Part shown: positions 1 through 49,883 of the stretch, one piece after another
How the letters are laid out: every line of letters starts with the position of its first letter
How positions within the stretch are numbered: position 1 is the first letter of the stretch
Assembly: GCA_044238735.1 (NCBI GenBank)
Contig: JBIICS010000003.1
Location: 1 to 49,883 of the forward strand
Length of the DNA: 49,883 bases
Source: Bacteroidia bacterium
Lineage (GTDB): Bacteria; Bacteroidota; Bacteroidia; UBA4408
Direction of reading: 5' to 3'
Notes under the pieces: model-generated
What the model was told of the DNA's origin: nothing
Databases searched by the model: none
What the model saw: the letters and a program-made list of their open reading frames with translations, nothing else
Translations under genes and position numbers: made by a program

Positions 1-391
1 CCCTTCGATACCTCAGGGTGACATTCTCTGTGTTTGTCAGGCTGAGCTTGTCGAAGCCTTTTTGTTTATTTTAATTTTTATTTTCTACCCTTCGATACCT
101 CAGGGTGACATTCTCTGTGTTTGTCAGGCTGAGCTTCTCGAAGCCTTTTTGTTTATTTTAATTTTTATTATCTACCCTTCGATACCTCAGGGTGACATTC
201 TCTGTGTTTGTCGGGCTGAGCTTGTCGAAGCCTTTTTGTTTATTTAAATTTTATTATCTACCCTTCGATACCTCAGGGTGACATTCTCTGTGTTTGTCAG
301 GCTGAGCTTGTCGAAGCCTTTTTGTTTATTTAAATTTTATTATCTACCCTTCGATTCCTCACGGTGACATTCTCTGTGTTTGTCGAGCTGA
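1..391. repeat. Tandem array of 86-87 bp units (4 complete plus 1 truncated), each with an inverted pair of REP-like palindromes (BIME-like array)
   Basis: Units start at 1, 88, 175, 261 and 347. Each is CCCTTCGATACCTCAGGGTGACA, an 11-nt spacer, TGTCAGGCTGAGCTTGTCGAAG (imperfect reverse complement of the first arm) and an AT-rich linker. Linkers are near-identical, so this is not CRISPR. The array may continue upstream of the window. Confidence 0.92.
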
Positions 392-434
392 GTTAATAAT
401 CATACCGAATTATTTGTAATGAGTATTATAAAAA

Positions 435-1142
435 TTATTCTTTCTCAAACACTATTTTCTCATCCAGCCAACCCATTTGTTTTAAAATCCAGCGTTGTTT
501 TTTGGAGATATAAGGAGTGGGTTTAACCGGACTCCATTTAACCGGATTGGGTAAAACAGCTGCTATTGCAGCGCATTGCGAGGCGCTTAGTTTATCGGCG
601 GGTTTGTTATAGTAGTATTGAGCCGCCGCTTCTGCTCCATATATACCTCGGCCCATTTCTATAATGTTTAAATACACCTCCATTATTCGTTCCTTACTCC
701 AGAAAATTTCGATTAAAAAAGTAAAATACACTTCAAGTCCTTTTCTAATCCAGCTTCTACCAGGCCATAAAAAAGCATTTTTAGCGGTTTGCTGCGAAAT
801 AGTACTTGCTCCCTTAATTTTCTTTCCTTTCTTTTTTTCATTGTATTCCATTGCTTTCTCAATGGCTTTTAAATCAAAACCATTGTGTTCTAAAAACAAC
901 TGGTCTTCTGCTGCAACTACTGCTAATGGAAAATTGTTATTGATTTTTTCAAGAGGCACCCAGTCTTTTTTAAAATGCCAGTCTTGTTCCTCGCCCATTT
1001 GCTCTATAGTTTTAATAACCATTAAGGGAGAAATGGGCACTGGAAAAAAGCGGTAAAGTATTACAAAAAACAAAGTTGAACCAAAGAAAAACAAAACCAA
1101 ACGGACGAACCATTTTTTTATGTTTTTCTTTAGGTTTTTCAT
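435..1142 (-). CDS. mtgA: Monofunctional biosynthetic peptidoglycan transglycosylase
   Basis: N-terminal TM helix; GT51 motifs AAEDQLFLEHNGFD, GASTISQQTAKNAFLW, RKGLE, KERIMEVYLNIIEMG. Confidence 0.95.
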   Translation of the reverse strand: MKNLKKNIKKWFVRLVLFFFGSTLFFVILYRFFPVPISPLMVIKTIEQMGEEQDWHFKKDWVPLEKINNNFPLAVVAAEDQLFLEHNGFDLKAIEKAMEYNEKKKGKKIKGASTISQQTAKNAFLWPGRSWIRKGLEVYFTFLIEIFWSKERIMEVYLNIIEMGRGIYGAEAAAQYYYNKPADKLSASQCAAIAAVLPNPVKWSPVKPTPYISKKQRWILKQMGWLDEKIVFEKE

Positions 1143-1184
1143 GTTAGTTAGAATTTTTGTTTAAAATATTTTAACTGCCTTCAT

Positions 1185-1252
1185 CGTCATTGCGATCCAA
1201 TTGCCTCATTCTATATTAAGTATTCAGATTCCGGGTCAAGCCCGAAATGACG
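1185..1252. repeat. Degenerate REP-like palindromic element (GTCATT...AATGAC class)
   Basis: CGTCATTGCG at 1185 and GATTCCGGGTCAAGCCCGAAATGACG at 1227-1252. The ends (CGTCATT/AATGACG) are inverted, and the right arm has an internal hairpin. Confidence 0.65.
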
Positions 1253-1284
1253 AAATAGTGCGTGCAGCTAACAATTCGAAATTA

Positions 1285-4200
1285 CTAACTCTCAATCCAC
1301 TTGCGTGCATTAACAAACGCTTCTATCCATGGTGAAATTTCATCTCTATTTTCTTTGTCCGGATAATAGGCCCAGTTCCAAGGAAAGATAGAACGCTCAA
1401 TGTGTGGCATCATTACTAAATGACGGCCTGTTTTATCGCACATCATGGCTGTGCTAAAGTCAGATCCGTTAGGGTTTGCAGGATAATTTTCGTATGCATA
1501 CTTAGCAACGATATTGTATTTTTCCTCGCTGTAAGGTAATTTAAACTTTCCTTCTCCATGCGAAATCCATACCCCTAATGTAGATCCTTCTAATGCAGAC
1601 AACATTATCGAGTTATTCTTCTGAACTTTTACCGAAGTAAACCCGCTTTCATGTTTTCCGGAAGTATTGTGGTGCATTTTACCATGTATCTCGTGTTCAG
1701 GATTAATTAACTCAAGTTCCATCATTAACTGGCAACCGTTACAAATACCTACGGACAAAGTATCTTCGCGCTTAAAGAAATTCTTTAATGCAGTATTGGC
1801 TTTTTCGTTGTATAAGAAGGCACCTGCCCAGCCTTTTGCAGAGCCCAGTACATCTGAATTTGAGAAACCACCCACAGCGCCAATAAACTGAATATCTTCC
1901 AGAGTTTCTCTGCCCGAAATTAAATCGGTCATATGTACATCTTTCACGTCAAATCCAGCTAAATACATGGCGTGCGCCATTTCTCTTTCAGAATTTGAAC
2001 CTTTTTCGCGGATAATAGCCGCTTTTGGTCTTCTTGAATTTGAATTAACTGCCGGTAACTTTCCATTAAAATGAGATGGAAATGAAAAATTTAAGGGCTG
2101 ATGTTTGTAGTTTTTATAACGCTCATCAGCCATACCGTTCTTCGATTGTTTGGTGTCAAGTAAATAGGACGTTTTATACCAAACATCGCGCGTTTGAGCA
2201 ATATCAAAATTAAAACTGTCTTCTCCGTTCTTAATAGTAACGGTGTTAGCGTTTGTTACATTGCCAATTTTGAATAGTTCTATATTGGCTTTGGCAAAAG
2301 TACTTTCTATTGAAGCATCGGCCTGAAATACAATGGCGATGTTTTCATTAAATAATGCTTTAACGGTGTCTTTTTCGTTTAATACTGTTAAATCATAATT
2401 AGCTCCTAAATTATTATCGGCAAAGCATAGCTCAAGTAGGGTGGTGATCAAACCTCCGCTTCCTACATCGTGACCAGCCTTAATTTTATTTTCGTTGATT
2501 AAGTCTTGTACTAAATTAAATGCAGTTTTAAAATAGGCTGAATTCTTAATAGTTGGAACTTCTTTTCCAACTTTGTTTAAAATCTGTGCGAACGACGATC
2601 CGCCTAATTTAAAGTTATCCTGCGAAAGGTTAACATAGTATATATTTCCTCCGTTACGTTTTAAAACCGGTTCAACAACTTTATTGATATCCGTACAATT
2701 TCCTACGGATGAAATAATAACGGTTCCGGGAGCTATAACCTCATCGTTCGGATATTTTTGTTTCATGGAAAGGGAGTCTTTCCCTGTAGGGATATTGACT
2801 CCTAATTCAATGGCAAAATCCGAACAGCCTTTTACAGCATCATATAAACGTGCATCTTCACCTTCGTTTTTACATGCCCACATCCAGTTGGCCGATAACG
2901 AAATACCACTAATTCCATTCTTAACCGGTGCCCAAATAATATTAGATAAAGCTTCGCCAATTGAATTACGGGAGCCGGCAACCGGATCAACCAATGCCGA
3001 AACAGGCGAATGACCTATACTGGTAGCAATACCCTCTTTTCCCTTATAATCTAAAGCCATTACCCCTAAATTGTTTAAAGGTAATTGCAATGGACCTGCG
3101 CATTGCTGTTTAGCTACTTTTCCGCCTACACAACGATCTACTTTATTGGTAAGCCAATCTTTACAAGCAACTGCTTCCAGTTGCAAAACGTTATTTAAAT
3201 AATTTGGTATTTCAGAAACAGCGTAATTTAAATCGCTGTAATTACGATTAATCGTTTTATCCAGCATTATGGTTTTAGGAGAGCTTCCAAAGAAATCATG
3301 TAAATCATAATCCATTGGTTTCACTCCTGTGTTTTTGGATACAAAGGTAAAGCGATGATCGTTGGTTACATCTCCAACGGCATACATCGGTGAGCGCTCG
3401 CGGTCTGCCACTCTTTTTAATGTTTCCAGGTCGCCTTCGCCAATAACTAATCCCATTCTTTCCTGAGATTCATTCCCAATAATTTCTTTTGCTGATAATG
3501 TAGGGTCACCTACCGGTAATTTATCCATGTCAATTAAACCACCAGTAGCTTCAACCAGCTCAGATAAACAGTTTAAGTGGCCGCCGGCACCATGATCGTG
3601 TATGGATAAAATTGGATTCTGATCACTTTCTACAAGACCTCTGATAGCATTGGCTGCACGCTTTTGCATCTCAGGGTTAGAACGTTGGATGGCGTTTAAT
3701 TCTATTCCCGAGCCAAACGCACCGGTATCAGCAGATGAAACCGCTGCTCCACCCATTCCAATACGATAATTTTCACCGCCCAGAATTACAATTTTATCTC
3801 CTTCTTTAGGTGTTTTCTTTTTCGCTTGCTCCAGCTTCCCATATCCAACACCTCCGGCAAGCATTATCACTTTGTCAAAACCAACTTTGCGATTGTTTTC
3901 CTGATGTTCGAAGGTTAATACCGAACCGGCAACAAGTGGCTGACCAAATTTATTCCCAAAATCAGAAGCTCCGTTAGAAGCTTTAATTAAGATGTCCATT
4001 GGAGTTTGGTATAGCCATTTACGTTCATCCATTCCTTTTTCCCATGGTCTGTCCTGCAATAAGCGGGAATAAGCCGTCATATATACTGCGGTTCCTGCCA
4101 AAGGTAAAGAACCTTGTCCGCCTGCTAATCGGTCTCTTATTTCGCCTCCCGATCCGGTAGCTGCACCATTAAAGGGCTCAACGGTTGTAGGGAAATTGTG

Positions 4201-4944
4201 AGTTTCTGCTTTTAGGGATATAACAGATTCAAATTCTTTTTCCTGGTAAAAATCAGGTTTATCGGCGCTTTTGGGACTAAACTGTACTGCTTTTGGTCCT
4301 TTTAAAAAAGCCACATTGTCTTTATAAGCTGAAACAATCTCGTTAGGATGTGTTTCGGAAGTTTTCTTGATAAGTTTAAAAAGAGAAGACGGTTTTTCCT
4401 CACCATCCACTACAAATGTTCCGTTAAAAATTTTGTGGCGACAGTGTTCGGAGTTTGCCTGAGAGAACGCGAAAATCTCAGAGTCAGTAAGTTTACGGCC
4501 AATTTTTTTAGAAAGATTATTTAAATATTCAACCTCTTCCGAACTAAGCGCTAAACCTTCCTTTTTGTTGTACGCATCAATATCTTCAATTTCTAAAATT
4601 GGTTCTGGCTTTATATTAATCGTATAAATTTCCTGGTTTAATTCAGGGAATTTCTGAGACAACATCGGGTCGAAACTATTAAAGTCAGCATCCACTTTCT
4701 CAAACTCTTCAATGCGAATAATGCCCGAAATCCCCATGTTTTGGGTAATTTCCACAGCATTAGTGCTCCAGGGTGTAACCATGCTGGCACGCGGACCAAC
4801 ATAATAACCATTTAAAACAGGTTGATTTATTTGATGAGCGCTTCCAAACAGCCAGTCTAGTTTGCTTACATCTTCATTATTAAGTGGATTTGCGACCTGT
4901 ACAGCGTAAGTTTTATTTTGCTGATTTCCGAAGAAAAGAATCAT
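1285..4944 (-). CDS. purL: Phosphoribosylformylglycinamidine synthase (large fused form)
   Basis: NSEHCRHKIFN, KAETHNFPT, GGEIRD, HDHGAGG and NESQERM motifs; C-terminal glutaminase with GICNGCQ and PHIER. Confidence 0.98.
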   Translation of the reverse strand: MILFFGNQQNKTYAVQVANPLNNEDVSKLDWLFGSAHQINQPVLNGYYVGPRASMVTPWSTNAVEITQNMGISGIIRIEEFEKVDADFNSFDPMLSQKFPELNQEIYTINIKPEPILEIEDIDAYNKKEGLALSSEEVEYLNNLSKKIGRKLTDSEIFAFSQANSEHCRHKIFNGTFVVDGEEKPSSLFKLIKKTSETHPNEIVSAYKDNVAFLKGPKAVQFSPKSADKPDFYQEKEFESVISLKAETHNFPTTVEPFNGAATGSGGEIRDRLAGGQGSLPLAGTAVYMTAYSRLLQDRPWEKGMDERKWLYQTPMDILIKASNGASDFGNKFGQPLVAGSVLTFEHQENNRKVGFDKVIMLAGGVGYGKLEQAKKKTPKEGDKIVILGGENYRIGMGGAAVSSADTGAFGSGIELNAIQRSNPEMQKRAANAIRGLVESDQNPILSIHDHGAGGHLNCLSELVEATGGLIDMDKLPVGDPTLSAKEIIGNESQERMGLVIGEGDLETLKRVADRERSPMYAVGDVTNDHRFTFVSKNTGVKPMDYDLHDFFGSSPKTIMLDKTINRNYSDLNYAVSEIPNYLNNVLQLEAVACKDWLTNKVDRCVGGKVAKQQCAGPLQLPLNNLGVMALDYKGKEGIATSIGHSPVSALVDPVAGSRNSIGEALSNIIWAPVKNGISGISLSANWMWACKNEGEDARLYDAVKGCSDFAIELGVNIPTGKDSLSMKQKYPNDEVIAPGTVIISSVGNCTDINKVVEPVLKRNGGNIYYVNLSQDNFKLGGSSFAQILNKVGKEVPTIKNSAYFKTAFNLVQDLINENKIKAGHDVGSGGLITTLLELCFADNNLGANYDLTVLNEKDTVKALFNENIAIVFQADASIESTFAKANIELFKIGNVTNANTVTIKNGEDSFNFDIAQTRDVWYKTSYLLDTKQSKNGMADERYKNYKHQPLNFSFPSHFNGKLPAVNSNSRRPKAAIIREKGSNSEREMAHAMYLAGFDVKDVHMTDLISGRETLEDIQFIGAVGGFSNSDVLGSAKGWAGAFLYNEKANTALKNFFKREDTLSVGICNGCQLMMELELINPEHEIHGKMHHNTSGKHESGFTSVKVQKNNSIMLSALEGSTLGVWISHGEGKFKLPYSEEKYNIVAKYAYENYPANPNGSDFSTAMMCDKTGRHLVMMPHIERSIFPWNWAYYPDKENRDEISPWIEAFVNARKWIES

Positions 4945-4980
4945 TTTAGCTTATATTAAATCCGTTCAATTTTAAGAAAC

Positions 4981-4989
4981 GCAAAGGTA
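4981..4989 (-). promoter_or_regulatory. Bacteroidota -7 promoter element for purL
   Basis: Minus strand reads TACCTTTGC (TAnnTTTG consensus), 36 nt upstream of the purL start. Confidence 0.7.
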
Positions 4990-5002
4990 CTTAATTAAAT
5001 TA

Positions 5003-5113
5003 AGTTGAGAGTTGAGAGTTAAAAGTTGATAGAAATGTTTATTAATTAAAAGGCATAATATAGGGTACAAATTCAGAAATTTACTCTAAACTTTCAACTT
5101 TTAACTTTCAACT
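5003..5113. repeat. Inverted pair of tandem heptamer arrays (AGTTGAG/AGTTAAA units) around a ~50-60 bp core
   Basis: Left arm 5003-5030 is AGTTGAG AGTTGAG AGTTAAA AGTTGAT. Right arm 5081-5113, reverse-complemented, is AGTTGAA AGTTAAA AGTTGAA AGTTTAG AGTAA. Confidence 0.85.
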
Positions 5114-5115
5114 GA

Positions 5116-5904
5116 TTATAGGCATCCCGTTCTTCCACCATCAACTGGTACATTAATTCCGGTAATGTAAGAGGCAGCGGGTGAAACCAAAAAAGAAACC
5201 GCGTTTGCAATTTCATCTGCCTGAGCAAATCTGCCCATGGGTATTTCGTGGATCATTTCATTCCGAAGTTCTTCTATTGACCTGCCGGTTTTACTCGATT
5301 TAGACTCCAATAACTGTTTAATTCTAATAGTTTCGGTGGCGCCGGGTAGTACATTATTAACTGTTATTCCAAAAGGAGCAATTTCAATAGATAAGGTTTT
5401 AGACCAATTAGCAACAGCGGCGCGGATAGTATTGGAAACTCCTAATCCCTTTAATGGTTGCTTAACCGATGTTGATATAATATTTACAATTCTTCCATAC
5501 CCCTCAGCTTTCATTCCGGGTATTACAGATTGCGCCAATATGTGATTGCATATCAGATGATTATTAAAGGCTGCAGTAAACTCCTGATTCTTTGCATTTA
5601 AAATCTCACCGCCTGCCGGTCCACCAGTATTATTTACGAGTATATGAAAAGGTCCTTTTTTTTCTATGATGGAATCTATTTCCATTTTTACGGATGCCGG
5701 TAAAGAAAAATCGGCAGAAACAGTGTAGTGCCTTTGTTTTAGAGGGCGGGGTAACTCTTTTTTAGTTTTTTCAAGTTTACGTAAGTCGCGGGCAACCAAA
5801 ACGATACTGGCTCCCATTTCTGCCAATTGAAATGCTATTGCTCTTCCAATACCCTGAGTGCTTCCACACACAATAGCCTTTTTTCCCTCTAAATTTAAGT
5901 TCAT
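5116..5904 (-). CDS. SDR family oxidoreductase
   Basis: Rossmann motif VCGSTQGIG, NNTGGP, NNVLPG, C-terminal YITGINVPVDGG. Confidence 0.92.
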   Translation of the reverse strand: MNLNLEGKKAIVCGSTQGIGRAIAFQLAEMGASIVLVARDLRKLEKTKKELPRPLKQRHYTVSADFSLPASVKMEIDSIIEKKGPFHILVNNTGGPAGGEILNAKNQEFTAAFNNHLICNHILAQSVIPGMKAEGYGRIVNIISTSVKQPLKGLGVSNTIRAAVANWSKTLSIEIAPFGITVNNVLPGATETIRIKQLLESKSSKTGRSIEELRNEMIHEIPMGRFAQADEIANAVSFLVSPAASYITGINVPVDGGRTGCL

Positions 5905-6019
5905 TAGATAAAAATAGGAAAATGTTTAATATTCTCTTTAAAAAATGACCTTTAATTCGATCGTCATTTCAATGTATATTAAAAAAATTCATAATTTAGA
6001 TTCAAATATCAGATAAATA

Positions 6020-7318
6020 ATGTTGACCAACAATTTATTTAAGAGTTTTTTTATTGTTTTTGCCCTATTCATTATATCCTTTAAACAGGCATTCTGCCAA
6101 GCCCGATTAATACTAAATAACGGGGCTTTTATTAATATTAATAATGGTGCTTTTTTAGTGATTGACAATAGTGCTTCAAACGCAATTACACGAAATACGA
6201 CAGGTCATATAATTTCTGAAGGCGAGAACAACCGAGTAGCCTGGGCAATCAGAACTAATTCAGGTTCATACACTGTTCCTTTTGGTTACAGTACTTCAGA
6301 TTATATTCCGTTAACCTTTAATATTAGTTCTGCCGGAGTTGGTGCCGGTAATTTTATATTTAGTACTTACCGCTCGCCATCATGGGACAATAATGCCAAT
6401 AAACCAACGGGCGTTTCGCACATGTATCAAAACGGAACATTAAGCAACAACAGTGCAAAAGTAATTGATCGATTTTATCAAATCGACGCAACAACGGCAA
6501 CGTATACAACAAAGCCGGTTATAAACAGTGTTTTACTTTCTTATGCAGATGCCGAACATTCGGTTGCCAGTAATTCAATTACCGAAGCCAATTTAGGCGC
6601 ACAATATTTTACTTCAGGATCCGGATGGTTGCCTAATTTTGGGATTGGAACTGCTAATACTTTAAATAACAATGTAACAGCATCCAGCAATTTACCTCTG
6701 TTAAATTCCACAAAATGGTGGACTCTTGTTGATAAATCTAGCCCTTTGCCAATTACACTTAGTTACTTTAGAATATTATGCGAAACCAATAAAACAATTT
6801 TTGATTTTCAAACAACATCAGAACGTAACACACACTTTTTCGAAATTAAAGTAATTGAAAACGGCGAGTTAAACACCATTGCCAGTATAGCTGCTCAAGG
6901 CAATAGTAATCAGGTTAAAAATTACGACTATCTATTTCAAGGAATTTTTTCTAATGAAAGTTTATTTTATTTAGACGAAATCGATTTAGATGGTGAAAGC
7001 CATCAATATGGACCATTTCAATATCAATCCTTTTGTAATGAAACTAATGACGAAGGATTTTCTAACGTGGTTGTATTCCCTAATCCTGCCCGAGAAGAAA
7101 TTAATGTAAATTTCACCAATTTAACACAAGGAGATTTAGAGATTGTTTTAACTAACGCAATCGGACAAACAGTATTTCATAAAAAGTTTGAAAATCTAAT
7201 GACAGAGTCAACTATTAAAATACCCATAGAAAACCTTTCAAGAGGTATTTACTTTCTAAACATAAACAATAACAAGAAATCACAAAAATCATTCAAAATA
7301 TCACTTGCAGAACCATGA
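6020..7318 (+). CDS. T9SS type A sorting domain-containing secreted protein
   Basis: Signal peptide (FCQA); LPITLSYF Ig-like linker; CTD VVFPNPAREE...LSRGIYFL...KSFKI. Confidence 0.85.
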   Translation: MLTNNLFKSFFIVFALFIISFKQAFCQARLILNNGAFININNGAFLVIDNSASNAITRNTTGHIISEGENNRVAWAIRTNSGSYTVPFGYSTSDYIPLTFNISSAGVGAGNFIFSTYRSPSWDNNANKPTGVSHMYQNGTLSNNSAKVIDRFYQIDATTATYTTKPVINSVLLSYADAEHSVASNSITEANLGAQYFTSGSGWLPNFGIGTANTLNNNVTASSNLPLLNSTKWWTLVDKSSPLPITLSYFRILCETNKTIFDFQTTSERNTHFFEIKVIENGELNTIASIAAQGNSNQVKNYDYLFQGIFSNESLFYLDEIDLDGESHQYGPFQYQSFCNETNDEGFSNVVVFPNPAREEINVNFTNLTQGDLEIVLTNAIGQTVFHKKFENLMTESTIKIPIENLSRGIYFLNINNNKKSQKSFKISLAEP

Positions 7319-9408
7319 AAATGAGATTCGTTTTAGCGTTAATGCTTCTATTTACTGGTGTTAAAGCACAAAATATAGGCATCAATACGGATGGAAGCAC
7401 CCCAGATACAAAAGCACTTTTAGACATAAAGGGATCCGGATCTGGCTTGTTAATTCCTCGTATGGCATGGAGTTCAAGACCATCTGGTTTAACAGCTACC
7501 CAAAACGGTTTAATTATTTACAGCACAGACGGTGATGGAACTAATGGAGTAGGGTTTTATTATTATAATAATCCTAACTGGTTGCCTTTATTTGACAATA
7601 ATAAGGGTTGGAGTTTAAAAGGAAATGCAGGTATTACTCCTCCAGCATCCCCCACAACTTATGGAACCTCAACGTTTGGAACATCTGAAAATTTTTTAGG
7701 AACAACCGATGCACAGCCCCTTACTTTAGGCACTAATAGTCGTGAAAGAATGCGCATACTCAGCTCCGGTTTAATTGGCGTTGGAACTTCAACACCTGCA
7801 ATGTTAATAGATGTAAGCGGATCGACAACCACAAATAATGATGCCGTGTTAAGAGTTACTGCAACCGGCACCACAGGATCAGTTAATGCTATAATTGGTA
7901 CAAGCGCCTCCACCACGGGAACAGGTGTATATGGAAGAACTACTGCCGCTTCGGGTTCGAATAACGGAGTAGTGGGTGAGATTACAGCAGGAACTGGTAA
8001 TGGCGTTAAAGGCTTTGCTGGTACTGCATCAGGAAACAGTAGCACTGGCGTTTGGGGCTTAAACAATTCTACAACAACTGGTGCAATTGAGGCATTTGGT
8101 GTTTTGGGAACCAGTAAAGGTGCTGGAGCCACCTCCGCATCTCACTATGGTTTATTTGGTGACGCCGCAGGAGGCTCAAATAATTTTGGAGTATTTGGTA
8201 AAGTAAGTGGAGCCGCTACAAATAATTATGGTATTTACGGTGATGCGTCAGGAGCATCTACAAATAATATTGCAGCGTTTTTTTCTGCCACTGGCGCAAC
8301 AAACAATTATGGTCTAATTGTGCCAAATGGTGGGGGTAGAATTGGTTTTGGTACTTCAACCCCATCTTTTTTAGTGGATGTAAGAGGTTCGGCTTCGAGT
8401 GACCTAATTTACGCATCCAACTCTGGTACTGGAGATGTTTTTAGAGGAATTGCAAATGGTGACATACAATATGCTTGTTTTTTTGGAAATAATTCCCCAA
8501 ATACAAACGGAACTGGATATTTAATTACAAACTCAAATGCTGGTTTACAAGGGCAAATAAATAATACTCAACAATATTCATTCGGGGTTTATGGAAATAG
8601 TGGAGATGGATTAAGATCGGGTGGAGTTATAGGCTCTAATGGATATGCAGGTGGTTGGGGTTGCTTAGGTTACAGAACTTCGGGAGGCGGCAGATGGTCA
8701 TTATATTACTCTAACGATGGTACTTTAGGTGGGGCAAATACAGGTTCTGGTAAAGCAACAAGCGATAATTTAAAACCCGCAAATGGTTTAGGAATGGGCG
8801 GTTATGCCAGTTTGCTCGGAGGATTTGTGAGAGGTGAAATTTACGGGATGTTTATAAAAGGCGAACGTATGGGTATGTATATCGATGGCAAAACATTCTC
8901 TAACCATATTTATGCAGTAATATTAAATGGAAAGAAGGATAAAAAGACGGTTACCTATACCCAGTTAAGTGAAAAACCTAGTTTAACATATACAGGAAAA
9001 ACTAAATTAAATAATGGTGAATGCTTTATTCCTTGGAGCGATAATGTTCTTAATAATAATGAAATAAACGAAGATGATATAAATTTTAGTATAACTCCAC
9101 TAGGGAATTGTAAAGGACTTTATGTAGCCGAGGTAAATAAAAAGGGGTTTTTTGTAAAGGAATTAATGGATGGAAATAGTAATGTAAGTTTTAATTACAC
9201 CGTTATTTTAAGTAACTTAAATTTAGATGATAGTGCTCCCGAAGAAATTTTAGATAAGGAATTTGATAAAAATATTAAAGCCGTAATGCAGAACGAAAAT
9301 GACTCAAAAATTATATCAAAAGGCATGTATTGGGATGGTAATAACCTAATTTTTGATAATCCTCCAGAAAATTCTGTTATTGAAAAAGCTTATAAGAAAA
9401 TAGATTAA
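7315..9408 (+). CDS. Secreted Gly-rich fibre-like (tail-fibre/adhesin-like) repeat protein
   Basis: Signal peptide (VKA-Q); NIGINTDGSTPD..ALLDIK..GLLIPRM head motif; repeated IG(V/F)GTSTP; about 9 G[VLI][YFVWKL]G repeats; no T9SS CTD; overlaps the upstream stop (ATGA). Confidence 0.7.
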   Translation: MKMRFVLALMLLFTGVKAQNIGINTDGSTPDTKALLDIKGSGSGLLIPRMAWSSRPSGLTATQNGLIIYSTDGDGTNGVGFYYYNNPNWLPLFDNNKGWSLKGNAGITPPASPTTYGTSTFGTSENFLGTTDAQPLTLGTNSRERMRILSSGLIGVGTSTPAMLIDVSGSTTTNNDAVLRVTATGTTGSVNAIIGTSASTTGTGVYGRTTAASGSNNGVVGEITAGTGNGVKGFAGTASGNSSTGVWGLNNSTTTGAIEAFGVLGTSKGAGATSASHYGLFGDAAGGSNNFGVFGKVSGAATNNYGIYGDASGASTNNIAAFFSATGATNNYGLIVPNGGGRIGFGTSTPSFLVDVRGSASSDLIYASNSGTGDVFRGIANGDIQYACFFGNNSPNTNGTGYLITNSNAGLQGQINNTQQYSFGVYGNSGDGLRSGGVIGSNGYAGGWGCLGYRTSGGGRWSLYYSNDGTLGGANTGSGKATSDNLKPANGLGMGGYASLLGGFVRGEIYGMFIKGERMGMYIDGKTFSNHIYAVILNGKKDKKTVTYTQLSEKPSLTYTGKTKLNNGECFIPWSDNVLNNNEINEDDINFSITPLGNCKGLYVAEVNKKGFFVKELMDGNSNVSFNYTVILSNLNLDDSAPEEILDKEFDKNIKAVMQNENDSKIISKGMYWDGNNLIFDNPPENSVIEKAYKKID

Positions 9409-9552
9409 TTTTTTAAACCCTATACTCTTGCTTTTTTTCAAATTTGAGGGGCTGCCCCCCATTTCAATCTTATTTATTCAATGTAACAAGTTGTTGCTTT
9501 TTATCGTAAAAAAAATTAAATTAGTAGTAAATAAAATAGCATAGGACTAATC

Positions 9553-10044
9553 ATGTCTCTTTTTTTTAAATATTGTTTAGGTTTTTACTTAATTCTAGGA
9601 TTTTTTTTATTAAATCCCATTTTAATTTTGGGACAGGACTTACCTGCAGATTCCACCACAAAAGCAAATTATAAGGCTTATGATGACTTAATAAATAATG
9701 AGGTGGTAATGAAGTATTATACAAAAGAGGATCTTAATAAACTTTACGAGCAGGATAAAAATAAACTTCTTCAATTACACACCTATTTCTTTAAGTCCTA
9801 TACAATCACGCCAATAGAGGGATATACCGGATTAAGACCCCGACACAATACTTTTGACGTTTTTAAATATGAATCGTACCGCAAAAAAAGCGATGTATTT
9901 GTTTCCGAAGATTTATTTAAAGGATATAAAATTGAATTAAAATCGGATGAACAAATTCAACATATTGTTCCAGCCCAAATTAAACAGAAAGCCTTAAAGA
10001 ATAGAGAGATTTATAATGCAAAAAAGGAAAAAGAAATAGAGTAA
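9553..10044 (+). CDS. Hypothetical exported protein
   Basis: 163 aa with a hydrophobic N-terminus; its stop is 1 nt before the start of the next gene. Confidence 0.75.
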   Translation: MSLFFKYCLGFYLILGFFLLNPILILGQDLPADSTTKANYKAYDDLINNEVVMKYYTKEDLNKLYEQDKNKLLQLHTYFFKSYTITPIEGYTGLRPRHNTFDVFKYESYRKKSDVFVSEDLFKGYKIELKSDEQIQHIVPAQIKQKALKNREIYNAKKEKEIE

Positions 10045-10045
10045 A

Positions 10046-13000
10046 ATGAATGTATTCTTACAAAATATTAAAAAATTAGTTAGCAAATATCTTGTATTTA
10101 TATTCCTGCTTTTATTTGGGTTTTTTACATTTAAGTCGTGGGCACAACCTGCAAACAACGAATGTGGCGGTGCGGTTACGTTAACCGTAAATGCAGCTTG
10201 TTCTAATACGGCCGGCACCACAACGGGTTCTACGGGGAACGCCGGTAACCCTGCTCCTTGCGTTGGAACAGCCGACGATGATGTTTGGTATAAATTTACT
10301 GCCAATAGTCCCGACCAAAAAATAACTGTTTCGTGTAATTCTGGTTTTGATCCTGTAGTACAGATTTTTTCGGGTTCTTGCGGGGCATTAATTTCACAGT
10401 TTTGTCAGGATGATGGCGGAGATGGAGTAAGTGAAATTTTGGATTTAACCGGATTTGGAGTTGGAAGTACTTATTTTGTTCGTGTATTTCACTATTACAC
10501 CGGCGTTGGTACCGGAAATTTTAATATCTGTGTTACCGGAACTCCTCCCGCTTTAAATGATGAACCGTGCACCGCAATTGATTTACCCGAAGTTACCTCT
10601 GCCTGTGTTTATAGTATTTATTCGCTTGCCTCTGCTACCAATACAGCCACTCCCGCATCTCCAGGGTGTGGGTGGAATGGTAAAGATCTTTGGTTTAAAG
10701 CTATTATTCCTCCTAACGGCAAAATAGATATATCCACTTACTCTGTTTCCGGAGGAACTTCTGATCCAACCATGGCTATTTACTCTGGTTCAGTTTGCAG
10801 TTCACTAACATTTATAAGTTGTGACGACAATTCTGGGCCTGGAAGTTTACCTTATTTAAATTTAAGTGGAAGAACACCCGGCGAAATCATTTGGATAAGA
10901 GTTTCCAGTAGTACCGGCATTGGAGATGGCCGATTTAAATTATGCGTGTCTTCTCCTGTTAATGACGATTGTGGATCTTCTTTATTCGTTTGTGATATAA
11001 ATGGCTTTTCTGGTTCAACACTATATAGTTATACCATTGATATGGGAGCCTTGGAGGAATTTAGTGGTGGGATTTTTGGACAAACTGGCGACGGCGTTTC
11101 TACTACTATAGAAAATAATAGTTGGTTGGCTTTTACAGCCAGTGCAACCAGTGCCTCGCTAAATGTAACCATTTCTGATTGTTGGAATGGACAAGGCATT
11201 CAAATGGAAGTAATAAGTGGTACGTGCGGTAATGTAGCCTCTTTTGTTTCGAACTCCAACTACCTTCAAACAACAACTTCTCAAACTTTAACTGCAACCG
11301 GACTAACTATAGGAAATACCTATTATTTAATGATAGACGGATATGCGGGAGACGTTTGTAATTACACCATTACGGGCACCTCCGGGGTAAGGTCGCTAAC
11401 CGTTACTCCTGCTACTGCAAATGTATGCAATGGTTCATCCATAACCCTTACTGCAAATCCGGTTGGTTTTGGAAATGCCACTTACAGCTGGTACTCAGAT
11501 CCTCCCGGATTTTCGGGTAGTTCTGCAACTGTTACCGCCAACCCTGTAGAGTATACCAAATATTATGTAGTGGTTACCGGTTCGTGTAACGAAGTTCAGG
11601 AAGCAAATTCTACTATTAATGTTCCTAATCCTAACAAGGTATTTACCTGGACAGGAGGCGGAACAAATACTAATGACAATTGGCAGGACGTAAATAATTG
11701 GGGAAGCTTTGCAGGATGCTTACCGGATTGTAATAATTCGGTTACCATCCCCTCCTCACCTTCGGTAAACGCAACTAATTTTCCAAAATTAAATTCTGCT
11801 GCTGCATGCAAAAATCTTATAATTCAAGATGATCCCGTTACTGCAGACGCGAACTACTCATTGTCAATTTTTAATTCGGGCAATCTTTCGGTTTGCGGCA
11901 ATATTTCCTTATATGGTACTATGCCTACAAATACTCATTACTCAAGTAATAATTCTTCAAGAATTACCTTTAGTGGTTCTTCTCCACAATTTTTTTATGC
12001 TTCAGCCTTATCATCCAATAACTTACCCAGTATTACTGTAAACAATACAAATGGAGTAACCATTTTGGATGGCAAAGACGCCAGCGGAACTTATAAAGAT
12101 ATGTCGATAAATCCTTCCGGAAATCTGGTTTTAAGTTCTGGAATAATTAATACAAGTGGAGCACGCAATGTAGTAATTAATAATCCAAACACAAACGCAA
12201 TAACAAGTCATTCAACAAATAGCTACATTAACGGTAGATTAACGAGGGCAGTAAATGCAACAGGCTCATATGATTTTCCTGTTGGTAATAGCACCGCATA
12301 CGAATTGGCTAATATAAATTTAAATAGTGTTAGTGGTGGTTTAAATTCCATCAATGCCTTTTTTGAACCTGCATTTGATGAAACGGATTTAATACAAACA
12401 CCTACTGTTTTAGAACCAGACGATATTAATAAAGAATATGAAGGCTTTTTAAATAATGGAGGAACCGGTGTTGGTTCCGGTACTTTAATACCCAACGTTT
12501 GGACAATAACTCCAAATTCGGGATCTGCTAATTATTCCATTACCCTTCACGGAAGAAATTACAATAATGCATCCGGTTTTGTTCATACTGTTGGTAAACG
12601 AAATACACCTATTACTTGTTTGCCAACTTGGAGTGCCTCGGGAAGTTATTCCACAAATGGCAACGCAAGTAATGTGGTTTCTGCAACCAGAACCAATGTT
12701 ACCGGTTTTTCTCAGTTTGTTATACTAAGAGGACTTAACGTTTTGCCTATTTCCCTAATTGACTTTGAAGCTAAATGCAAAGGAGATCAGACCACGCTAA
12801 TTTGGTCTACTGCTCAAGAAGTAAATAATAGTCATTTTGTTATTGAACGTGCATGCAATGAAGAATTAGTTTTTGAAGACATTGCCGAAGTAAATGGGGC
12901 AGGAAACTCGAACACCATTCAAACTTACAGCCTATCAGTACCTACTACTTCTGATCGATGTTACTATCGCTTAAGGCAAGTAGACTATGACGGCAAAGAA

Positions 13001-13294
13001 GAATCATTTCCTATAATAGAAGCTAATTGTAATGAATCTAAACCTTTCAGTAATATTATTGTTTATCCAAATCCTTTTAACGATCAAATTTTAATTGCCT
13101 GCAATGATTGTATTACCGATAAAATTCACATCAAAATATTTTCAGCATTAGGTACACTTGTATTTGAAAAGAATTACTCTAATATAACCGTGCTAAATGA
13201 AAAAATAGAACTTAAAGGACTTAGCAAAGGGGTTTATTTCGTCGAATTGAATGATGGGCTTAATAAAGAAGTTAAACAATTGGTTAAGAATTAA
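10046..13294 (+). CDS. Large T9SS type A cargo protein with three Cys-containing PPC/CUB-like repeats
   Basis: Signal peptide (SWA-Q); three ~135-aa repeats starting N[ND][ED][CP] with D[VL]W[YF]/NSW and ending CV[TS]/YTI; LPISLIDF linker; CTD IVYPNPFND...LSKGVYFV...KQLVK. Confidence 0.85.
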   Translation: MNVFLQNIKKLVSKYLVFIFLLLFGFFTFKSWAQPANNECGGAVTLTVNAACSNTAGTTTGSTGNAGNPAPCVGTADDDVWYKFTANSPDQKITVSCNSGFDPVVQIFSGSCGALISQFCQDDGGDGVSEILDLTGFGVGSTYFVRVFHYYTGVGTGNFNICVTGTPPALNDEPCTAIDLPEVTSACVYSIYSLASATNTATPASPGCGWNGKDLWFKAIIPPNGKIDISTYSVSGGTSDPTMAIYSGSVCSSLTFISCDDNSGPGSLPYLNLSGRTPGEIIWIRVSSSTGIGDGRFKLCVSSPVNDDCGSSLFVCDINGFSGSTLYSYTIDMGALEEFSGGIFGQTGDGVSTTIENNSWLAFTASATSASLNVTISDCWNGQGIQMEVISGTCGNVASFVSNSNYLQTTTSQTLTATGLTIGNTYYLMIDGYAGDVCNYTITGTSGVRSLTVTPATANVCNGSSITLTANPVGFGNATYSWYSDPPGFSGSSATVTANPVEYTKYYVVVTGSCNEVQEANSTINVPNPNKVFTWTGGGTNTNDNWQDVNNWGSFAGCLPDCNNSVTIPSSPSVNATNFPKLNSAAACKNLIIQDDPVTADANYSLSIFNSGNLSVCGNISLYGTMPTNTHYSSNNSSRITFSGSSPQFFYASALSSNNLPSITVNNTNGVTILDGKDASGTYKDMSINPSGNLVLSSGIINTSGARNVVINNPNTNAITSHSTNSYINGRLTRAVNATGSYDFPVGNSTAYELANINLNSVSGGLNSINAFFEPAFDETDLIQTPTVLEPDDINKEYEGFLNNGGTGVGSGTLIPNVWTITPNSGSANYSITLHGRNYNNASGFVHTVGKRNTPITCLPTWSASGSYSTNGNASNVVSATRTNVTGFSQFVILRGLNVLPISLIDFEAKCKGDQTTLIWSTAQEVNNSHFVIERACNEELVFEDIAEVNGAGNSNTIQTYSLSVPTTSDRCYYRLRQVDYDGKEESFPIIEANCNESKPFSNIIVYPNPFNDQILIACNDCITDKIHIKIFSALGTLVFEKNYSNITVLNEKIELKGLSKGVYFVELNDGLNKEVKQLVKN

Positions 13295-13298
13295 AAGC

Positions 13299-14972
13299 AT
13301 GAAAAAAATATATTCATATTATCTTTTATTTGCTTTTTTGTTAATTGCAAACCTTAATTATATTGAAGCTCAAACAACATTTTCGAATACGGGAAATATA
13401 ACTATAAATTCAAGTGGCAACGCAAGTCCTTTTCCATCAACAATTGCAGTATCTGGTTTAGGAAGTTCAATAACCAATATTACTGTTAGAATGACAAGTA
13501 TTCAACATACATATTTTGATGATGTTGACATAATGTTGGTAGCCCCTAATGGCGCCAGATTAATTTTAATGTCTGATTGTGGGGGAGGGAATAGTGCTAC
13601 TAGAAATTATGTATTTAGTGATGCGGGTGGAGCCAATCTTTCAGATGCGTCTTTGAGTGCAGACGGCACATATAAACCTACTGATTTTGAAACGGGTGAA
13701 AATTTGGGTGGAGGAACAGCCACTATAACTAGTTTTGCTAGTCTTAATGGTTCTAATCCAAATGGAAATTGGTCATTATTTGTTTTTGATGATGTTGGTG
13801 GTGATGCTGGGCTAATTACCAATGGTTGGTCAATAACCATCACTGCAATAAATCCAGCCTTTCGAACTACATTCACTGCCATGAACACAGGATCCGCTAA
13901 TTGGTGTGCAGGTGAAACCAGAAATGTAACTGTAACTGTAACTAATTCAGGCACTAGTTCCTGGACTGATGGTGGTGGCCAGGATTTCAACATAGGGGTT
14001 AAATGGAATGCCGATCCAGATTATCTTGTAAGAGTGGATGCGCAAAACTTAGCTCCCGGTGCCAGCAGAACATACACATTAACAGTAACCGCTCCTGCAA
14101 CTGCCGGTTCCAACAATTTAAGATTTGATGTTGTAAAGGAAGGAGATTGTTGGTTTGGAAACAATAATGGTAGTTGCGGACCCGGAAACTCTGCTTATAC
14201 ATCCTCTGCTATAACGATCTCTTCTACTCCAAACCCACCCAACCCCTATTCAAATCAAAACCCAGATTGCGGAAGAGTTAAAATTTTAGAAGCCACTTCT
14301 ACATCTTCAAATATATTGTACTATTGGCAAGGAACCAATGCCAGCGGGACCAGCACAAGTAATAATGCTAACATTCCTTTCTTTGCTAATTCATCTGGCA
14401 CCTATTATGTTCGTGCTTACAACTCATCTACAGGTTGCTGGAGCTCGGGCTCAGGTTCATTGGCAGTTACGGTTACTGGGCCTACGGGCGGTTCTGTTTC
14501 GGGCGGCACAACGGTTTGCGGCTTAACCTCAAACTCTGCTACTCTAACTTTAACGGGGCATAGTGGAAATATCATTCGCTGGGAAAAAAGTTTTTCTCCT
14601 TTTACTTACTGGGATCCTATTACAAATACCACCACTTCGTGTACGGTATTAAATATTTCAGAGGAAACTAGGATTAGAGCTGTAATACAGAGTGCGGTTT
14701 GCTCTGCAACAGCAAGCTCATCTTTTACTACAATTTCTGTAACCAATGCATCCACTGCAAATGCAGGCATAGACCAATACCGTTGTACAGGTACGACCGC
14801 TACGCTTGCCGCCTCGGGAGTTGGAACATGGTCTGTTGTTGGTGGTTCTGCTTTAGTTACTACCCCTTCAAGCCCGGTTTCTGCGGTAACTGCATTATCC
14901 TCCGGGCCTAATGTTTTTCAATGGTCGGTAAGTGGTACTTGCCCGGATTTTGTTGTAATTACAAGACCTTAA
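13299..14972 (+). CDS. Secreted multidomain protein (proprotein-convertase P-like domain plus Ig-like domains), no recognisable CTD
   Basis: Start moved from 13251 to ATG 13299 (MKKIYSYYLLF signal peptide, 4 nt after the upstream stop). P-domain motifs HTYFDDVDIMLVAPNG and NPNGNWSLFVFDDVGGDAG.ITNGWSI; Ig-like TVTNSG...LAPGAS.TYTLTVTAP; ends in an ANAG.DQ Ig repeat. Confidence 0.75.
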   Translation: MKKIYSYYLLFAFLLIANLNYIEAQTTFSNTGNITINSSGNASPFPSTIAVSGLGSSITNITVRMTSIQHTYFDDVDIMLVAPNGARLILMSDCGGGNSATRNYVFSDAGGANLSDASLSADGTYKPTDFETGENLGGGTATITSFASLNGSNPNGNWSLFVFDDVGGDAGLITNGWSITITAINPAFRTTFTAMNTGSANWCAGETRNVTVTVTNSGTSSWTDGGGQDFNIGVKWNADPDYLVRVDAQNLAPGASRTYTLTVTAPATAGSNNLRFDVVKEGDCWFGNNNGSCGPGNSAYTSSAITISSTPNPPNPYSNQNPDCGRVKILEATSTSSNILYYWQGTNASGTSTSNNANIPFFANSSGTYYVRAYNSSTGCWSSGSGSLAVTVTGPTGGSVSGGTTVCGLTSNSATLTLTGHSGNIIRWEKSFSPFTYWDPITNTTTSCTVLNISEETRIRAVIQSAVCSATASSSFTTISVTNASTANAGIDQYRCTGTTATLAASGVGTWSVVGGSALVTTPSSPVSAVTALSSGPNVFQWSVSGTCPDFVVITRP

Positions 14973-15081
14973 TAGTTATCGCTTTCATACTACTTAAACA
15001 GACCCATTAGAACATCTTTAATCAGGTTCATTACTGCCCAAATATGCTTTTAAATTCAAGCCGTTTAAACTTTGCAAACCT

Positions 15082-16224
15082 TTATTTGTCAATCGCTAAT
15101 CTTTCTTTAGAACTAAAAGCAAGCAAACAAACAATTATAATAATTAGATTAGACAGGCCAAGTATAGCATTGGCCTCATAAATTGAATTCAGCTTAGGGC
15201 CCATTAAATCTTTCGAGTTAACAGAATAAAAGATTAAGCCAATAATTAATATAATCTTTTCATAAACTTTAAGCTCACTAAATACACATAAGATCACAAA
15301 AATTAAGGGCAATGACATTAAAAAATGTTGCTCGTCTGTGATAATAAAATTAGGGATAAGCGACAAATTAATCATCATCCAGAGTTTAGTAGCGTTTTCT
15401 TTATTTACTTTTTTTAATATTAAAAAAAGTAAGAATTGTATGGCAACAAATAAGAATAATAATCCTTGTAAACCCATTTTCATTCCAAAAAAATAATTAA
15501 AAATATAATCAAACGTATAGGAGCTAAAGACCTGATTACTGTGATTTTTCAAGCTTTCAAACCAACCCATCCAAAGATCGAATAGATCTTTTCCGTTTAT
15601 TAATAATTGAAAAGCAATCAAACCTACAGATAAAAATATAGTCTTAACTAATAGTTTATAATCAAAAACTAAAAGCGGAATTAATACAAATACACTTATT
15701 GGTTTTAGGAAAATTAAAAACGTAATTAAAAACGATGACCAATTTTTATTGATTTTATAGAAATAGATGGATGCAACTAAAAAGAAAACCAAAAAAACAT
15801 TTACATTTCCCAGATGCATCTCTCTAGTAAGGTGAACAGCAATACAAAGAAAACTCAATATACTGCAGGTAATTTCTGCCTTAGAGCTAAGACTTATACC
15901 ATAGAACTTACTTTTAGTTAAATAATAAAATATTCCAATAATGGCAAATAAAATAAATGCAGTATGTATAACACGAACCATTTCGAACGTAAAAAAGTTC
16001 ATAGGATAAAAGAATAGTAAACTGGGCGGTGGATATTTAAAGAAACCAGTTTCTAGCCCATAATAATTAAGATAAGGCGATACTCCTTTTTTATAATCAT
16101 TTAAAGCCCCATAGTATACTTTTAAATCGTTGGTGAAAAATTTTTTGTTTATAGATTCTATGAGCACAAGGGCCAATACGAATAATAAAAAAATCAGATT
16201 ATACCATTTCTTAAATAAGCTCAT
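15082..16224 (-). CDS. DUF2029 / glycosyltransferase family 87-like polytopic membrane protein
   Basis: NDLKVYY, FKYPPPSLLFF, LGNVNVF and FLKP motifs; multiple TM helices; overlaps the purN stop. Confidence 0.75.
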   Translation of the reverse strand: MSLFKKWYNLIFLLFVLALVLIESINKKFFTNDLKVYYGALNDYKKGVSPYLNYYGLETGFFKYPPPSLLFFYPMNFFTFEMVRVIHTAFILFAIIGIFYYLTKSKFYGISLSSKAEITCSILSFLCIAVHLTREMHLGNVNVFLVFFLVASIYFYKINKNWSSFLITFLIFLKPISVFVLIPLLVFDYKLLVKTIFLSVGLIAFQLLINGKDLFDLWMGWFESLKNHSNQVFSSYTFDYIFNYFFGMKMGLQGLLFLFVAIQFLLFLILKKVNKENATKLWMMINLSLIPNFIITDEQHFLMSLPLIFVILCVFSELKVYEKIILIIGLIFYSVNSKDLMGPKLNSIYEANAILGLSNLIIIIVCLLAFSSKERLAIDK

Positions 16225-16793
16225 AATACAGATAGTATGTATTCTTCTATTGTGGAGGGCAGATACTTTTGTTCAAGTTTATGAATTTTGACTGCTAAAA
16301 TTTCTGGAGAATCATTTGCTTCTATAAAACATTTATACTGTTTAATTATTTTTCCTTTATCATATTCTTCATTAACAAGATGAATAGTAATTCCGCTTTC
16401 TCTCTCTTTGGCTTCAATAACAGCTTTATGAACATTTAATCCGTACATACCTTTACCTCCAAATTTGGGTAATAAAGACGGATGAAGATTAATAATTCTA
16501 TCCTTAAATGAGGTAGTTAAAAAAGGAGGGATTAACCATAAAAAACCGGCCAACACAATAAAGTCTATATCGCTTAGTTTTCCTAATAAGCACGCAGCGT
16601 TTAAAAATTCCTCCTTTTTTAATAAAATAGTTTCAATTTCGGTGTTTTTAAACTTGTTAATTACAGCAGCTTCTGGCTTATTACAAATAAGCTTCTTAAC
16701 GGCAATTTTATGATGATTTTTAAAATAATGATATAAATTGAGCGCATTACTGCCCTCACCGGATGCAAAAATGGCTATGTTTAGGGTCCTCAC
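16221..16793 (-). CDS. purN: Phosphoribosylglycinamide formyltransferase
   Basis: IAIFASGEGSNA, VLAGFL, INLHPSLLPKFGGKGMYG, SGITIHLVNEEYDKG; GTG start. Confidence 0.97.
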   Translation of the reverse strand: MRTLNIAIFASGEGSNALNLYHYFKNHHKIAVKKLICNKPEAAVINKFKNTEIETILLKKEEFLNAACLLGKLSDIDFIVLAGFLWLIPPFLTTSFKDRIINLHPSLLPKFGGKGMYGLNVHKAVIEAKERESGITIHLVNEEYDKGKIIKQYKCFIEANDSPEILAVKIHKLEQKYLPSTIEEYILSVL

Positions 16794-17039
16794 GGTTCAA
16801 AATTATGTTTTTAATGGTGAAAATGAGCTTTTTTAATTCCTTTTAAACACTTTTTAGCAAGAACTACTTTTTGTAAAGCCCTGTTTTTCAGTATTAATTG
16901 TAGATAAAAGAGGGTTTAATAGGTAATTTTTCAACAAATAGCCCCCGAAATTAACACTTCGGCGTAATTAAACTGATTTTGTTTGCTTGTGTTTCAATAA
17001 ATTTTTTTCTTTGCAACCACAATTTTAAAACTAAAAACA

Positions 17040-17276
17040 ATGTCAGACATTGCAGCAAAAGTAAAAGCCATTATTGTAGACAAATTAGGCGTTGATGAGA
17101 AAGAAGTTACTCCAGAAGCTAGCTTCACTAACGATCTGGGTGCAGATTCATTAGACACCGTTGAATTAATAATGGAATTTGAAAAGGAATTTAACATTGC
17201 CATTCCAGATGACCAGGCTGAAAACATCGCTACTGTTGGTCAGGCAATTGATTACATTTCTAAAAACGCTAAGTAA
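17040..17276 (+). CDS. acpP: Acyl carrier protein
   Basis: [14 protein letters not shown] phosphopantetheine attachment site. Confidence 0.99.
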
Positions 17277-17286
17277 TTAATCCAAC

Positions 17287-18540
17287 ATGCAGTTAAAACG
17301 AGTAGTTGTAACAGGATTAGGCGCTCTAACACCAATTGGTAACTCGGTTCAGGAATACTGGAACGGACTTATAAATGGCGTAAGTGGTGCTGCTCCAATT
17401 ACTCGTTTTAATGCTGAAAAATTTAAAACCCAGTTTGCCTGCGAGGTAAAGGGTTTTAATGTTGAAAATTATTTAGATAAAAAAGAGGCTCGTAAACTGG
17501 ATCTTTTCGCTCAATACGCCATAGCAGTATCTGATGAAGCAATAAAAGATGCCGGTTTAGATTTAACTCAATTAGACTTGGATAAAATTGGGGTTATTTG
17601 GGGGGCTGGTATTGGAGGCTTAGATACTTTCCTTTCCGAATGTACCAACTTTGCTAAAGGCGATGGAACTCCTCGTTTCAATCCTTTCTTTATCCCAAAA
17701 ATGATTGCGGATATCGCTCCCGGGCATATCTCAATTCGTCACGGTTTAAGAGGTCCAAATTTCACAACAGTATCTGCTTGTGCTTCATCTACCAATGCAC
17801 TAATAGACGCTTTTAATTACATTAGGTTAGGAAAAGCGAACATTATTTTAGGTGGAGGATCGGAAGCGGCGTGTAACGAAGCTGGGGTGGGTGGATTTAA
17901 TGCCATGCATGCCTTGTCAACCCGAAATGATGATCCAACAACCGCATCCAGGCCTTTTGATAAAGACCGTGATGGTTTTGTTTTGGGTGAAGGTGCCGCT
18001 TGTATTGTTTTAGAAGAATACGAGCATGCTATTAAACGTGGTGCAAAAATTTATGCCGAAATGGTAGGTGGTGGATGCAGTGCAGATGCTAATCATATAA
18101 CAGCTCCTCATCCTGAAGGATTAGGTGCTCGCAATGTTATGAAATATGCATTAGAAGATGCCGAAATGAATCCTGAAGACATTGATTATATCAACGTTCA
18201 TGGCACATCAACTCCGTTGGGTGATATAGCTGAAACAAAGGCTATTAAACAGGTTTTTGGCGATCATGCTTACAGGCTTAATATTAGCTCAACCAAATCA
18301 ATGACCGGTCACCTTTTAGGTGCAGCTGGCGCAATTGAGGCTGTAGCTAGCATTTTAGCGGTTAAATATGGAATCATTCCTCCAACCATTAATCACTTTA
18401 CCGACGATCCCGAAATTGATAATAACCTTAACCTTACGTTTAATAAAGCACAAACTAGAACGGTTAGAGCTGCATTAAGTAACACATTTGGATTTGGCGG
18501 ACACAACGCATCGGTAATCTTTAAAAAATACGAACAATAA
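17287..18540 (+). CDS. fabF: Beta-ketoacyl-ACP synthase II
   Basis: RVVVTGLG, SACASS (catalytic Cys), HGTSTP, KSMTGHLLGAAG, SNTFGFGGHN. Confidence 0.98.
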   Translation: MQLKRVVVTGLGALTPIGNSVQEYWNGLINGVSGAAPITRFNAEKFKTQFACEVKGFNVENYLDKKEARKLDLFAQYAIAVSDEAIKDAGLDLTQLDLDKIGVIWGAGIGGLDTFLSECTNFAKGDGTPRFNPFFIPKMIADIAPGHISIRHGLRGPNFTTVSACASSTNALIDAFNYIRLGKANIILGGGSEAACNEAGVGGFNAMHALSTRNDDPTTASRPFDKDRDGFVLGEGAACIVLEEYEHAIKRGAKIYAEMVGGGCSADANHITAPHPEGLGARNVMKYALEDAEMNPEDIDYINVHGTSTPLGDIAETKAIKQVFGDHAYRLNISSTKSMTGHLLGAAGAIEAVASILAVKYGIIPPTINHFTDDPEIDNNLNLTFNKAQTRTVRAALSNTFGFGGHNASVIFKKYEQ

Positions 18541-18543
18541 TCA

Positions 18544-19269
18544 TTGATTCGTTTATTACGAAAAATTAAGTATAAAAATAATGCAGACAATGCTCTGCTG
18601 GAATCGCTCCACAATCTTTTAGGTTTCTATCCTAAAAACCTGAAACTCTATCAACAGGCATTCCGCCATAAAAGTTCTCATAAAATTAAAGAAGGTGTTA
18701 CCGATAGTAACGAACGTCTTGAATATTTGGGCGATGCTGTTTTGGGAACGGTGGTTGCTGAATATCTTTTTAAGAAATATCCTCTAAAAGATGAAGGCTT
18801 TTTAACCAAAGTACGTTCCCGAATTGTAAGCAGAGAAAATTTAGCAAATGTTTCGCGTAAAATGGGATTAGAAAACCTAATCGAAAAAAATAATAGCCGA
18901 TTTGGAAATAAATCCATAGGTGGGGATGCATTTGAAGCGCTTATCGGAGCCATATACCTGGATAAAGGGTTTATTAAAACTAAAAAATTTATTGTAGATC
19001 GTATATTACGAACCCTCATCGATATTGAAACTATTGAAGAAAAAGATACTGATTACAAAAGCCAAATGATTGAGTGGAGCCAGCGTAAAAGAAGAAAGAT
19101 AGATTTTAAATTGATTTTGGAAGAAGGAAAAAGTCATGATAGAACATATCATATAGAAATCTGGTCGGACGATATGTATTTAGGCAAGGGTAAAGCTTCC
19201 TCCAAGAAAAAGGCCGAACAGTTTGCCAGCGAAGATGCACTTAAACTAATTTACGAAAAGGGTATTTAA
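18544..19269 (+). CDS. rnc: Ribonuclease III
   Basis: NERLEYLGDAVL signature, DAFEALIGAIYLD, C-terminal dsRBD; conserved acpP-fabF-rnc order; TTG start (exact start uncertain). Confidence 0.96.
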   Translation: MIRLLRKIKYKNNADNALLESLHNLLGFYPKNLKLYQQAFRHKSSHKIKEGVTDSNERLEYLGDAVLGTVVAEYLFKKYPLKDEGFLTKVRSRIVSRENLANVSRKMGLENLIEKNNSRFGNKSIGGDAFEALIGAIYLDKGFIKTKKFIVDRILRTLIDIETIEEKDTDYKSQMIEWSQRKRRKIDFKLILEEGKSHDRTYHIEIWSDDMYLGKGKASSKKKAEQFASEDALKLIYEKGI

Positions 19270-19397
19270 AACCCACAATACTTAACATTTCCGTTAGTAT
19301 ACAGAATAGTATAGATTAACCTATAATATAGTCTTTTCTTACATCTTAGTTTTCTTTAAAATTTATTTTTGTTAGATTGTACTAAATTAAAATAAGT

Positions 19398-22300
19398 ATG
19401 ATTAGAAAATTATTCTCTCTCGTTTTAGGATTAGCGCTTGGATTTTTCCCCACACTTTTATTGGCACAAGATGCTAACAAATTATGGAAACCCATTACTA
19501 AAGACGCTTTAAAAGATGAACGGGAAATTCCTAGAGGCTCACTAGTTAAGCAAGGCTATTATTATCAACTTAACTTAAATCAATTAAAAGAACTATTAAG
19601 AAACGCTCCTTTAAGGGGGACATTTACAGGCCTTTCACCACTAATTATATATTTCCCCGACGCTTACGGCTCATTTAGCAAATATGCTGTTATGGAAGCT
19701 CCTGTATTGCATCCAGAATTGGCGGCTAAGTATCCTGCAATTAAAAGTTATGCTGCTCAGGGCATCGATGATCCAACAGCAACATTACGATTTAGTGTTA
19801 CTCCATTTGGATTGCACGCTATGGTTTTATCTGGCAAGAATCCTACTAATTACATTGATCCTTATACTGTCAATAGAAATTTCTATGTGGTTTATGACAA
19901 GCAACAGGTGCAAAACGTTAATAATTTCTTTGAGTGTAATTTAAATGAAGGCATGAAACTTCCTTCTACAGGAAATGGTCCTTCTACCACCCTCGGTAAT
20001 ATAAACGATCAGAAACTGAGAACATACAGACTCGCACAATCCTGCAATGCAGAGTATGGAAATATTTTTGCAACAAATCCAGGAACCGAAAAAGCCGATA
20101 TTCAAGCACAAATGGCTATAACTATGACGCGTGTAAATGGTGTTTATGAAAGGGATTTAGCTATTACAATGACCTTTGTTCCCAATAATGACTTATTGAT
20201 TTATTATGGCAGTACTTCTGCTGATCCTTGGTCGGGCGAATTTAATACTAAAACTGCCCAGGTTATAGATGCTGCTATAGGCGTTGCAAATTACGACATC
20301 GGCCATAACTTCAATACTTCTGGTGGAGGAAGTGCCGGCTGTATAGGTTGTGTTTGTACCAGCCAAAGTCAATCGGGAACCCATAAAGGGCGTGGTTACA
20401 CCGGAAGTTCAAATCCTACAGGCGATCCTTTTGATATTGATTATGTGGCTCACGAAATGGGCCATCAGTTCGGTGGTTATCATGTTATGAATACCTGCAG
20501 CAGAAGTGGTAGCGGATCCACAGAGGTTGAACCCGCAAGCGGAAGCTCCATTATGGGCTATGCCGGAATTTGCAGTTCAAATGTTCAACCGAATAGCCAT
20601 GATGACTTTGCATACGTAAATATTCGCGATATTAGTGATAATATTCAAACTGGAGCAAGTTCTTGTGGAGCTCAAACGGTCTTAATTAATCAACCGCCAA
20701 CAGCAAGTGCAGGTTTAGATTTTGTGATTCCTAAGAGCACAGCGTATGTTTTAGAGGGCGCTGCTACGGATCCCGATGGAACAGCAGGCTTAACTTATAA
20801 CTGGGCTCAAAATGACCCCACTCGGTCGCCCGGAAGTGCTGCTCCGCTTTCTACTTACACTGTTGGTCCACTTTACAGAGCTCTTTCACCATCTACACTT
20901 TCTTATCGATACATGCCTAATATTAATACTATTTTATCCAACTCCCTGCAAAATACCTGGGAGGTTACTCCATCTGTTGCCCGTACATTAAACTTTTCCT
21001 TTATTGTTCGTGATAACGATGCTAATGGCGGACAAACCGCATCCGATTTAATGAAAGTTACTGTAGATGGAAATGCTGGCCCTTTTGTTGTAACCTCTCA
21101 AGCTACAACAGATACAATTGATGCAGGAAGCACTATTAACGTTACATGGAATGTTGCGAATACTAATGCGGGAAGCGTTAATTGTCAGAATGTAGACATT
21201 TTATTTTCAGTGGACAGCGGATTAACGTATCCTATTGTATTAGCCAGTGCTGTCCCTAATAATGGATCTGCATCAGTTATTATGCCCCAAAATGCTGCCA
21301 CTAACAAAGGAAGATTAATGGTAAGAGGTAATGGGAATATTTTCTTTGATATTAATAATGCATACTTAACTGTTCAGGCCGCCGAGTTCTTTCTCAGCTC
21401 ATTAAATAGTACTCAATCCAATTGCCCTGATGTTGATTCTGTAAATTATAGTTTAAACTATCAAACCTTTGTTGGATTTAGTGATACTACCTATTTTTCG
21501 TTGAGCGGCTTACCTGCCGGATTAACGGCTACCTTTACCCCAGCTTATGCTGTTAACAACAATACTTCAGTAGATTTATCTATTACAGGAATTGATTCCA
21601 GTTTTATCGGATCTTATGGACTTACGGTTGTAAGTACTTCGGCTAATGTTGTTAAGAATACATTGTTATCCTTAAATGTGTTAAACAATAATTTAGGATC
21701 AGTGGCTTTAAGCTTTCCTATAGATTCTGCTACAGGTATTTCAAATAATATTACCTTGAGTTGGCAAAGTACAGGAGGGGGAAGTACCTATGATTTAGAA
21801 ATTTCAAACGATTCTACGTTTACTAATATCTTCTCAAGTGCTAATTCTATAACTTCTAATTTTTATACTGTAAGTGGATTGATTTCTGCAACCAAATATT
21901 ATTGGAGGGTAAAAGCCAGCAATGTATGTTCTAATGGGGTTTATGGTAAAGCATTTAGTTTTATTACCAACAATTGTAATAATTTTATATCCGCTAATGT
22001 ACCTATTACAATATCTGCCTCAGGTACACCCACAATAAATTCTAATCTGAATATTTCGTTCAGCGGTGTTATCTCTGATGTTGATGTTATAGGCATAAAA
22101 GGAACTCATACATTCATAAGCGATTTAACGTTCAGTTTAAAGAGTCCTGCTAATACTACCTTAAAATTAATTGATCAGATTTGTGATTCTGAAAACAATT
22201 TTGATTTTAGTTTGGATGATGCCGCCGCAAATAATGTTTTGCCTTGTCCGCCAATTGGAGGTGGTACTTATCAACCTGAGGTATTATTAAATAGTTTTAA

Positions 22301-22697
22301 CGGACAGCAAACAAATGGCACCTGGACTTTATCTATTAAAGATAACTTTAATCAGGATGGAGGTAGCTTAACCGCATGGGGACTAAAAATTTGTTATCAG
22401 GATGCTCCTTTAGGTATGGTTTCCAAAACTATTTGGGCTTCCTTAAATCCGGTTCTTTATCCAAACCCAACTCATAATTTAACAACTGTTGGTTTTAGTT
22501 TGCAGGAGAAGCAAAAGGTTACAATCCAATTAAAGGATCTAACCGGTAAATGCATAGATACCATTGTAAATAATACGCTTAGCGAAGGTCCACACGAATT
22601 TACTATTGGAAATAACTCCAGCCTTTCGAAAGGAATTTACTTAGTTGAAATAAGCATTAATGATTTAAAAGTTACTAAGAAATTAGTGGTTGAGTAA
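19398..22697 (+). CDS. Reprolysin-like zinc metalloprotease with FN3-like and P-like domains and a T9SS type A CTD
   Basis: HEMGHQFGGYH zinc motif; Met-turn SSIMGYAG; YYWRVKA; HTFISDL...NGTWTLSIKD; CTD LYPNPTHN...KGIYLVEI...KKLVVE. Confidence 0.92.
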   Translation: MIRKLFSLVLGLALGFFPTLLLAQDANKLWKPITKDALKDEREIPRGSLVKQGYYYQLNLNQLKELLRNAPLRGTFTGLSPLIIYFPDAYGSFSKYAVMEAPVLHPELAAKYPAIKSYAAQGIDDPTATLRFSVTPFGLHAMVLSGKNPTNYIDPYTVNRNFYVVYDKQQVQNVNNFFECNLNEGMKLPSTGNGPSTTLGNINDQKLRTYRLAQSCNAEYGNIFATNPGTEKADIQAQMAITMTRVNGVYERDLAITMTFVPNNDLLIYYGSTSADPWSGEFNTKTAQVIDAAIGVANYDIGHNFNTSGGGSAGCIGCVCTSQSQSGTHKGRGYTGSSNPTGDPFDIDYVAHEMGHQFGGYHVMNTCSRSGSGSTEVEPASGSSIMGYAGICSSNVQPNSHDDFAYVNIRDISDNIQTGASSCGAQTVLINQPPTASAGLDFVIPKSTAYVLEGAATDPDGTAGLTYNWAQNDPTRSPGSAAPLSTYTVGPLYRALSPSTLSYRYMPNINTILSNSLQNTWEVTPSVARTLNFSFIVRDNDANGGQTASDLMKVTVDGNAGPFVVTSQATTDTIDAGSTINVTWNVANTNAGSVNCQNVDILFSVDSGLTYPIVLASAVPNNGSASVIMPQNAATNKGRLMVRGNGNIFFDINNAYLTVQAAEFFLSSLNSTQSNCPDVDSVNYSLNYQTFVGFSDTTYFSLSGLPAGLTATFTPAYAVNNNTSVDLSITGIDSSFIGSYGLTVVSTSANVVKNTLLSLNVLNNNLGSVALSFPIDSATGISNNITLSWQSTGGGSTYDLEISNDSTFTNIFSSANSITSNFYTVSGLISATKYYWRVKASNVCSNGVYGKAFSFITNNCNNFISANVPITISASGTPTINSNLNISFSGVISDVDVIGIKGTHTFISDLTFSLKSPANTTLKLIDQICDSENNFDFSLDDAAANNVLPCPPIGGGTYQPEVLLNSFNGQQTNGTWTLSIKDNFNQDGGSLTAWGLKICYQDAPLGMVSKTIWASLNPVLYPNPTHNLTTVGFSLQEKQKVTIQLKDLTGKCIDTIVNNTLSEGPHEFTIGNNSSLSKGIYLVEISINDLKVTKKLVVE

Positions 22698-22721
22698 TTT
22701 AGAAAATAAAAATTATAAAAT

Positions 22722-22761
22722 AAAAAGACTCCGTTACCTCATTTAACGGGGTCTTTTTTTT
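22722..22761. terminator. Bidirectional intrinsic terminator between convergent genes
   Basis: AAAAAGACTCCGTTA-loop-TAACGGGGTCTTTTTTTT, with A/T tracts on both sides. Confidence 0.85.
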
Positions 22762-22787
22762 AACTTCAATATTGAGGTGAGGAATAA

Positions 22788-23531
22788 CTACTGCGATTTT
22801 GTTCTAAAGAAATAACTGAACCTCAGGCCCCAATAGGAGCCTTTGTTGGTAAACTGATGCATATAGTTTTGATTATCTAAGGTATATTCAACAAATGAAT
22901 TTGCGATGTTATTGCCTGAAAAGGAACCAAATAAATAAACTCCAAATAATTGATTCTTTTTAAACTGCTTTTCCATACCTATTGATAGCAATCCATTTAC
23001 TCGAGTATATTTTCTTGCATTAGTCGTTTGCATTAATGTTGCAAAGGATTTATTAGCACTATCATCAATTTGATCTTTATTATTCTTAAAAGTTTTTAGA
23101 TTGTTATGCCAAGCCAGAGATACACCGCCACCAGCTACCCAGCGCCAATTTTTACAATTAAGGTTAGACTTGTAAAATCCCATTAATGGAATAATACCCT
23201 CTAGCCATTTGTGAGTAACACCTTTATAATGATAATCTTTATTTAATAAAGAATAGTTTTGAGTTAATACGGTTGAAAATCCCAACACATTAGCACCAAT
23301 ACCAGTTTGAATAAAAAGATGATTATTTAAATCTTTCCGGGCACTAATTTGCCATTCAACGCCTTTAAATTCGTTGTGATGGAAACGGGCATGAGCATTA
23401 CCGTTACCTCCTATAAAATGAGATTCATTATGCGTACTACTTAAAGATAGACCCCATTGTATTTTACCGCTTTGTGCAAATAATCCCAATGTTCCCAACA
23501 GAGCAAGGGAGGTTAATCCAATTTTTTTCAT
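22788..23531 (-). CDS. Outer membrane beta-barrel domain protein
   Basis: Signal peptide (LFA-Q); alternating amphipathic strands; aromatic C-terminal strand YWGLRFSYFF. Confidence 0.7.
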   Translation of the reverse strand: MKKIGLTSLALLGTLGLFAQSGKIQWGLSLSSTHNESHFIGGNGNAHARFHHNEFKGVEWQISARKDLNNHLFIQTGIGANVLGFSTVLTQNYSLLNKDYHYKGVTHKWLEGIIPLMGFYKSNLNCKNWRWVAGGGVSLAWHNNLKTFKNNKDQIDDSANKSFATLMQTTNARKYTRVNGLLSIGMEKQFKKNQLFGVYLFGSFSGNNIANSFVEYTLDNQNYMHQFTNKGSYWGLRFSYFFRTKSQ

Positions 23532-23645
23532 GATATACAGATTTTATTAAAATTATAAATAAAATATGTTAATGTCAATTGACAAAAAATATGTAAAGGG
23601 CAAAGCATACGAGAGCGGAACATACTGAGTGATAAATAAATTATT

Positions 23646-25253
23646 TTAGGACAATCCGTTCGTTTTACTTTTAATTACGAGGTTAAGGATGATGCTGAAA
23701 AAGGCTCCGATTAGCATCAAAAAAGCAATCCAGTCGCCAAAGCGAGTATAAAAAGTAAGTTCATTATTTAAATTAACCGTTTGTTTGAGAGTTGATTCTT
23801 CCCACCAGTTAGTAGCATTTGTAATTTCACCAGTTTGATTAATAATTGCTGATATACCGGTATTTGCACTTCTAACCACACTTCTACGGTGTTCAATTGC
23901 TAATAAGCGAGCATAATTAAGGTGTTGCTTGTAGCCGGGAGTATCTCCCCACCAACCATCGTTTGTTATAATTCCAATTAAGTTGGCGCCTTTACTTACA
24001 AAGTCTCCTACTAAACCTCCGTATATACTTTCATAACATATAATTGAAGCAATACATAATTCATCACCCTTTACCTTAAAAACACTGGGTTCTTTTTGCG
24101 ATCCTAAACTACCCGATGTTCCGCCTAATTCTATAGCAAAGCTTTCAAAAAGTTTAAAAAATTTAGGAAAGGGCATTTTTTCTACTCCCGGAACTAGTCG
24201 GGATTTATGATAAAACTGATTTTTTTCTTTATTAGAAAAAAAGGCAGCGGTATTAAATATATCAAAATACATATCGGCATCTATAAATTTACGAGCGGTT
24301 TCTGTGGCCTCAGCTTTACTATTATATACTTTTAACGTAGAAACTCCCATTAACATTTTAAGTTTTGCATTTTGTTGTAAAAACTTATGAATAATGGTGT
24401 CTTCCTGTGTTAATGCAAATTCATCTTCGTTAATATTTTGAGGAAGTGTAGTTTCGGGTGTTACCACCAGATCGGTACTTTGATCAATTTCGGTAGAAGC
24501 CAACTGTAGTGCCTTATGTAGCTGATACTCCTGGGTTAGGCTTGTAAATTTCTCATTGTATGGATCTATGTTGGGTTGAACGACCACTACATTTAGAGGA
24601 TTAAATTTTTCTTGATATCTGTAAAAAATAAACAGAGAGCAAATTACCGGCAATAATACAGTGCCTATTAAAAGACTAAGCCACTTTAGATTTTCTTTAA
24701 GTGTTTCTTGTTTAAAATATACCTTTTTAATTAACTGGTAAATAATTCCATTAATCATTAATATCCATAAACTTCCACCAAAAGGCCCCGTATATTCGTA
24801 CCATTGAATGTATTTAGTAATCATAGCCAAACCGTTACCTAATGTTAGCCATGGCCAGGTAAGATCCCAATCGTGATGCAAATATTCGAATGAAATCCAA
24901 AATAAAGGAAATAAAAATATTCGCAACACTTCATTAATCTTTCGTGTACTAACCGACCACAGCCAAAAAGTAAAGAACATTAATAGCGCATTGGAGACAA
25001 TTGCCATAATTGCTCCTCCTGCAGAAGCATTCCATATCCACCAGGTGGTTAAAATATTCCATATTAAGAAGGGCGGATAGAAATAAAGAAAGAAATTATA
25101 TTTTTTAAAATAATTTTTTATCCAATAGTCTTCTGCAATAAACAAGGGGATAAAAGAAACGAAGATTAACGGTGAAATTCCGGAAACTGGCCAAGATACA
25201 GACAATAAAAGGCCACTAGCCAATAGAGCAAGAAGAAATTTTTTTTTATTCAT
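23646..25253 (-). CDS. lnt: Apolipoprotein N-acyltransferase
   Basis: TM domain with WPWLTLG; VVQPNI; nitrilase-fold triad PE(TT), YHKSRLVPGVE, ICYES; TNDGWW; RSANTGISA. Confidence 0.95.
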   Translation of the reverse strand: MNKKKFLLALLASGLLLSVSWPVSGISPLIFVSFIPLFIAEDYWIKNYFKKYNFFLYFYPPFLIWNILTTWWIWNASAGGAIMAIVSNALLMFFTFWLWSVSTRKINEVLRIFLFPLFWISFEYLHHDWDLTWPWLTLGNGLAMITKYIQWYEYTGPFGGSLWILMINGIIYQLIKKVYFKQETLKENLKWLSLLIGTVLLPVICSLFIFYRYQEKFNPLNVVVVQPNIDPYNEKFTSLTQEYQLHKALQLASTEIDQSTDLVVTPETTLPQNINEDEFALTQEDTIIHKFLQQNAKLKMLMGVSTLKVYNSKAEATETARKFIDADMYFDIFNTAAFFSNKEKNQFYHKSRLVPGVEKMPFPKFFKLFESFAIELGGTSGSLGSQKEPSVFKVKGDELCIASIICYESIYGGLVGDFVSKGANLIGIITNDGWWGDTPGYKQHLNYARLLAIEHRRSVVRSANTGISAIINQTGEITNATNWWEESTLKQTVNLNNELTFYTRFGDWIAFLMLIGAFFSIILNLVIKSKTNGLS

Positions 25254-25256
25254 AAA

Positions 25257-28200
25257 TTATCGCATGATGTATAGCTTTCCAAAACCCTTTTTAAAAAAGG
25301 TATCGGCCTTTGTTTCTCTTTTTTCGATAGTTTGACCGTTTATATTGGTTACCACCTTATAAAAGTATACGCCATTGGCCAACTTATCGCCAAAAGAATC
25401 GGTTCCATCCCAGGCATATTCTGTAATATTTCTGCCAATGTGTATGGATCCTAATTCTGATAAATCAATTTCTCTAACCACCTTTCCGCTAATACTTAAA
25501 ATCTGAATTTTAAAGTATGTAGGAATCTCACTTCCGGTGAGGGTAAAAACAAAACGGGTACTGGTGCTAAAAGGATTTGGATAGTTTAAAACTTCTGTAA
25601 TAGTAGATTTCGTTACAATTTCAAAACTTATTTTGTATTCGTTACTACCCGAACGGTTTCCGCTTACATCTTTCCCTTGAACAACAAGTTGATAAACTCC
25701 GTCTTTCGTGAAGCTGGGTTTATAATTAATCTTAGCTCTGTTGGAAGGTAAGCTTGCAGGAGTAAATTCAAGTTTGTAATATGGTGTTTCTGCAAAATAA
25801 AGAGGTATCCTGTTTGCGTTATCCGGTTCAATTAGATATAAATTAAACAAGGAAGTATCATTGATTGCCAAAAATTTATTTTCATCTTTTAGTGTAATTA
25901 AAACATCAGGTTTAGCCGAAACAATATCACCGTTCATAATTCTAATACCGTCAAAAGTTACGTCTAAAAGGGGATTGATTTTATCCGGATTTACACCAAA
26001 TGATAAATTAAAGAAATTATTGAAATGATATTTTTCTGGTTGATCGTTATTAGGATTTATTTCCATCCAAATGGAGTTTGATCCACTTAAGGAAAGTGTT
26101 GGAATAGTAATAGTACTGTACATGGTATCTTCTTTAAATAAAGGGCTTTGGCGTTTATAGGGTAATGGTTGCTGAAGGTTATAGGGCAAATCAATTCGTT
26201 GATTGTTGTTGTTTATAATCCAGTAATTTATCATTAAGCTATCCATGTTAACATCACTAATGTTTTTAACAGCAAGGGTAAGCTTAATGTCTTCGCCCGA
26301 ATTTACATTCGAATTACTTATTTCCATCTTAATGTTAGGCGCAACGGCAGCCTCCGGAACCTCATCGTGTAATAGTCTCCAGTATCTTAACTGACGTGGG
26401 TTTAATGTAATATCATCTTTGGTGTAAAAGTTCAATTTTAAATAGGGGTATACATTAGCATCAGCATAATTATACAAATCCAAAACATCCAGAGTAGATG
26501 GATCAAATTGAGCCAGTAATGTACCCTTCTCGCTTAAGTTTTTTAAACCATAAATTTTAGCTATTACTTCATCATTACTTGGAACCTCTATACTCCTTGT
26601 TCTCCAGTGAAAAGAATTCCACTTGTTGGCTGGTCCGGCAATTACCGAATTCATATTGCCGTAATTCCAATTTTTGCTTACAACTTTATTGTAATTTATC
26701 ACTTCATTAATTGATGTTCCTATAACTTGTTCGGCGGAGTTTACATCGCCTTTTTTACAAAAGAAGATATAGGGAACACTTCCCATAAAATTATTAACGT
26801 TGCCACCCAAAGAATTAAGAAAAGAAATAGTTGTATTATCCCATTTAGAAAAATCTCCATGAACATACGTATACATCAAAATATAATACCCATTAGGTAT
26901 AGCTGTATCCAAAAACATTCTCATGGCCTGCAACTGAGACGGATTGCTGGGTGCAAATGCAAAACTGGCATCCGGATTTATTCTCGATCCACAAGCACTC
27001 TGGCCATTAATAAAAGCGTTGTTATTACCATAATTATTTCGATCGGTAAGCCAGGGTTTAAAAGTTAAGGTATCAATAACTGCTATATTAATTTGGGGCG
27101 TAAATCCACAACCTGCATAATCCATAATGTTACCATCAATTTTATAACCGGTTGCAAAAGATACACTGTTTCCGATAACATCGCATTGAATGTTTACAGA
27201 TGAATTAACATATTCTAGTTTTCTGATGTTACGATTATAGTTTAAAAATGTAAACTCATTTTCCTTAAATTGAAAAAAGTGGCTTTGACCCCAACCGCTT
27301 TTTGCAGGAATATATTGAAATGAAAATTCTTTCCACTTTAAATTTGTACTTCCGTCATCGTAGGCTACTCTCCAAAAATAGACCGTGCTGTCGGTTAGTA
27401 AAAAGGGAAGATTCCATTGTACAATACCTCCCGGTTTATTTACAGTTGTTTGTTTTAAAAACGGACTGTTAAACAAATCTGTAGTATCTATCTGGAATTT
27501 ATAATTACGGAGAGGTGCTAACGGATTGCTGGTAGAAGCAATAAGCCGTGTTGTATCATTTGGTATTACAGAATAATTATAAGGATAAATTGGAAACACA
27601 TCATCCGAATTAATATTAACGCCATAACATGCTTTATTGTTGATATAGTTCTCTAATTCATCAATAGCATTGGAGGGATCAGCATTAACACAAAAATTAT
27701 TAATTCCGCCTGCTTCAAACGACTTGGTAGGAAACTTAAAATAAGCAGTATCCGCATAATATGATCTGTTAATTTGTGTAGCATAAACTTCGGTAATCTG
27801 ATTAGGAAGGGTTCTTTTATATTCAATCTGTACTGGTTGATTATACGCTCTTCCAATATTATTAATTACAGCTTTAACTGTAAATGAATCCACCGTTGCA
27901 TCAATATTTTGTGGAGACGTAATAATATTATTTGCAGTAACTAAAAAATCGGGTTTCGCAGGAGAGTTTAAAATTATAGCGGGATCACCGTGTAAGGTCA
28001 TCTCCAAACAAGTAGCCCTCATTATGTTATTTTGAACTGACGATGAGGTATTGATTGCATTTTGGATTGAGGTTCCAATTGATTTTCCGTAATTAATTTT
28101 ACCAATGTTATTAAACAAGTTTGTAGAATAAATATTTAAAAAGCTTGTAACACCCGTTCCTACTTGCGCCAAAAATCCAATTGCACCTTTATTTTTATTT

Positions 28201-30230
28201 AACACCCAGTCTTCGCTGGTTGTAGCAGAAGATGGGGTATGTATATCACCCGCATAACAACTGTTGGCAACAATAAGCGGATACTTACCCTGGTTATTGT
28301 AATTAGAAGCGTAATCTATACTTACATCAAAACTACTACCGGCCGCATGGCCAAAAAAAGTCATTAAACTTACGCCATTATTAATTAAGTTTTTAACCGA
28401 ATCGGGCACATTGGTTTGAATGGGCTGATTTGTTGTTTTAGAAAACAAATGTATTTTACCGCCAAAATAAAAATCTACGAGTGTATCTGCATATATCTGC
28501 AAATAACTCTTTAATTCATTATTTTGATTAATGTCTGTGCCACCCGCAAAATGCAATATGTTCTTCATCCACAATGCAGGAGCGTTATTTTCGAATTCAA
28601 TTATTTTATTTAAATAGTCTTGGGCCTCAACATTATTTTTTGCTGCCACTCTTCCGGTTGCTAACGAAGGGACCAGTTCAGGAGTATTAATATTTGCAGT
28701 AATCAGATTATCAGACGCAGGTTCTCCCCAAGTAGGCACAAGACAGGAGTTGTAATTGGTACTGTTAAATCTGTTGTTAGAGCTGGAAATTCCTTTACCT
28801 AGCAACAATAAATACCGGGCCCTGGTTCCGTTATTTAAAAGGTTTACTATCAATCCCCTTATTGCATATGGATTTTTATTAATACCGTGTGCATATTGTT
28901 CGTATAATTCATTGATATTTACATAGGAAGCGTTTAATCCTTTAGAAGTTCGATAGGTAGCGTAGTTATTGGCAGCCTGAGAAAGTGAAGGATGGCTAAC
29001 GATTAAAAACTCCGCTCCGTTTAAGGTTGTTTTATAATTAGTGAAAAAACCCGGCGAACTACCTGTGGGATTTGCCAGTTTTATATTGTTAATCGCTTTT
29101 ATTTTAGCCTGACTAACAATGACGCATTGATGTTGAGCCCCTATTGATGGAATGAGTGCTGAAAATCCAGATCCGTTATTAAAAAAACTAATTCTAAACT
29201 TACCGCTTAAATCGTATAAAATACTATTAGTGGCTGTTCCGGAAAATTTAGTAAAATCTAAACGCGTTTTAGCCTCATTAAATTCTTCATTCAAATAAAA
29301 ATTAAAAAAAGCAGAATCCTCAAAATTACATAGGTGAGGATACATTAATTCGGTATATGCAAGCCCAATCCGGCCTGTTGAATTTACTCCTGGAAACGCA
29401 ATAGAATTTACAGCGATAGCATTATTGGCGTTTAGAAGGGAGTTATTTATAATTAATTTTCGTTTAATATGATTGAAATCGGTATAACTGGTATCGGTAA
29501 GGGGCGTGTTGTTAAAAACAAACTGAACCGTATTTTTGCCCGTTGCATCCGTAATTAATCCGTATTTTAAAGTTGCATTTGCACCCGAATAAATTTGGGG
29601 TGCCGGAAGATTTATATTTAATGATGAACCAACTCCAAAAATGCTGCTTACATAACCCTCCCCATCCATATAGCCTGGTTCTCCCAAGCCAAATATAACT
29701 CTTGGTCCACCGTGATAATAATTATTGAAATATCTTAAAACTGATTTATAATAAAAGTTAACCGGTGTATAAGTGCTAAAGTTATTATCGTTTTGAACGC
29801 TATATCTTAAATTTCCCGAAAATTGATTATTGTAGGTAAGGTAATAATAGGCGGTGTCGCCAAACAAACTGAAATATGGATTAACCTGTTGGGATGGATT
29901 TTTATAAAATACGCTATCAAAATATCCATCATTTCGTTGACCATAAAATTCAATAAAATCGTTTGTATTAAAAATACCATCACCTTCACCTTCAATGAAT
30001 AGAGGAATTTCTTGACCCCTTGCAAATAGTTGTATATTTTTGGCTGAAATACTATTTACAGGATATCCTGCCTGAACCAAACTAGCATAATTTATGCGGT
30101 AAATACCATCTTCGGTAACAGGAAACCGCCAGTATTTTTGAGAATAATTTATCCATTCATTTCCGTATGGCTGTGCTTTAGCCGAAACTATCCACAAGCT
30201 TACTAAAATAAATGAAATTAACGTTCTCAT
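25257..30230 (-). CDS. PorU-like C25 (gingipain-family) cysteine peptidase, long variant (putative T9SS sortase paralogue)
   Basis: Signal peptide; YLLLLGKG, ATGRVAA; catalytic FFGHAAG and ANSCYAG; LHGDPAI; PorU-like C-terminus NYPNPFSTSTRF...WDGTD.FGDKLANGVYFYKV. Confidence 0.85.
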   Translation of the reverse strand: MRTLISFILVSLWIVSAKAQPYGNEWINYSQKYWRFPVTEDGIYRINYASLVQAGYPVNSISAKNIQLFARGQEIPLFIEGEGDGIFNTNDFIEFYGQRNDGYFDSVFYKNPSQQVNPYFSLFGDTAYYYLTYNNQFSGNLRYSVQNDNNFSTYTPVNFYYKSVLRYFNNYYHGGPRVIFGLGEPGYMDGEGYVSSIFGVGSSLNINLPAPQIYSGANATLKYGLITDATGKNTVQFVFNNTPLTDTSYTDFNHIKRKLIINNSLLNANNAIAVNSIAFPGVNSTGRIGLAYTELMYPHLCNFEDSAFFNFYLNEEFNEAKTRLDFTKFSGTATNSILYDLSGKFRISFFNNGSGFSALIPSIGAQHQCVIVSQAKIKAINNIKLANPTGSSPGFFTNYKTTLNGAEFLIVSHPSLSQAANNYATYRTSKGLNASYVNINELYEQYAHGINKNPYAIRGLIVNLLNNGTRARYLLLLGKGISSSNNRFNSTNYNSCLVPTWGEPASDNLITANINTPELVPSLATGRVAAKNNVEAQDYLNKIIEFENNAPALWMKNILHFAGGTDINQNNELKSYLQIYADTLVDFYFGGKIHLFSKTTNQPIQTNVPDSVKNLINNGVSLMTFFGHAAGSSFDVSIDYASNYNNQGKYPLIVANSCYAGDIHTPSSATTSEDWVLNKNKGAIGFLAQVGTGVTSFLNIYSTNLFNNIGKINYGKSIGTSIQNAINTSSSVQNNIMRATCLEMTLHGDPAIILNSPAKPDFLVTANNIITSPQNIDATVDSFTVKAVINNIGRAYNQPVQIEYKRTLPNQITEVYATQINRSYYADTAYFKFPTKSFEAGGINNFCVNADPSNAIDELENYINNKACYGVNINSDDVFPIYPYNYSVIPNDTTRLIASTSNPLAPLRNYKFQIDTTDLFNSPFLKQTTVNKPGGIVQWNLPFLLTDSTVYFWRVAYDDGSTNLKWKEFSFQYIPAKSGWGQSHFFQFKENEFTFLNYNRNIRKLEYVNSSVNIQCDVIGNSVSFATGYKIDGNIMDYAGCGFTPQINIAVIDTLTFKPWLTDRNNYGNNNAFINGQSACGSRINPDASFAFAPSNPSQLQAMRMFLDTAIPNGYYILMYTYVHGDFSKWDNTTISFLNSLGGNVNNFMGSVPYIFFCKKGDVNSAEQVIGTSINEVINYNKVVSKNWNYGNMNSVIAGPANKWNSFHWRTRSIEVPSNDEVIAKIYGLKNLSEKGTLLAQFDPSTLDVLDLYNYADANVYPYLKLNFYTKDDITLNPRQLRYWRLLHDEVPEAAVAPNIKMEISNSNVNSGEDIKLTLAVKNISDVNMDSLMINYWIINNNNQRIDLPYNLQQPLPYKRQSPLFKEDTMYSTITIPTLSLSGSNSIWMEINPNNDQPEKYHFNNFFNLSFGVNPDKINPLLDVTFDGIRIMNGDIVSAKPDVLITLKDENKFLAINDTSLFNLYLIEPDNANRIPLYFAETPYYKLEFTPASLPSNRAKINYKPSFTKDGVYQLVVQGKDVSGNRSGSNEYKISFEIVTKSTITEVLNYPNPFSTSTRFVFTLTGSEIPTYFKIQILSISGKVVREIDLSELGSIHIGRNITEYAWDGTDSFGDKLANGVYFYKVVTNINGQTIEKRETKADTFFKKGFGKLYIMR

Positions 30231-31321
30231 GGTTTTGCATTCACTTTTCGGTTAATGTCTAATCGCAAAGAAATGACATTAGAATATAACGCCACCGACT
30301 GGTCGCCAATATCAGTTAAGGCATAATCTATACTAAACATTTTTATTTTTATTCCAACACCAAAATTAGGTTGCATAGTATATTCCAGTTTACCGGTAAT
30401 ATCTGTTGCCTGCTGTATATTGCCAATACCAGCTCTTATATAAGCTATGTTAGCATAAGAAAATTCCATACCGGCATGAGGGTCTATATTTAGATTTTTA
30501 CTTTTGATTAAAACGTTTCTAAATCCGTCGAAAGTAAAATCGGCATCTAAAATACCGGTTAAAGTAAATTTAGAATTAAAACTGTGTTTATATCCAGAAC
30601 TTAATATAATGCGGGGAGCGGTAATCTCGGTACTGTTTACGGGAATTTCGTTTCCGGTTGCGGCAAATACTTCTTTGGTTTTATCATTTAAGTTGTACGA
30701 CCATGCATTAAAAGTATTGGTGATATCTCTACCCATGGCTCCAAAACGCCAATTGTTTTTGTGATATTGAATTCCGGCATCCAATCCGAACCCCCACGAT
30801 TTACCAAAGCCACCAATAATACGATGGATAATTTTTGCATTAGCTCCAATAGTTAAACCCTTGATTTTAGTTTTTCTTGCTGCAGAAAAGAAAAAAGCAT
30901 TATCAGCAATTGAAAAACTAGAAATTCGGCTATAATCTACCACTCCATTTGCATCAATCAATTCTATAGTGTTTGGAATATCATCAACACCAAAACGTAT
31001 AAAAGATGCAGAAACGGTTGTATTTGAGTCTACCCTTGTTCCAAATGCGCCGTAATCAAACTTGGCAATACCGGCAAAATAACTGCTGTGCATTAAAGCC
31101 AGTTGCGCCTTGTCTTCCATTCGAGCCAGACCGGCCGGATTCCAATAACCAGATGTAACATCGTTTACAATTGAAGCCTGTGCACCCGACATGCCTAAAC
31201 CTCTGGCGCCCACCCCAATGTTTAAGAATTCGTTACTGTACTTTCTGATGCTTTGTGCATTAGCAAACTGACTTATGATTATTAAAATGCTGATGTGTAT
31301 ATAAATCCGGGATGTTTTCAT
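30227..31321 (-). CDS. PorV/PorQ family outer membrane protein
   Basis: RKYSNEFLNIGVGARGLGMSGA and SGYWNPAGL (FadL-like PorV family N-terminus); overlaps the start of the C25 gene. Confidence 0.85.
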   Translation of the reverse strand: MKTSRIYIHISILIIISQFANAQSIRKYSNEFLNIGVGARGLGMSGAQASIVNDVTSGYWNPAGLARMEDKAQLALMHSSYFAGIAKFDYGAFGTRVDSNTTVSASFIRFGVDDIPNTIELIDANGVVDYSRISSFSIADNAFFFSAARKTKIKGLTIGANAKIIHRIIGGFGKSWGFGLDAGIQYHKNNWRFGAMGRDITNTFNAWSYNLNDKTKEVFAATGNEIPVNSTEITAPRIILSSGYKHSFNSKFTLTGILDADFTFDGFRNVLIKSKNLNIDPHAGMEFSYANIAYIRAGIGNIQQATDITGKLEYTMQPNFGVGIKIKMFSIDYALTDIGDQSVALYSNVISLRLDINRKVNAKP

Positions 31322-31348
31322 TTTAGAGTTGATGCTTTGGCACTAACA

Positions 31349-31356
31349 CAAATTTA
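31349..31356 (-). promoter_or_regulatory. Internal -7 promoter element upstream of the PorV-family gene
   Basis: Minus strand reads TAAATTTG in the 57-bp gap. Confidence 0.55.
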
Positions 31357-31378
31357 ACCTAAAAATTGTACAATTTTC

Positions 31379-32845
31379 TTAATTTTTCTTAATAGCAACC
31401 GTATAAGGATCTACTGATAATTCGTGACTTTTTGGAATTAATTCCATTGTTTCGCAGTTAATAAATACAACGTTACCGTTTTTACCGGCACAATCGGTGG
31501 TGTGGTGAGGTGCAGGGCCACCCGGGCTAATATTTCGGTTAGTAACCCAAATACTGTTGGTTGATTCATCGTATGCAAGTCCATGGGGTTGAAAACCCGA
31601 ATACAGATGTTTTACCAGATTATTGGTTCCGATATCAATGATAGAGATTACTCCTTTTCGTTTTAAAGCTGCATTATTTAAATTAATATCATCTTCCATA
31701 CAACTAACGTAAAGTCTGTTTTTTTTAGGATCCAAGGTCATTTCTAATGGATATTCTCCAACCGGAATTACCTTAATAAGCTGATCGCTTTGGGTTTCCA
31801 AAACTCTTACTTCGTTGGAGCTTTGGCAGGTAACATAGTAGTATTGTTCATCCGGAGTAAAAAATATTTCATGTGCATCGTACTTTGAAGTTAAACTCGG
31901 CGTTTCTCCATTACCCAAAACAATTTGATCAACGGATGGAAACAAAGGATCGCTGATATCTAGTTTATAAATGAAGTTTCCGGTTTGAGCCGTTAAATAA
32001 AGCCATTTTCCATCCTTTGTAACATAACTTCCATGTGGGTAGTTTAAAAATCCTGGTCCCTGATATAGTTTAACTAAACTCAATTGCTCTAGATCAATGT
32101 AAGCCACCTTGCCCTCGGCACTCCAATCTACCACAAAAGCTTTTTTAGAATCCGAACTTATGGTAACCGTATTCCAGTTGCCCAAGCCAATTTCTATGTT
32201 AGCTAGAAGTTTATCGTCGGTTGTGTTATACACTTGCAAAACACTTCCATTAATAAATGTAACAACCCACTTTTTGTTATCAGGACTAACTTTAACCTGA
32301 TGCGGTGATTCGGTTATACCACTTAAAACACCTACCTCAACATAGTTAGAAACAACCTTAAATTTCAAATCCATTACCGCTACAATATCGCAACCCTGGT
32401 TTGTGATGTATGCCTTTTCTCTCCCCGGGCTATCTTTAAAAAATTTTTCACCGTTTCGGTTAGGAGCTCCAACACTAATCCAGTTTCTTATAGTTTCAAT
32501 CTCTTGTTTGCTTAGAACCGGATTATTAACCGGCATTGTTGGGGAGTTAGATACACCTAAATCCTGATGTATATTTACAAAAGTAAAAAATGGGCTTTTA
32601 TTGGGAAACCCACCAACCACTGAAGCACCGCTATTTGCTCCTTTAAAAAGATCACTCCAGGTTTCCAGGGATAAACCCGAGGCCGCTGTTTTATCATTTT
32701 GAGTATGACAGCCGGCTGTTGCACATTTGTTTTTGGTAATCAGCGCAATTTCGTTAGGAAATTCAGTAACAGAAAGTTCATTTTCAAAATTCCCGTATTT
32801 ACAGGAACTTATAAAGATAATTAGTATGAAAACATAATATTTCAT
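31379..32845 (-). CDS. Lipoprotein with N-terminal c-type cytochrome-like domain (CX4CH) and YncE-like beta-propeller
   Basis: Lipobox ISSC; CATAGCH motif then L..IR.WI..GAP; YVTN-type repeats (PHQVKVSPD, PHGSYVTKDG, PHGLAYD). Confidence 0.75.
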   Translation of the reverse strand: MKYYVFILIIFISSCKYGNFENELSVTEFPNEIALITKNKCATAGCHTQNDKTAASGLSLETWSDLFKGANSGASVVGGFPNKSPFFTFVNIHQDLGVSNSPTMPVNNPVLSKQEIETIRNWISVGAPNRNGEKFFKDSPGREKAYITNQGCDIVAVMDLKFKVVSNYVEVGVLSGITESPHQVKVSPDNKKWVVTFINGSVLQVYNTTDDKLLANIEIGLGNWNTVTISSDSKKAFVVDWSAEGKVAYIDLEQLSLVKLYQGPGFLNYPHGSYVTKDGKWLYLTAQTGNFIYKLDISDPLFPSVDQIVLGNGETPSLTSKYDAHEIFFTPDEQYYYVTCQSSNEVRVLETQSDQLIKVIPVGEYPLEMTLDPKKNRLYVSCMEDDINLNNAALKRKGVISIIDIGTNNLVKHLYSGFQPHGLAYDESTNSIWVTNRNISPGGPAPHHTTDCAGKNGNVVFINCETMELIPKSHELSVDPYTVAIKKN

Positions 32846-35022
32846 TACTCTTTCAATAATTTAAACACTTTGTGTTCAAAATTGTTTAGCACCTTTACAA
32901 AATATAAGCCGGAGGTGAGCATCGAAATATCTACAGTTTCATTGGGCTGGTAATTAGCCTCTAAAATTAATTTACCTGCTAAATTATATATTTCAAAAAT
33001 CACTTTAGTATTTAACTGATGAAACTTAAAACTGTTTGTAGCTGGGTTAGGAAAAATTGTAAGGTTTTGTAAAGACAATTTTGAGAAACCGGTACTTTTA
33101 ATAACGCTAAACAGACGAACACCTCCGGCATAATTTCCAATTAGCATTTCATTAATACCGTCGTTGTTTAAATCAGCTATTGCTGGATGGGTTCTAAATC
33201 CTAAATTAAGATTAGCTACACTATCGTTTACTAATGAAAAGGTTCCGGTTAAATTACCGTCGATATTGCCAAATTTAAGAATAGGACCATTTGCAGAACC
33301 TACATACAAGACCGTGTTATTATCTTCTTTACAGAAAGCAGGCGAAGCATAACCTACCGAATTTCCCTGAATGGCCGCTATATTAATGTTTCCGAATGGT
33401 TTTTTTATAAGTTTAAACTTTGATAATCCACTTGTAGCAGTATCTTGATAATAACTGAGCCTTCCATCGCTGCCTCCAATTATAAGATCGAGGCGATTAT
33501 CGTTATTTAAATCGTATAAAGTTGGTTTTGCAAAATTGCCTACATCAATGTTTTGCATTTTAGTTTGCTTTAAGCTAAAACTAGCTGTATTTCCATTTCC
33601 TGCTGTGTTTTCAAAAAACATAATTTCACCCACACTGGTTCCGATAAGCATGTCTTTATCCCCATCATAATCAACATCGCCAAAACAGGGAGCCAAGTTA
33701 GCAAGTGGCGCATATTGCAGTAAACCTGCAAAGTCGCTATTATCTAGTGTAAATTTAGGTTTTTGCAAGGTGCCGGTATTTTTATACGATACCAGCTTAG
33801 AGTTGCCAACGCCGTTTACTTTATAAGAATAATTACCGATGATAATGTCGGTAAGTCCATCCTGATTATAGTCAAAAAAACTAGGGAATGCACCCTCCCC
33901 CACATCAATCATTTGATCCTGTAAAAAATTACGTTGCTGTAATTCCAGGTAAACTGCTTTTGAGGTATCAATATCCTTATATAGCCAAACATTAGAAAAA
34001 TTATCAGAAGCATTAGGTCCATTTGGACAAGCGATCACATCGTTTTGTCCGTCGTTATTAGCATCAATACTATAGAAAGCAGGAAAGATGTATAAATTAA
34101 CCGGCACATCATAGCTAGGAAAAATACTATCCTGTGAACTGATGTAAGCTTCATTTATGGTGCCACTATTGAATAAAAAGGTTGCTTTAGGAAAAGAAAT
34201 ATCACCCAACACAACTTCTTTATCTCCATCACCATCGCTATCAAAAGCGAAAACGGTAGAACCCGCATGTTGTATATTTTGGTCTTCCACAACAAAACCC
34301 CATCCCCTGCATGTTTGATTAAGGTAAACGGAATTGGTAGCAAAATCTTCCTTTACTTTTCCCCAGCAGGCATCTTCCAGTTTAAATTGATCCAGTTTAC
34401 AACCTTGTCCGTTTTCTATGGAATAATTTCTGTGATACTCGATGGTGGTACCTCCAACGGGGAAAGTCAGCACATCTAAATCCCCATCATTATCCATATC
34501 AATTATTGCAGGAATATCAACCCTGGAAACATATAAATTCGAAATTAAATTACCCCCAAAATCGCTGTTTACCATGTTACTGGCTAATTCAAAACTTAGT
34601 TCGGTTGACGAAGATGTATTATAAAAAACTTTGAAGCCATTTCCAACACTGCTTAACACATCTTGTTTTCCATCGCAATTAAGGTCGCGAAGCAAAACCC
34701 AATCGGTTAAACCATCAGGAAATTTACTTTCATACTGAGGTGCGTAAACAAATTTAATAGTATCTATTCCTCCTTTATTTAGGTAGGTAGTTATACGGTT
34801 TCCATTTCGGTCAAAAACAAACAAATCCTTTTTACCGTCGTTATTTAAATCCATTTCGGATAACTGAGCATTATTTATTCCGCCGGCCCAAGCAGAATTT
34901 AAAATTCTTCCACCCTGAATAACTTCTATACTATCTATAGGAGTAAGATCTTGTGCTTTTAATAAAACGGATTGAAAAAGAAAAAAGTCAATTACAAATA
35001 AAATAAGGATGAGTCGCATCAT
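32845..35022 (-). CDS. FG-GAP/VCBS repeat protein with T9SS type A CTD
   Basis: Many DxNxDGxxD loops; CTD IFPNPATN...SGLYFVKV...KLLKE. Start moved from 35061 to ATG 35022 (MMRLILILF signal peptide; a -7 element at 35038-35045 lies inside the longer ORF). Confidence 0.88.
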   Translation of the reverse strand: MMRLILILFVIDFFLFQSVLLKAQDLTPIDSIEVIQGGRILNSAWAGGINNAQLSEMDLNNDGKKDLFVFDRNGNRITTYLNKGGIDTIKFVYAPQYESKFPDGLTDWVLLRDLNCDGKQDVLSSVGNGFKVFYNTSSSTELSFELASNMVNSDFGGNLISNLYVSRVDIPAIIDMDNDGDLDVLTFPVGGTTIEYHRNYSIENGQGCKLDQFKLEDACWGKVKEDFATNSVYLNQTCRGWGFVVEDQNIQHAGSTVFAFDSDGDGDKEVVLGDISFPKATFLFNSGTINEAYISSQDSIFPSYDVPVNLYIFPAFYSIDANNDGQNDVIACPNGPNASDNFSNVWLYKDIDTSKAVYLELQQRNFLQDQMIDVGEGAFPSFFDYNQDGLTDIIIGNYSYKVNGVGNSKLVSYKNTGTLQKPKFTLDNSDFAGLLQYAPLANLAPCFGDVDYDGDKDMLIGTSVGEIMFFENTAGNGNTASFSLKQTKMQNIDVGNFAKPTLYDLNNDNRLDLIIGGSDGRLSYYQDTATSGLSKFKLIKKPFGNINIAAIQGNSVGYASPAFCKEDNNTVLYVGSANGPILKFGNIDGNLTGTFSLVNDSVANLNLGFRTHPAIADLNNDGINEMLIGNYAGGVRLFSVIKSTGFSKLSLQNLTIFPNPATNSFKFHQLNTKVIFEIYNLAGKLILEANYQPNETVDISMLTSGLYFVKVLNNFEHKVFKLLKE

Positions 35023-35037
35023 ATTGCTTAATTTACA

Positions 35038-35045
35038 CAAAATTA
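35038..35045 (-). promoter_or_regulatory. -7 promoter element for the FG-GAP gene
   Basis: Minus strand reads TAATTTTG, 15 nt upstream of ATG 35022. Confidence 0.55.
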
Positions 35046-35119
35046 GGGGGATTTTGAGCAAGGGGGATTTTAAATATATAAATACCTGATTTTCATATAT
35101 CTATAACGCCAAAAAAGAC

Positions 35120-35151
35120 TTTGGTTTTAATAAACTTAAAAGTTATATTTG
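35120..35151 (+). promoter_or_regulatory. Bacteroidota sigma-70-type promoter for secDF
   Basis: TTTG (35120-35123), 20-nt spacer, TATATTTG (35144-35151): full -33/-7 consensus. Confidence 0.8.
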
Positions 35152-35188
35152 CACCTCATTTTTTGATTTAAAGTATAATTAAATAAAC

Positions 35189-38100
35189 ATGCAGAACAAA
35201 GGTGCCATCAGGCTTTTTGCCATTTTACTTGCGCTGGTTTGTATTTACCAGTTATCATTTACGTTAAAAACCTATTTTGTTGAACAAGATGCCAAAGAAT
35301 TTGCTGGCGGCGATCCAAAAAAAGAGAAAGCTTATTTAGATTCAGTTGCGGGTCAGCCGGTTTACAACCTCTTGCTTAAAAAATACACTTACAAAGAATG
35401 TAAGGAAAGAGAAATTAATTTGGGTCTGGATTTAAAAGGAGGTATGAACGTAACCTTAGAGGTTTCTATGGTTGATTTAATCCGCTCGATGAGTAACTAC
35501 AACACGGATGAAAAGTTTAATAAAGCTTTGGTTCGTGCTACTGAAATGCAGAAAAGCAGTCAGGATGATTACGTTACGCTTTTCGGTAAGGCTTTTGAAG
35601 AAGTAAATCCGGGTGCAAAATTATCAGCCATATTTAATACGGTTGAGCTTAAAAATAAAGTTAAATACGAATCAACTAATGAAGAGGTTATCAAAGTAAT
35701 TAGAGAAGAAGCAAAAGGTGCATTTGATCGTTCATTTAATATTTTACGTACCCGTATTGATAAATTTGGAGTAACTCAACCAAACATCCAAAAATTAGAT
35801 GCATCAGGACGCATTTTAGTTGAATTACCGGGAGTTAAAGAACCTGAGCGTGTTAGAAAACTTTTACAAGGAACCGCAAATTTAGAGTTTTGGGAAACTT
35901 TCGAAAATGCTGAGGTTGCAGGTTTATTAGATAAAGCAAACACAAAACTTGCAAACATTAAAGCTGGCAAAACCGAAAATGACTCAACCGCTGCTTCTAA
36001 AGATTCTACGGCAACCGCCTCAGCGGCTGTTGAAGTAAAGGACAGTGCTAAAGCAGACAAAAAAGGAGCAGAAGGCCTTTTAACTAAATTAGACAATAAA
36101 GAAAAAACAGATACTGGCGTTGCTACAAAAGCGGGTAAAGCCGGAAGCATTAAAGATACTTCTGCTGCAGCTAAAAATCCTTTATTTAGTGTTTTACAAC
36201 CATCGGTTTATCAAAACGATAAGGGCATGTATTTAACCCCAGGTCCCGTAGTTGGTATAGTTGCTTTAAAGGACACTGGCAAAGTAAATGCACTATTAAA
36301 CATGCCCGAAATTAAATCGTTATTCCCTCGTAACTTACGTTTGTTATGGAGTGTAAAAGCATTTGACAAGGCTGGAAATTTTGTACAATTAGTAGCCATA
36401 AAAGTGAGTAGCCGCGATGGAAGGGCGCCTTTAGATGGTTCTGTGATTGTTGATGCAACGGGTGATTACAGTCAGTCTTCATCTGCTGCCGAAGTAGGCA
36501 TGACCATGAACGGAGAGGGTGCTGCATTATGGAAACGTTTAACAGCAGATAATATTGGAAAATCGGTAGCGATTGTATTAGATAATTATGTATACTCCTT
36601 CCCAACTGTTCAGTCTGAGATATCAGGCGGCCGTTCTCAAATAACCGGAAATTTTGATATTAATGAAGCAAAAGATTTAGCTAACATTTTAAAAGCAGGT
36701 AAAATGCCGGCTCCGGCTCGCATTGTATCCGAGGCCATTGTCGGACCTTCTTTAGGTCAAGAAGCCATTAACGCTGGTTTAGCGTCTTTTGCCATAGCAC
36801 TTATTTTAGTTCTAATTTTCATGGGTATATATTACAACAAGGCCGGCTGGATTGCAGATATAGCTTTGTTTGCTAACTTATTCTTTATTATGGGAGTTCT
36901 AGCTTCTTTGGGTGCAGTGCTTACCTTACCGGGTATTGCTGGTATGGTTTTAACTATTGGCCTATCTGTTGATGCGAATATTTTAGTGTTTGAACGTATA
37001 CGCGAAGAATTGAATTCTGGCGCTTCCACATCAGCGGCTATCCGCGAAGGTTTTAAAGGAGCTTTATCCTCTATTATCGATTCTAACGTTACTACATTAA
37101 TATTAGGGGTTATTCTTTACATATTTGGTTCCGGACCCATTCAAGGTTTTGCAACTACATTAATTATCGGTATTTGTACTTCTTTGTTTTCTGCATTATT
37201 TATAACACGCTTAATTTTCGAATATCTCTTAGTTAAAGAATCTCAAATTTCTTTCTATAATGATTTCTCTAAAAATGCATTTAAGAACTTAAAATTCAAC
37301 TTTGTTGGTAACAGGATTAAATACTACATCTTCTCCGGATTAATTATAGTTGCCGGTGTTGTTGGTTTATTTACCAATGGCTTAAATTTCGGTATCGATT
37401 TTAAAGGTGGGCGCTCTTATGTGGTAAGATTTGAAAAGTCGGATGTAACTTCCTCTAACATTCGTGAAGTACTTGCCGGACCACTTTCTAACGCTCCAGA
37501 AGTTAAAACATACGGTTCCAGTAATCAGTTAAAGATTACAACTACATACCTAATCAGTGAAAACTCTCAGGACGTAGATTCTAAAGTTGAAAAAACCTTA
37601 ACGGATGCATTAAATGCAAAAGGTTTAAAACACGAAATAATGAGTTCTCAGCGTGTAGGAGAAAATATTTCGGATGATATTAAACAAGGCGCTGTATGGT
37701 CTATTTTAATTGGATGTGCCTTAATGTTTGTGTTTATTGTTATTCGTTTTAGTCAGTGGCAATTTGGCTTGGGTGCGGTTGTAGCCTTACTTCACGATGT
37801 GTTAGTGGTATTATCGGTATTTGCCATTTTAAATGGTGTGGTCCCTTTTGCACTAGAAATTGACCAGCATTTTATTGCAGCAATTTTAACTGTTATGGGA
37901 TATTCGATGACAGATACCGTGGTGGTATTCGATCGTATTCGCGAGTATTTACATCTCAATAATAAAACCGAGTTAAGTGGAAATGAGAAAAGAAATGTAA
38001 TAAACGATGCATTAAATAATACCTTAAGTCGAACTTTAATTACTTCTTTAACTATCTTCTTGGTTCTATTGGCTATTTTCTTATTTGGTGGTGAAGTTAT

Positions 38101-38215
38101 CCGTGGATTCTCGTTTGCCTTATTAATTGGTATTGTAATTGGAACTTATTCTTCATTATGTATAGCTACTCCGGTGGTTGTAGATTTTGAGAAAAAAGCT
38201 GTAGATAAAAACTAG
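35189..38215 (+). CDS. secDF: Protein translocase subunit SecDF (fused)
   Basis: NLGLDLKGG, RTRIDKFGVTQP, VDANILVFERIREEL, GIDFKGG, DTVVVFDRIRE, TLSRTLITS. Confidence 0.98.
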   Translation: MQNKGAIRLFAILLALVCIYQLSFTLKTYFVEQDAKEFAGGDPKKEKAYLDSVAGQPVYNLLLKKYTYKECKEREINLGLDLKGGMNVTLEVSMVDLIRSMSNYNTDEKFNKALVRATEMQKSSQDDYVTLFGKAFEEVNPGAKLSAIFNTVELKNKVKYESTNEEVIKVIREEAKGAFDRSFNILRTRIDKFGVTQPNIQKLDASGRILVELPGVKEPERVRKLLQGTANLEFWETFENAEVAGLLDKANTKLANIKAGKTENDSTAASKDSTATASAAVEVKDSAKADKKGAEGLLTKLDNKEKTDTGVATKAGKAGSIKDTSAAAKNPLFSVLQPSVYQNDKGMYLTPGPVVGIVALKDTGKVNALLNMPEIKSLFPRNLRLLWSVKAFDKAGNFVQLVAIKVSSRDGRAPLDGSVIVDATGDYSQSSSAAEVGMTMNGEGAALWKRLTADNIGKSVAIVLDNYVYSFPTVQSEISGGRSQITGNFDINEAKDLANILKAGKMPAPARIVSEAIVGPSLGQEAINAGLASFAIALILVLIFMGIYYNKAGWIADIALFANLFFIMGVLASLGAVLTLPGIAGMVLTIGLSVDANILVFERIREELNSGASTSAAIREGFKGALSSIIDSNVTTLILGVILYIFGSGPIQGFATTLIIGICTSLFSALFITRLIFEYLLVKESQISFYNDFSKNAFKNLKFNFVGNRIKYYIFSGLIIVAGVVGLFTNGLNFGIDFKGGRSYVVRFEKSDVTSSNIREVLAGPLSNAPEVKTYGSSNQLKITTTYLISENSQDVDSKVEKTLTDALNAKGLKHEIMSSQRVGENISDDIKQGAVWSILIGCALMFVFIVIRFSQWQFGLGAVVALLHDVLVVLSVFAILNGVVPFALEIDQHFIAAILTVMGYSMTDTVVVFDRIREYLHLNNKTELSGNEKRNVINDALNNTLSRTLITSLTIFLVLLAIFLFGGEVIRGFSFALLIGIVIGTYSSLCIATPVVVDFEKKAVDKN

Positions 38216-38235
38216 AATAAAGTTTTTTTCAACTT

Positions 38236-38262
38236 AATAACCCTCCACGGAGGGTTTTTTAT
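38236..38262 (+). terminator. Intrinsic terminator after secDF
   Basis: AACCCTC-CACG-GAGGGTT followed by TTTT. Confidence 0.8.
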
Positions 38263-38270
38263 TTATAAGC

Positions 38271-38302
38271 TTGTACTAATAAACATAATGCAATTATTTT
38301 TG
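38271..38302 (+). promoter_or_regulatory. Promoter for the cytochrome c peroxidase gene
   Basis: TTG (38271-38273), 21-nt spacer, TATTTTTG (38295-38302). Confidence 0.55.
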
Positions 38303-38321
38303 TATTAAAGAAAAGAGTTTT

Positions 38322-39377
38322 ATGAAAACGAAAATACTTAAGCCTATTTTTATTACTGCGGCACTTGCCTTTGCTGCATGCGGTGGAAATAAAGAGCATG
38401 AAAATAAATCGGATACGGACGAGCAGGAACACCTCCGTTACGATGAAAGTTTAAAAGGCAAACTGGATGTATTTGGAAAATTACCAGCAGAAGCTATTAG
38501 TGAAACCAATGGATTAAATCCGGCAAAAATTGCGCTAGGCCACAAACTATACTTCGATAAGCAATTATCCAAAGATGGAAATATTAGTTGTAATTCTTGC
38601 CATAATTTAGAATCGTATGGAGTTGATAATCTCCCCAATTCTCCGGGTGATGCCGGCAAAAATGGAGACCGAAACTCTCCAACTGTTTTAAATGCATCTC
38701 TTCATAGCGCTCAATTCTGGGACGGCAGAGCCAAAGATGTTGAAGAACAAGCCGGTATGCCCGTCTTAAATCCTATAGAAATGGCAATACCCAATAAACA
38801 GTTCTTGGTGGATAGACTATCTAAAATAGCCGAATATAAAAAAATGTTTAACGATGCTTTCCCGGGTGAAAATAATTCCATTTCGTATGATAACATACAA
38901 AAAGCAATTGCTGCTTTCGAAAGAAAGTTGATTACACCTAGTCGATTCGATCAATATTTGGCTGGGGAATCTAAGGCATTAACGGTTTTAGAGAAAAAAG
39001 GCCTGGCTTCATTCATCAGTATAGGCTGCACGTCTTGTCATGCCGGAAATACACTGGGTGGAAATAAATTTCAGAAATTCGGGGTGTTTGGCAACTACTG
39101 GGATTATACCAAGAGCACTAAAATTGACGAAGGAAAGTACAATGTAACTAAACAAGAAACCGATAAGTATATATTTAAGGTACCCTCTTTACGTAATATC
39201 GAGAAAACACATCCTTATTTTCATGACGGAAGTATAAAAGAATTAGGAAGTGCAGTTGAAATTATGGCAAAATCGCAATTAAATTATGAGTTAAATAAGG
39301 ATGAAAAGGAAAACATTGTTGCCTTTTTAAAAACACTTACCGGTGATATCCCAGCGGCTTATAAGAAAGCGCCTTAA
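38322..39377 (+). CDS. Di-heme bacterial cytochrome c peroxidase (lipoprotein)
   Basis: Lipobox FAAC; CNSCH and CTSCH heme sites; RNSPTVLN, QFWDGRA, FKVPSLRNI, PYFHDGS. Confidence 0.93.
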   Translation: MKTKILKPIFITAALAFAACGGNKEHENKSDTDEQEHLRYDESLKGKLDVFGKLPAEAISETNGLNPAKIALGHKLYFDKQLSKDGNISCNSCHNLESYGVDNLPNSPGDAGKNGDRNSPTVLNASLHSAQFWDGRAKDVEEQAGMPVLNPIEMAIPNKQFLVDRLSKIAEYKKMFNDAFPGENNSISYDNIQKAIAAFERKLITPSRFDQYLAGESKALTVLEKKGLASFISIGCTSCHAGNTLGGNKFQKFGVFGNYWDYTKSTKIDEGKYNVTKQETDKYIFKVPSLRNIEKTHPYFHDGSIKELGSAVEIMAKSQLNYELNKDEKENIVAFLKTLTGDIPAAYKKAP

Positions 39378-39527
39378 ACTTTTATATTAAAATCTTAGAA
39401 CTCTACGAAAATTAAATAGTATACTAACTTTTATTAAGGCTTTAGTCGATATGTTAAAGTATCTCAAATAAAATGTTAGTTCTTTACTACACATATTCTT
39501 ATTTCTATTTTAGAACAAATTATTTTT

Positions 39528-40721
39528 GTGTTTAAGGTTTGCAAATCAAATACATTTATTAAAGGCTATTTTACAGGTAAATATAGCCTAAATGTATTTT
39601 CAAGTGCACTTGAATTACCCAAGCAGTGGGATACGATTTGTGAACAGCAACCGCATTTAAATTCTAAAGCCTTACTTGCATTAGAAAGTGCTAATTTAAG
39701 CGATCTTGAATTTTGTTATCTGATGCTCTATTCAGGTGATGTTGTGGTAGCAGTATTTTATTTTCAGATCCTAACGCTACGAAATTACCATTACAAAGAA
39801 TTCCAATCAAACAAAAATAAAATAATACGTCATGTCGAGCAAAGTATACTGGAAAAAAACAACAAGATATGGATATGTGGAAATCTTTTTAAAACAGACT
39901 TTAAAGGATTTATCGTAAAAGACGATTTAAAAAATACGAGTGAAATTGTTGATGAAATAAAAAACTTTTTTAAAATCAGAACAATTAAGGAAAAACCAAA
40001 TTTACTTTTATTTAAAGATGTTCCTTTAAACGATCGTATAAATGATGATTTTAAACGTTTAAAATTTAAACATACAGAAGAAGATGTCGTTTTAAAAATG
40101 GAAATACCTCATGAATGGAATTCAATTGAAGACTATAAAAAATTGTTATCTAAAAAATATTTAGCACGATACAATAAAATACACCATGAACTTAATCCTG
40201 TAATTAAAAAAGAACTTTCAATAAAAGAAATTGAAGAATATGGCGACACCATTATTTCATTATATAACCAGGTTTTAAAAAGACAAAGCATTCGATTAGG
40301 TATACTGAATCTTAATTATTTTATTAATTGTAAAAAGTATCATAATGATTCCTTTAAATTTTACGGCTATTTTCTAGAGGGAGTAATGGTAGGTTTCACA
40401 TCCAACTTTATTAAAAACGGAGAGTGGGAAATCCATTATATAGGATTTGATTACGAGATAAACCAAAAACACAAACTTTATCTTAACTTTTTATTTAACG
40501 GTTTAAATGAAGCAATACTTCATAAATGTTTTAAATTAAATTTAGGCAGAACTGCAAGAGAAGCTAAAGCGAGTTTAGGAGCAAAGCCGGTTTATTATTC
40601 CAACTACTTTAAATTAAGAGGAGCGGCAACAAAAGTGCTTTTTAATTTTCTAGAAAGTAAGTTTAAGGAGTCTGAAGGTGATGAATGGAAAGTACGATAT
40701 CCATTTAAGGTGAAAATTTGA
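39528..40721 (+). CDS. GNAT/FemAB-like fold putative acyltransferase (start uncertain)
   Basis: C-terminal HYIGFDYEIN..LYLNFL...LNLGRTAREAKASLGA.P pattern typical of FemAB-like double-GNAT proteins. Confidence 0.6.
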   Translation: MFKVCKSNTFIKGYFTGKYSLNVFSSALELPKQWDTICEQQPHLNSKALLALESANLSDLEFCYLMLYSGDVVVAVFYFQILTLRNYHYKEFQSNKNKIIRHVEQSILEKNNKIWICGNLFKTDFKGFIVKDDLKNTSEIVDEIKNFFKIRTIKEKPNLLLFKDVPLNDRINDDFKRLKFKHTEEDVVLKMEIPHEWNSIEDYKKLLSKKYLARYNKIHHELNPVIKKELSIKEIEEYGDTIISLYNQVLKRQSIRLGILNLNYFINCKKYHNDSFKFYGYFLEGVMVGFTSNFIKNGEWEIHYIGFDYEINQKHKLYLNFLFNGLNEAILHKCFKLNLGRTAREAKASLGAKPVYYSNYFKLRGAATKVLFNFLESKFKESEGDEWKVRYPFKVKI

Positions 40722-41012
40722 GACAAAAAATAGCCTCAACTAAATCATTATTAATTCTATAAATAATCCAATTAGCCCGAAGCAATTAAGAGAAAATATA
40801 AATTATGAAAAAGAACCAATACATAATTTATATCAATAAGTTTAACACCTATACTATTGCCTCTAAATACAACTTTTGGTTGCGCTAGTTTTAACTTTGA
40901 TGCTTAGTTCTTAATAAATTATAAATCATCTGTGGATAACTACTCAACTAAAAATAAAACATTAAAAGCTTAATTTAAGAATATTTATCTTAATAAAATT
41001 TTTTTAATTAAT

Positions 41013-41390
41013 TTACAGTTTTAATAACCCTTTGCTATGATTCTTACGAAGTGTTGAATAGGTCCAGATTGCGCCTATCAGATCTACACTTCCTATTAAT
41101 GCCAGCATTAAGGATTGTTGAAATAACAAAACAAAAGCGAGTGTAACCACAAAGAAAAAAATTCGTCCGTAGATGGTTGCTTTAAAAAAAGCCTCTTGCT
41201 TATGGAGCGAAGAGTAAAAATAGTAGAATCCGGTTGTAAACGTAAAAAGACCCAAAACTCGAATCCATATTTCTTTGGTTTCAGCGAAACCAAAAATACT
41301 CAATAAAAAATTTGGCATAATCATCATACCTGAACCCATCAGGAAAAGGTAAAAACTATATGTACGGATTGTAATAATTGTTCTGCGCAT
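41013..41390 (-). CDS. Small hypothetical 4-TM membrane protein
   Basis: 125 aa with four hydrophobic segments; 2 nt downstream of the SDR stop. Confidence 0.75.
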   Translation of the reverse strand: MRRTIITIRTYSFYLFLMGSGMMIMPNFLLSIFGFAETKEIWIRVLGLFTFTTGFYYFYSSLHKQEAFFKATIYGRIFFFVVTLAFVLLFQQSLMLALIGSVDLIGAIWTYSTLRKNHSKGLLKL

Positions 41391-41392
41391 AC

Positions 41393-42172
41393 TTATCTAG
41401 CTTTATCCTGCATCTTGCGCGTTGTTTTTACGACTATCGACCTTGGAATAAGTCGAACAGAGTTTGCCAACAACCAGTTTATTGTTCCATGAATAGCAAT
41501 TGACTTACCTCTCATCATAGAAACATAACCATACTCAGCAACTTCTTTGGCGCTGGGTAACTTTTTACCTTTTACCAAATTACTCTCCTCCATAGCGGCA
41601 GCTGCTTGGAAGCCACTTTCTGTAGCACCCGGACATAAAGTAGTAATGGTAACACCTTTATCGCTCACTTCATTATTTACGGCTTCAGAAAAACTTAGCA
41701 CATACGCTTTGGTTGCATAATAAACAGCCATGGTAGGGCCCGATTGAAATGCAGCCGTAGATGCAACATTCATTATTTTTCCGCTGCGGCGTTTCACCAT
41801 ATCCTGAAGATAAAGTTTTGTAAACTGTGTTAAAGTGGTAATATTTAAATTAATCATTTGCAACTCCTTGTTCCAATCCGTTTCTACAAACATTCCAAAA
41901 TCGCCAAAACCGGCATTGTTAATTAAATAATCAACTTGAATGTTTAGCTTCGTTGTTTCATTATAAACCTCTAAGGCAGCGTTATGAGCTGATAGATCTT
42001 TTTCTATAATATACACTTTTACTTTAAATTCTTTTTCTAACTGCACTTTAAGCTCATTCAATTTAGACTTATTTCTTGCTACCAGAACTAAATCACCACC
42101 TCTAGAAGCGTGAATTTTAGCTAATTCCAATCCTATTCCGTTGGATGATCCTGTAATTAATGCTGTTGACAT
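41393..42172 (-). CDS. Classical SDR family oxidoreductase
   Basis: TGSSNGIG, NNAGFG, catalytic YYATK, TLCPG. Confidence 0.93.
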   Translation of the reverse strand: MSTALITGSSNGIGLELAKIHASRGGDLVLVARNKSKLNELKVQLEKEFKVKVYIIEKDLSAHNAALEVYNETTKLNIQVDYLINNAGFGDFGMFVETDWNKELQMINLNITTLTQFTKLYLQDMVKRRSGKIMNVASTAAFQSGPTMAVYYATKAYVLSFSEAVNNEVSDKGVTITTLCPGATESGFQAAAAMEESNLVKGKKLPSAKEVAEYGYVSMMRGKSIAIHGTINWLLANSVRLIPRSIVVKTTRKMQDKAR

Positions 42173-42216
42173 AGTTTATAATTTATTTTTATGAAGCAAA
42201 TATCTTTTATATTTAT

Positions 42217-42244
42217 CAAACATACAACATTAGAGTGTACTCTA
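42217..42244 (-). promoter_or_regulatory. -7 element with adjacent palindrome (candidate operator) upstream of the SDR gene pair
   Basis: Minus strand TATGTTTG at 42217-42224; TAGAGT-gt-ACTCTA at 42231-42244. Confidence 0.45.
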
Positions 42245-42483
42245 TTCTTTATATTTTTTTATAAAAAATATAAAAATTTTAATTTTTTAATAAAATGACA
42301 GGAAATACAATTATGCATTAAGGCATTTTTAACATGATTTATAAGAAGGTTTGAGATAAAATGATTTTATATTTTATCGTTTTTGATAATTCTATTGTAC
42401 AAAAAAATATTTAAGGCTACAAATTAATTTATTTGCATGCATCATATAGCTCAAGAATCATAGCTAAAGATTTTTTTAAATCT

Positions 42484-43155
42484 TTAAAAGAACTTGTTGT
42501 GGCCAAATAGAAATCTAAAAAAAATAAATCCGATTAAGCCTTCCAAAAAAGGCACAACTAATAACAAGAAAAAGCTCGGGTAGAAAACACCAAAGAATAT
42601 AATTGAAAGAACTATCAGTAAGCCCAGATATATCCAATAAGCATCATCGGAAATTGATAAATTTTGCTTTTTATATTCATACTCGTTTATCACTATAGAA
42701 AAGAATGACTCTATATCCCAAATTATTAAAAACAGGGAAGCCATTAACATTAATCCCGTTATAATTGGGGTTCCTTCAAAACCAAAGGTTACTGTAATAA
42801 TAAATATATTAAGTATTATTACAAAATAAAGAAGGGCTCCTAATTTAGAAAAACGTTGTGTTATTAAAAGGATACCACTTGTTAACTGAACAATACCTAT
42901 AAAACTCCAATAAGTTTTGGTCTCTGCAAAAACTCTAAATAATAAAGCGGGTGGAGGTAGTTCGTCTAAAGAGATTTTATTTTGCATAGCACTAACACTT
43001 CCATACAAACCAAATTTATTCATTGTAAATGTAGAAATTACAAATGCACTGCCTATTAAATAACGGACGTATACCGTAAAAATCTGCATAAAATTTAATG
43101 CTCTTATTGTCCGCAATATATTCTCTATAGATCCGATAATTTTTAATTTATTCAT
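42484..43155 (-). CDS. DoxX-family membrane protein (Bacteroidota type)
   Basis: RYLIGSAF, YWSFIGIVQL..GILLITQRF..LGA, NIFIIT, GTPIITGLML, WD motifs; multiple TMs. Confidence 0.7.
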   Translation of the reverse strand: MNKLKIIGSIENILRTIRALNFMQIFTVYVRYLIGSAFVISTFTMNKFGLYGSVSAMQNKISLDELPPPALLFRVFAETKTYWSFIGIVQLTSGILLITQRFSKLGALLYFVIILNIFIITVTFGFEGTPIITGLMLMASLFLIIWDIESFFSIVINEYEYKKQNLSISDDAYWIYLGLLIVLSIIFFGVFYPSFFLLLVVPFLEGLIGFIFFRFLFGHNKFF

Positions 43156-43222
43156 ATTCTATATTTTATTAGGTTAAGTATTCTCATAAAGGTAGAGAAG
43201 AGAAAGAGATTTAACTAAATTG

Positions 43223-43768
43223 TTATGAAATCATAGAATAATACATTAAATCGATTAATTTACCATCACCCGTTTTAAAATCATTTCTTAGCAGACCTTC
43301 CAGAATAAAATTATTTTTTTCAGCGACCCTAATACTGGCCTTATTTTCGGGAGATATTCTCATGAAAATCCGGTTAAAACCCCACTCGTGAATACAACTC
43401 TTACAAAACAAAGAGATGGATTCCGACATGATTCCTTTTCGATGATAATTATGGTCCAGAAAAAAACCAATTTCACCCTTTGGCACTGCCCAATCAATAC
43501 GCATTAAAAAAATAGCCCCAATTATATTTTGCAATAAAGTGTCTTCAATTACATAAGTGAAGAATTCCTTTTGGATAGCCATCCGGGTTCTTGAAGCGAC
43601 ATGAGCTTTAGCAGATTCTAAATCCGCAACCGCTTCCGATGTTCGAGGAAAATAAAATTCGATGTGTTTACGATTATTTTCAATAAAACGATAGTATTCA
43701 GCAGCATCCTTAGCCTCTATTGGTCGAATTTTATAATGTTGAAAGTGTATTTGTAGATTATATTGCAA
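43223..43768 (-). CDS. RimJ/RimL-type GNAT N-acetyltransferase
   Basis: EIGFFLD..YHRKGIMSE, N.ASIRVAEKNNFILEG.LRND. Confidence 0.88.
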   Translation of the reverse strand: MQYNLQIHFQHYKIRPIEAKDAAEYYRFIENNRKHIEFYFPRTSEAVADLESAKAHVASRTRMAIQKEFFTYVIEDTLLQNIIGAIFLMRIDWAVPKGEIGFFLDHNYHRKGIMSESISLFCKSCIHEWGFNRIFMRISPENKASIRVAEKNNFILEGLLRNDFKTGDGKLIDLMYYSMIS

Positions 43769-43967
43769 TTTTTAAAGATTGATGATTTATTGCGATTATA
43801 TAAAATAAAAACCATATAAATTATACTAATTAAAAACTAAAAATCTTTTACTCACTTGTATTAGAACTGTTTATAGGTTTCTTTAGAAAAAGGCAGTTTT
43901 CTAATTAGATTTAATTAATCCCAACTTAAAGTTTAAACATAATAACCTATTAATTTGTTATATATAT

Positions 43968-44567
43968 ATGAAAACAACATTAATTATTATCGCTTCATTA
44001 TTAGTTATTATGGTAATTACCCAATCATATGTTTCTAGAAACACTACATTAACAGAACAACATGCTTACAAGGTTTTAAAGATTTACAAGCAGTTTGAGA
44101 TAAGAAAATACGAAGCTGCTCTATTTTCGAGTGTAAAAATGGCAAGTAACAGTTACAAAGAGACATCGAGTATAGGTTTTAGAGTTTTAGCCGGATATAT
44201 TTTTGGCGATAATAAGAAGAATGAAAAGATTGCCATGACTACCCCTGTTGTAATGGAGATGGGAGATTCTACTAAAATGCTATTTAAAGTCCCTGCCAAC
44301 TATGCGCTTAACGAACTTCCTCAACCCAATAACTCGGCAATTAATTTTGAAAAACAAGATGAAAAATTAATGGCTGCTATTCGTTTTGATGGATGGGCAA
44401 GCGATGAAAAAATAAAAAAATACACTGCAGTTTTAAAAGAGGCATTAGCCCAAGAAAAGATTAATCACAAAAATACTTTTAGTTATCTGGGATACAATCC
44501 GCCCTATGAAATATTTAACAGAAGAAACGAAATTGTAGTTGAATTAATGGAATTTAAATCAGAATAA
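43968..44567 (+). CDS. SOUL family heme-binding protein
   Basis: FEIRKY, GFRVLAGYIFGDN, KIAMTTPV, IRFDGW, YNPPY...RRNEI. Confidence 0.9.
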   Translation: MKTTLIIIASLLVIMVITQSYVSRNTTLTEQHAYKVLKIYKQFEIRKYEAALFSSVKMASNSYKETSSIGFRVLAGYIFGDNKKNEKIAMTTPVVMEMGDSTKMLFKVPANYALNELPQPNNSAINFEKQDEKLMAAIRFDGWASDEKIKKYTAVLKEALAQEKINHKNTFSYLGYNPPYEIFNRRNEIVVELMEFKSE

Positions 44568-44579
44568 CTTAAACGTTAT

Positions 44580-46052
44580 TTACAACTCATCAACCAATTT
44601 AATCATTATCTGTTCCATTTTACGTTTCATTTCGCCTGCTGAAATATCGTAGTTATTTACTATAAAGGAAAAAGAACGTAACTCGTTATTATTGTTGGTG
44701 TAATATCCACAATATGATCTTACGCCATTAATATAGCCACTTTTGGCTTTCAAGTTACCCTCCGCCTTTGTGCCTTTAAACATGGAGGCTATTGAACCCG
44801 ATTTACCAGCCAAGGGAAGTGATCCTATAAAACTTTGTGCTGAAGATTGTTTATTCATGTAATTTAGGAGTTGAACCTGCTGGGTTCCGGTAATTTTATT
44901 CATTGGAGATAATCCGCTTCCATCTGCTAGTTTTAATCCATCCGTATTTATTCCAATATTCTTTAAAAACTGTTCAACTGTTTTTAATCCGTCTGATTGA
45001 TTCCCTTGTTTGGAGACAATAAGTGAATTGAGTTTTAGCAGAGATTCGGCATACAGATTTGAACTTTTAATGTTAGTAAAATAAACTATTTTAGATAAGG
45101 TTGGTGAAACCAACGAATCAATTACATTGAATTTTCTCTCTTTGCGAATTCCTAAATTTCTTAATATCCTTGATGTTGTTGGCTCCCCACTCACCTTAAT
45201 ACCCGAAGCGGTTAATTTATTCTTTAATTGCTGCATCATAAACAGAGATGCATCGGGAATGGAACATTCAACCTTAAAAGATTCTTTTAGGGGAGGAATT
45301 GTTCCTCTTGCCACTCTTAAGTTTTGAAATTCGGCACCATAAAAATAGCAGTTATCCCCAGAACCCATTGGCCCTGTTGTTAGGTTGTTGATAATATTAA
45401 GACCCTCTACCTTAGGATCAATTTTAATAAGATAAGTTGAATCGCCAGGATTTTTACCCGATTTAAAATAAACCTCCACCTTATTATCGGCATAGTTAAG
45501 GGCTGTTGGGCCTGCTCCAAAGTAATTACCTATATCGGTCCACAACCAGTTAGGGGGTGTTGGTGCATCATCAAATAAATCAACATCGGCAATAATATTA
45601 CCATTAATCGATTTTATACCTTTTGATTTAACTTTTTCTACTATATTTTTTAAAACCTGGTCGGGAGCATTATCAGAAAAATTAACTGATCCTAGTGATG
45701 GATCGCCGGAGCCTAAAATTAACAAACTACCGTTTAAAACACTATCGGTTACAGTTCCCTGAATAGCTATATATGTTTTATAAGTATAGTTTTCACCCAT
45801 TAGCTGTAATGCGCAAGCCGTTGTAAGTGTTTTAAGAGTACTAGCGGGAGTTAAGGATAAATTTGGGTTATACGCAAAAATTACTTTTTCGGATTTTACA
45901 TCCGCTACCACCAATTCAAAAGAGGAGTGTTTTAAAGCAACATCGTTTTTAAATTTATCAAACTCGGTTTCGAAATTAGTTTTAGTTTGGCCCTTTATTT
46001 CAGAAACAGCCAATAAGGTTAATACCAAAAATATATAAAACGTTTTAGCCAT
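44580..46052 (-). CDS. dacB: D-alanyl-D-alanine carboxypeptidase/endopeptidase (PBP4, peptidase S13)
   Basis: PASTLK (SxxK), GSGDPSL, SSNLYAE (SxN), DGSGLS, AKSGY (KS/TG). Confidence 0.93.
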   Translation of the reverse strand: MAKTFYIFLVLTLLAVSEIKGQTKTNFETEFDKFKNDVALKHSSFELVVADVKSEKVIFAYNPNLSLTPASTLKTLTTACALQLMGENYTYKTYIAIQGTVTDSVLNGSLLILGSGDPSLGSVNFSDNAPDQVLKNIVEKVKSKGIKSINGNIIADVDLFDDAPTPPNWLWTDIGNYFGAGPTALNYADNKVEVYFKSGKNPGDSTYLIKIDPKVEGLNIINNLTTGPMGSGDNCYFYGAEFQNLRVARGTIPPLKESFKVECSIPDASLFMMQQLKNKLTASGIKVSGEPTTSRILRNLGIRKERKFNVIDSLVSPTLSKIVYFTNIKSSNLYAESLLKLNSLIVSKQGNQSDGLKTVEQFLKNIGINTDGLKLADGSGLSPMNKITGTQQVQLLNYMNKQSSAQSFIGSLPLAGKSGSIASMFKGTKAEGNLKAKSGYINGVRSYCGYYTNNNNELRSFSFIVNNYDISAGEMKRKMEQIMIKLVDEL

Positions 46053-46995
46053 TTAACGTAATGGATTCGTAATCACTTATCTTACTTAAATCTATTGTAG
46101 CGGCAAATTTACTGTCGTCTGGGCCACTCATCGGTTTAAATTTAGCACCCCAAATAAACTCGTTATGATGATAGGAAAAACGTGCATAAGTATGCTGAGA
46201 AAAAGTTTCATCAAACCCTTTAAACAAAACCATTAATTCCGCATCAGCTTCTTCCAGGTCATTCGCTTTTAATTGATACAAAGGCGATTTTTCATCTATA
46301 GGATGAACTATTGTCCAACTTAAAGAGAAAAAAACAATACGTTTAAACTCCAGAGAAAGATTAAAAAAGCGGCGTATTTTTTTATCTCCTTCACCCACCA
46401 TCATGGCTAAAATCAGCTCGGCCTCCGTTTCCATGAGCTGACTGTTATATTTATTAGCGATCCGAAACATAAGTGCATGACCCTCCTTGTATGGAACAAT
46501 TAAAACATTTTTACTTTTTAGTAAACGAGCTTTAGGCCTGGAAAATCTTCCATACATAATACCGGTAGCTAAGGCAAAACCAAGCAAACCTAGCATAGCC
46601 TCAATGGCAGCCAATAGATTAGCCGAAAAACTAATGGGGGCTACTCTTCCGTATCCAACGGTTGATAAGGTTTGAGCACTAAAGAAAAAAGATTCGATAA
46701 ATGTTTGGATAAAAGACAAATCGGATGAAAAACCGAGACATTCCGGACCAATAAAAGCATATAAAAAGGCGAAAAATGAATTTGCAATAATAAAACCTAT
46801 AGTTACAATCACAAAAAATTTAATCCAGCTAATGGTAATTAAATATTGAAACAAACTGTGTTTTTCAAAAATATTTTGACCTATCCGTTGAATATTAAAA
46901 GTGCCATCTTCAGATAAAATCTTTTGACGCCTTGTACCAAAGCGATTTCCAAAACCCAGGTTATTATCATTATTTTGATTATTTCGTATGGCCAT
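46045..46995 (-). CDS. Inward-rectifier (KirBac-like) potassium channel
   Basis: FFFSAQTLSTVGYG selectivity filter; two TM helices; RFSRP, FRIAN, WTIVHPIDEKSPL cytoplasmic domain. Confidence 0.92.
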   Translation of the reverse strand: MAIRNNQNNDNNLGFGNRFGTRRQKILSEDGTFNIQRIGQNIFEKHSLFQYLITISWIKFFVIVTIGFIIANSFFAFLYAFIGPECLGFSSDLSFIQTFIESFFFSAQTLSTVGYGRVAPISFSANLLAAIEAMLGLLGFALATGIMYGRFSRPKARLLKSKNVLIVPYKEGHALMFRIANKYNSQLMETEAELILAMMVGEGDKKIRRFFNLSLEFKRIVFFSLSWTIVHPIDEKSPLYQLKANDLEEADAELMVLFKGFDETFSQHTYARFSYHHNEFIWGAKFKPMSGPDDSKFAATIDLSKISDYESITLNG

Positions 46996-47072
46996 ATATT
47001 AACACATAGGCGTTAAGTTATTCATTTAAACAACTCATTTATTATTGAATTTATTTTTTTTATTTGCTTTTA

Positions 47073-47591
47073 ATGTTAATAAGTAGAAACATTCGGATAT
47101 TTATTTTAATTGCTTCCATAGCCGGATTAAATGCCTGCAGAAGCAGTAAAAACGCTTCCAAATTATCAAAAAAAGAGAAATACGAATACTATTCACAAAA
47201 ATTGGGTTTTAGGGTAGATGAAAATAGTAATGAAAAACTAATGGAAAGTATAGTTTACTGGCTGGGCACACCCTATAAATTTTCGGGATGCGATAAAAAC
47301 GGGATTGATTGTTCGTGTTTAGTTAAAAATATATACAGCGAGGTATATAAAATAGAACTTAAAAGGAATTCGCTCGAGATTTTTGACGCCTGCAACATAA
47401 AATCAAAAGAAAAGCTTAAAGAAGGTGATTTAGTTTTTTTTAAAACCGAAGGAAACAAAATATCGCATATAGGTATCTACTTAAAAGACAACAAGTTTGT
47501 TCATGCTTCCACTAAAAAAGGAGTTATGATCAGCGATTTAAAAGAGCCTTATTTTGAGAAAACCTATTATAAGTGCGGAGAGACCAAATAA
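47073..47591 (+). CDS. NlpC/P60 (C40) peptidase lipoprotein
   Basis: Lipobox LNAC; GTPYKFSG..GIDCS, GDLVFF, HIGIY, FVHAS. Start set at ATG 47073 rather than TTG 47064. Confidence 0.92.
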   Translation: MLISRNIRIFILIASIAGLNACRSSKNASKLSKKEKYEYYSQKLGFRVDENSNEKLMESIVYWLGTPYKFSGCDKNGIDCSCLVKNIYSEVYKIELKRNSLEIFDACNIKSKEKLKEGDLVFFKTEGNKISHIGIYLKDNKFVHASTKKGVMISDLKEPYFEKTYYKCGETK

Positions 47592-47609
47592 ATTTTAAAT
47601 ATTTTTTAT

Positions 47610-47617
47610 TAATTTTG
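47610..47617 (+). promoter_or_regulatory. -7 promoter element upstream of the leader ORF and metal-uptake locus
   Basis: TAATTTTG followed by an A-rich leader. Confidence 0.65.
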
Positions 47618-47636
47618 CATACGCAAAGTATAAAAA

Positions 47637-48011
47637 ATTATTAAAAAGATAATCTCTATAATTCTGGCTTTTACTTTTCTGATAATTTTTTCGGGAAGTT
47701 CACTTATTGTTTTTAATTACAATCTTAACAAAACTGAAATAATTGAGAACTATTGTATTAATAAGAACAAACCCGAGCTATGTTGCGAAGGTAAGTGCCA
47801 CCTCGAAAAACAACTAAGTAAGCAGGAATCAACAGAAAAAAATAATCCGTTCCAAAACATTAAAGAAAATTTCGAGTTTACTTCACTCATTGAGGATTAT
47901 CAAATAAGTTTAAAATTATTTCCAGTAATTAAGAATACATTCTTTCAGCACATTAATCAAAAAGGGTTAAATTTTTACAATACCATTTTTAAACCTCCGG
48001 TTTTAGCTTAG
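47637..48011 (+). CDS. Unannotated Cys-motif membrane leader protein (no canonical start codon; ATT start inferred)
   Basis: Hand translation between stops at 47631-47633 and 48009-48011: IIKKIISIILAFTFLIIFSGSSLIVFNYNLNKTEIIENYCINKNKPELCCEGKCHLEKQL...NTIFKPPVLA*. No in-frame ATG/GTG/TTG, which explains its absence from the ORF track. Confidence 0.8.
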   Translation: MIKKIISIILAFTFLIIFSGSSLIVFNYNLNKTEIIENYCINKNKPELCCEGKCHLEKQLSKQESTEKNNPFQNIKENFEFTSLIEDYQISLKLFPVIKNTFFQHINQKGLNFYNTIFKPPVLA

Positions 48012-48084
48012 TTATCACCTTTTTACTAAGCAAAACTTTTCTGATTATTCGGGAAGGTGCTATTTACTCAAAAAATTTCTTACT

Positions 48085-49005
48085 ATGAAAAAATTAACAG
48101 GCTTATTGGCCTTTTTTATCTTTTCCGGTAGTAATGTATTTGCACAATGTAATTGTTCTTCATCGGGTTCAGCCTGCAGTTTTTTAACAAATGGTATGGA
48201 AGACCTAAACAATAAGTACAAATTTGATGTTGGAATAATTACAGAATACCGGAGATTTGAACACGATCACACACATAACCATCATCATTCGGGAGATGCT
48301 ATGCATAATCACAGTGGGGATATTAGCATTTCTAACCTCAATGTTTCGCAATTAACTTTGCTTTACAAAGCAAACAAACAGATTGTTCTAAATGCAAATT
48401 TTCCATATCTAATTTCGCAAACAACTAACGGAGAGCAGTTAACCTCTATAGGTGATGTTATGTTTAACGCAATATATAAGCCCATTAAAAACAACGGTTT
48501 AAGTATAATTGCAGGTGTTAAATTTCCCACTGGGAAAAATTTAAACTTACCTAACCAGAATATCAGTATTATGGGAACCGGAAGCTTCGATCCTATTATA
48601 GGTATTAGATTTAACAGGAATATTAAAAAATGGCTTATAAATAATCAGGCATTTTTTAAATACACTACGAAGGGTTTTGACAACATAAACTACGGCGTAT
48701 TTAATTTTGTTCAAGGACTAATTGGCTATTCTATTTTAAATACGTACAAAGATTCTGCACAAAAAATTACTTCCATGTCCATTCACTTTGGTTTTAACCA
48801 CGAATACTATGGTAAACAGCATGTAGGAAATGTTTATAATGGGAACTCTGGAGGAAATGCCTTATTTATTCCTGTTTTACTAAACTATACAGTTAACAGA
48901 TTTGATTTCGGATTTACGTATAGTCACCCTCTTTATCAATTCTATTTCGGAGAACAAAACAAACAACTAAACAGATTTAAAATTAACCTTAATTACAAAT
49001 TATAA
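48085..49005 (+). CDS. His-rich outer-membrane 'transporter' family (Phenol_MetA_deg-like) barrel
   Basis: Signal peptide; N-terminal CNC...C; HDHTHNHHH..H.H tract; SIGDV, AGVKFPTG and GTGSFD motifs; ends INLNYKL. Confidence 0.7.
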   Translation: MKKLTGLLAFFIFSGSNVFAQCNCSSSGSACSFLTNGMEDLNNKYKFDVGIITEYRRFEHDHTHNHHHSGDAMHNHSGDISISNLNVSQLTLLYKANKQIVLNANFPYLISQTTNGEQLTSIGDVMFNAIYKPIKNNGLSIIAGVKFPTGKNLNLPNQNISIMGTGSFDPIIGIRFNRNIKKWLINNQAFFKYTTKGFDNINYGVFNFVQGLIGYSILNTYKDSAQKITSMSIHFGFNHEYYGKQHVGNVYNGNSGGNALFIPVLLNYTVNRFDFGFTYSHPLYQFYFGEQNKQLNRFKINLNYKL

Positions 49006-49006
49006 A

Positions 49007-49816
49007 ATGAAAACTATATTATTTTACTTATTAATTGCCGCTTTATACTTTAACTTTAGTGCCTGTAAAAAAGAGGAAGATGATCATGACCATGATCATA
49101 ATCATACAGATACAACCAAAAAAAATCCGCCCGCTAATGTTGCTACCTATGGAAAGGTAGCTTTTAATTTTGAGAATTTTGCCGGCAATGATACCCTTGT
49201 TTTTAATCAAAATTTGATTAATGAAAATGGAGATACCCTAAAAGTTAATATTTTAAATTATTATGTTACCAATGTTATTTTAAATAAGACCGCAGGTGGA
49301 ATACATAAGGAAAAAGAGAGTTATCATTTAATTGAGCATGGTAATGGAGCATCTAAATTTTTTACTTTGGATAGTGTGCCTGTTGGAAATTATAACTCTA
49401 TCACTTTTACAATAGGTGTAGACAGTATCCGAAATGTGTCGGGCATACAAAGTGGTGCTTTAGATCCTGCCAAAGGAATGTTTTGGTCGTGGAACAGCGG
49501 TTATATAATGGCCAAATTAGAGGGAAGTTCACCTCAATCCAGTCAAAGTTCAAAATTAATCAAATATCATATTGGTGGCTTTTCGGGAGCCAATAATGTT
49601 TTAAAAACAATTACATTAACCTTACCAAATCAGCTGGATATCCGAAACAATTTAATATCTACGGTAAAGATAAAAGCTGATATAATGGAGTTCTTTAAAT
49701 CTCCTAATACCATAAGTGTTGCAACAACACACACGATTCATATGCCGGGTGTTGCCGCTAAAAATATGGCAAACAATTATGCAGATATGTTTAATGTAAT
49801 TTCTGTTTTAAACTAA
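49007..49816 (+). CDS. MbnP-family lipoprotein (copper-binding-like)
   Basis: Lipobox FSAC; DHDHDHNH tract; IGVDS..N, GMFWSWNSGY..AKLEG (WxW motif), YHIGGF. Confidence 0.8.
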   Translation: MKTILFYLLIAALYFNFSACKKEEDDHDHDHNHTDTTKKNPPANVATYGKVAFNFENFAGNDTLVFNQNLINENGDTLKVNILNYYVTNVILNKTAGGIHKEKESYHLIEHGNGASKFFTLDSVPVGNYNSITFTIGVDSIRNVSGIQSGALDPAKGMFWSWNSGYIMAKLEGSSPQSSQSSKLIKYHIGGFSGANNVLKTITLTLPNQLDIRNNLISTVKIKADIMEFFKSPNTISVATTHTIHMPGVAAKNMANNYADMFNVISVLN

Positions 49817-49824
49817 TTTAATAA

Positions 49825-49847
49825 GCCGGATGTAAATTACATCCGGC
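49825..49847. other. Perfect 11-bp inverted repeat (RNA hairpin) between the MbnP-family gene and the next ORF
   Basis: GCCGGATGTAA-A-TTACATCCGGC; no U-tract on the plus strand. Confidence 0.7.
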
Positions 49848-49860
49848 ATATCTTAAAAAA

Positions 49861-49883
49861 ATGAAAAGCTCATTAAGATTTAT
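49861..49883 (+). CDS. Probable 5' end of a downstream gene, cut by the window edge
   Basis: ATG AAA AGC TCA TTA AGA TTT after an A-rich leader; only 7 codons are visible. Confidence 0.35.

Follow-up and report, generated by a model that had tools for sequence, protein, structure and literature searches.

Introduction

Type-A cargo proteins of the T9SS, such as the gingipains of Porphyromonas gingivalis and the S-layer proteins of Tannerella, carry an Ig-like domain followed by a C-terminal sorting domain (CTD) and are attached to the cell surface; to our knowledge they act on their own. The SprB/SprF gliding adhesin operon of Flavobacterium johnsoniae combines a type-B CTD cargo with a partner of the PorP/SprF family. 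In phages, Tfa and T4 gp38 are encoded just downstream of the tail-fibre genes and may stay on the fibre tip. Mosaic adhesive trimer (MAT) fibres have been described in Bdellovibrio bacteriovorus, for example Bd2133, Bd3182 and Bd1334 (PMC10769870; PDB 8ond, 8ojn/8onc and 8oml). Their N-terminal domain is presumed to bind tightly to some surface element, the identity of which is awaited (PMC10769870).

Organization of the five-gene region

The window is the whole stretch of DNA analysed, 49,883 nucleotides of a contig (JBIICS010000003.1) from a Bacteroidia bacterium. It contains five successive genes:

6020–7318, + strand: ORF1, 432 aa; predicted signal peptide (aa 1–26), O1dom (aa 27–250), Ig-like spacer (aa ~251–348) and CTD (aa 352–432)
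7315–9408, + strand: ORF2, 697 aa; CTD-less phage-tail-fibre-like (MAT-like, non-S74) fibre with a putative signal peptide
9553–10044, + strand: ORF3, 163 aa; small putative exported or anchored protein, lineage-specific
10046–13294, + strand: ORF4, 1082 aa; large T9SS type-A cargo
13299–14972, + strand: ORF5, 557 aa; CTD-less domain mosaic

The region consists of two separate things, the ORF1–ORF2 cassette and the neighbouring ORF3–ORF5 set. Direct reading of the junctions bore out the gene spacing given in a preliminary description of this DNA. The start of ORF2 lies on the stop of ORF1 in an ATGA overlap (CCATGAAAATG), and gaps of 1 nt and 4 nt separate ORF3 from ORF4 (GAGTAAAATG) and ORF4 from ORF5 (AATTAAAAGCATG). 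The spacer between ORF2 and ORF3 is 144 nt long. The length of ORF5 assumes the MKKIY start; the frame is also open from 13251, which would give 573 aa. By inspection, the N-terminus of each of the five products is hydrophobic, with a small residue and then Gln after the hydrophobic part; the putative signal peptides of ORF1 to ORF5 end, in this order, at AFC/Q, VKA/Q, ILG/Q, SWA/Q and IEA/Q.

The region is flanked by housekeeping genes (purL, a short-chain dehydrogenase gene, GT87, purN, acpP, fabF and rnc). PurL is equally close, at about 83% identity, to its counterparts in Flavobacterium, Daejeonella and unclassified Bacteroidia, and no species representative was found to be syntenic. Three CTD proteins besides ORF1 and ORF4 are encoded in the window, as are PorU2 and PorV2 paralogues scoring above the NCBIfam cut-offs; the T9SS core genes sprA/sov and porKLMN were not found within it. 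A tie of the five genes to the nearby PorU2/PorV2 genes was considered and rejected, because the latter are missing from the other O1dom loci; an apparent mention of PorV2 in PMC10994853 proved to be a superscript artefact. Scans for sigma-70 promoters, terminators and the Bacteroidota -7 motif gave results at or below shuffle expectation. In lake metatranscriptomes, contigs provide patchy coverage of all five genes. One extends from the 3' end of ORF2 almost to ORF3, and another bridges the ORF3/ORF4 junction.

ORF1 and the O1dom

ORF1 has two annotated domains besides its spacer:

6098–6769, + strand: O1dom of ORF1, an uncharacterised beta domain of ~220 aa without Pfam or NCBIfam model
7073–7315, + strand: type-A T9SS C-terminal sorting domain of ORF1 (PF18962 over aa 352–423, E=4e-14; TIGR04183)

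By the sorting-domain criterion ORF1 is a T9SS type-A cargo, as its CTD exceeds the curated cut-offs of PF18962 (53 bits, cut-off 27) and TIGR04183 (39 bits, cut-off 23). As judged from sequence comparisons, the O1dom is a previously undescribed domain and the sole distinctive part of the protein. Its region had no Pfam or NCBIfam match in seven O1dom-bearing proteins, and a PDB sequence search with the ORF1 family returned CTD or chance matches only. The family comprises 799 clusters at 50% identity, with a typical protein length of ~410–430 aa; larger members of ~1170 aa bear additional Ig_7 modules and are surface-protein-like. Conserved motifs in the family alignment include SGHIISEGE-N-V-W, G-Y-VPFG, VIDRFW and F-Y-D-EH.

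The AF2 monomer model of ORF1 is all-beta, with a pLDDT of 73.8. A Foldseek search with the full model was uninformative on the O1dom, because the matches were dominated by the FN3/Ig tandem of spacer and CTD. In mature ORF1, conservation in the alignment peaks at aa 27–57, and this stretch coincides with the least confident part of the model (aa 25–45, pLDDT <50), a combination typical of a segment that becomes ordered upon binding.

Like the gingipains and the Tannerella S-layer proteins, ORF1 and ORF4 possess an Ig-like domain followed by a CTD; ORF1 differs in that its only distinctive domain is undescribed and that its gene is tied to that of a CTD-less fibre. The SprB/SprF operon is similar in that a T9SS-related surface filament, as ORF2 may be, has a dedicated partner gene, but the ORF1-type partner is a type-A cargo and not an outer-membrane barrel. 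No PorP/SprF gene was found within 5000–16300, and no CHU_C domain on ORF2, ORF3 or ORF5, the only overlap being a sub-threshold one with the type-A CTD of ORF4.

The ORF2 fibre

Three parts are distinguished in ORF2:

7369–7659, + strand: N-terminal domain (aa 19–~115; QNIGIN...GLLIPR...YYY..W), proposed O1dom contact
7660–8904, + strand: beta-layered shaft (aa ~116–530), rich in Gly, Thr, Ser and Asn
8905–9405, + strand: globular C-terminal tip (aa ~531–697) without S74 chaperone domain, presumed ligand-binding end

ORF2 is classified by homology as a fibre of the MAT kind, which is putatively Sec-exported, is predicted to be trimeric and carries no T9SS signal. A profile of the fibre family built from 46 homologues matched the PDB entries 8ojn (E=6.6e-10), 8ond (Bd2133, E=1.1e-9) and 8oml (E=3.7e-4), with positions 119–302 of the profile aligning to the Bdellovibrio crystal structures. 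The structures 8oml and 8onc were matched by fold with a local identity of 38–40%. BFVD fold matches were phage tail fibres (E=2e-6), and Foldseek against the PDB gave only weak matches (E >0.08), which were phage or pyocin fibres and lectin-like tips. A precomputed match to PF26696 (PTL_trimer; E <=1e-5) is present on ORF2 and most of 120 listed homologues. The local Pfam copy, which may lack the PF26696 model, assigned no family to ORF2 or two other fibres, and no mention of PF26696 was found in the searched literature.

Conservation within the fibre family is highest in the N-domain, where column identity averages 54% across orders; species-representative genomes of Bacteroidota yield more than 600 matches to it. 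The model of the domain consists of five short strands with a pLDDT of 70–89. Identification of this domain as a trimeric membrane barrel, as in an inverse trimeric autotransporter, was rejected because the predicted strands of 4–6 residues are too short to span a membrane. The shaft has a low pLDDT in the monomer, compatible with a fold formed by the trimer only. The C-terminus is modelled as globular, with helices (aa 555–640, pLDDT 80–94). Neither Pfam nor NCBIfam matched the tip, whose family was found in 10 partnered fibres. The Peptidase_S74 domain (PF13884) that terminates some of the listed homologues, and that is found for example in the L012 fibre, was not detected on ORF2 with Pfam.

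The MAT fibres and ORF2 thus share a signal peptide, putative in ORF2, a beta-rich N-domain immediately after it and a long shaft, and in both fibre families the C-terminal tips are exchangeable and may or may not include an S74 chaperone; the likeness of the N-domain is one of position and beta-rich character, that of the shaft a profile match (E=7e-10). Unlike the predator Bdellovibrio, the host of ORF2 is a non-predatory member of the Bacteroidota. The tip fold of ORF2 is also a different one, and next to its gene lies that of a T9SS-tagged protein as a specific candidate partner, whereas for the Bdellovibrio N-domain a receptor is still awaited. Tail fibres with Tfa, or T4 gp37 with gp38, provide a parallel for a fibre gene tightly adjoined by a small partner gene. 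ORF1 and ORF2 differ from these by the lack of phage context and by a putative Sec signal on both, and the ORF1-type partner, besides bearing a T9SS CTD, stays constant while the tips differ. Trimeric autotransporters (type Vc) are fibrous adhesins as ORF2 may be, and one homologue is so annotated by JGI, but ORF2 has no C-terminal YadA-type anchor detectable with Pfam and its conserved terminal domain is the N-terminal one.

Pairing of O1dom and fibre genes

As judged from related loci, ORF1 and ORF2 (6020–9408) form a conserved two-gene cassette that recurs across the Bacteroidota. A locus search seeded by the ORF2 protein alone yielded 3 loci. Genes of related loci were called with a simple ORF finder and home-made HMMs, and the counts include the near-duplicate loci L028/L029 and L031/L032. 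In genome and metagenome collections together, a fibre gene lies directly beside 61 of 82 O1dom genes. Among the genome loci, 46 of 57 O1dom-superfamily genes adjoin a fibre gene, which shares the strand in 42 cases, and the gaps are mostly -4 to +40 nt; a CTD is present on 53 of the 57. The association was replicated in JGI metagenomes, with an adjacent fibre for at least 15 of 25 O1dom genes, and three further ones had a neighbouring fibre-like ORF that was truncated or without N-domain. The O1dom and fibre N-domain models matched none of 771 background genes. No description of the pairing was found in the searched literature. The preliminary description, which knew of no characterised system with this layout, was thus right about the pairing, whereas the fibre itself is of a described kind (MAT, PMC10769870).

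In the reverse direction, a CTD protein neighbours the fibre at 31 of 78 fibre-seeded loci (40%, against 6.8% in the background; binomial p=1e-16), and about 20 of these 31 neighbours are of the O1dom type. For two others, hhalign supported a partial O1dom (L089, 87%; L072, 56%). The possibility that the remainder are hidden O1dom proteins was rejected, as they belong to other families such as Calx-beta, GEVED and Laminin_G_3. None of the fibres at the 78 loci bears a CTD, and the CTD Pfam is absent from the 120 listed homologues. Only about a quarter of the fibre genes in the fibre-seeded loci have an O1dom neighbour. Some fibre genes occur in arrays of six to eight and many are solitary or in tandem, so that docks would either have to work in trans or be dispensable for many fibres.

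The O1dom gene is immediately downstream of the fibre gene in 32 of 46 pairs and comes first in the window and in 13 other adjacent pairs. The pair is kept across several orders and duplicates as a unit. Ohtaekwangia genomes contain two paralogous pairs in which both partners diverge in parallel, by about 0.47 between paralogues versus 0.28 between orthologues for the O1dom, and by about 0.37 versus 0.21 for the fibre N-domain. A mirror-tree comparison of O1dom and fibre N-domain gave a weak correlation confounded by phylogeny (Spearman 0.20, permutation p=0.036). The O1dom and the N-domain are constant among partnered fibres whose tips form at least 10 BLAST clusters, which suggests the constant end of the fibre as the partner. 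At L006 the pairing is kept with a fibre N-domain that is mostly lost, the first QNVGIN strand alone being left. A few O1dom genes (L014, L231, L238) have no fibre neighbour despite an apparently full context. In 11 of the O1dom loci, a recurrent neighbour is a sensor kinase with Reg_prop/Y_Y_Y domains.

The ORF3–ORF5 set

Compared with its relatives, the stretch from ORF3 to ORF5 (9553–14972) is recognized as a tightly packed putative operon of mosaic adhesin-like proteins confined to close relatives. ORF3 had no Pfam, NCBIfam or meaningful PDB match. It occurs only in identical contigs and at L007, where ORF2 is 72% identical; all relatives with ORF3 have an ORF2 at least 72% identical. ORF4 consists of three Cys-rich galactose-binding-like modules (aa ~36–445), an Ig-like domain and linker, an O1dom, an Ig-like spacer and a CTD. 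The O1dom is a diverged one:

12101–12778, + strand: diverged O1dom of ORF4 ('O4dom' subtype; aa 686–911; HMM E=5e-27; hhalign probability 99.4%)

The CTD of ORF4 (aa 1006–1082) scores above the curated cut-offs of PF18962 (50.4 bits, cut-off 27) and TIGR04183 (38.7 bits, cut-off 23), making ORF4 a type-A cargo by the same criterion as ORF1. Neither Pfam nor NCBIfam detected a CTD of either type on ORF2, ORF3 or ORF5; the preliminary assignment of sorting domains to two of the five proteins stands. The motifs GSY..P.G and LPI(T/S)L..F, noted beforehand as common to ORF1 and ORF4, reflect real homology and not chance, since BLASTP aligns aa 27–426 of ORF1 to the C-terminal part of ORF4 (aa 691–1081, E=1e-22). 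Two other CTD proteins of the window showed no O1dom match. With a diverged copy of the O1dom-Ig-CTD cassette at its C-terminus, ORF4 may serve as another dock, larger than ORF1. The O4dom subtype adjoins a fibre gene at L088.

ORF5 combines a proprotein-convertase P-domain, a CARDB/NEW3-like, an Ig_7 and a C-terminal PKD_6-like module. It has one full-length orthologue (91% identical), and relatives of its C-terminal half occur in unrelated contexts. Only 110 nt separate it from the convergent gene, which argues against the remnant of a lost CTD there. PDB sequence searches with ORF3, ORF4 and ORF5 gave CTD or chance matches only.

The arrangement recurs in a single, moderately close relative. 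At L006, an ORF4-like gene is followed after 2 nt by a gene with the C-terminal module of ORF5, downstream of an ORF1/ORF2-like pair; the genes between the two units differ from those of the window.

Discussion

The systematic pairing of a CTD protein with a CTD-less fibre is most economically explained by a two-component surface structure made of ORF1 and ORF2. In the reading we prefer, which we regard as evenly balanced and which is based on gene context, O1dom proteins are exported by the T9SS, become attached to the surface and dock the CTD-less fibre by its constant N-terminal part, ORF3–ORF5 being separate. ORF1 would leave the cell through the T9SS, its CTD would be cleaved off and the protein would be fixed on the cell surface. 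There the O1dom would bind the fibre at its constant N-terminal part and leave the variable tip facing outward as an adhesin. The fibre may also travel out through the wide T9SS pore as a hitch-hiker, attached to ORF1 while still in the periplasm. Points against this reading are the weak mirror-tree correlation, the many fibre genes without an O1dom neighbour, the reduced N-domain of the L006 fibre and the few O1dom genes without a fibre. We also know of no T9SS in Bdellovibrio, which nevertheless displays MAT fibres, so that in principle fibre export needs no T9SS.

In an extended version of this reading, O1dom proteins would be a dedicated class of T9SS cargo, both carrier and dock, with which the assembled fibre exits through the T9SS and on which it stays mounted. 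This extended version is unlikely. In the searched literature, no T9SS cargo was found that docks or carries a partner without CTD. If true, it would be the first partner-mediated T9SS export route, and the kind of surface receptor predicted for the N-terminal domain of MAT fibres would be identified.

It is rather unlikely that O1dom proteins are accessory factors of the fibre instead of anchors, either assembly chaperones or tip-bound adhesins resembling Tfa or T4 gp38. The prevalent gene order (32 of 46 pairs) is the fibre-then-chaperone order of phages, and the fibre itself is tail-fibre-like; however, the O1dom gene comes first in the 14 other pairs, the window's included. A periplasmic chaperone would also not need the T9SS CTD found on 53 of 57 proteins, and the O1dom is constant against at least 10 tip clusters, one of them with an S74 self-chaperone. 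The ~1170-aa O1dom proteins with extra Ig_7 modules, moreover, resemble surface proteins.

Still somewhat less likely, the two products may form no complex and be independent surface or secreted proteins co-regulated as an adhesin island, with the fibre surfacing by an unrelated route. Clusters of secreted-protein genes are common in Bacteroidota, the recurrent sensor kinases would fit such regulation, and most fibre genes (about 70%) have no O1dom neighbour. Yet the association is limited to one domain family and not general to CTD proteins, and neither model matched any of the 771 background genes. The two genes mostly overlap at stop and start or lie a few bases apart, and the pair survives across several orders and through duplication.

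The preliminary description proposed a single multi-subunit appendage of five genes, with ORF2 and ORF5 mounted on the CTD-bearing anchors ORF1 and ORF4. Conservation of the neighbourhood supports a joint structure for ORF1 and ORF2 (46 of 57 and at least 15 of 25 loci), whereas ORF3–ORF5 are found in close relatives only and the five genes are not one conserved module: no relatives of ORF3, ORF5 or the N-terminus of ORF4 were found in the vicinity of 31 genome loci retrieved with the ORF1 domain. A five-gene appendage is therefore improbable, even though the O1dom-Ig-CTD cassette ends both ORF1 and ORF4, L006 keeps both units in the same order and metatranscriptome contigs reach from ORF2 almost to ORF3 and across the ORF3/ORF4 junction. 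Against it also stand the 144-nt spacer, the different intervening genes of L006, and the mosaic nature of ORF5, with its single full-length orthologue and its relatives in unrelated contexts. That the fibre gene is a prophage or tailocin remnant with incidental neighbours is very improbable, since its tail-fibre-like fold and weak N-domain relatives on 20 IMG/VR contigs are outweighed by the lack of any tblastn match of ORF2 among 50,697 phage records, the housekeeping flanks, the putative Sec signal peptide and a family that is matched >600 times in genomes of Bacteroidota and is often arrayed in tandem.

Fibres with this N-domain are very common in Bacteroidota, and none of those examined bears the phylum's own secretion tag, so that their route to the surface and their hold on it call for an explanation. 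The same gap has been stated for the related MAT fibres of Bdellovibrio (PMC10769870). The O1dom family is a concrete and testable candidate for the missing link between fibre and surface, and its cultured carriers include Ohtaekwangia koreensis DSM 25262 and O. kribbensis CCUG 58938. If confirmed, docking by O1dom proteins would add a partner-dependent mode to the biology of the T9SS, and would make a large class of variable-tip adhesins, those of lake, soil and sludge Bacteroidota, accessible to study.

Gene layout and export signals

Five ORFs occupy positions 6020-14972. Two carry a type-A CTD (the C-terminal sorting domain of the T9SS) with scores well over the curated cut-offs, and a Pfam/NCBIfam search found no CTD of either type in the other three.

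6020-14972, all on the same strand: ORF1 to ORF5, in this order
ORF1: 432 aa, with CTD; its 3' end overlaps the start of ORF2 as ATGA
ORF2: 697 aa, CTD-less; followed by a spacer of 144 nt
ORF3: 163 aa, CTD-less
ORF4: 1082 aa, with CTD, after a gap of 1 nt; contains three galactose-binding-like modules rich in Cys and ends in an O1dom-Ig-CTD part of its own (O1dom is defined below)
ORF5: 557 aa from the MKKIY start, CTD-less, after a gap of 4 nt

The overlap and the two short gaps were read directly, and together with the CTD scores they bear out the layout given in the preliminary description: five ORFs, an overlap, gaps of 1 and 4 nt, and two CTD proteins. By inspection only, each of the five N-termini is a hydrophobic leader, after which come a small residue and Gln. 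By their tag, ORF1 and ORF4 are ordinary T9SS type-A cargo. The locus is flanked by purL and a short-chain dehydrogenase gene upstream, and by GT87, purN, acpP, fabF and rnc downstream; these are housekeeping genes, and no phage context was found among them.

A domain common to ORF1 and ORF4

Residues 691-1081 of ORF4 align with essentially the whole of mature ORF1 (BLASTP, E=1e-22), so that the motif likeness previously noticed between the two CTD proteins reflects a real shared domain. The common part consists of three pieces: a domain of about 220 aa, termed O1dom (aa 27-250 of ORF1, aa 686-911 of ORF4), an Ig-like spacer that starts with the LPI(T/S)L..F motif, and the CTD. In ORF1, ORF4 and five O1dom-bearing relatives, O1dom is covered by no model of Pfam or NCBIfam, and newer precomputed Pfam annotation of homologues reports the CTD alone. 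With O1dom alone as query, 1.84 billion representative proteins yielded 799 clusters at E<=1e-3, 486 of them at E<=1e-10. Most are 400-430 aa long and have the domain at residues ~20-245, in agreement with a leader, O1dom, spacer and CTD. The O1dom family is new. AF2 models ORF1 as all-beta (pLDDT 73.8), with the lowest confidence at aa 25-45, where some of the best-conserved residues lie.

ORF2 belongs with tail-fibre-like trimers

Precomputed annotation assigns PF26696 (PTL_trimer) to ORF2 and to the majority of the 120 homologues listed for it. A profile built from 46 homologues hits four crystal structures of MAT (mosaic adhesive trimer) fibres from Bdellovibrio, among them 8ojn at E=6.6e-10 and 8ond at E=1.1e-9. 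Only two parts of the ORF2 monomer model are confident, aa 20-95 (the N-terminal domain) and aa 555-640 (the C-terminal tip), a pattern expected if the shaft forms only in a trimer. Viral fold matches of the model are phage tail fibres (E=2e-6), and PDB fold matches, all weak, follow the same theme. Some homologues end in a Peptidase_S74 chaperone, a domain that Pfam does not find in ORF2. By homology, ORF2 is a new member of the known MAT/tail-fibre-like kind of trimers.

A prophage remnant was rejected, as its defining features are lacking: the flanks are housekeeping genes, and 50,697 phage genomes contain no relative of ORF2. Tests for the defining features of a type-B CTD/PorP system and of a trimeric autotransporter were negative, and both were likewise rejected.

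The best conserved part of the fibre family is the N-domain (aa 19 to ~115 of ORF2; QN[IV]GIN...GLLIPR...YYW.G..W), with a mean column identity of 54% across orders; species-representative genomes contain over 600 matches to it. All MAT fibres have a common N-terminal domain of ~130 aa, presumed to bind tightly a surface element yet to be identified (PMC10769870).

Pairing of O1dom and fibre genes

Through the O1dom alignment, 31 genome loci were retrieved and analysed by BLAST and home-built HMMs. Pooling O1dom-seeded, fibre-seeded and earlier-retrieved loci gave 57 genes of the O1dom superfamily (simple longest-ORF gene calls; home-built CTD, O1dom and N-domain HMMs; near-duplicates L028/L029 and L031/L032 included). 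A CTD is present on 53, the remaining ones being truncated. A fibre gene is directly adjacent to 46 of the 57, on the same strand in 42 of these pairs, with gaps mostly of -4 to +40 nt; the fibre gene precedes the O1dom gene in 32 pairs and follows it in 14. The pairs come from Chitinophagales, Sphingobacteriales, Cytophagales (Ohtaekwangia, Chryseolinea, Cyclobacteriaceae) and Flavobacteriales. Cultured bacteria are among the carriers, namely Ohtaekwangia koreensis DSM 25262 (L029, L032) and O. kribbensis (L020, L021). In an independent scan of JGI metagenomes, 15 of 25 O1dom genes were adjacent to a fibre gene, three more lay beside a fibre-like ORF that was truncated or without N-domain, and several others were at contig ends.

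In the reverse direction, 31 of 78 loci seeded by the fibre N-domain had a CTD-protein neighbour, compared with 6.8% for 740 non-CTD genes of purL-seeded loci (p=1e-16), a control whose taxon mix differs in being mostly Flavobacterium. About 20 of the 31 neighbours were of O1dom type; the others included Calx-beta, GEVED and Laminin_G_3 proteins, or CTD proteins without a further recognisable domain. No fibre carried a CTD, either in the 78 loci or among the 120 listed homologues. In L063, L068 and L097, five to eight fibre paralogues stand in tandem, and a single CTD gene lies at one end of the array or close to it, in L068 two genes past the last fibre gene. None of these three CTD proteins is recognisable as O1dom; one contains Laminin_G_3, and in the other two Pfam finds only the CTD.

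The evidence for an association of O1dom and fibre genes is strong, and the proposed pairing of a CTD protein with a CTD-less partner is kept across genomes for ORF1/ORF2. This near-obligate pairing is new; no description of it was found in literature searches touching on the subject.

Five contigs with fibre genes (L019, L110, L117, L086, L070) are labelled as Bifidobacterium, Rhizobium, Synechococcus, Competibacteraceae or Deltaproteobacteria MAGs and are probably mis-binned; in L019, L070 and L117 the fibre genes lie beside CTD genes typical of Bacteroidota. In 11 O1dom loci (including L017, L018, L019 and L022), large sensor kinases with Reg_prop/Y_Y_Y propellers, some of them hybrids with receiver and AraC domains, are encoded no more than four genes from the pair, and PorP/SprF-family genes recur in six. 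These genes may reflect regulation or the mere abundance of their families.

ORF3 to ORF5 lie outside the conserved cassette

The preliminary description had regarded the five genes as a single surface appendage module. The gene-neighbourhood comparison across Bacteroidota upheld the ORF1/ORF2 pair and not the five-gene set: none of the 31 genome loci contains relatives of ORF3, the N-terminus of ORF4 or ORF5. ORF3 was found only in relatives with an ORF2 at least 72% identical. ORF5 has one full-length orthologue and otherwise has single modules in common with many unrelated proteins; proteins resembling its C-terminal half occur in other gene contexts. In locus L006, from a moderately close relative whose ORF2 is 42% identical, an ORF1/ORF2-like pair with the same 4-nt overlap is followed by two different genes, an ORF4-like CTD protein and, 2 nt further, a protein ending in the C-terminal module of ORF5. 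Together with the missing relatives, this arrangement indicates that ORF3-5 are a lineage-level neighbour of the pair.

Proposed contact end of the fibre

Indirectly, three observations suggest that O1dom contacts the constant N-terminal part of the fibre and not its tip. The tips of O1dom-partnered fibres fall into at least 10 BLAST clusters, one holding an S74-bearing fibre and another ORF2, while O1dom and the N-domain are alignable throughout. Genomes of the Ohtaekwangia type have two paralogous O1dom-fibre pairs, and in both proteins paralogues within one genome are more distant than orthologues between species (~0.47 versus ~0.28 for O1dom, ~0.37 versus ~0.21 for the N-domain), which indicates that the pair was duplicated and then kept as a unit. 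At its N-terminus, mature ORF1 has a conserved stretch, modelled with low confidence, that resembles an interaction segment. Against an N-terminal contact, the global correlation of O1dom and N-domain distances is weak (r=0.20, p=0.036), and the fibre of L006 (3456-5792) is still paired although most of its N-domain is replaced and only the first strand, QNVGINTTGAAP, is kept. This fibre provides a natural deletion series for contact mapping.

Host population and expression

Several lake-water metagenome contigs carry the same ORF1-5 locus. PurL shows ~83% identity to Flavobacterium, to Daejeonella and to unclassified Bacteroidia alike, which places the host among uncultured freshwater Bacteroidia, without a close species representative. 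All five genes are patchily covered by lake metatranscriptome contigs at >=95% identity, at low depth and with possible DNA carry-over. One contig crosses the ORF3/ORF4 junction. In several studies of fresh water, the assembled metatranscriptomes include pieces of each of the five genes with 95-100% identity (positions 5000-16000; runs X25-X28, of which X27 and X28 yielded identical contigs); the population thus appears to express the locus in lakes.

Promoter and terminator motif scans gave no usable calls. A short palindrome rich in G+C (GAGGGGCTGCCCCCC) lies at 9440-9475 in the ORF2-ORF3 spacer, with a T-rich stretch after it; it was not called by the terminator scan. A metatranscriptome contig from the 3' end of ORF2 passes through it as far as 9547, six bases short of the ORF3 start.

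Other T9SS-related genes in the window

19398-22697, + strand: reprolysin-like metalloprotease with P-domain, 1099 aa, T9SS type-A cargo
25257-31321 region, - strand: PorV2-like gene, 364 aa (NF052325, 490 bits, cut-off 325)
25257-31321 region, - strand: PorU2-like C25 sortase paralogue, 1657 aa (NF052324, 733 bits, cut-off 450)
31379-32845, - strand: beta-propeller protein, 488 aa, with an N-terminal PSCyt1 cytochrome-c-like motif
32845-35061, - strand: FG-GAP repeat protein, 738 aa, T9SS type-A cargo

The PorU2-like paralogue has its own type-A CTD, and the PorV2-like gene is directly upstream of it. This second PorU/PorV-type pair lies ~10 kb from ORF1-5; no PorU2/PorV2 homologues were found near other O1dom loci. 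The metalloprotease and the FG-GAP protein, the other CTD cargo of the window, lack O1dom (hhalign). The beta-propeller gene sits between the FG-GAP and PorV2-like genes, and its product has a weak likeness to lactonase-type NosZ and hydrazine-synthase beta-propellers.

Proposed mechanism

Following established type-A biology, ORF1 would be exported by the T9SS and then attached at the surface. All that is said of binding, export and location is deduced from gene context. O1dom, extended on the Ig-like spacer, would hold the fibre at the fibre's N-terminal end, with the tip acting as a variable adhesin. ORF4 may be a second, larger dock; in locus L088, a protein with the ORF4 subtype of O1dom directly follows a fibre gene. 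The most interesting possibility is that the CTD-less fibre would cross the outer membrane in complex with its CTD-bearing partner.

Follow-up and report, generated by a model that had tools for sequence, protein, structure and literature searches.

The locus raises the question of whether a barrel protein, a C25 peptidase, and an Lnt that are encoded in one run of genes form a second T9SS attachment pathway tied to lipid acylation, as a sequence-only reading had proposed. To our knowledge, the attachment of T9SS cargo has been elucidated only for the PorU/PorV/PorQ/PorZ complex, and in a few model species. Canonical PorU acts there as CTD signal peptidase and as transpeptidase, joining cargo to A-LPS. 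The window analyzed here is the whole stretch of 49,883 nt (49.9 kb) of Bacteroidia DNA in which the locus lies. ORF analysis bore out the arrangement that had been described, in which three consecutive minus-strand genes run in the order porV2 (barrel; 31321..30227, 364 aa), porU2 (C25 peptidase; 30230..25257, 1657 aa), and lnt (25253..23646, 535 aa). The overlap of porV2 and porU2 is 4 nt (ATGA), and the stop codon of porU2 is separated from the ATG of lnt by 3 nt (TAA-TTT-ATG), both as first reported.

The -7 box that had been pointed out in front of the first gene, TAAATTTG, is present on the minus strand at 31356..31349, within a 57-nt intergenic gap and 28 nt 5' of the porV2 ATG, and it fits the Bacteroidota -7 promoter consensus TAnnTTTG. 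The motif TANNTTTG showed no enrichment across the window (71 matches versus 80.5 expected), so that what speaks for TAAATTTG is its place in the gap. This placement is compatible with a Bacteroidota promoter, for which it is weak evidence. A sigma-70 promoter scan of a kind that is uninformative for Bacteroidota gave 59 sites versus 52.9 expected. On the other side of lnt, a gene for a 247-aa secreted protein with a visible signal peptide (22788..23531, minus strand) probably closes the transcription unit; no terminator-like site was found in the interval between lnt and this gene. A bidirectional terminator-like hairpin with a 15-bp stem (22722..22758) lies between the 247-aa gene and a convergent M12B/CTD protease gene. 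Profile searches with the 247-aa protein gave no family match, and its gene is not conserved in other PorU2 loci.

The porU2 gene encodes a secreted cysteine peptidase of family C25 that is paralogous to PorU and putatively a sortase. This protein passes the NCBIfam equivalog model NF052324 (PorU_rel_Nterm, "putative sortase PorU2") with 733.2 bits against a cutoff of 450, and its residues 6 to 865 align with positions 5 to 879 of this N-terminal model of 879 positions. It falls below the cutoff of the canonical PorU model NF033707 (251.3 bits versus 420). Residues 30 to 789 are collinear with positions 4 to 768 of that 1,095-position model, and the likeness to PorU therefore reaches past the C25 domain. 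The C25 catalytic domain itself (residues 408 to 752; 27975..29009, minus strand; Pfam Peptidase_C25, E 2.5e-59) contains His628 (28347-28349, minus strand) and Cys658 (28257-28259, minus strand), and both codons were checked. The His/Cys dyad is intact, as the earlier reading had it: all 18 homologues compared retain both residues, and their aligned counterparts in P. gingivalis PorU (PDB 6ZA2) are the His at chain position 655 and the Cys at 688, which we take to be the catalytic H657 and C690 in UniProt numbering. The protein is also, as claimed, several hundred residues longer than PorU (1,657 aa versus 1,156 in the 6ZA2 chain and 1,095 positions in the PorU model).

The PorU2 family is large: over 500 protein clusters belong to it, it occurs in no fewer than 574 species genomes, and all members are about 1,640 to 1,760 aa long. 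Among the 120 homologues listed, coverage is 99 to 100% and length ranges from 1,636 to 1,757 aa. Conservation extends over the full length: columns are 53% identical on average, and invariant ones occur as far as the C terminus. The window PorU2 is at most 44% identical to any member from the genome collection, and its nearest relatives among the matches listed come from metagenomes (99% and 76% identity). A literature search found no paper that describes PorU2 or PorV2 and no experiment on either protein.

The gene upstream of porU2 encodes a PorV/PorQ-family outer membrane beta-barrel whose signal peptide ends in ...FANA, followed by QS. It passes the equivalog model NF052325 (PorVQ2, "putative PorV2"; 490.5 bits, cutoff of 325), with residues 10 to 356 aligning to model positions 7 to 353 of 354, and narrowly passes the PorV/PorQ superfamily model PorV_fam (NF033709; 92.2 bits, cutoff of 90, residues 31 to 335). 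The barrel scores below the cutoffs for canonical PorV (NF033710; 38.6 bits versus 250) and PorQ (NF033711; 75.2 bits versus 220). Because these scores put it slightly closer to PorQ than to PorV, its likeness to the shuttle PorV is loose; F. johnsoniae PorV (6H3I) matched weakly, to the N-terminal part. Across genomes, porV2 lies directly upstream of porU2 in 66/72, and in 5 loci PorU2 is found without PorV2 within 10 kb upstream. The proposal of a paralogous pair thus stands in that the pair is noncanonical: its two proteins score above the cutoffs for PorV2 and PorU2 and below those for PorV, PorQ, and PorU, and most genomes keep the two genes together. The proposal is not new, since NCBIfam already names both PorV2 and PorU2.

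What makes PorU2 longer is a chain of beta-sandwich domains with a single FAM3/ILEI (PANDER)-like domain; after these comes a C-terminal domain (CTD) that is long and of the PorU type. An AF2 model of residues 780 to 1657 (pLDDT of 86) is a beta-sandwich chain that also matches PorU in 6ZA2, and the best 50 PDB matches in a fold search with this model were generic Ig/FN3/macroglobulin chains and PorU. A PorZ-like extension was considered and rejected because the model is of the beta-sandwich type, PorZ is absent from the 50 fold matches listed, and no PorZ family model matched. The FAM3/ILEI-like alpha/beta domain (residues about 1001 to 1151; 26778..27230, minus strand) is a candidate supported by Pfam PF15711 and by fold search. 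With PF15711, whose gathering threshold is 27 bits, the window PorU2 scores lower (20.1 bits) and two orthologues (P0014 and P0037) score higher (34 bits). The AF2 model of this domain (pLDDT of 87) had a sole meaningful PDB fold match, FAM3C (5LC4; TM of 0.55, probability of 1.00, E 2.5e-3). The CTD (residues about 1549 to 1657, ~109 aa; 25260..25586, minus strand) scores 28.3 bits with TIGR04183, for which the cutoff is 23, and can be aligned to the PorU CTD in 6ZA2 (chain 1043 to 1145). CTDs that stay uncleaved are 108 aa long in PorU and 96 aa long in PorZ, and those that are cleaved are 67 to 88 aa long (PMC11285876).

We consider it probable that PorV2-PorU2 is paralogous to PorV-PorU (and to PorQ-PorZ) and is sortase-like, with lnt standing outside the attachment chemistry. 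The signal peptide would direct PorU2 to export by Sec, and the CTD would next direct it to the T9SS. This long, PorU-like CTD would remain uncleaved, and we infer that it docks onto the PorV2 barrel, by analogy with PorV holding PorU and PorQ holding PorZ. At the cell surface, the C25 His628/Cys658 dyad would cut the CTDs off cargo proteins, and PorU2 may also pass the cargo to an amine acceptor. The extension would form a beta-sandwich stalk that bears the one FAM3/ILEI-like domain, and this domain might bind a glycan, either of the acceptor or of the cargo. The lnt gene is probably cotranscribed with porU2 here, and would be so only because of the inherited gene order.

Profile matches confirmed that the window encodes four type-A CTD proteins (6020-7318, 10046-13294, 19398-22697, and 32845-35061), with CTD matches of about 69 to 79 residues each; an HMM built from these local cargo CTDs gave no match to the CTD of PorU2. 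The suggestion that the four are dedicated cargo of the pair was not supported, as none of them (0/4) has an orthologue near PorU2 in 80 other loci. ORFs with a CTD account for only 40 of the 936 ORFs in the flanks of these loci, and conserved cargo near PorU2 was rejected on both grounds.

It is also conceivable, although rather unlikely in our judgment, that PorV2/PorU2 is the only PorV/PorU-type pair of the genome and represents a lineage-specific replacement instead of a second pathway. Such a replacement is favored by searches of all ORFs of the window and the 80 related loci, which found no canonical PorU or PorV; the queries were fragments of P. gingivalis PorU and of F. johnsoniae PorV, both taken from PDB alignments. 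Canonical T9SS attachment genes were likewise absent from the window, from the next 10 kb on its right side, and from the little that is left of the contig on its left side; the stretches covered beyond the window ends showed housekeeping genes only and no T9SS gene of any kind. However, only a tiny fraction of each genome was sampled, and PorU2 occurs in MAGs labeled Flavobacteriales, Bacteroidales, and Chitinophagales. Canonical PorU is found in F. johnsoniae (Flavobacteriales) and in P. gingivalis (Bacteroidales). Since PorU2 is present in orders that also hold canonical-PorU species, the split between PorU and PorU2 predates those orders and looks like paralogy, which is also suggested by the "2" in the names that NCBI gave to PorU2 and PorV2. 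The literature on Crocinitomicaceae, Vicingaceae, and Fluviicola yielded no useful T9SS gene tables.

PorU2 might instead be a surface-anchored gingipain-like protease or adhesin without sortase activity, with PorV2 acting only as its membrane anchor. C25 is also the family of the gingipains, a stalk of Ig/FN3/macroglobulin-like domains with a lectin-like ILEI domain is frequent in adhesins and surface enzymes, and PorU2 scores under the canonical PorU cutoff. Against this, the match to the PorU model spans both the N-terminal and the catalytic domains, the CTD is long and PorU-like, and PorU2 is tightly paired with a barrel of the PorV/PorQ family, much as PorU is with PorV. PorU2 also looks single copy and is strongly conserved in a housekeeping neighborhood. 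On balance, we hold a protease or adhesin without sortase function to be improbable, and we retain the reading of PorV2-PorU2 as a sortase-like paralogous pair.

Several neighbors of porU2 are conserved equally well as lnt or better, namely, genes that are pssA-like, purS, and lptB-like (named from Pfam) and lpdA-like and hemH-like (named from sequence inspection only). Envelope-lipid genes recur among the neighbors (pssA-like, lptB-like, and MBOAT). One could extend the preferred reading and propose that PorV2-PorU2 is a self-contained second attachment complex that needs neither PorZ nor PorQ. Its built-in ILEI-like lectin domain would supply the C25 active site with an acceptor, either a glycolipid or an amine-lipid, and a subset of cargo would be anchored to a molecule different from A-LPS. 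The old and partly kept linkage to envelope-lipid genes (lnt, pssA-like, lptB-like, MBOAT, and a GT2/GT-C-like pair) would then reflect that chemistry. We regard this extension as quite speculative and doubt that it is correct.

The lnt product passes the equivalog model TIGR00546 (214.3 bits, cutoff of 132.9) and contains the Pfam domains LNT_N and CN_hydrolase. Its E-K-C triad was correctly read as intact: E267 (24453-24455), K350 (24204-24206), and C406 (24036-24038), with all three minus-strand codons checked, are invariant in 15 orthologues. K350 and C406 align to chain positions K335 and C387 of PDB 5XHQ, which is presumably E. coli Lnt. Lnt acts on the N-terminal Cys of lipoproteins in the Lgt-Lsp-Lnt pathway and not on protein C termini. 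The catalytic Cys of the E. coli enzyme is C387, and the alternative N-acyltransferase Lnb has been reported as limited to Bacteroides (PMC11573676), so that a standard Lnt is expected in the lineage of the window. Judged by its sequence, the window Lnt looks like an ordinary lipoprotein N-acyltransferase.

When co-occurrence with porU2 was scored, lnt linkage proved to be a minority state that is interrupted by inserted genes. The start of lnt lies no more than 100 nt downstream of porU2 in 6/72 genomes, lnt is within 2 kb in 11/59 loci and within 5 kb in 12/44, and in 17/80 it is encoded on the same strand no farther than 10 kb downstream. Unrelated genes, some of them on the opposite strand, separate porU2 from lnt in three loci (L014, L030, and L068). 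The lnt-linked loci are dispersed across the entire PorU2 tree, and, besides the window, at least four lineages have lnt tightly adjacent; this pattern may reflect a weak functional benefit of coexpression. That PorV2, PorU2, and Lnt form one pathway that gives cargo an acyl-linked anchor, which was the proposed tie to lipid acylation, is favored by the 3-nt gap in the window, the scattered same-strand linkage, and the recurring envelope-lipid genes but is very improbable given the rarity of adjacency, the intervening genes, the equal or better linkage of the unrelated purS, lpdA-like, and hemH-like genes, and an Lnt that is standard by score and triad and whose known chemistry concerns lipoprotein N termini. 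An Lnt-dependent acyl anchor is therefore not supported.

What remains of value in this locus is that it points to the already cataloged PorV2/PorU2 family. PorV2-PorU2 is a widespread sortase-like module that has been cataloged but is uncharacterized, and it could explain how some Bacteroidota direct their cargo either to release or to surface anchors of different kinds. To this family the window contributes a divergent PorU2 member and a map of its domains, with the stalk of beta-sandwiches, the ILEI-like domain, and the long CTD.

Among known systems, the window Lnt shares its two domains and its triad with Lnt enzymes of solved structure, such as PDB 5XHQ and 5N6H, and departs from known Lnt only by its position 3 nt after porU2. 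The FAM3C/ILEI or PANDER-like (GG-type lectin) fold matches the PorU2 domain over all of its 156 columns; FAM3C and this domain are only 16 to 17% identical, and the PorU2 domain lies within a surface peptidase of a bacterium. Lectin function belongs to other members of the PANDER-like family, for example, the stem domain of POMGnT1. The proposed arrangement of PorU2 resembles PorZ-PorQ in that an uncleaved CTD would fix a surface protein to a barrel of the PorV/PorQ family, and it differs in that residues 780 to 1657 of PorU2 are modeled as a beta-sandwich chain with one alpha/beta domain. Compared with the NF052324 and NF052325 families, the window pair passes both models by wide margins, its genes are adjacent, and there is no difference at the family level. 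The closest comparison is with the PorU-PorV systems of P. gingivalis (PG0026/PG0027) and F. johnsoniae (Fjoh_1556/1555). Both PorU and PorU2 have a C25 domain with a His/Cys dyad, collinear N-terminal and catalytic regions, and a long CTD, and both are encoded beside a 14-stranded FadL-like barrel of the PorV/PorQ family. Unlike PorU and PorV, the window pair lies under the curated PorU and PorV cutoffs, and PorU2 is about 500 aa longer than PorU, owing to added beta-sandwich domains and an ILEI/PANDER-like domain that has no match in 6ZA2. In the window, the barrel gene precedes and overlaps the gene for the peptidase, whose sortase activity is putative.

The porV2, porU2, and lnt genes occupy ORFs on the minus strand of the window at 31321..30227 (364 aa), 30230..25257 (1657 aa), and 25253..23646 (535 aa), respectively. 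The first two share an ATGA overlap, the porU2 stop and lnt start are spaced 3 nt apart, and the catalytic residues are intact, bearing out the three-gene observation of the sequence-only reading. The 364-aa barrel scored 490 bits against the NF052325 model "putative type IX sorting system protein PorV2" (cutoff, 325) and 92 bits against the PorV/PorQ superfamily model NF033709 (cutoff, 90); its scores against PorQ (NF033711) and PorV (NF033710) were 75 bits (cutoff, 220) and 39 bits (cutoff, 250). Residues 6 to 865 of the 1657-aa protein matched NF052324, "putative T9SS sortase PorU2," at 733 bits (cutoff, 450), whereas the protein fell short of the canonical PorU model NF033707 (251 bits; cutoff, 420), confirming that it is a paralogue of PorU. 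It contains a Pfam Peptidase_C25 domain (residues 408 to 752) and a type-A T9SS C-terminal domain (CTD), and its His628 and Cys658, which align to the His and Cys of Porphyromonas gingivalis PorU, are unchanged across 18 homologues. The proposal of an alternative shuttle and sortase pair therefore stands at the family level but not as a new idea, since PorV2 and PorU2 are a family already modeled and named by NCBI curators, with a putative sortase role. Literature searches found no paper describing this family.

A protein search with PorU2 yielded 537 clusters (E ≤ 1e-10), the best 120 of which are all 1,636 to 1,757 aa long, with coverage of 99 to 100% and identity of 37 to 45%, except for two metagenomic near-relatives (99% and 76% identity); proteins identical to those of the window occur in metagenome 3300042453. 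The window itself lies close to one end of a 119-kb contig of sample 3300059473, and MAG names link the sample number to an "ME" series, presumably Lake Mendota. When a single genome of each species was scanned, at least 574 genomes had a relative. By record title, the carriers include Flavobacteriales (Vicingaceae, Crocinitomicaceae/Taishania, Lishizhenia, and Salibacteraceae), Bacteroidales-type lineages (Lentimicrobiaceae, Salinivirgaceae, and Marinifilum), and Chitinophagales. Canonical PorU is found in both Flavobacteriales (F. johnsoniae) and Bacteroidales (P. gingivalis). Since both orders contain PorU and PorU2, the two families are paralogues of an age that reaches back to the phylum level. 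Neither canonical PorU nor canonical PorV was found in the window, in the 10 kb to its right, in the approximately 1.4 kb to the left contig end, or in 80 compared PorU2 loci, which together sample a very small part of each genome.

The 535-aa protein is an apolipoprotein N-acyltransferase by its match to the Lnt model TIGR00546 (214 bits; cutoff, 133) and its LNT_N and CN_hydrolase domains. Its E267, K350, and C406 are unchanged across 15 orthologues, and the latter two align to K335 and C387 in the PDB 5XHQ chain of Lnt. The alternative N-acyltransferase Lnb is reportedly restricted to Bacteroides (PMC11573676), so that the lineage of the window would be expected to have a standard Lnt.

The neighborhood of PorU2 was compared in the 80 loci, with flanks of up to 10 kb per side. 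Of the 72 loci with enough upstream DNA, 66 had a porV2 gene that was co-directional with porU2 and ended no more than 300 nt 5' of it. Five loci (L002, L003, L012, L024, and L033) had no PorV2 in the roughly 10 kb 5' of PorU2; among them, L024 is the closest neighbor of the window on the PorU2 tree. An lnt start lay within 100 nt 3' of porU2 in 6/72 loci, within 2 kb in 11/59, and within 5 kb in 12/44; lnt was within 10 kb in 17 loci, always on the same strand. Lnt-linked loci are scattered on a neighbor-joining tree of PorU2, and many have genes inserted between porU2 and lnt, some of them on the opposite strand (L014, L030, and L068). Unrelated housekeeping genes in the block are conserved as well as lnt or better: a pssA-like CDP-alcohol phosphatidyltransferase gene was present in 35 loci, purS in 26, and an lptB-like ATPase gene in 16. 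To these are added, under names given from reading representative sequences, a tatC-like gene (13 loci) and lpdA-like and hemH-like genes behind lnt (7 to 8 loci). Scattered linkage, inserted genes, and equally kept housekeeping neighbors indicate that the porU2-lnt linkage, which is old and mostly lost, is a decaying ancestral gene order and not a functional operon partnership of the porV2 type. Because the adjacency is not conserved, the proposed Lnt-linked acyl anchor was not borne out. In one clade (L008, L034, L041, and L074), a GT2 glycosyltransferase gene and a multi-TM gene lie between porU2 and lnt, and this pair could be tied to the making of a glycolipid acceptor. The multi-TM protein has no family match and is possibly GT-C-like.

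A match to the Bacteroidota -7 consensus (TAAATTTG, 31356..31349, minus strand) lies 28 nt 5' of the porV2 ATG, within the 57-nt gap behind the upstream gene. This motif occurs 71 times in the window versus 80.5 in shuffles; with no excess, its position alone counts. No terminator-like site was found between lnt and a co-directional ORF 114 nt downstream (22788-23531, minus strand). A strong, bidirectional terminator-like hairpin with a 15-bp stem (22722-22758) separates this ORF from a convergent M12B/CTD metalloprotease gene. The ORF product (247 aa) is a secreted protein that has a signal peptide and a C terminus rich in aromatic residues. This protein, possibly a small outer-membrane barrel, had no family match and no conserved copy near PorU2 in other loci. 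The likely transcription unit begins with porV2, or with the two genes 5' of it, and extends through the 247-aa gene. These two co-directional genes (31379-35061, minus strand), whose ORFs have base 32845 in common, may be on the porV2 transcript. One encodes a type-A CTD protein of 738 aa with FG-GAP repeats, and the product of the other (488 aa) combines a cytochrome-c-like motif with a YVTN/NHL beta-propeller.

The four CTD proteins of the window are real, but there was no sign of a local cargo set: no orthologues were found near PorU2 in other loci. CTD-bearing ORFs made up 40/936 ORFs in the flanks of those loci, a share that seems to us unremarkable for T9SS-rich genomes. Between two CTD proteins lies a 697-aa protein (7315-9408, plus strand) with the precomputed annotation PF26696 PTL_trimer and no match in our Pfam scan. 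Elsewhere, an MbnP-like copper-binding protein adjoins a MauG/MbnH-like di-heme peroxidase, with a second MauG-like gene 10 kb from the pair (38322-39377 and 48085-49816, plus strand, and 3254-4306 of L082, the DNA past the right end of the window); these genes are a possible copper-acquisition module.

The most useful additions here are a domain map of the PorU2 extension and the identification of a long, PorU-type CTD. Residues 30 to 789 of PorU2 are collinear with positions 4 to 768 of the PorU model. An AlphaFold model of residues 780 to 1657 (40 input sequences; mean pLDDT, 86) is a string of beta-sandwich domains with a single alpha/beta domain, and its PDB fold matches were generic macroglobulin/Ig/FN3 chains and PorU (6ZA2; E = 2.6e-9). 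A fused PorZ was rejected as the identity of this extension, since a beta-propeller is absent from the model and the matches listed did not include a PorZ structure. By Pfam and fold match, the alpha/beta domain (residues ~1001 to 1151; window 26778-27230, minus strand), which lies in the PorU2-specific extension, appears to be ILEI/PANDER (FAM3)-like. Pfam PF15711 scored 34 bits in PorU2 orthologues and 20 bits in the window copy (gathering score, 27). When the domain was modeled separately (pLDDT, 87), FAM3C (5LC4) was the sole meaningful PDB match (TM, 0.55; probability, 1.00; E = 2.5e-3), and PorU 6ZA2 was not among the matches. Carbohydrate binding is known for some proteins with this fold. 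The domain suggests a possible built-in ligand-binding part of PorU2, for which glycan binding is only a hypothesis.

The PorU2 CTD, counted from its NYPNPF motif, is about 109 aa long and aligns to the PorU CTD region. Uncleaved CTDs are 108 aa (PorU) and 96 aa (PorZ) long, and cleaved CTDs are 67 to 88 aa long (PMC11285876). The four cargo CTD matches of the window span about 69 to 79 residues each, and an HMM made from them matched no PorU2 CTD. A long, PorU-aligned CTD that the cargo HMM does not match supports, at the sequence level, a CTD that would be retained for docking. This fits the idea that such CTDs are held by cognate PorV-like barrels (PMC10202324), and the PorU-type CTD suggests PorV2 as the barrel on which PorU2 docks.

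What the first reader, a model, noticed from the sequence alone, without database searches (positions are those of the whole stretch)
47610..48084. Hidden non-AUG leader protein with a Cys cluster and C-terminal IFKPP motif heading a metal-uptake locus
Seen: a 124-codon ORF (47637-48011) absent from the ORF track because it has no ATG/GTG/TTG. It follows a -7 box and an A-rich leader, and the plausible starts are ATT at 47637 or 47640. It encodes a TM/signal helix, C-x8-CC-x3-CH (47754-47801) and IFKPP three codons before the stop, 73 nt ahead of the transporter gene. Knowledge: Bordetella CruR (DUF2946) is a uORF protein with a CxxC and a C-terminal RAPP arrest motif that controls a downstream TonB-dependent transporter in response to copper. 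Inference: this is a Bacteroidota analogue in which the nascent chain senses metal during export and ribosome stalling at xPP sets downstream expression. An ATT start would add another control layer and explain why such genes are missed.
Basis: partly seen in the sequence, partly recalled or inferred. Interest (0 to 1): 0.82.

Follow-up and report, generated by a model that had tools for sequence, protein, structure and literature searches.

The report
Unannotated copper-sensor-like leader gene, ATT start
A real but unannotated 124-codon gene with no normal start codon heads a copper-uptake operon; it belongs to a very large, unnamed Bacteroidota family built like the known copper-sensing, ribosome-stalling leader proteins CruR and CutF, though that mechanism is untested here.

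Summary
Window 47634-48011 (+) is a 125-codon open frame with no ATG, GTG or TTG, the only such frame of at least 100 codons in the window. The start region is identical in two other assemblies.

It is a genuine gene. It belongs to a Bacteroidota family with 5,584 representative clusters that has no Pfam or NCBIfam model; sources call members only 'hypothetical', 'uncharacterized' or 'secreted' protein. Family features:
- an N-terminal membrane helix
- an invariant C-x9-C-x3-C cluster
- a poorly conserved linker of fixed length (66 +/- 2 residues)
- a C-terminal [IV]F[HRQ]PP, usually two residues before the stop

Family genes sit directly behind a Bacteroidota -7 promoter box (55/92, against 1/90 for the next gene). 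The genes that follow are MbnP/MbnH, TonB-dependent receptors or small outer-membrane channels. In the window these are a FapF/COG4313-like barrel, then MbnP, then MbnH.

The family start lies 38-39 codons before the first Cys. The window has ATT at both positions, and its two closest relatives have GTG at -39. About 48% of family starts are TTG or GTG.

A CruR/CutF-like, co-translational copper-sensing leader is the best reading (about 0.5). It rests on architecture and context only. Sequence membership in DUF2946 was tested and not met.

The parts
47610..47617 (+). Bacteroidota -7 promoter box, TAATTTTG (consensus TAnnTTTG)
   Evidence: Read directly. An exact TAnnTTTG lies 4-40 nt upstream of the family start in 55/92 loci, against 1/90 for the downstream gene. 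The TSS is expected 4-5 nt after the element (PMC6847099), giving a leader of about 14-15 nt here.
47618..47636 (+). Short A-rich 5' leader; contains the in-frame stop TAA at 47631-33
   Evidence: There is no ATG or GTG between the NlpC/P60 stop (47591) and the ORF. The TTG at 47615 is inside the -7 box and in another frame.
47637..47642 (+). Two candidate non-canonical start codons: ATT 47637 (family position -39) and ATT 47640 (position -38)
   Evidence: The family start lies 38 or 39 codons before the first Cys in 81/94 ORFs. GTG at -39 in the closest homologue P0002/L090 and in the syntenic orthologue L092 aligns with ATT 47637.
47637..48011 (+). 124-codon leader-type gene, member of an unnamed Bacteroidota C-x9-C-x3-C...FHPP family
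   Evidence: All invariant family residues are intact (C40, C50, G52, C54, P120, P121), as are the near-invariant N31, I35, N42, L56 and F118.
47649..47714 (+). Hydrophobic signal-anchor/TM helix (I5-F26), preceded by K3 and K4
   Evidence: AF2 predicts helices at residues 2-18 and 20-30 with pLDDT above 90. The same pattern of start, K/R, then a hydrophobic run is seen in homologues.
47754..47801 (+). Cys cluster C40-x8-C49-C50-x3-C54-H55; conserved core C40, C50, C54
   Evidence: All 259 proteins retrieved in these searches carry C-x9-C-x3-C.
47802..47984 (+). Helical end of the sensor domain (to about residue 79), then a poorly conserved linker of conserved length, predicted as coil
   Evidence: Spacing from the third Cys to PP is 66.4 +/- 2.3 residues over 256 members, and 66 in the window. 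Top-residue fraction is 0.22 in the linker against 0.65 around the Cys cluster. AF2 gives coil with pLDDT 59-71 for residues 71-124.
47985..47999 (+). C-terminal I-F-K-P-P motif (family consensus [IV]F[HRQ]PP); candidate ribosome-pause site
   Evidence: PP is present in 256/259 members. The tail after PP is most often 2 residues (115/256) and is 3 in the window.
48006..48031 (+). Predicted hairpin 1; its 5' arm includes the last sense codon and the stop codon
   Evidence: MFE structure; z = -1.97 for 47985-48105.
48035..48058 (+). Predicted hairpin 2 (10 bp), weakly terminator-like
   Evidence: Not conserved in the orthologues L092 and L090, whose spacers are 31 and 20 nt.
48085..49005 (+). 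306-aa outer-membrane beta-barrel channel with Cys/His-rich N-terminal segments
   Evidence: AF2 gives pTM 0.71, all-beta. Foldseek top hits are FapF (5o67) and the COG4313 channel 4rl8, E about 1e-8 to 1e-9. Relative P0262 carries PF13557. Homologues follow family members elsewhere.
49007..49816 (+). MbnP-family copper-binding lipoprotein (WSW motif present)
   Evidence: PF20243, E 3.6e-50.
49861..49883 (+). Start of an MbnH-like di-haem cytochrome c peroxidase (350 aa) that runs off the window
   Evidence: PF03150 on the identical contig L087 at 3254-4306, which is window 49861-50913.

Best explanation
Window 47637-48011 is a translated gene and the first cistron of an operon: leader, outer-membrane channel, MbnP, MbnH. 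Its product belongs to a very large, unnamed Bacteroidota family.

Shown by sequence:
- The protein is inserted N-in/C-out by an N-terminal signal-anchor.
- A compact helical domain with three invariant cysteines (C-x9-C-x3-C) follows.
- A linker of fixed length but free sequence comes next.
- A [IV]F[HRQ]PP motif lies 2-3 codons before the stop.

Inferred mechanism, by analogy with Bordetella CruR and Rhodobacter CutF:
- The ribosome pauses at the C-terminal PP at about the point where the Cys domain has emerged on the periplasmic side of the translocon.
- The copper or redox state of the Cys cluster changes how long the pause lasts.
- The paused or released ribosome, sitting over the stop codon, sets how much of the promoter-less downstream copper-acquisition genes is expressed. 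This could work through Rho access, through the structured spacer, or through occlusion or coupling where the spacer is short.
- Because the partners are uptake genes, CruR-like logic is the more likely direction: copper shortens the pause and lowers expression.

Initiation is deliberately weak across the family (about 48% TTG/GTG, often very short leaders). In this genome it most likely uses AUU at 47637, the position of GTG in its closest relatives, or AUU at 47640.
For: Real gene and family:
- The exhaustive profile search finds 5,584 representative proteins at E<=1e-3 and 1,078 at E<=1e-10.
- Cys, Gly and PP are invariant.
- The window copy keeps every invariant residue.

Architecture:
- AF2 gives pLDDT above 90 for residues 1-70 and coil at 59-71 afterwards.
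- Cys-to-PP spacing is 66.4 +/- 2.3, tighter than Cys-to-C-terminus at +/- 3.3. The linker is the least conserved part.
- PP lies 2 residues before the stop in 115/256 members.

Operon head:
- A -7 box lies 4-40 nt upstream in 55/92 loci, against 1/90 for the next gene.
- A same-strand gene follows in 90/94 loci, median gap 77 nt.
- Eight loci carry two copies, each in front of its own operon.

Copper context:
- First gene downstream (n=89): MbnP 43, TonB receptor 10, PF13557 channel 7, YtkA 5, SCO1 1.
- Second gene downstream (n=79): CCP_MauG/MbnH 33, MbnP 12, TonB-dependent receptor 5, PepSY_TM 2.
- The same partner set is reported for CruR homologues (PMC9426467).

Spacers are more structured than control spacers in the same loci: median z -1.77 against -0.56, p=0.007.

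Start codon:
- ATT lies at the family start positions -39 and -38.
- GTG at -39 in L090 and in the syntenic L092, with a -7 box 17 nt upstream in L092.
- Three assemblies agree.
- By start position (-38/-39), 94 family ORFs have ATG 49, TTG 25, GTG 16, none 4. By a hydrophobic-helix heuristic applied to both sets, family starts are ATG 32, TTG 22, GTG 9, against ATG 63, GTG 2 for the downstream genes.

Precedent: CruR and CutF have an export signal, a Cys motif, a fixed spacing and a C-terminal PP, and mutating these features alters regulation of the downstream genes.
Against: - Nothing here shows stalling, copper binding or cis-regulation.
- No member matches DUF2946, even at E<=1.
- HPP/KPP is not a documented strong arrest motif, and it differs from RAPP and PPP.
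- The N-terminal domain is well conserved and confidently folded, as expected of a stable, functional protein.
- Cys is enriched in the residues after PP (52/256 tails; 5.9% against 0.8% in the linker). Those residues are not yet made when a ribosome sits on PP, which points to a role for the finished protein.
- Bacteroidia ribosomes ignore Shine-Dalgarno sequences (PMC6847099 and related papers), so the CutF stem-loop/SD mechanism cannot simply be transferred.
- The window's hairpins are not conserved in its orthologues, whose spacers are 20-31 nt.
- No uniform terminator is present.
- AUU initiation is unproven. The window copy could be silent.
Confidence: 0.5

Rival explanations
1. The family encodes a stable, membrane-anchored periplasmic copper-binding or thiol-redox accessory protein, such as a chaperone handing Cu to or from MbnP, the outer-membrane channel or the TonB-dependent receptor. 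The Cys3 cluster, the conserved His before PP and the frequent C-terminal Cys form its metal site. PP is structural and gene order merely reflects co-expression.
For: - The Cys domain is confidently folded and well conserved.
- The F-H before PP is conserved, and Cys is enriched after PP.
- It co-occurs tightly with copper proteins.
- No arrest has been shown.
Against: - A linker of fixed length but unconserved sequence, predicted as coil, is hard to explain for a chaperone.
- PP lies almost at the stop codon.
- The gene is always first, directly behind the promoter, and the next gene has no promoter of its own.
- There is one copy per operon rather than one per genome.
- Unusually weak start codons are unexpected for a stoichiometric partner.
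Confidence: 0.3
2. In this particular genome the gene is a recently start-disabled relic that is not translated. The open frame persists only because too little time has passed.
For: - There is no ATG, GTG or TTG anywhere in the frame.
- AUU is a very poor initiator in E. coli (own knowledge).
- The two strains differ too little to measure selection: 4 changes in the ORF, 2 synonymous and 2 not.
Against: - All invariant family residues are intact.
- A 125-codon frame is stop-free in 35% GC DNA.
- The complete absence of internal ATG/GTG/TTG (P about 0.011) looks like avoidance of competing starts rather than decay.
- ATT lies exactly at the family start positions.
- Two further members lack a canonical codon and have ATT at a family start position: L002:1448 at -39, and L043:4938 at -42, where its paralogue has ATG.
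- The family already favours weak starts.
Confidence: 0.12
3. A sequencing or assembly error hides a normal start codon or a frameshift. The real gene then begins with ATG, GTG or TTG.
For: An A6 homopolymer lies next to the start. One family member in the sample (L047) does look frameshifted, with an ATG and a proper N-terminus in another frame (sequence read directly).
Against: - Three independent assemblies, including a diverged strain, have the same TAA AAA ATT ATT.
- The N-terminus aligns in frame with homologues from the very first residue.
- No ATG or GTG exists in any frame from 47592 to 47750. TTG occurs only inside the -7 box (47615) and out of frame.
Confidence: 0.03

Closest known systems
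CruR (Bp2923, DUF2946/PF11162) of Bordetella pertussis (PMC9426467)
   Same: - A protein of about 120-145 aa encoded by the first gene of a copper-related operon.
- N-terminal export signal, Cys motif, and PP 3 residues before the C-terminus.
- Conserved spacing between the Cys motif and PP.
- Same partner genes: TonB-dependent transporter, PepSY_TM, MbnPH, Sco.
- A spacer before the next gene.
   Different: - No PF11162 match.
- C-x9-C-x3-C instead of CXXC.
- [IV]F[HRQ]PP instead of RAPP.
- Spacing 66 instead of 45.
- Bacteroidota rather than Proteobacteria.
- Many non-ATG starts.
- Rho-dependent termination has not been examined here.
CutF and 'CutF-like' proteins (Rhodobacter capsulatus; PMC9973294; bioRxiv 10.1101/2025.02.05.636593)
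   Same: - It meets the published rule-based filters: under 150 aa, PP within the last 15 residues, N-terminal signal, and a same-strand downstream gene under 1 kb away.
- It has a Cys-rich motif and lies upstream of copper genes.
- That survey already counted 19% of 5,334 such proteins in Bacteroidota.
   Different: - CutF uses CxxxC and PPP.
- CutF controls a detoxifying multicopper oxidase by melting a stem-loop over a Shine-Dalgarno site. Bacteroidia do not use that mechanism.
- MbnP is never mentioned in that paper's text.
- Whether this exact family is in their list could not be checked, because File S1 is not held.
Secretion-monitoring arrest peptides: SecM, MifM, VemP, and the RAPP class ApdA/ApdP (own knowledge; discussed in PMC9973294 section 13)
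   Same: N-terminal export signal, a C-terminal arrest element close to the stop codon, and cis control of the next gene through a force-sensitive stall.
   Different: Those monitor Sec/YidC activity and regulate the export machinery. No sequence similarity. Here the partners are metal-uptake genes and the sensor would be a Cys cluster.

Membership tests
DUF2946 / CruR (Pfam PF11162) | Significant match to the PF11162 profile | tested here: not met
   hmmscan of the window ORF and of 81 family members against Pfam-A at E<=1 gives no PF11162 hit. A profile-profile comparison could not be run because no DUF2946 alignment was available.
DUF2946 / CruR (Pfam PF11162) | Conserved CXXC copper-binding motif | tested here: not met
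   The family has an invariant C-x9-C-x3-C. No CXXC is conserved.
DUF2946 / CruR (Pfam PF11162) | C-terminal RAPP motif about 3 residues before the end | tested here: not met
   PP is at the equivalent place (2-3 residues before the stop), but the motif is [IV]F[HRQ]PP, and IFKPP in the window.
DUF2946 / CruR (Pfam PF11162) | Spacing between the Cys motif and PP conserved to within a few residues | tested here: met
   66.4 +/- 2.3 residues over 256 members, and 66 in the window. The value differs from the 45 of CruR and CutF.
CutF-like proteins (rule-based definition of PMC9973294) | [quoted passage not shown] | tested here: met
   124 aa, with PP at residues 120-121. 256/259 family members have a C-terminal PP.
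CutF-like proteins (rule-based definition of PMC9973294) | N-terminal signal peptide or N-in/C-out anchor | tested here: inconclusive
   K3-K4 followed by a 22-residue hydrophobic helix. No signal-peptide predictor was available, so cleavage and topology are inferred.
CutF-like proteins (rule-based definition of PMC9973294) | Same-strand downstream gene under 1 kb away, in metal homeostasis | tested here: met
   73 nt to the outer-membrane channel, then MbnP and MbnH. Family-wide, 90/94 have a same-strand gene downstream, and MbnP is among the first two genes in 55/89.
CutF-like proteins (rule-based definition of PMC9973294) | Reached by iterative jackhmmer from CutF-neighbourhood seeds (inclusion in list D) | not testable with these tools
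   The supplementary list (File S1) is not held, and no CutF or CruR sequence was available to seed a search.
Regulatory ribosome-arrest leader (functional class) | Ribosome pauses at the motif, and the pause controls the downstream gene in cis | not testable with these tools
   Needs toeprinting, Ribo-seq or reporters. Only indirect support here: position, ruler-like linker, structured spacers, one copy per operon.

The most novel reading that the evidence does not exclude
Bacteroidota use their own lineage-specific class of co-translational copper sensors to control MbnPH, TonB-receptor and outer-membrane-channel copper acquisition. The class has a signal-anchor, a Cys3 domain, a 66-residue ruler and an FHPP pause site. 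Because these bacteria ignore Shine-Dalgarno sequences, the stalled ribosome must act by a different coupling than in CutF. The system is tuned by deliberately weak initiation: about half TTG/GTG starts, predicted leaderless non-AUG mRNAs, and genuine AUU starts as in this window. That weak initiation also hides some members from gene callers.
Probability: 0.35. Interest if true: 0.72.

Novelty: new variant of a known kind. Interest (0 to 1): 0.58.

Why it matters
If the inferred mechanism holds, several things follow.
- It would extend regulation by a metal-sensing nascent chain from Proteobacteria to a phylum whose translation initiation works differently. That would force a coupling mechanism independent of Shine-Dalgarno sequences.
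- It would give a function to a family of thousands of 'hypothetical' proteins.
- It would identify the regulator of the widespread but poorly understood MbnP/MbnH copper-acquisition operons outside methanotrophs.
- The skew towards TTG, GTG and AUU starts and near-leaderless transcripts is a concrete, testable case of selected weak initiation.
- It shows that standard gene callers miss or truncate some members, as in this window and in L092.

Tried and rejected
- **Family models.** Pfam and NCBIfam scans of the ORF, of 81 family members and of 8 divergent paralogues found no family. I recalled an NCBIfam family named 'HYC_CC_PP' as a lead, but nothing of that kind was hit.
- **Structures.** A PDB sequence profile search and Foldseek of the AF2 model found nothing.
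- **RNA families.** Rfam on 47400-48300 gave only a chance-level hit.
- **Upstream start plus frameshift.** The TTG at 47615 is inside the -7 box, runs into TAA at 47642-44, and neither a -1 nor a +1 slip gives a sensible route. Rejected.
- **Read-through from the in-frame NlpC/P60 gene.** Three in-frame stops intervene. Rejected.
- **Intrinsic terminator or attenuator as a family feature.** Hairpins are common, but their position and U-tracts are inconsistent, and the window's hairpins are absent from its orthologues.
- **Depletion of internal start-type codons as a family trait.** Only slight: 5.0% against 6.4% in the downstream genes.
- **Source organism.** An exact-match scan and a Peptidase_S13 scan of the GTDB representative genomes found nothing.
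- **First locus search.** The search with the 81-sequence alignment failed because no stretch was conserved enough. It was repeated with a 14-sequence alignment.

Full report
**1. The observation**

The frame 47634-48011 (+) has 125 sense codons between TAA (47631-33) and TAG (48009-11). It contains no ATG, GTG or TTG. ATT lies at 47637 and 47640, and ATA at 47649. It is the only one of 47 stop-to-stop frames of at least 100 codons in the window with this property.

A shuffled copy of the 493-nt gene-free gap gives a frame this long in 6 of 20,000 trials. At the window's own codon usage, the chance of 125 codons with no start-type codon is about 0.011.

- TAATTTTG at 47610-17
- the Cys cluster at 47754-47801
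- IFKPP at 47985-47999, followed by V-L-A-stop
- a 73-nt spacer to the ATG at 48085

An independent JGI assembly (L087) is 100% identical across 46608-49883. A second strain (L091, 6 differences in 541 nt) keeps TAA AAA ATT ATT. The missing start is therefore not an assembly artefact. Gene callers left this interval empty.

**2. It is a gene of a very large, unnamed family**

A word-indexed search found one relative. An exhaustive profile search found 5,584 representative proteins at E<=1e-3 and 1,078 at E<=1e-10, mostly 120-130 aa.

All 259 proteins retrieved carry C-x9-C-x3-C. Of these, 256 end in PP. The consensus is [IV]F[HRQ]PP, most often followed by exactly two residues. In an 81-sequence alignment C40, C50, G52, C54, P120 and P121 are invariant, and N31, I35, N42, L56 and F118 nearly so. 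The window copy keeps all of them.

No Pfam or NCBIfam model matches any member, DUF2946 included. Sources name them 'hypothetical protein', 'Uncharacterized protein' or, in one case, 'Secreted protein'. There is no PDB sequence or fold match. Nearly all 86 genomic loci examined carry Bacteroidota names: Chitinophaga, Hymenobacter, Flavobacteriales, Fluviicola, Winogradskyella, Flavobacterium and others. A few are labelled only 'uncultured bacterium', and L060 is labelled Asaia bogorensis, possibly mis-binned.

**3. Anatomy**

AF2 with the family alignment gives pLDDT above 90 for residues 1-70. This covers the membrane helix, two short helices, the Cys loops and a further helix. Residues 71-124 are coil at pLDDT 59-71.

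The spacing from the third Cys to PP is 66.4 +/- 2.3 residues, and 66 in the window. It is tighter than the distance to the C-terminus (+/- 3.3). Residues 81-114 are the least conserved part, with a top-residue fraction of 0.22 against 0.65 around the Cys cluster. This part therefore behaves as a ruler, not as a fold.

One feature points the other way. Cys is enriched in the few residues after PP: 52 of 256 tails, or 5.9% of tail residues against 0.8% in the linker.

**4. Start codon**

In 94 family ORFs found by motif in six-frame translations, independent of gene calling, a canonical start lies 38 or 39 codons before the first Cys in 81. The codons are ATG 49, TTG 25, GTG 16 and none 4.

The window has ATT at both -39 and -38. 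Its closest homologue (P0002/L090, 47% identity) starts with GTG at -39, directly after a TAA. The syntenic orthologue L092 has the same NlpC/P60, Kir-like channel and Peptidase_S13 neighbours. It starts with GTG at -39, 17 nt after TAACTTTG, and was itself mis-called as a 78-aa fragment.

The other three ORFs without a canonical start at the usual position resolve as follows:
- L002:1448 has ATT at -39, with a -7 box 16 nt upstream.
- L043:4938 has ATT at -42, where its paralogue has ATG.
- L047 looks frameshifted.

A hydrophobic-helix heuristic was applied equally to the family and to the genes just downstream. It gives ATG 32, TTG 22 and GTG 9 for the family, against ATG 63 and GTG 2 for the downstream genes. 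The family is clearly skewed towards weak starts.

An upstream start with a frameshift and read-through from NlpC/P60 were both considered and rejected.

**5. Position and context**

An exact TAnnTTTG lies 4-40 nt upstream of the family start in 55/92 loci. The figure is 1/90 for the gene that follows, and the background is 0.06 per 120 nt. In F. johnsoniae the TSS lies 4-5 nt after this element (PMC6847099). The family gene therefore heads the transcript, and the next gene depends on it.

In ten loci the box is only 4-5 nt from the predicted start; nine of these starts are GTG or TTG (the tenth, L047, looks frameshifted), so those nine mRNAs are predicted to be leaderless and non-AUG.

A same-strand gene follows in 90/94 loci, with a median gap of 77 nt. 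Eight loci carry two copies, each in front of its own operon.

| Position downstream | n | Pfam families found |
|---|---|---|
| First gene | 89 | MbnP 43, TonB-dependent receptor 10, PF13557 channel 7, YtkA 5, AraC 2, SCO1 1 |
| Second gene | 79 | CCP_MauG/MbnH 33, MbnP 12, TonB-dependent receptor 5, PepSY_TM 2 |

In the window the order is as follows:
- A 306-aa protein. AF2 predicts an all-beta fold. Foldseek's best hits are FapF and the COG4313 channel 4RL8 at E about 1e-8 to 1e-9. Its relatives carry CxxCGCS after the signal peptide.
- MbnP, PF20243 at E 3.6e-50.
- An MbnH-like peroxidase that starts at 49861 and runs off the window.

MbnH converts a Trp of MbnP's WxW motif into the kynurenine of a copper site (PMC11951088). 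The window's MbnP has the sequence WSW.

**6. The spacer**

The window's spacer folds into two hairpins, 48006-48031 and 48035-48058. The 5' arm of the first includes the stop codon. The z-score is -1.97.

Across the family, spacers are more structured than other same-strand spacers in the same loci: median z -1.77 against -0.56, Mann-Whitney p=0.007. There is no uniform terminator. The two closest orthologues have spacers of only 20-31 nt with no hairpin. Whatever couples the leader to the next gene is therefore not one conserved RNA structure.

**7. How it most likely works**

*Shown:*
- It is a conserved, promoter-proximal gene.
- It has a signal-anchor, a Cys3 domain, a linker of fixed length and PP at the stop.
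- The gene that follows has no promoter of its own.
- The partner genes are copper-related.
- The start codons are weak.

*Inferred, by analogy with CruR and CutF:*
- In CruR, mutating CXXC impairs copper control, mutating RAPP abolishes downstream expression, and lengthening the 45-residue spacing by five residues weakens control (PMC9426467).
- CutF stalls at a Pro-rich end during Sec export when copper binds (PMC9973294; bioRxiv 10.1101/2025.02.05.636593).
- In this family the confident domain ends near residue 70-79, about 41-50 residues before PP. That is close to the 45 residues those papers equate with the ribosome tunnel plus the SecY channel.
- When the ribosome reaches PP, the Cys domain would therefore just have emerged on the periplasmic side.
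- Its copper or redox state could then lengthen or shorten the pause. The ribosome sitting over the stop codon would set downstream expression.
- Because the partners are uptake genes, CruR-like logic (copper lowers expression) is the more likely direction.

I put this reading at about 0.5.

*Rivals:*
- A stable membrane-anchored copper or redox accessory protein, about 0.3. The well-folded domain and the post-PP Cys favour it. The ruler-like linker, the invariable first position, one copy per operon and the weak starts argue against it.
- A start-disabled relic in this genome only, about 0.12.
- A hidden sequencing error, about 0.03.

**8. Comparison and novelty**

The gene works like CruR or CutF on paper, and it meets the published rule-based filters for 'CutF-like' proteins. 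It fails the tests for DUF2946 membership: no profile match, no CXXC, no RAPP.

Ozturk et al. already counted 19% of their 5,334 CutF-like proteins in Bacteroidota, so the general idea is known. MbnP is never mentioned in that paper's text. Whether this exact family is in their list could not be checked.

New here, as far as the held literature shows:
- the family's definition: C-x9-C-x3-C, a 66-residue ruler, and [IV]F[HRQ]PP
- its dominance in front of MbnPH operons in Bacteroidota
- the strong skew to non-ATG starts and very short leaders
- a member with a probable AUU start that gene callers miss

**Verdict:** a real feature, and a new variant of a known kind. The mechanism is plausible but untested. 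Interest is moderate to high.

Noticed in passing
L004:6001, L005:6001, L019, L026, L028, L052, L060 (4 nt); L018, L040 (5 nt): In these family loci the -7 promoter box ends only 4-5 nt before a GTG or TTG start. This predicts leaderless (or 0-1 nt leader) non-AUG mRNAs, which would be unusual for any bacterium.
   Followed up: partly
L092:3592-3969: The syntenic orthologue of the window ORF (GTG start at family position -39) was called only as a 78-aa fragment from an internal ATG. There the leader precedes only the outer-membrane channel (31-nt spacer) and no MbnP/MbnH follows.
   Followed up: partly
window 48085-49005: The 306-aa protein has Cys-rich (QCNCSSSGSAC) and His-rich (HDHTHNHHHSGDAMHNH) segments and a predicted 12-stranded FapF/COG4313-like barrel. 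Relatives downstream of other family members carry CxxCGCS right after the signal peptide. It looks like an unnamed metal-binding outer-membrane channel subfamily.
   Followed up: partly
family C-termini (P0002, P0016, P0025, P0059 and others): Cys is strongly enriched in the 1-4 residues after PP, for example FHPPC, FHPPCC and FHPPSC (52/256 members). This hints that the finished protein, not only the nascent chain, uses its C-terminus.
   Followed up: partly
window 47637-48008: The ORF has no internal ATG, GTG or TTG codon at all (P about 0.011 at local codon usage). Only one other of 94 family ORFs (L007) shares this. It may reflect avoidance of competing starts behind a weak AUU, or chance.
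   Followed up: partly
L047:1146-1580: This family member has no in-frame start, but an ATG with a proper N-terminus (MKHLVFIF...) lies in another frame just after its -7 box. It is probably a frameshift, either real or a sequencing error.
   Followed up: no
L091:2475 (= window 47611); L089 (= window 48059 and 48070-75): Strain variants exist. The -7 box reads TTATTTTG instead of TAATTTTG in L091. In L089 there is a G-to-T change next to hairpin 2, and the A6 run in the spacer is A5.
   Followed up: no
window 46045-46995 (-) and 43968-44567 (+): A Kir-like K+ channel (Ion_trans_2 + IRK_C) and a SOUL haem-binding protein lie just upstream of the locus. They are conserved in synteny with NlpC/P60 and Peptidase_S13 in L092.
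   Followed up: no
L004:4378-4776 (-): In Fluviicola taffensis a second family copy lies on the opposite strand. It sits between a SCO1/SenC gene upstream and an AraC regulator downstream, not at the head of an operon like the other copies. This is an exception to the first-gene pattern.
   Followed up: no
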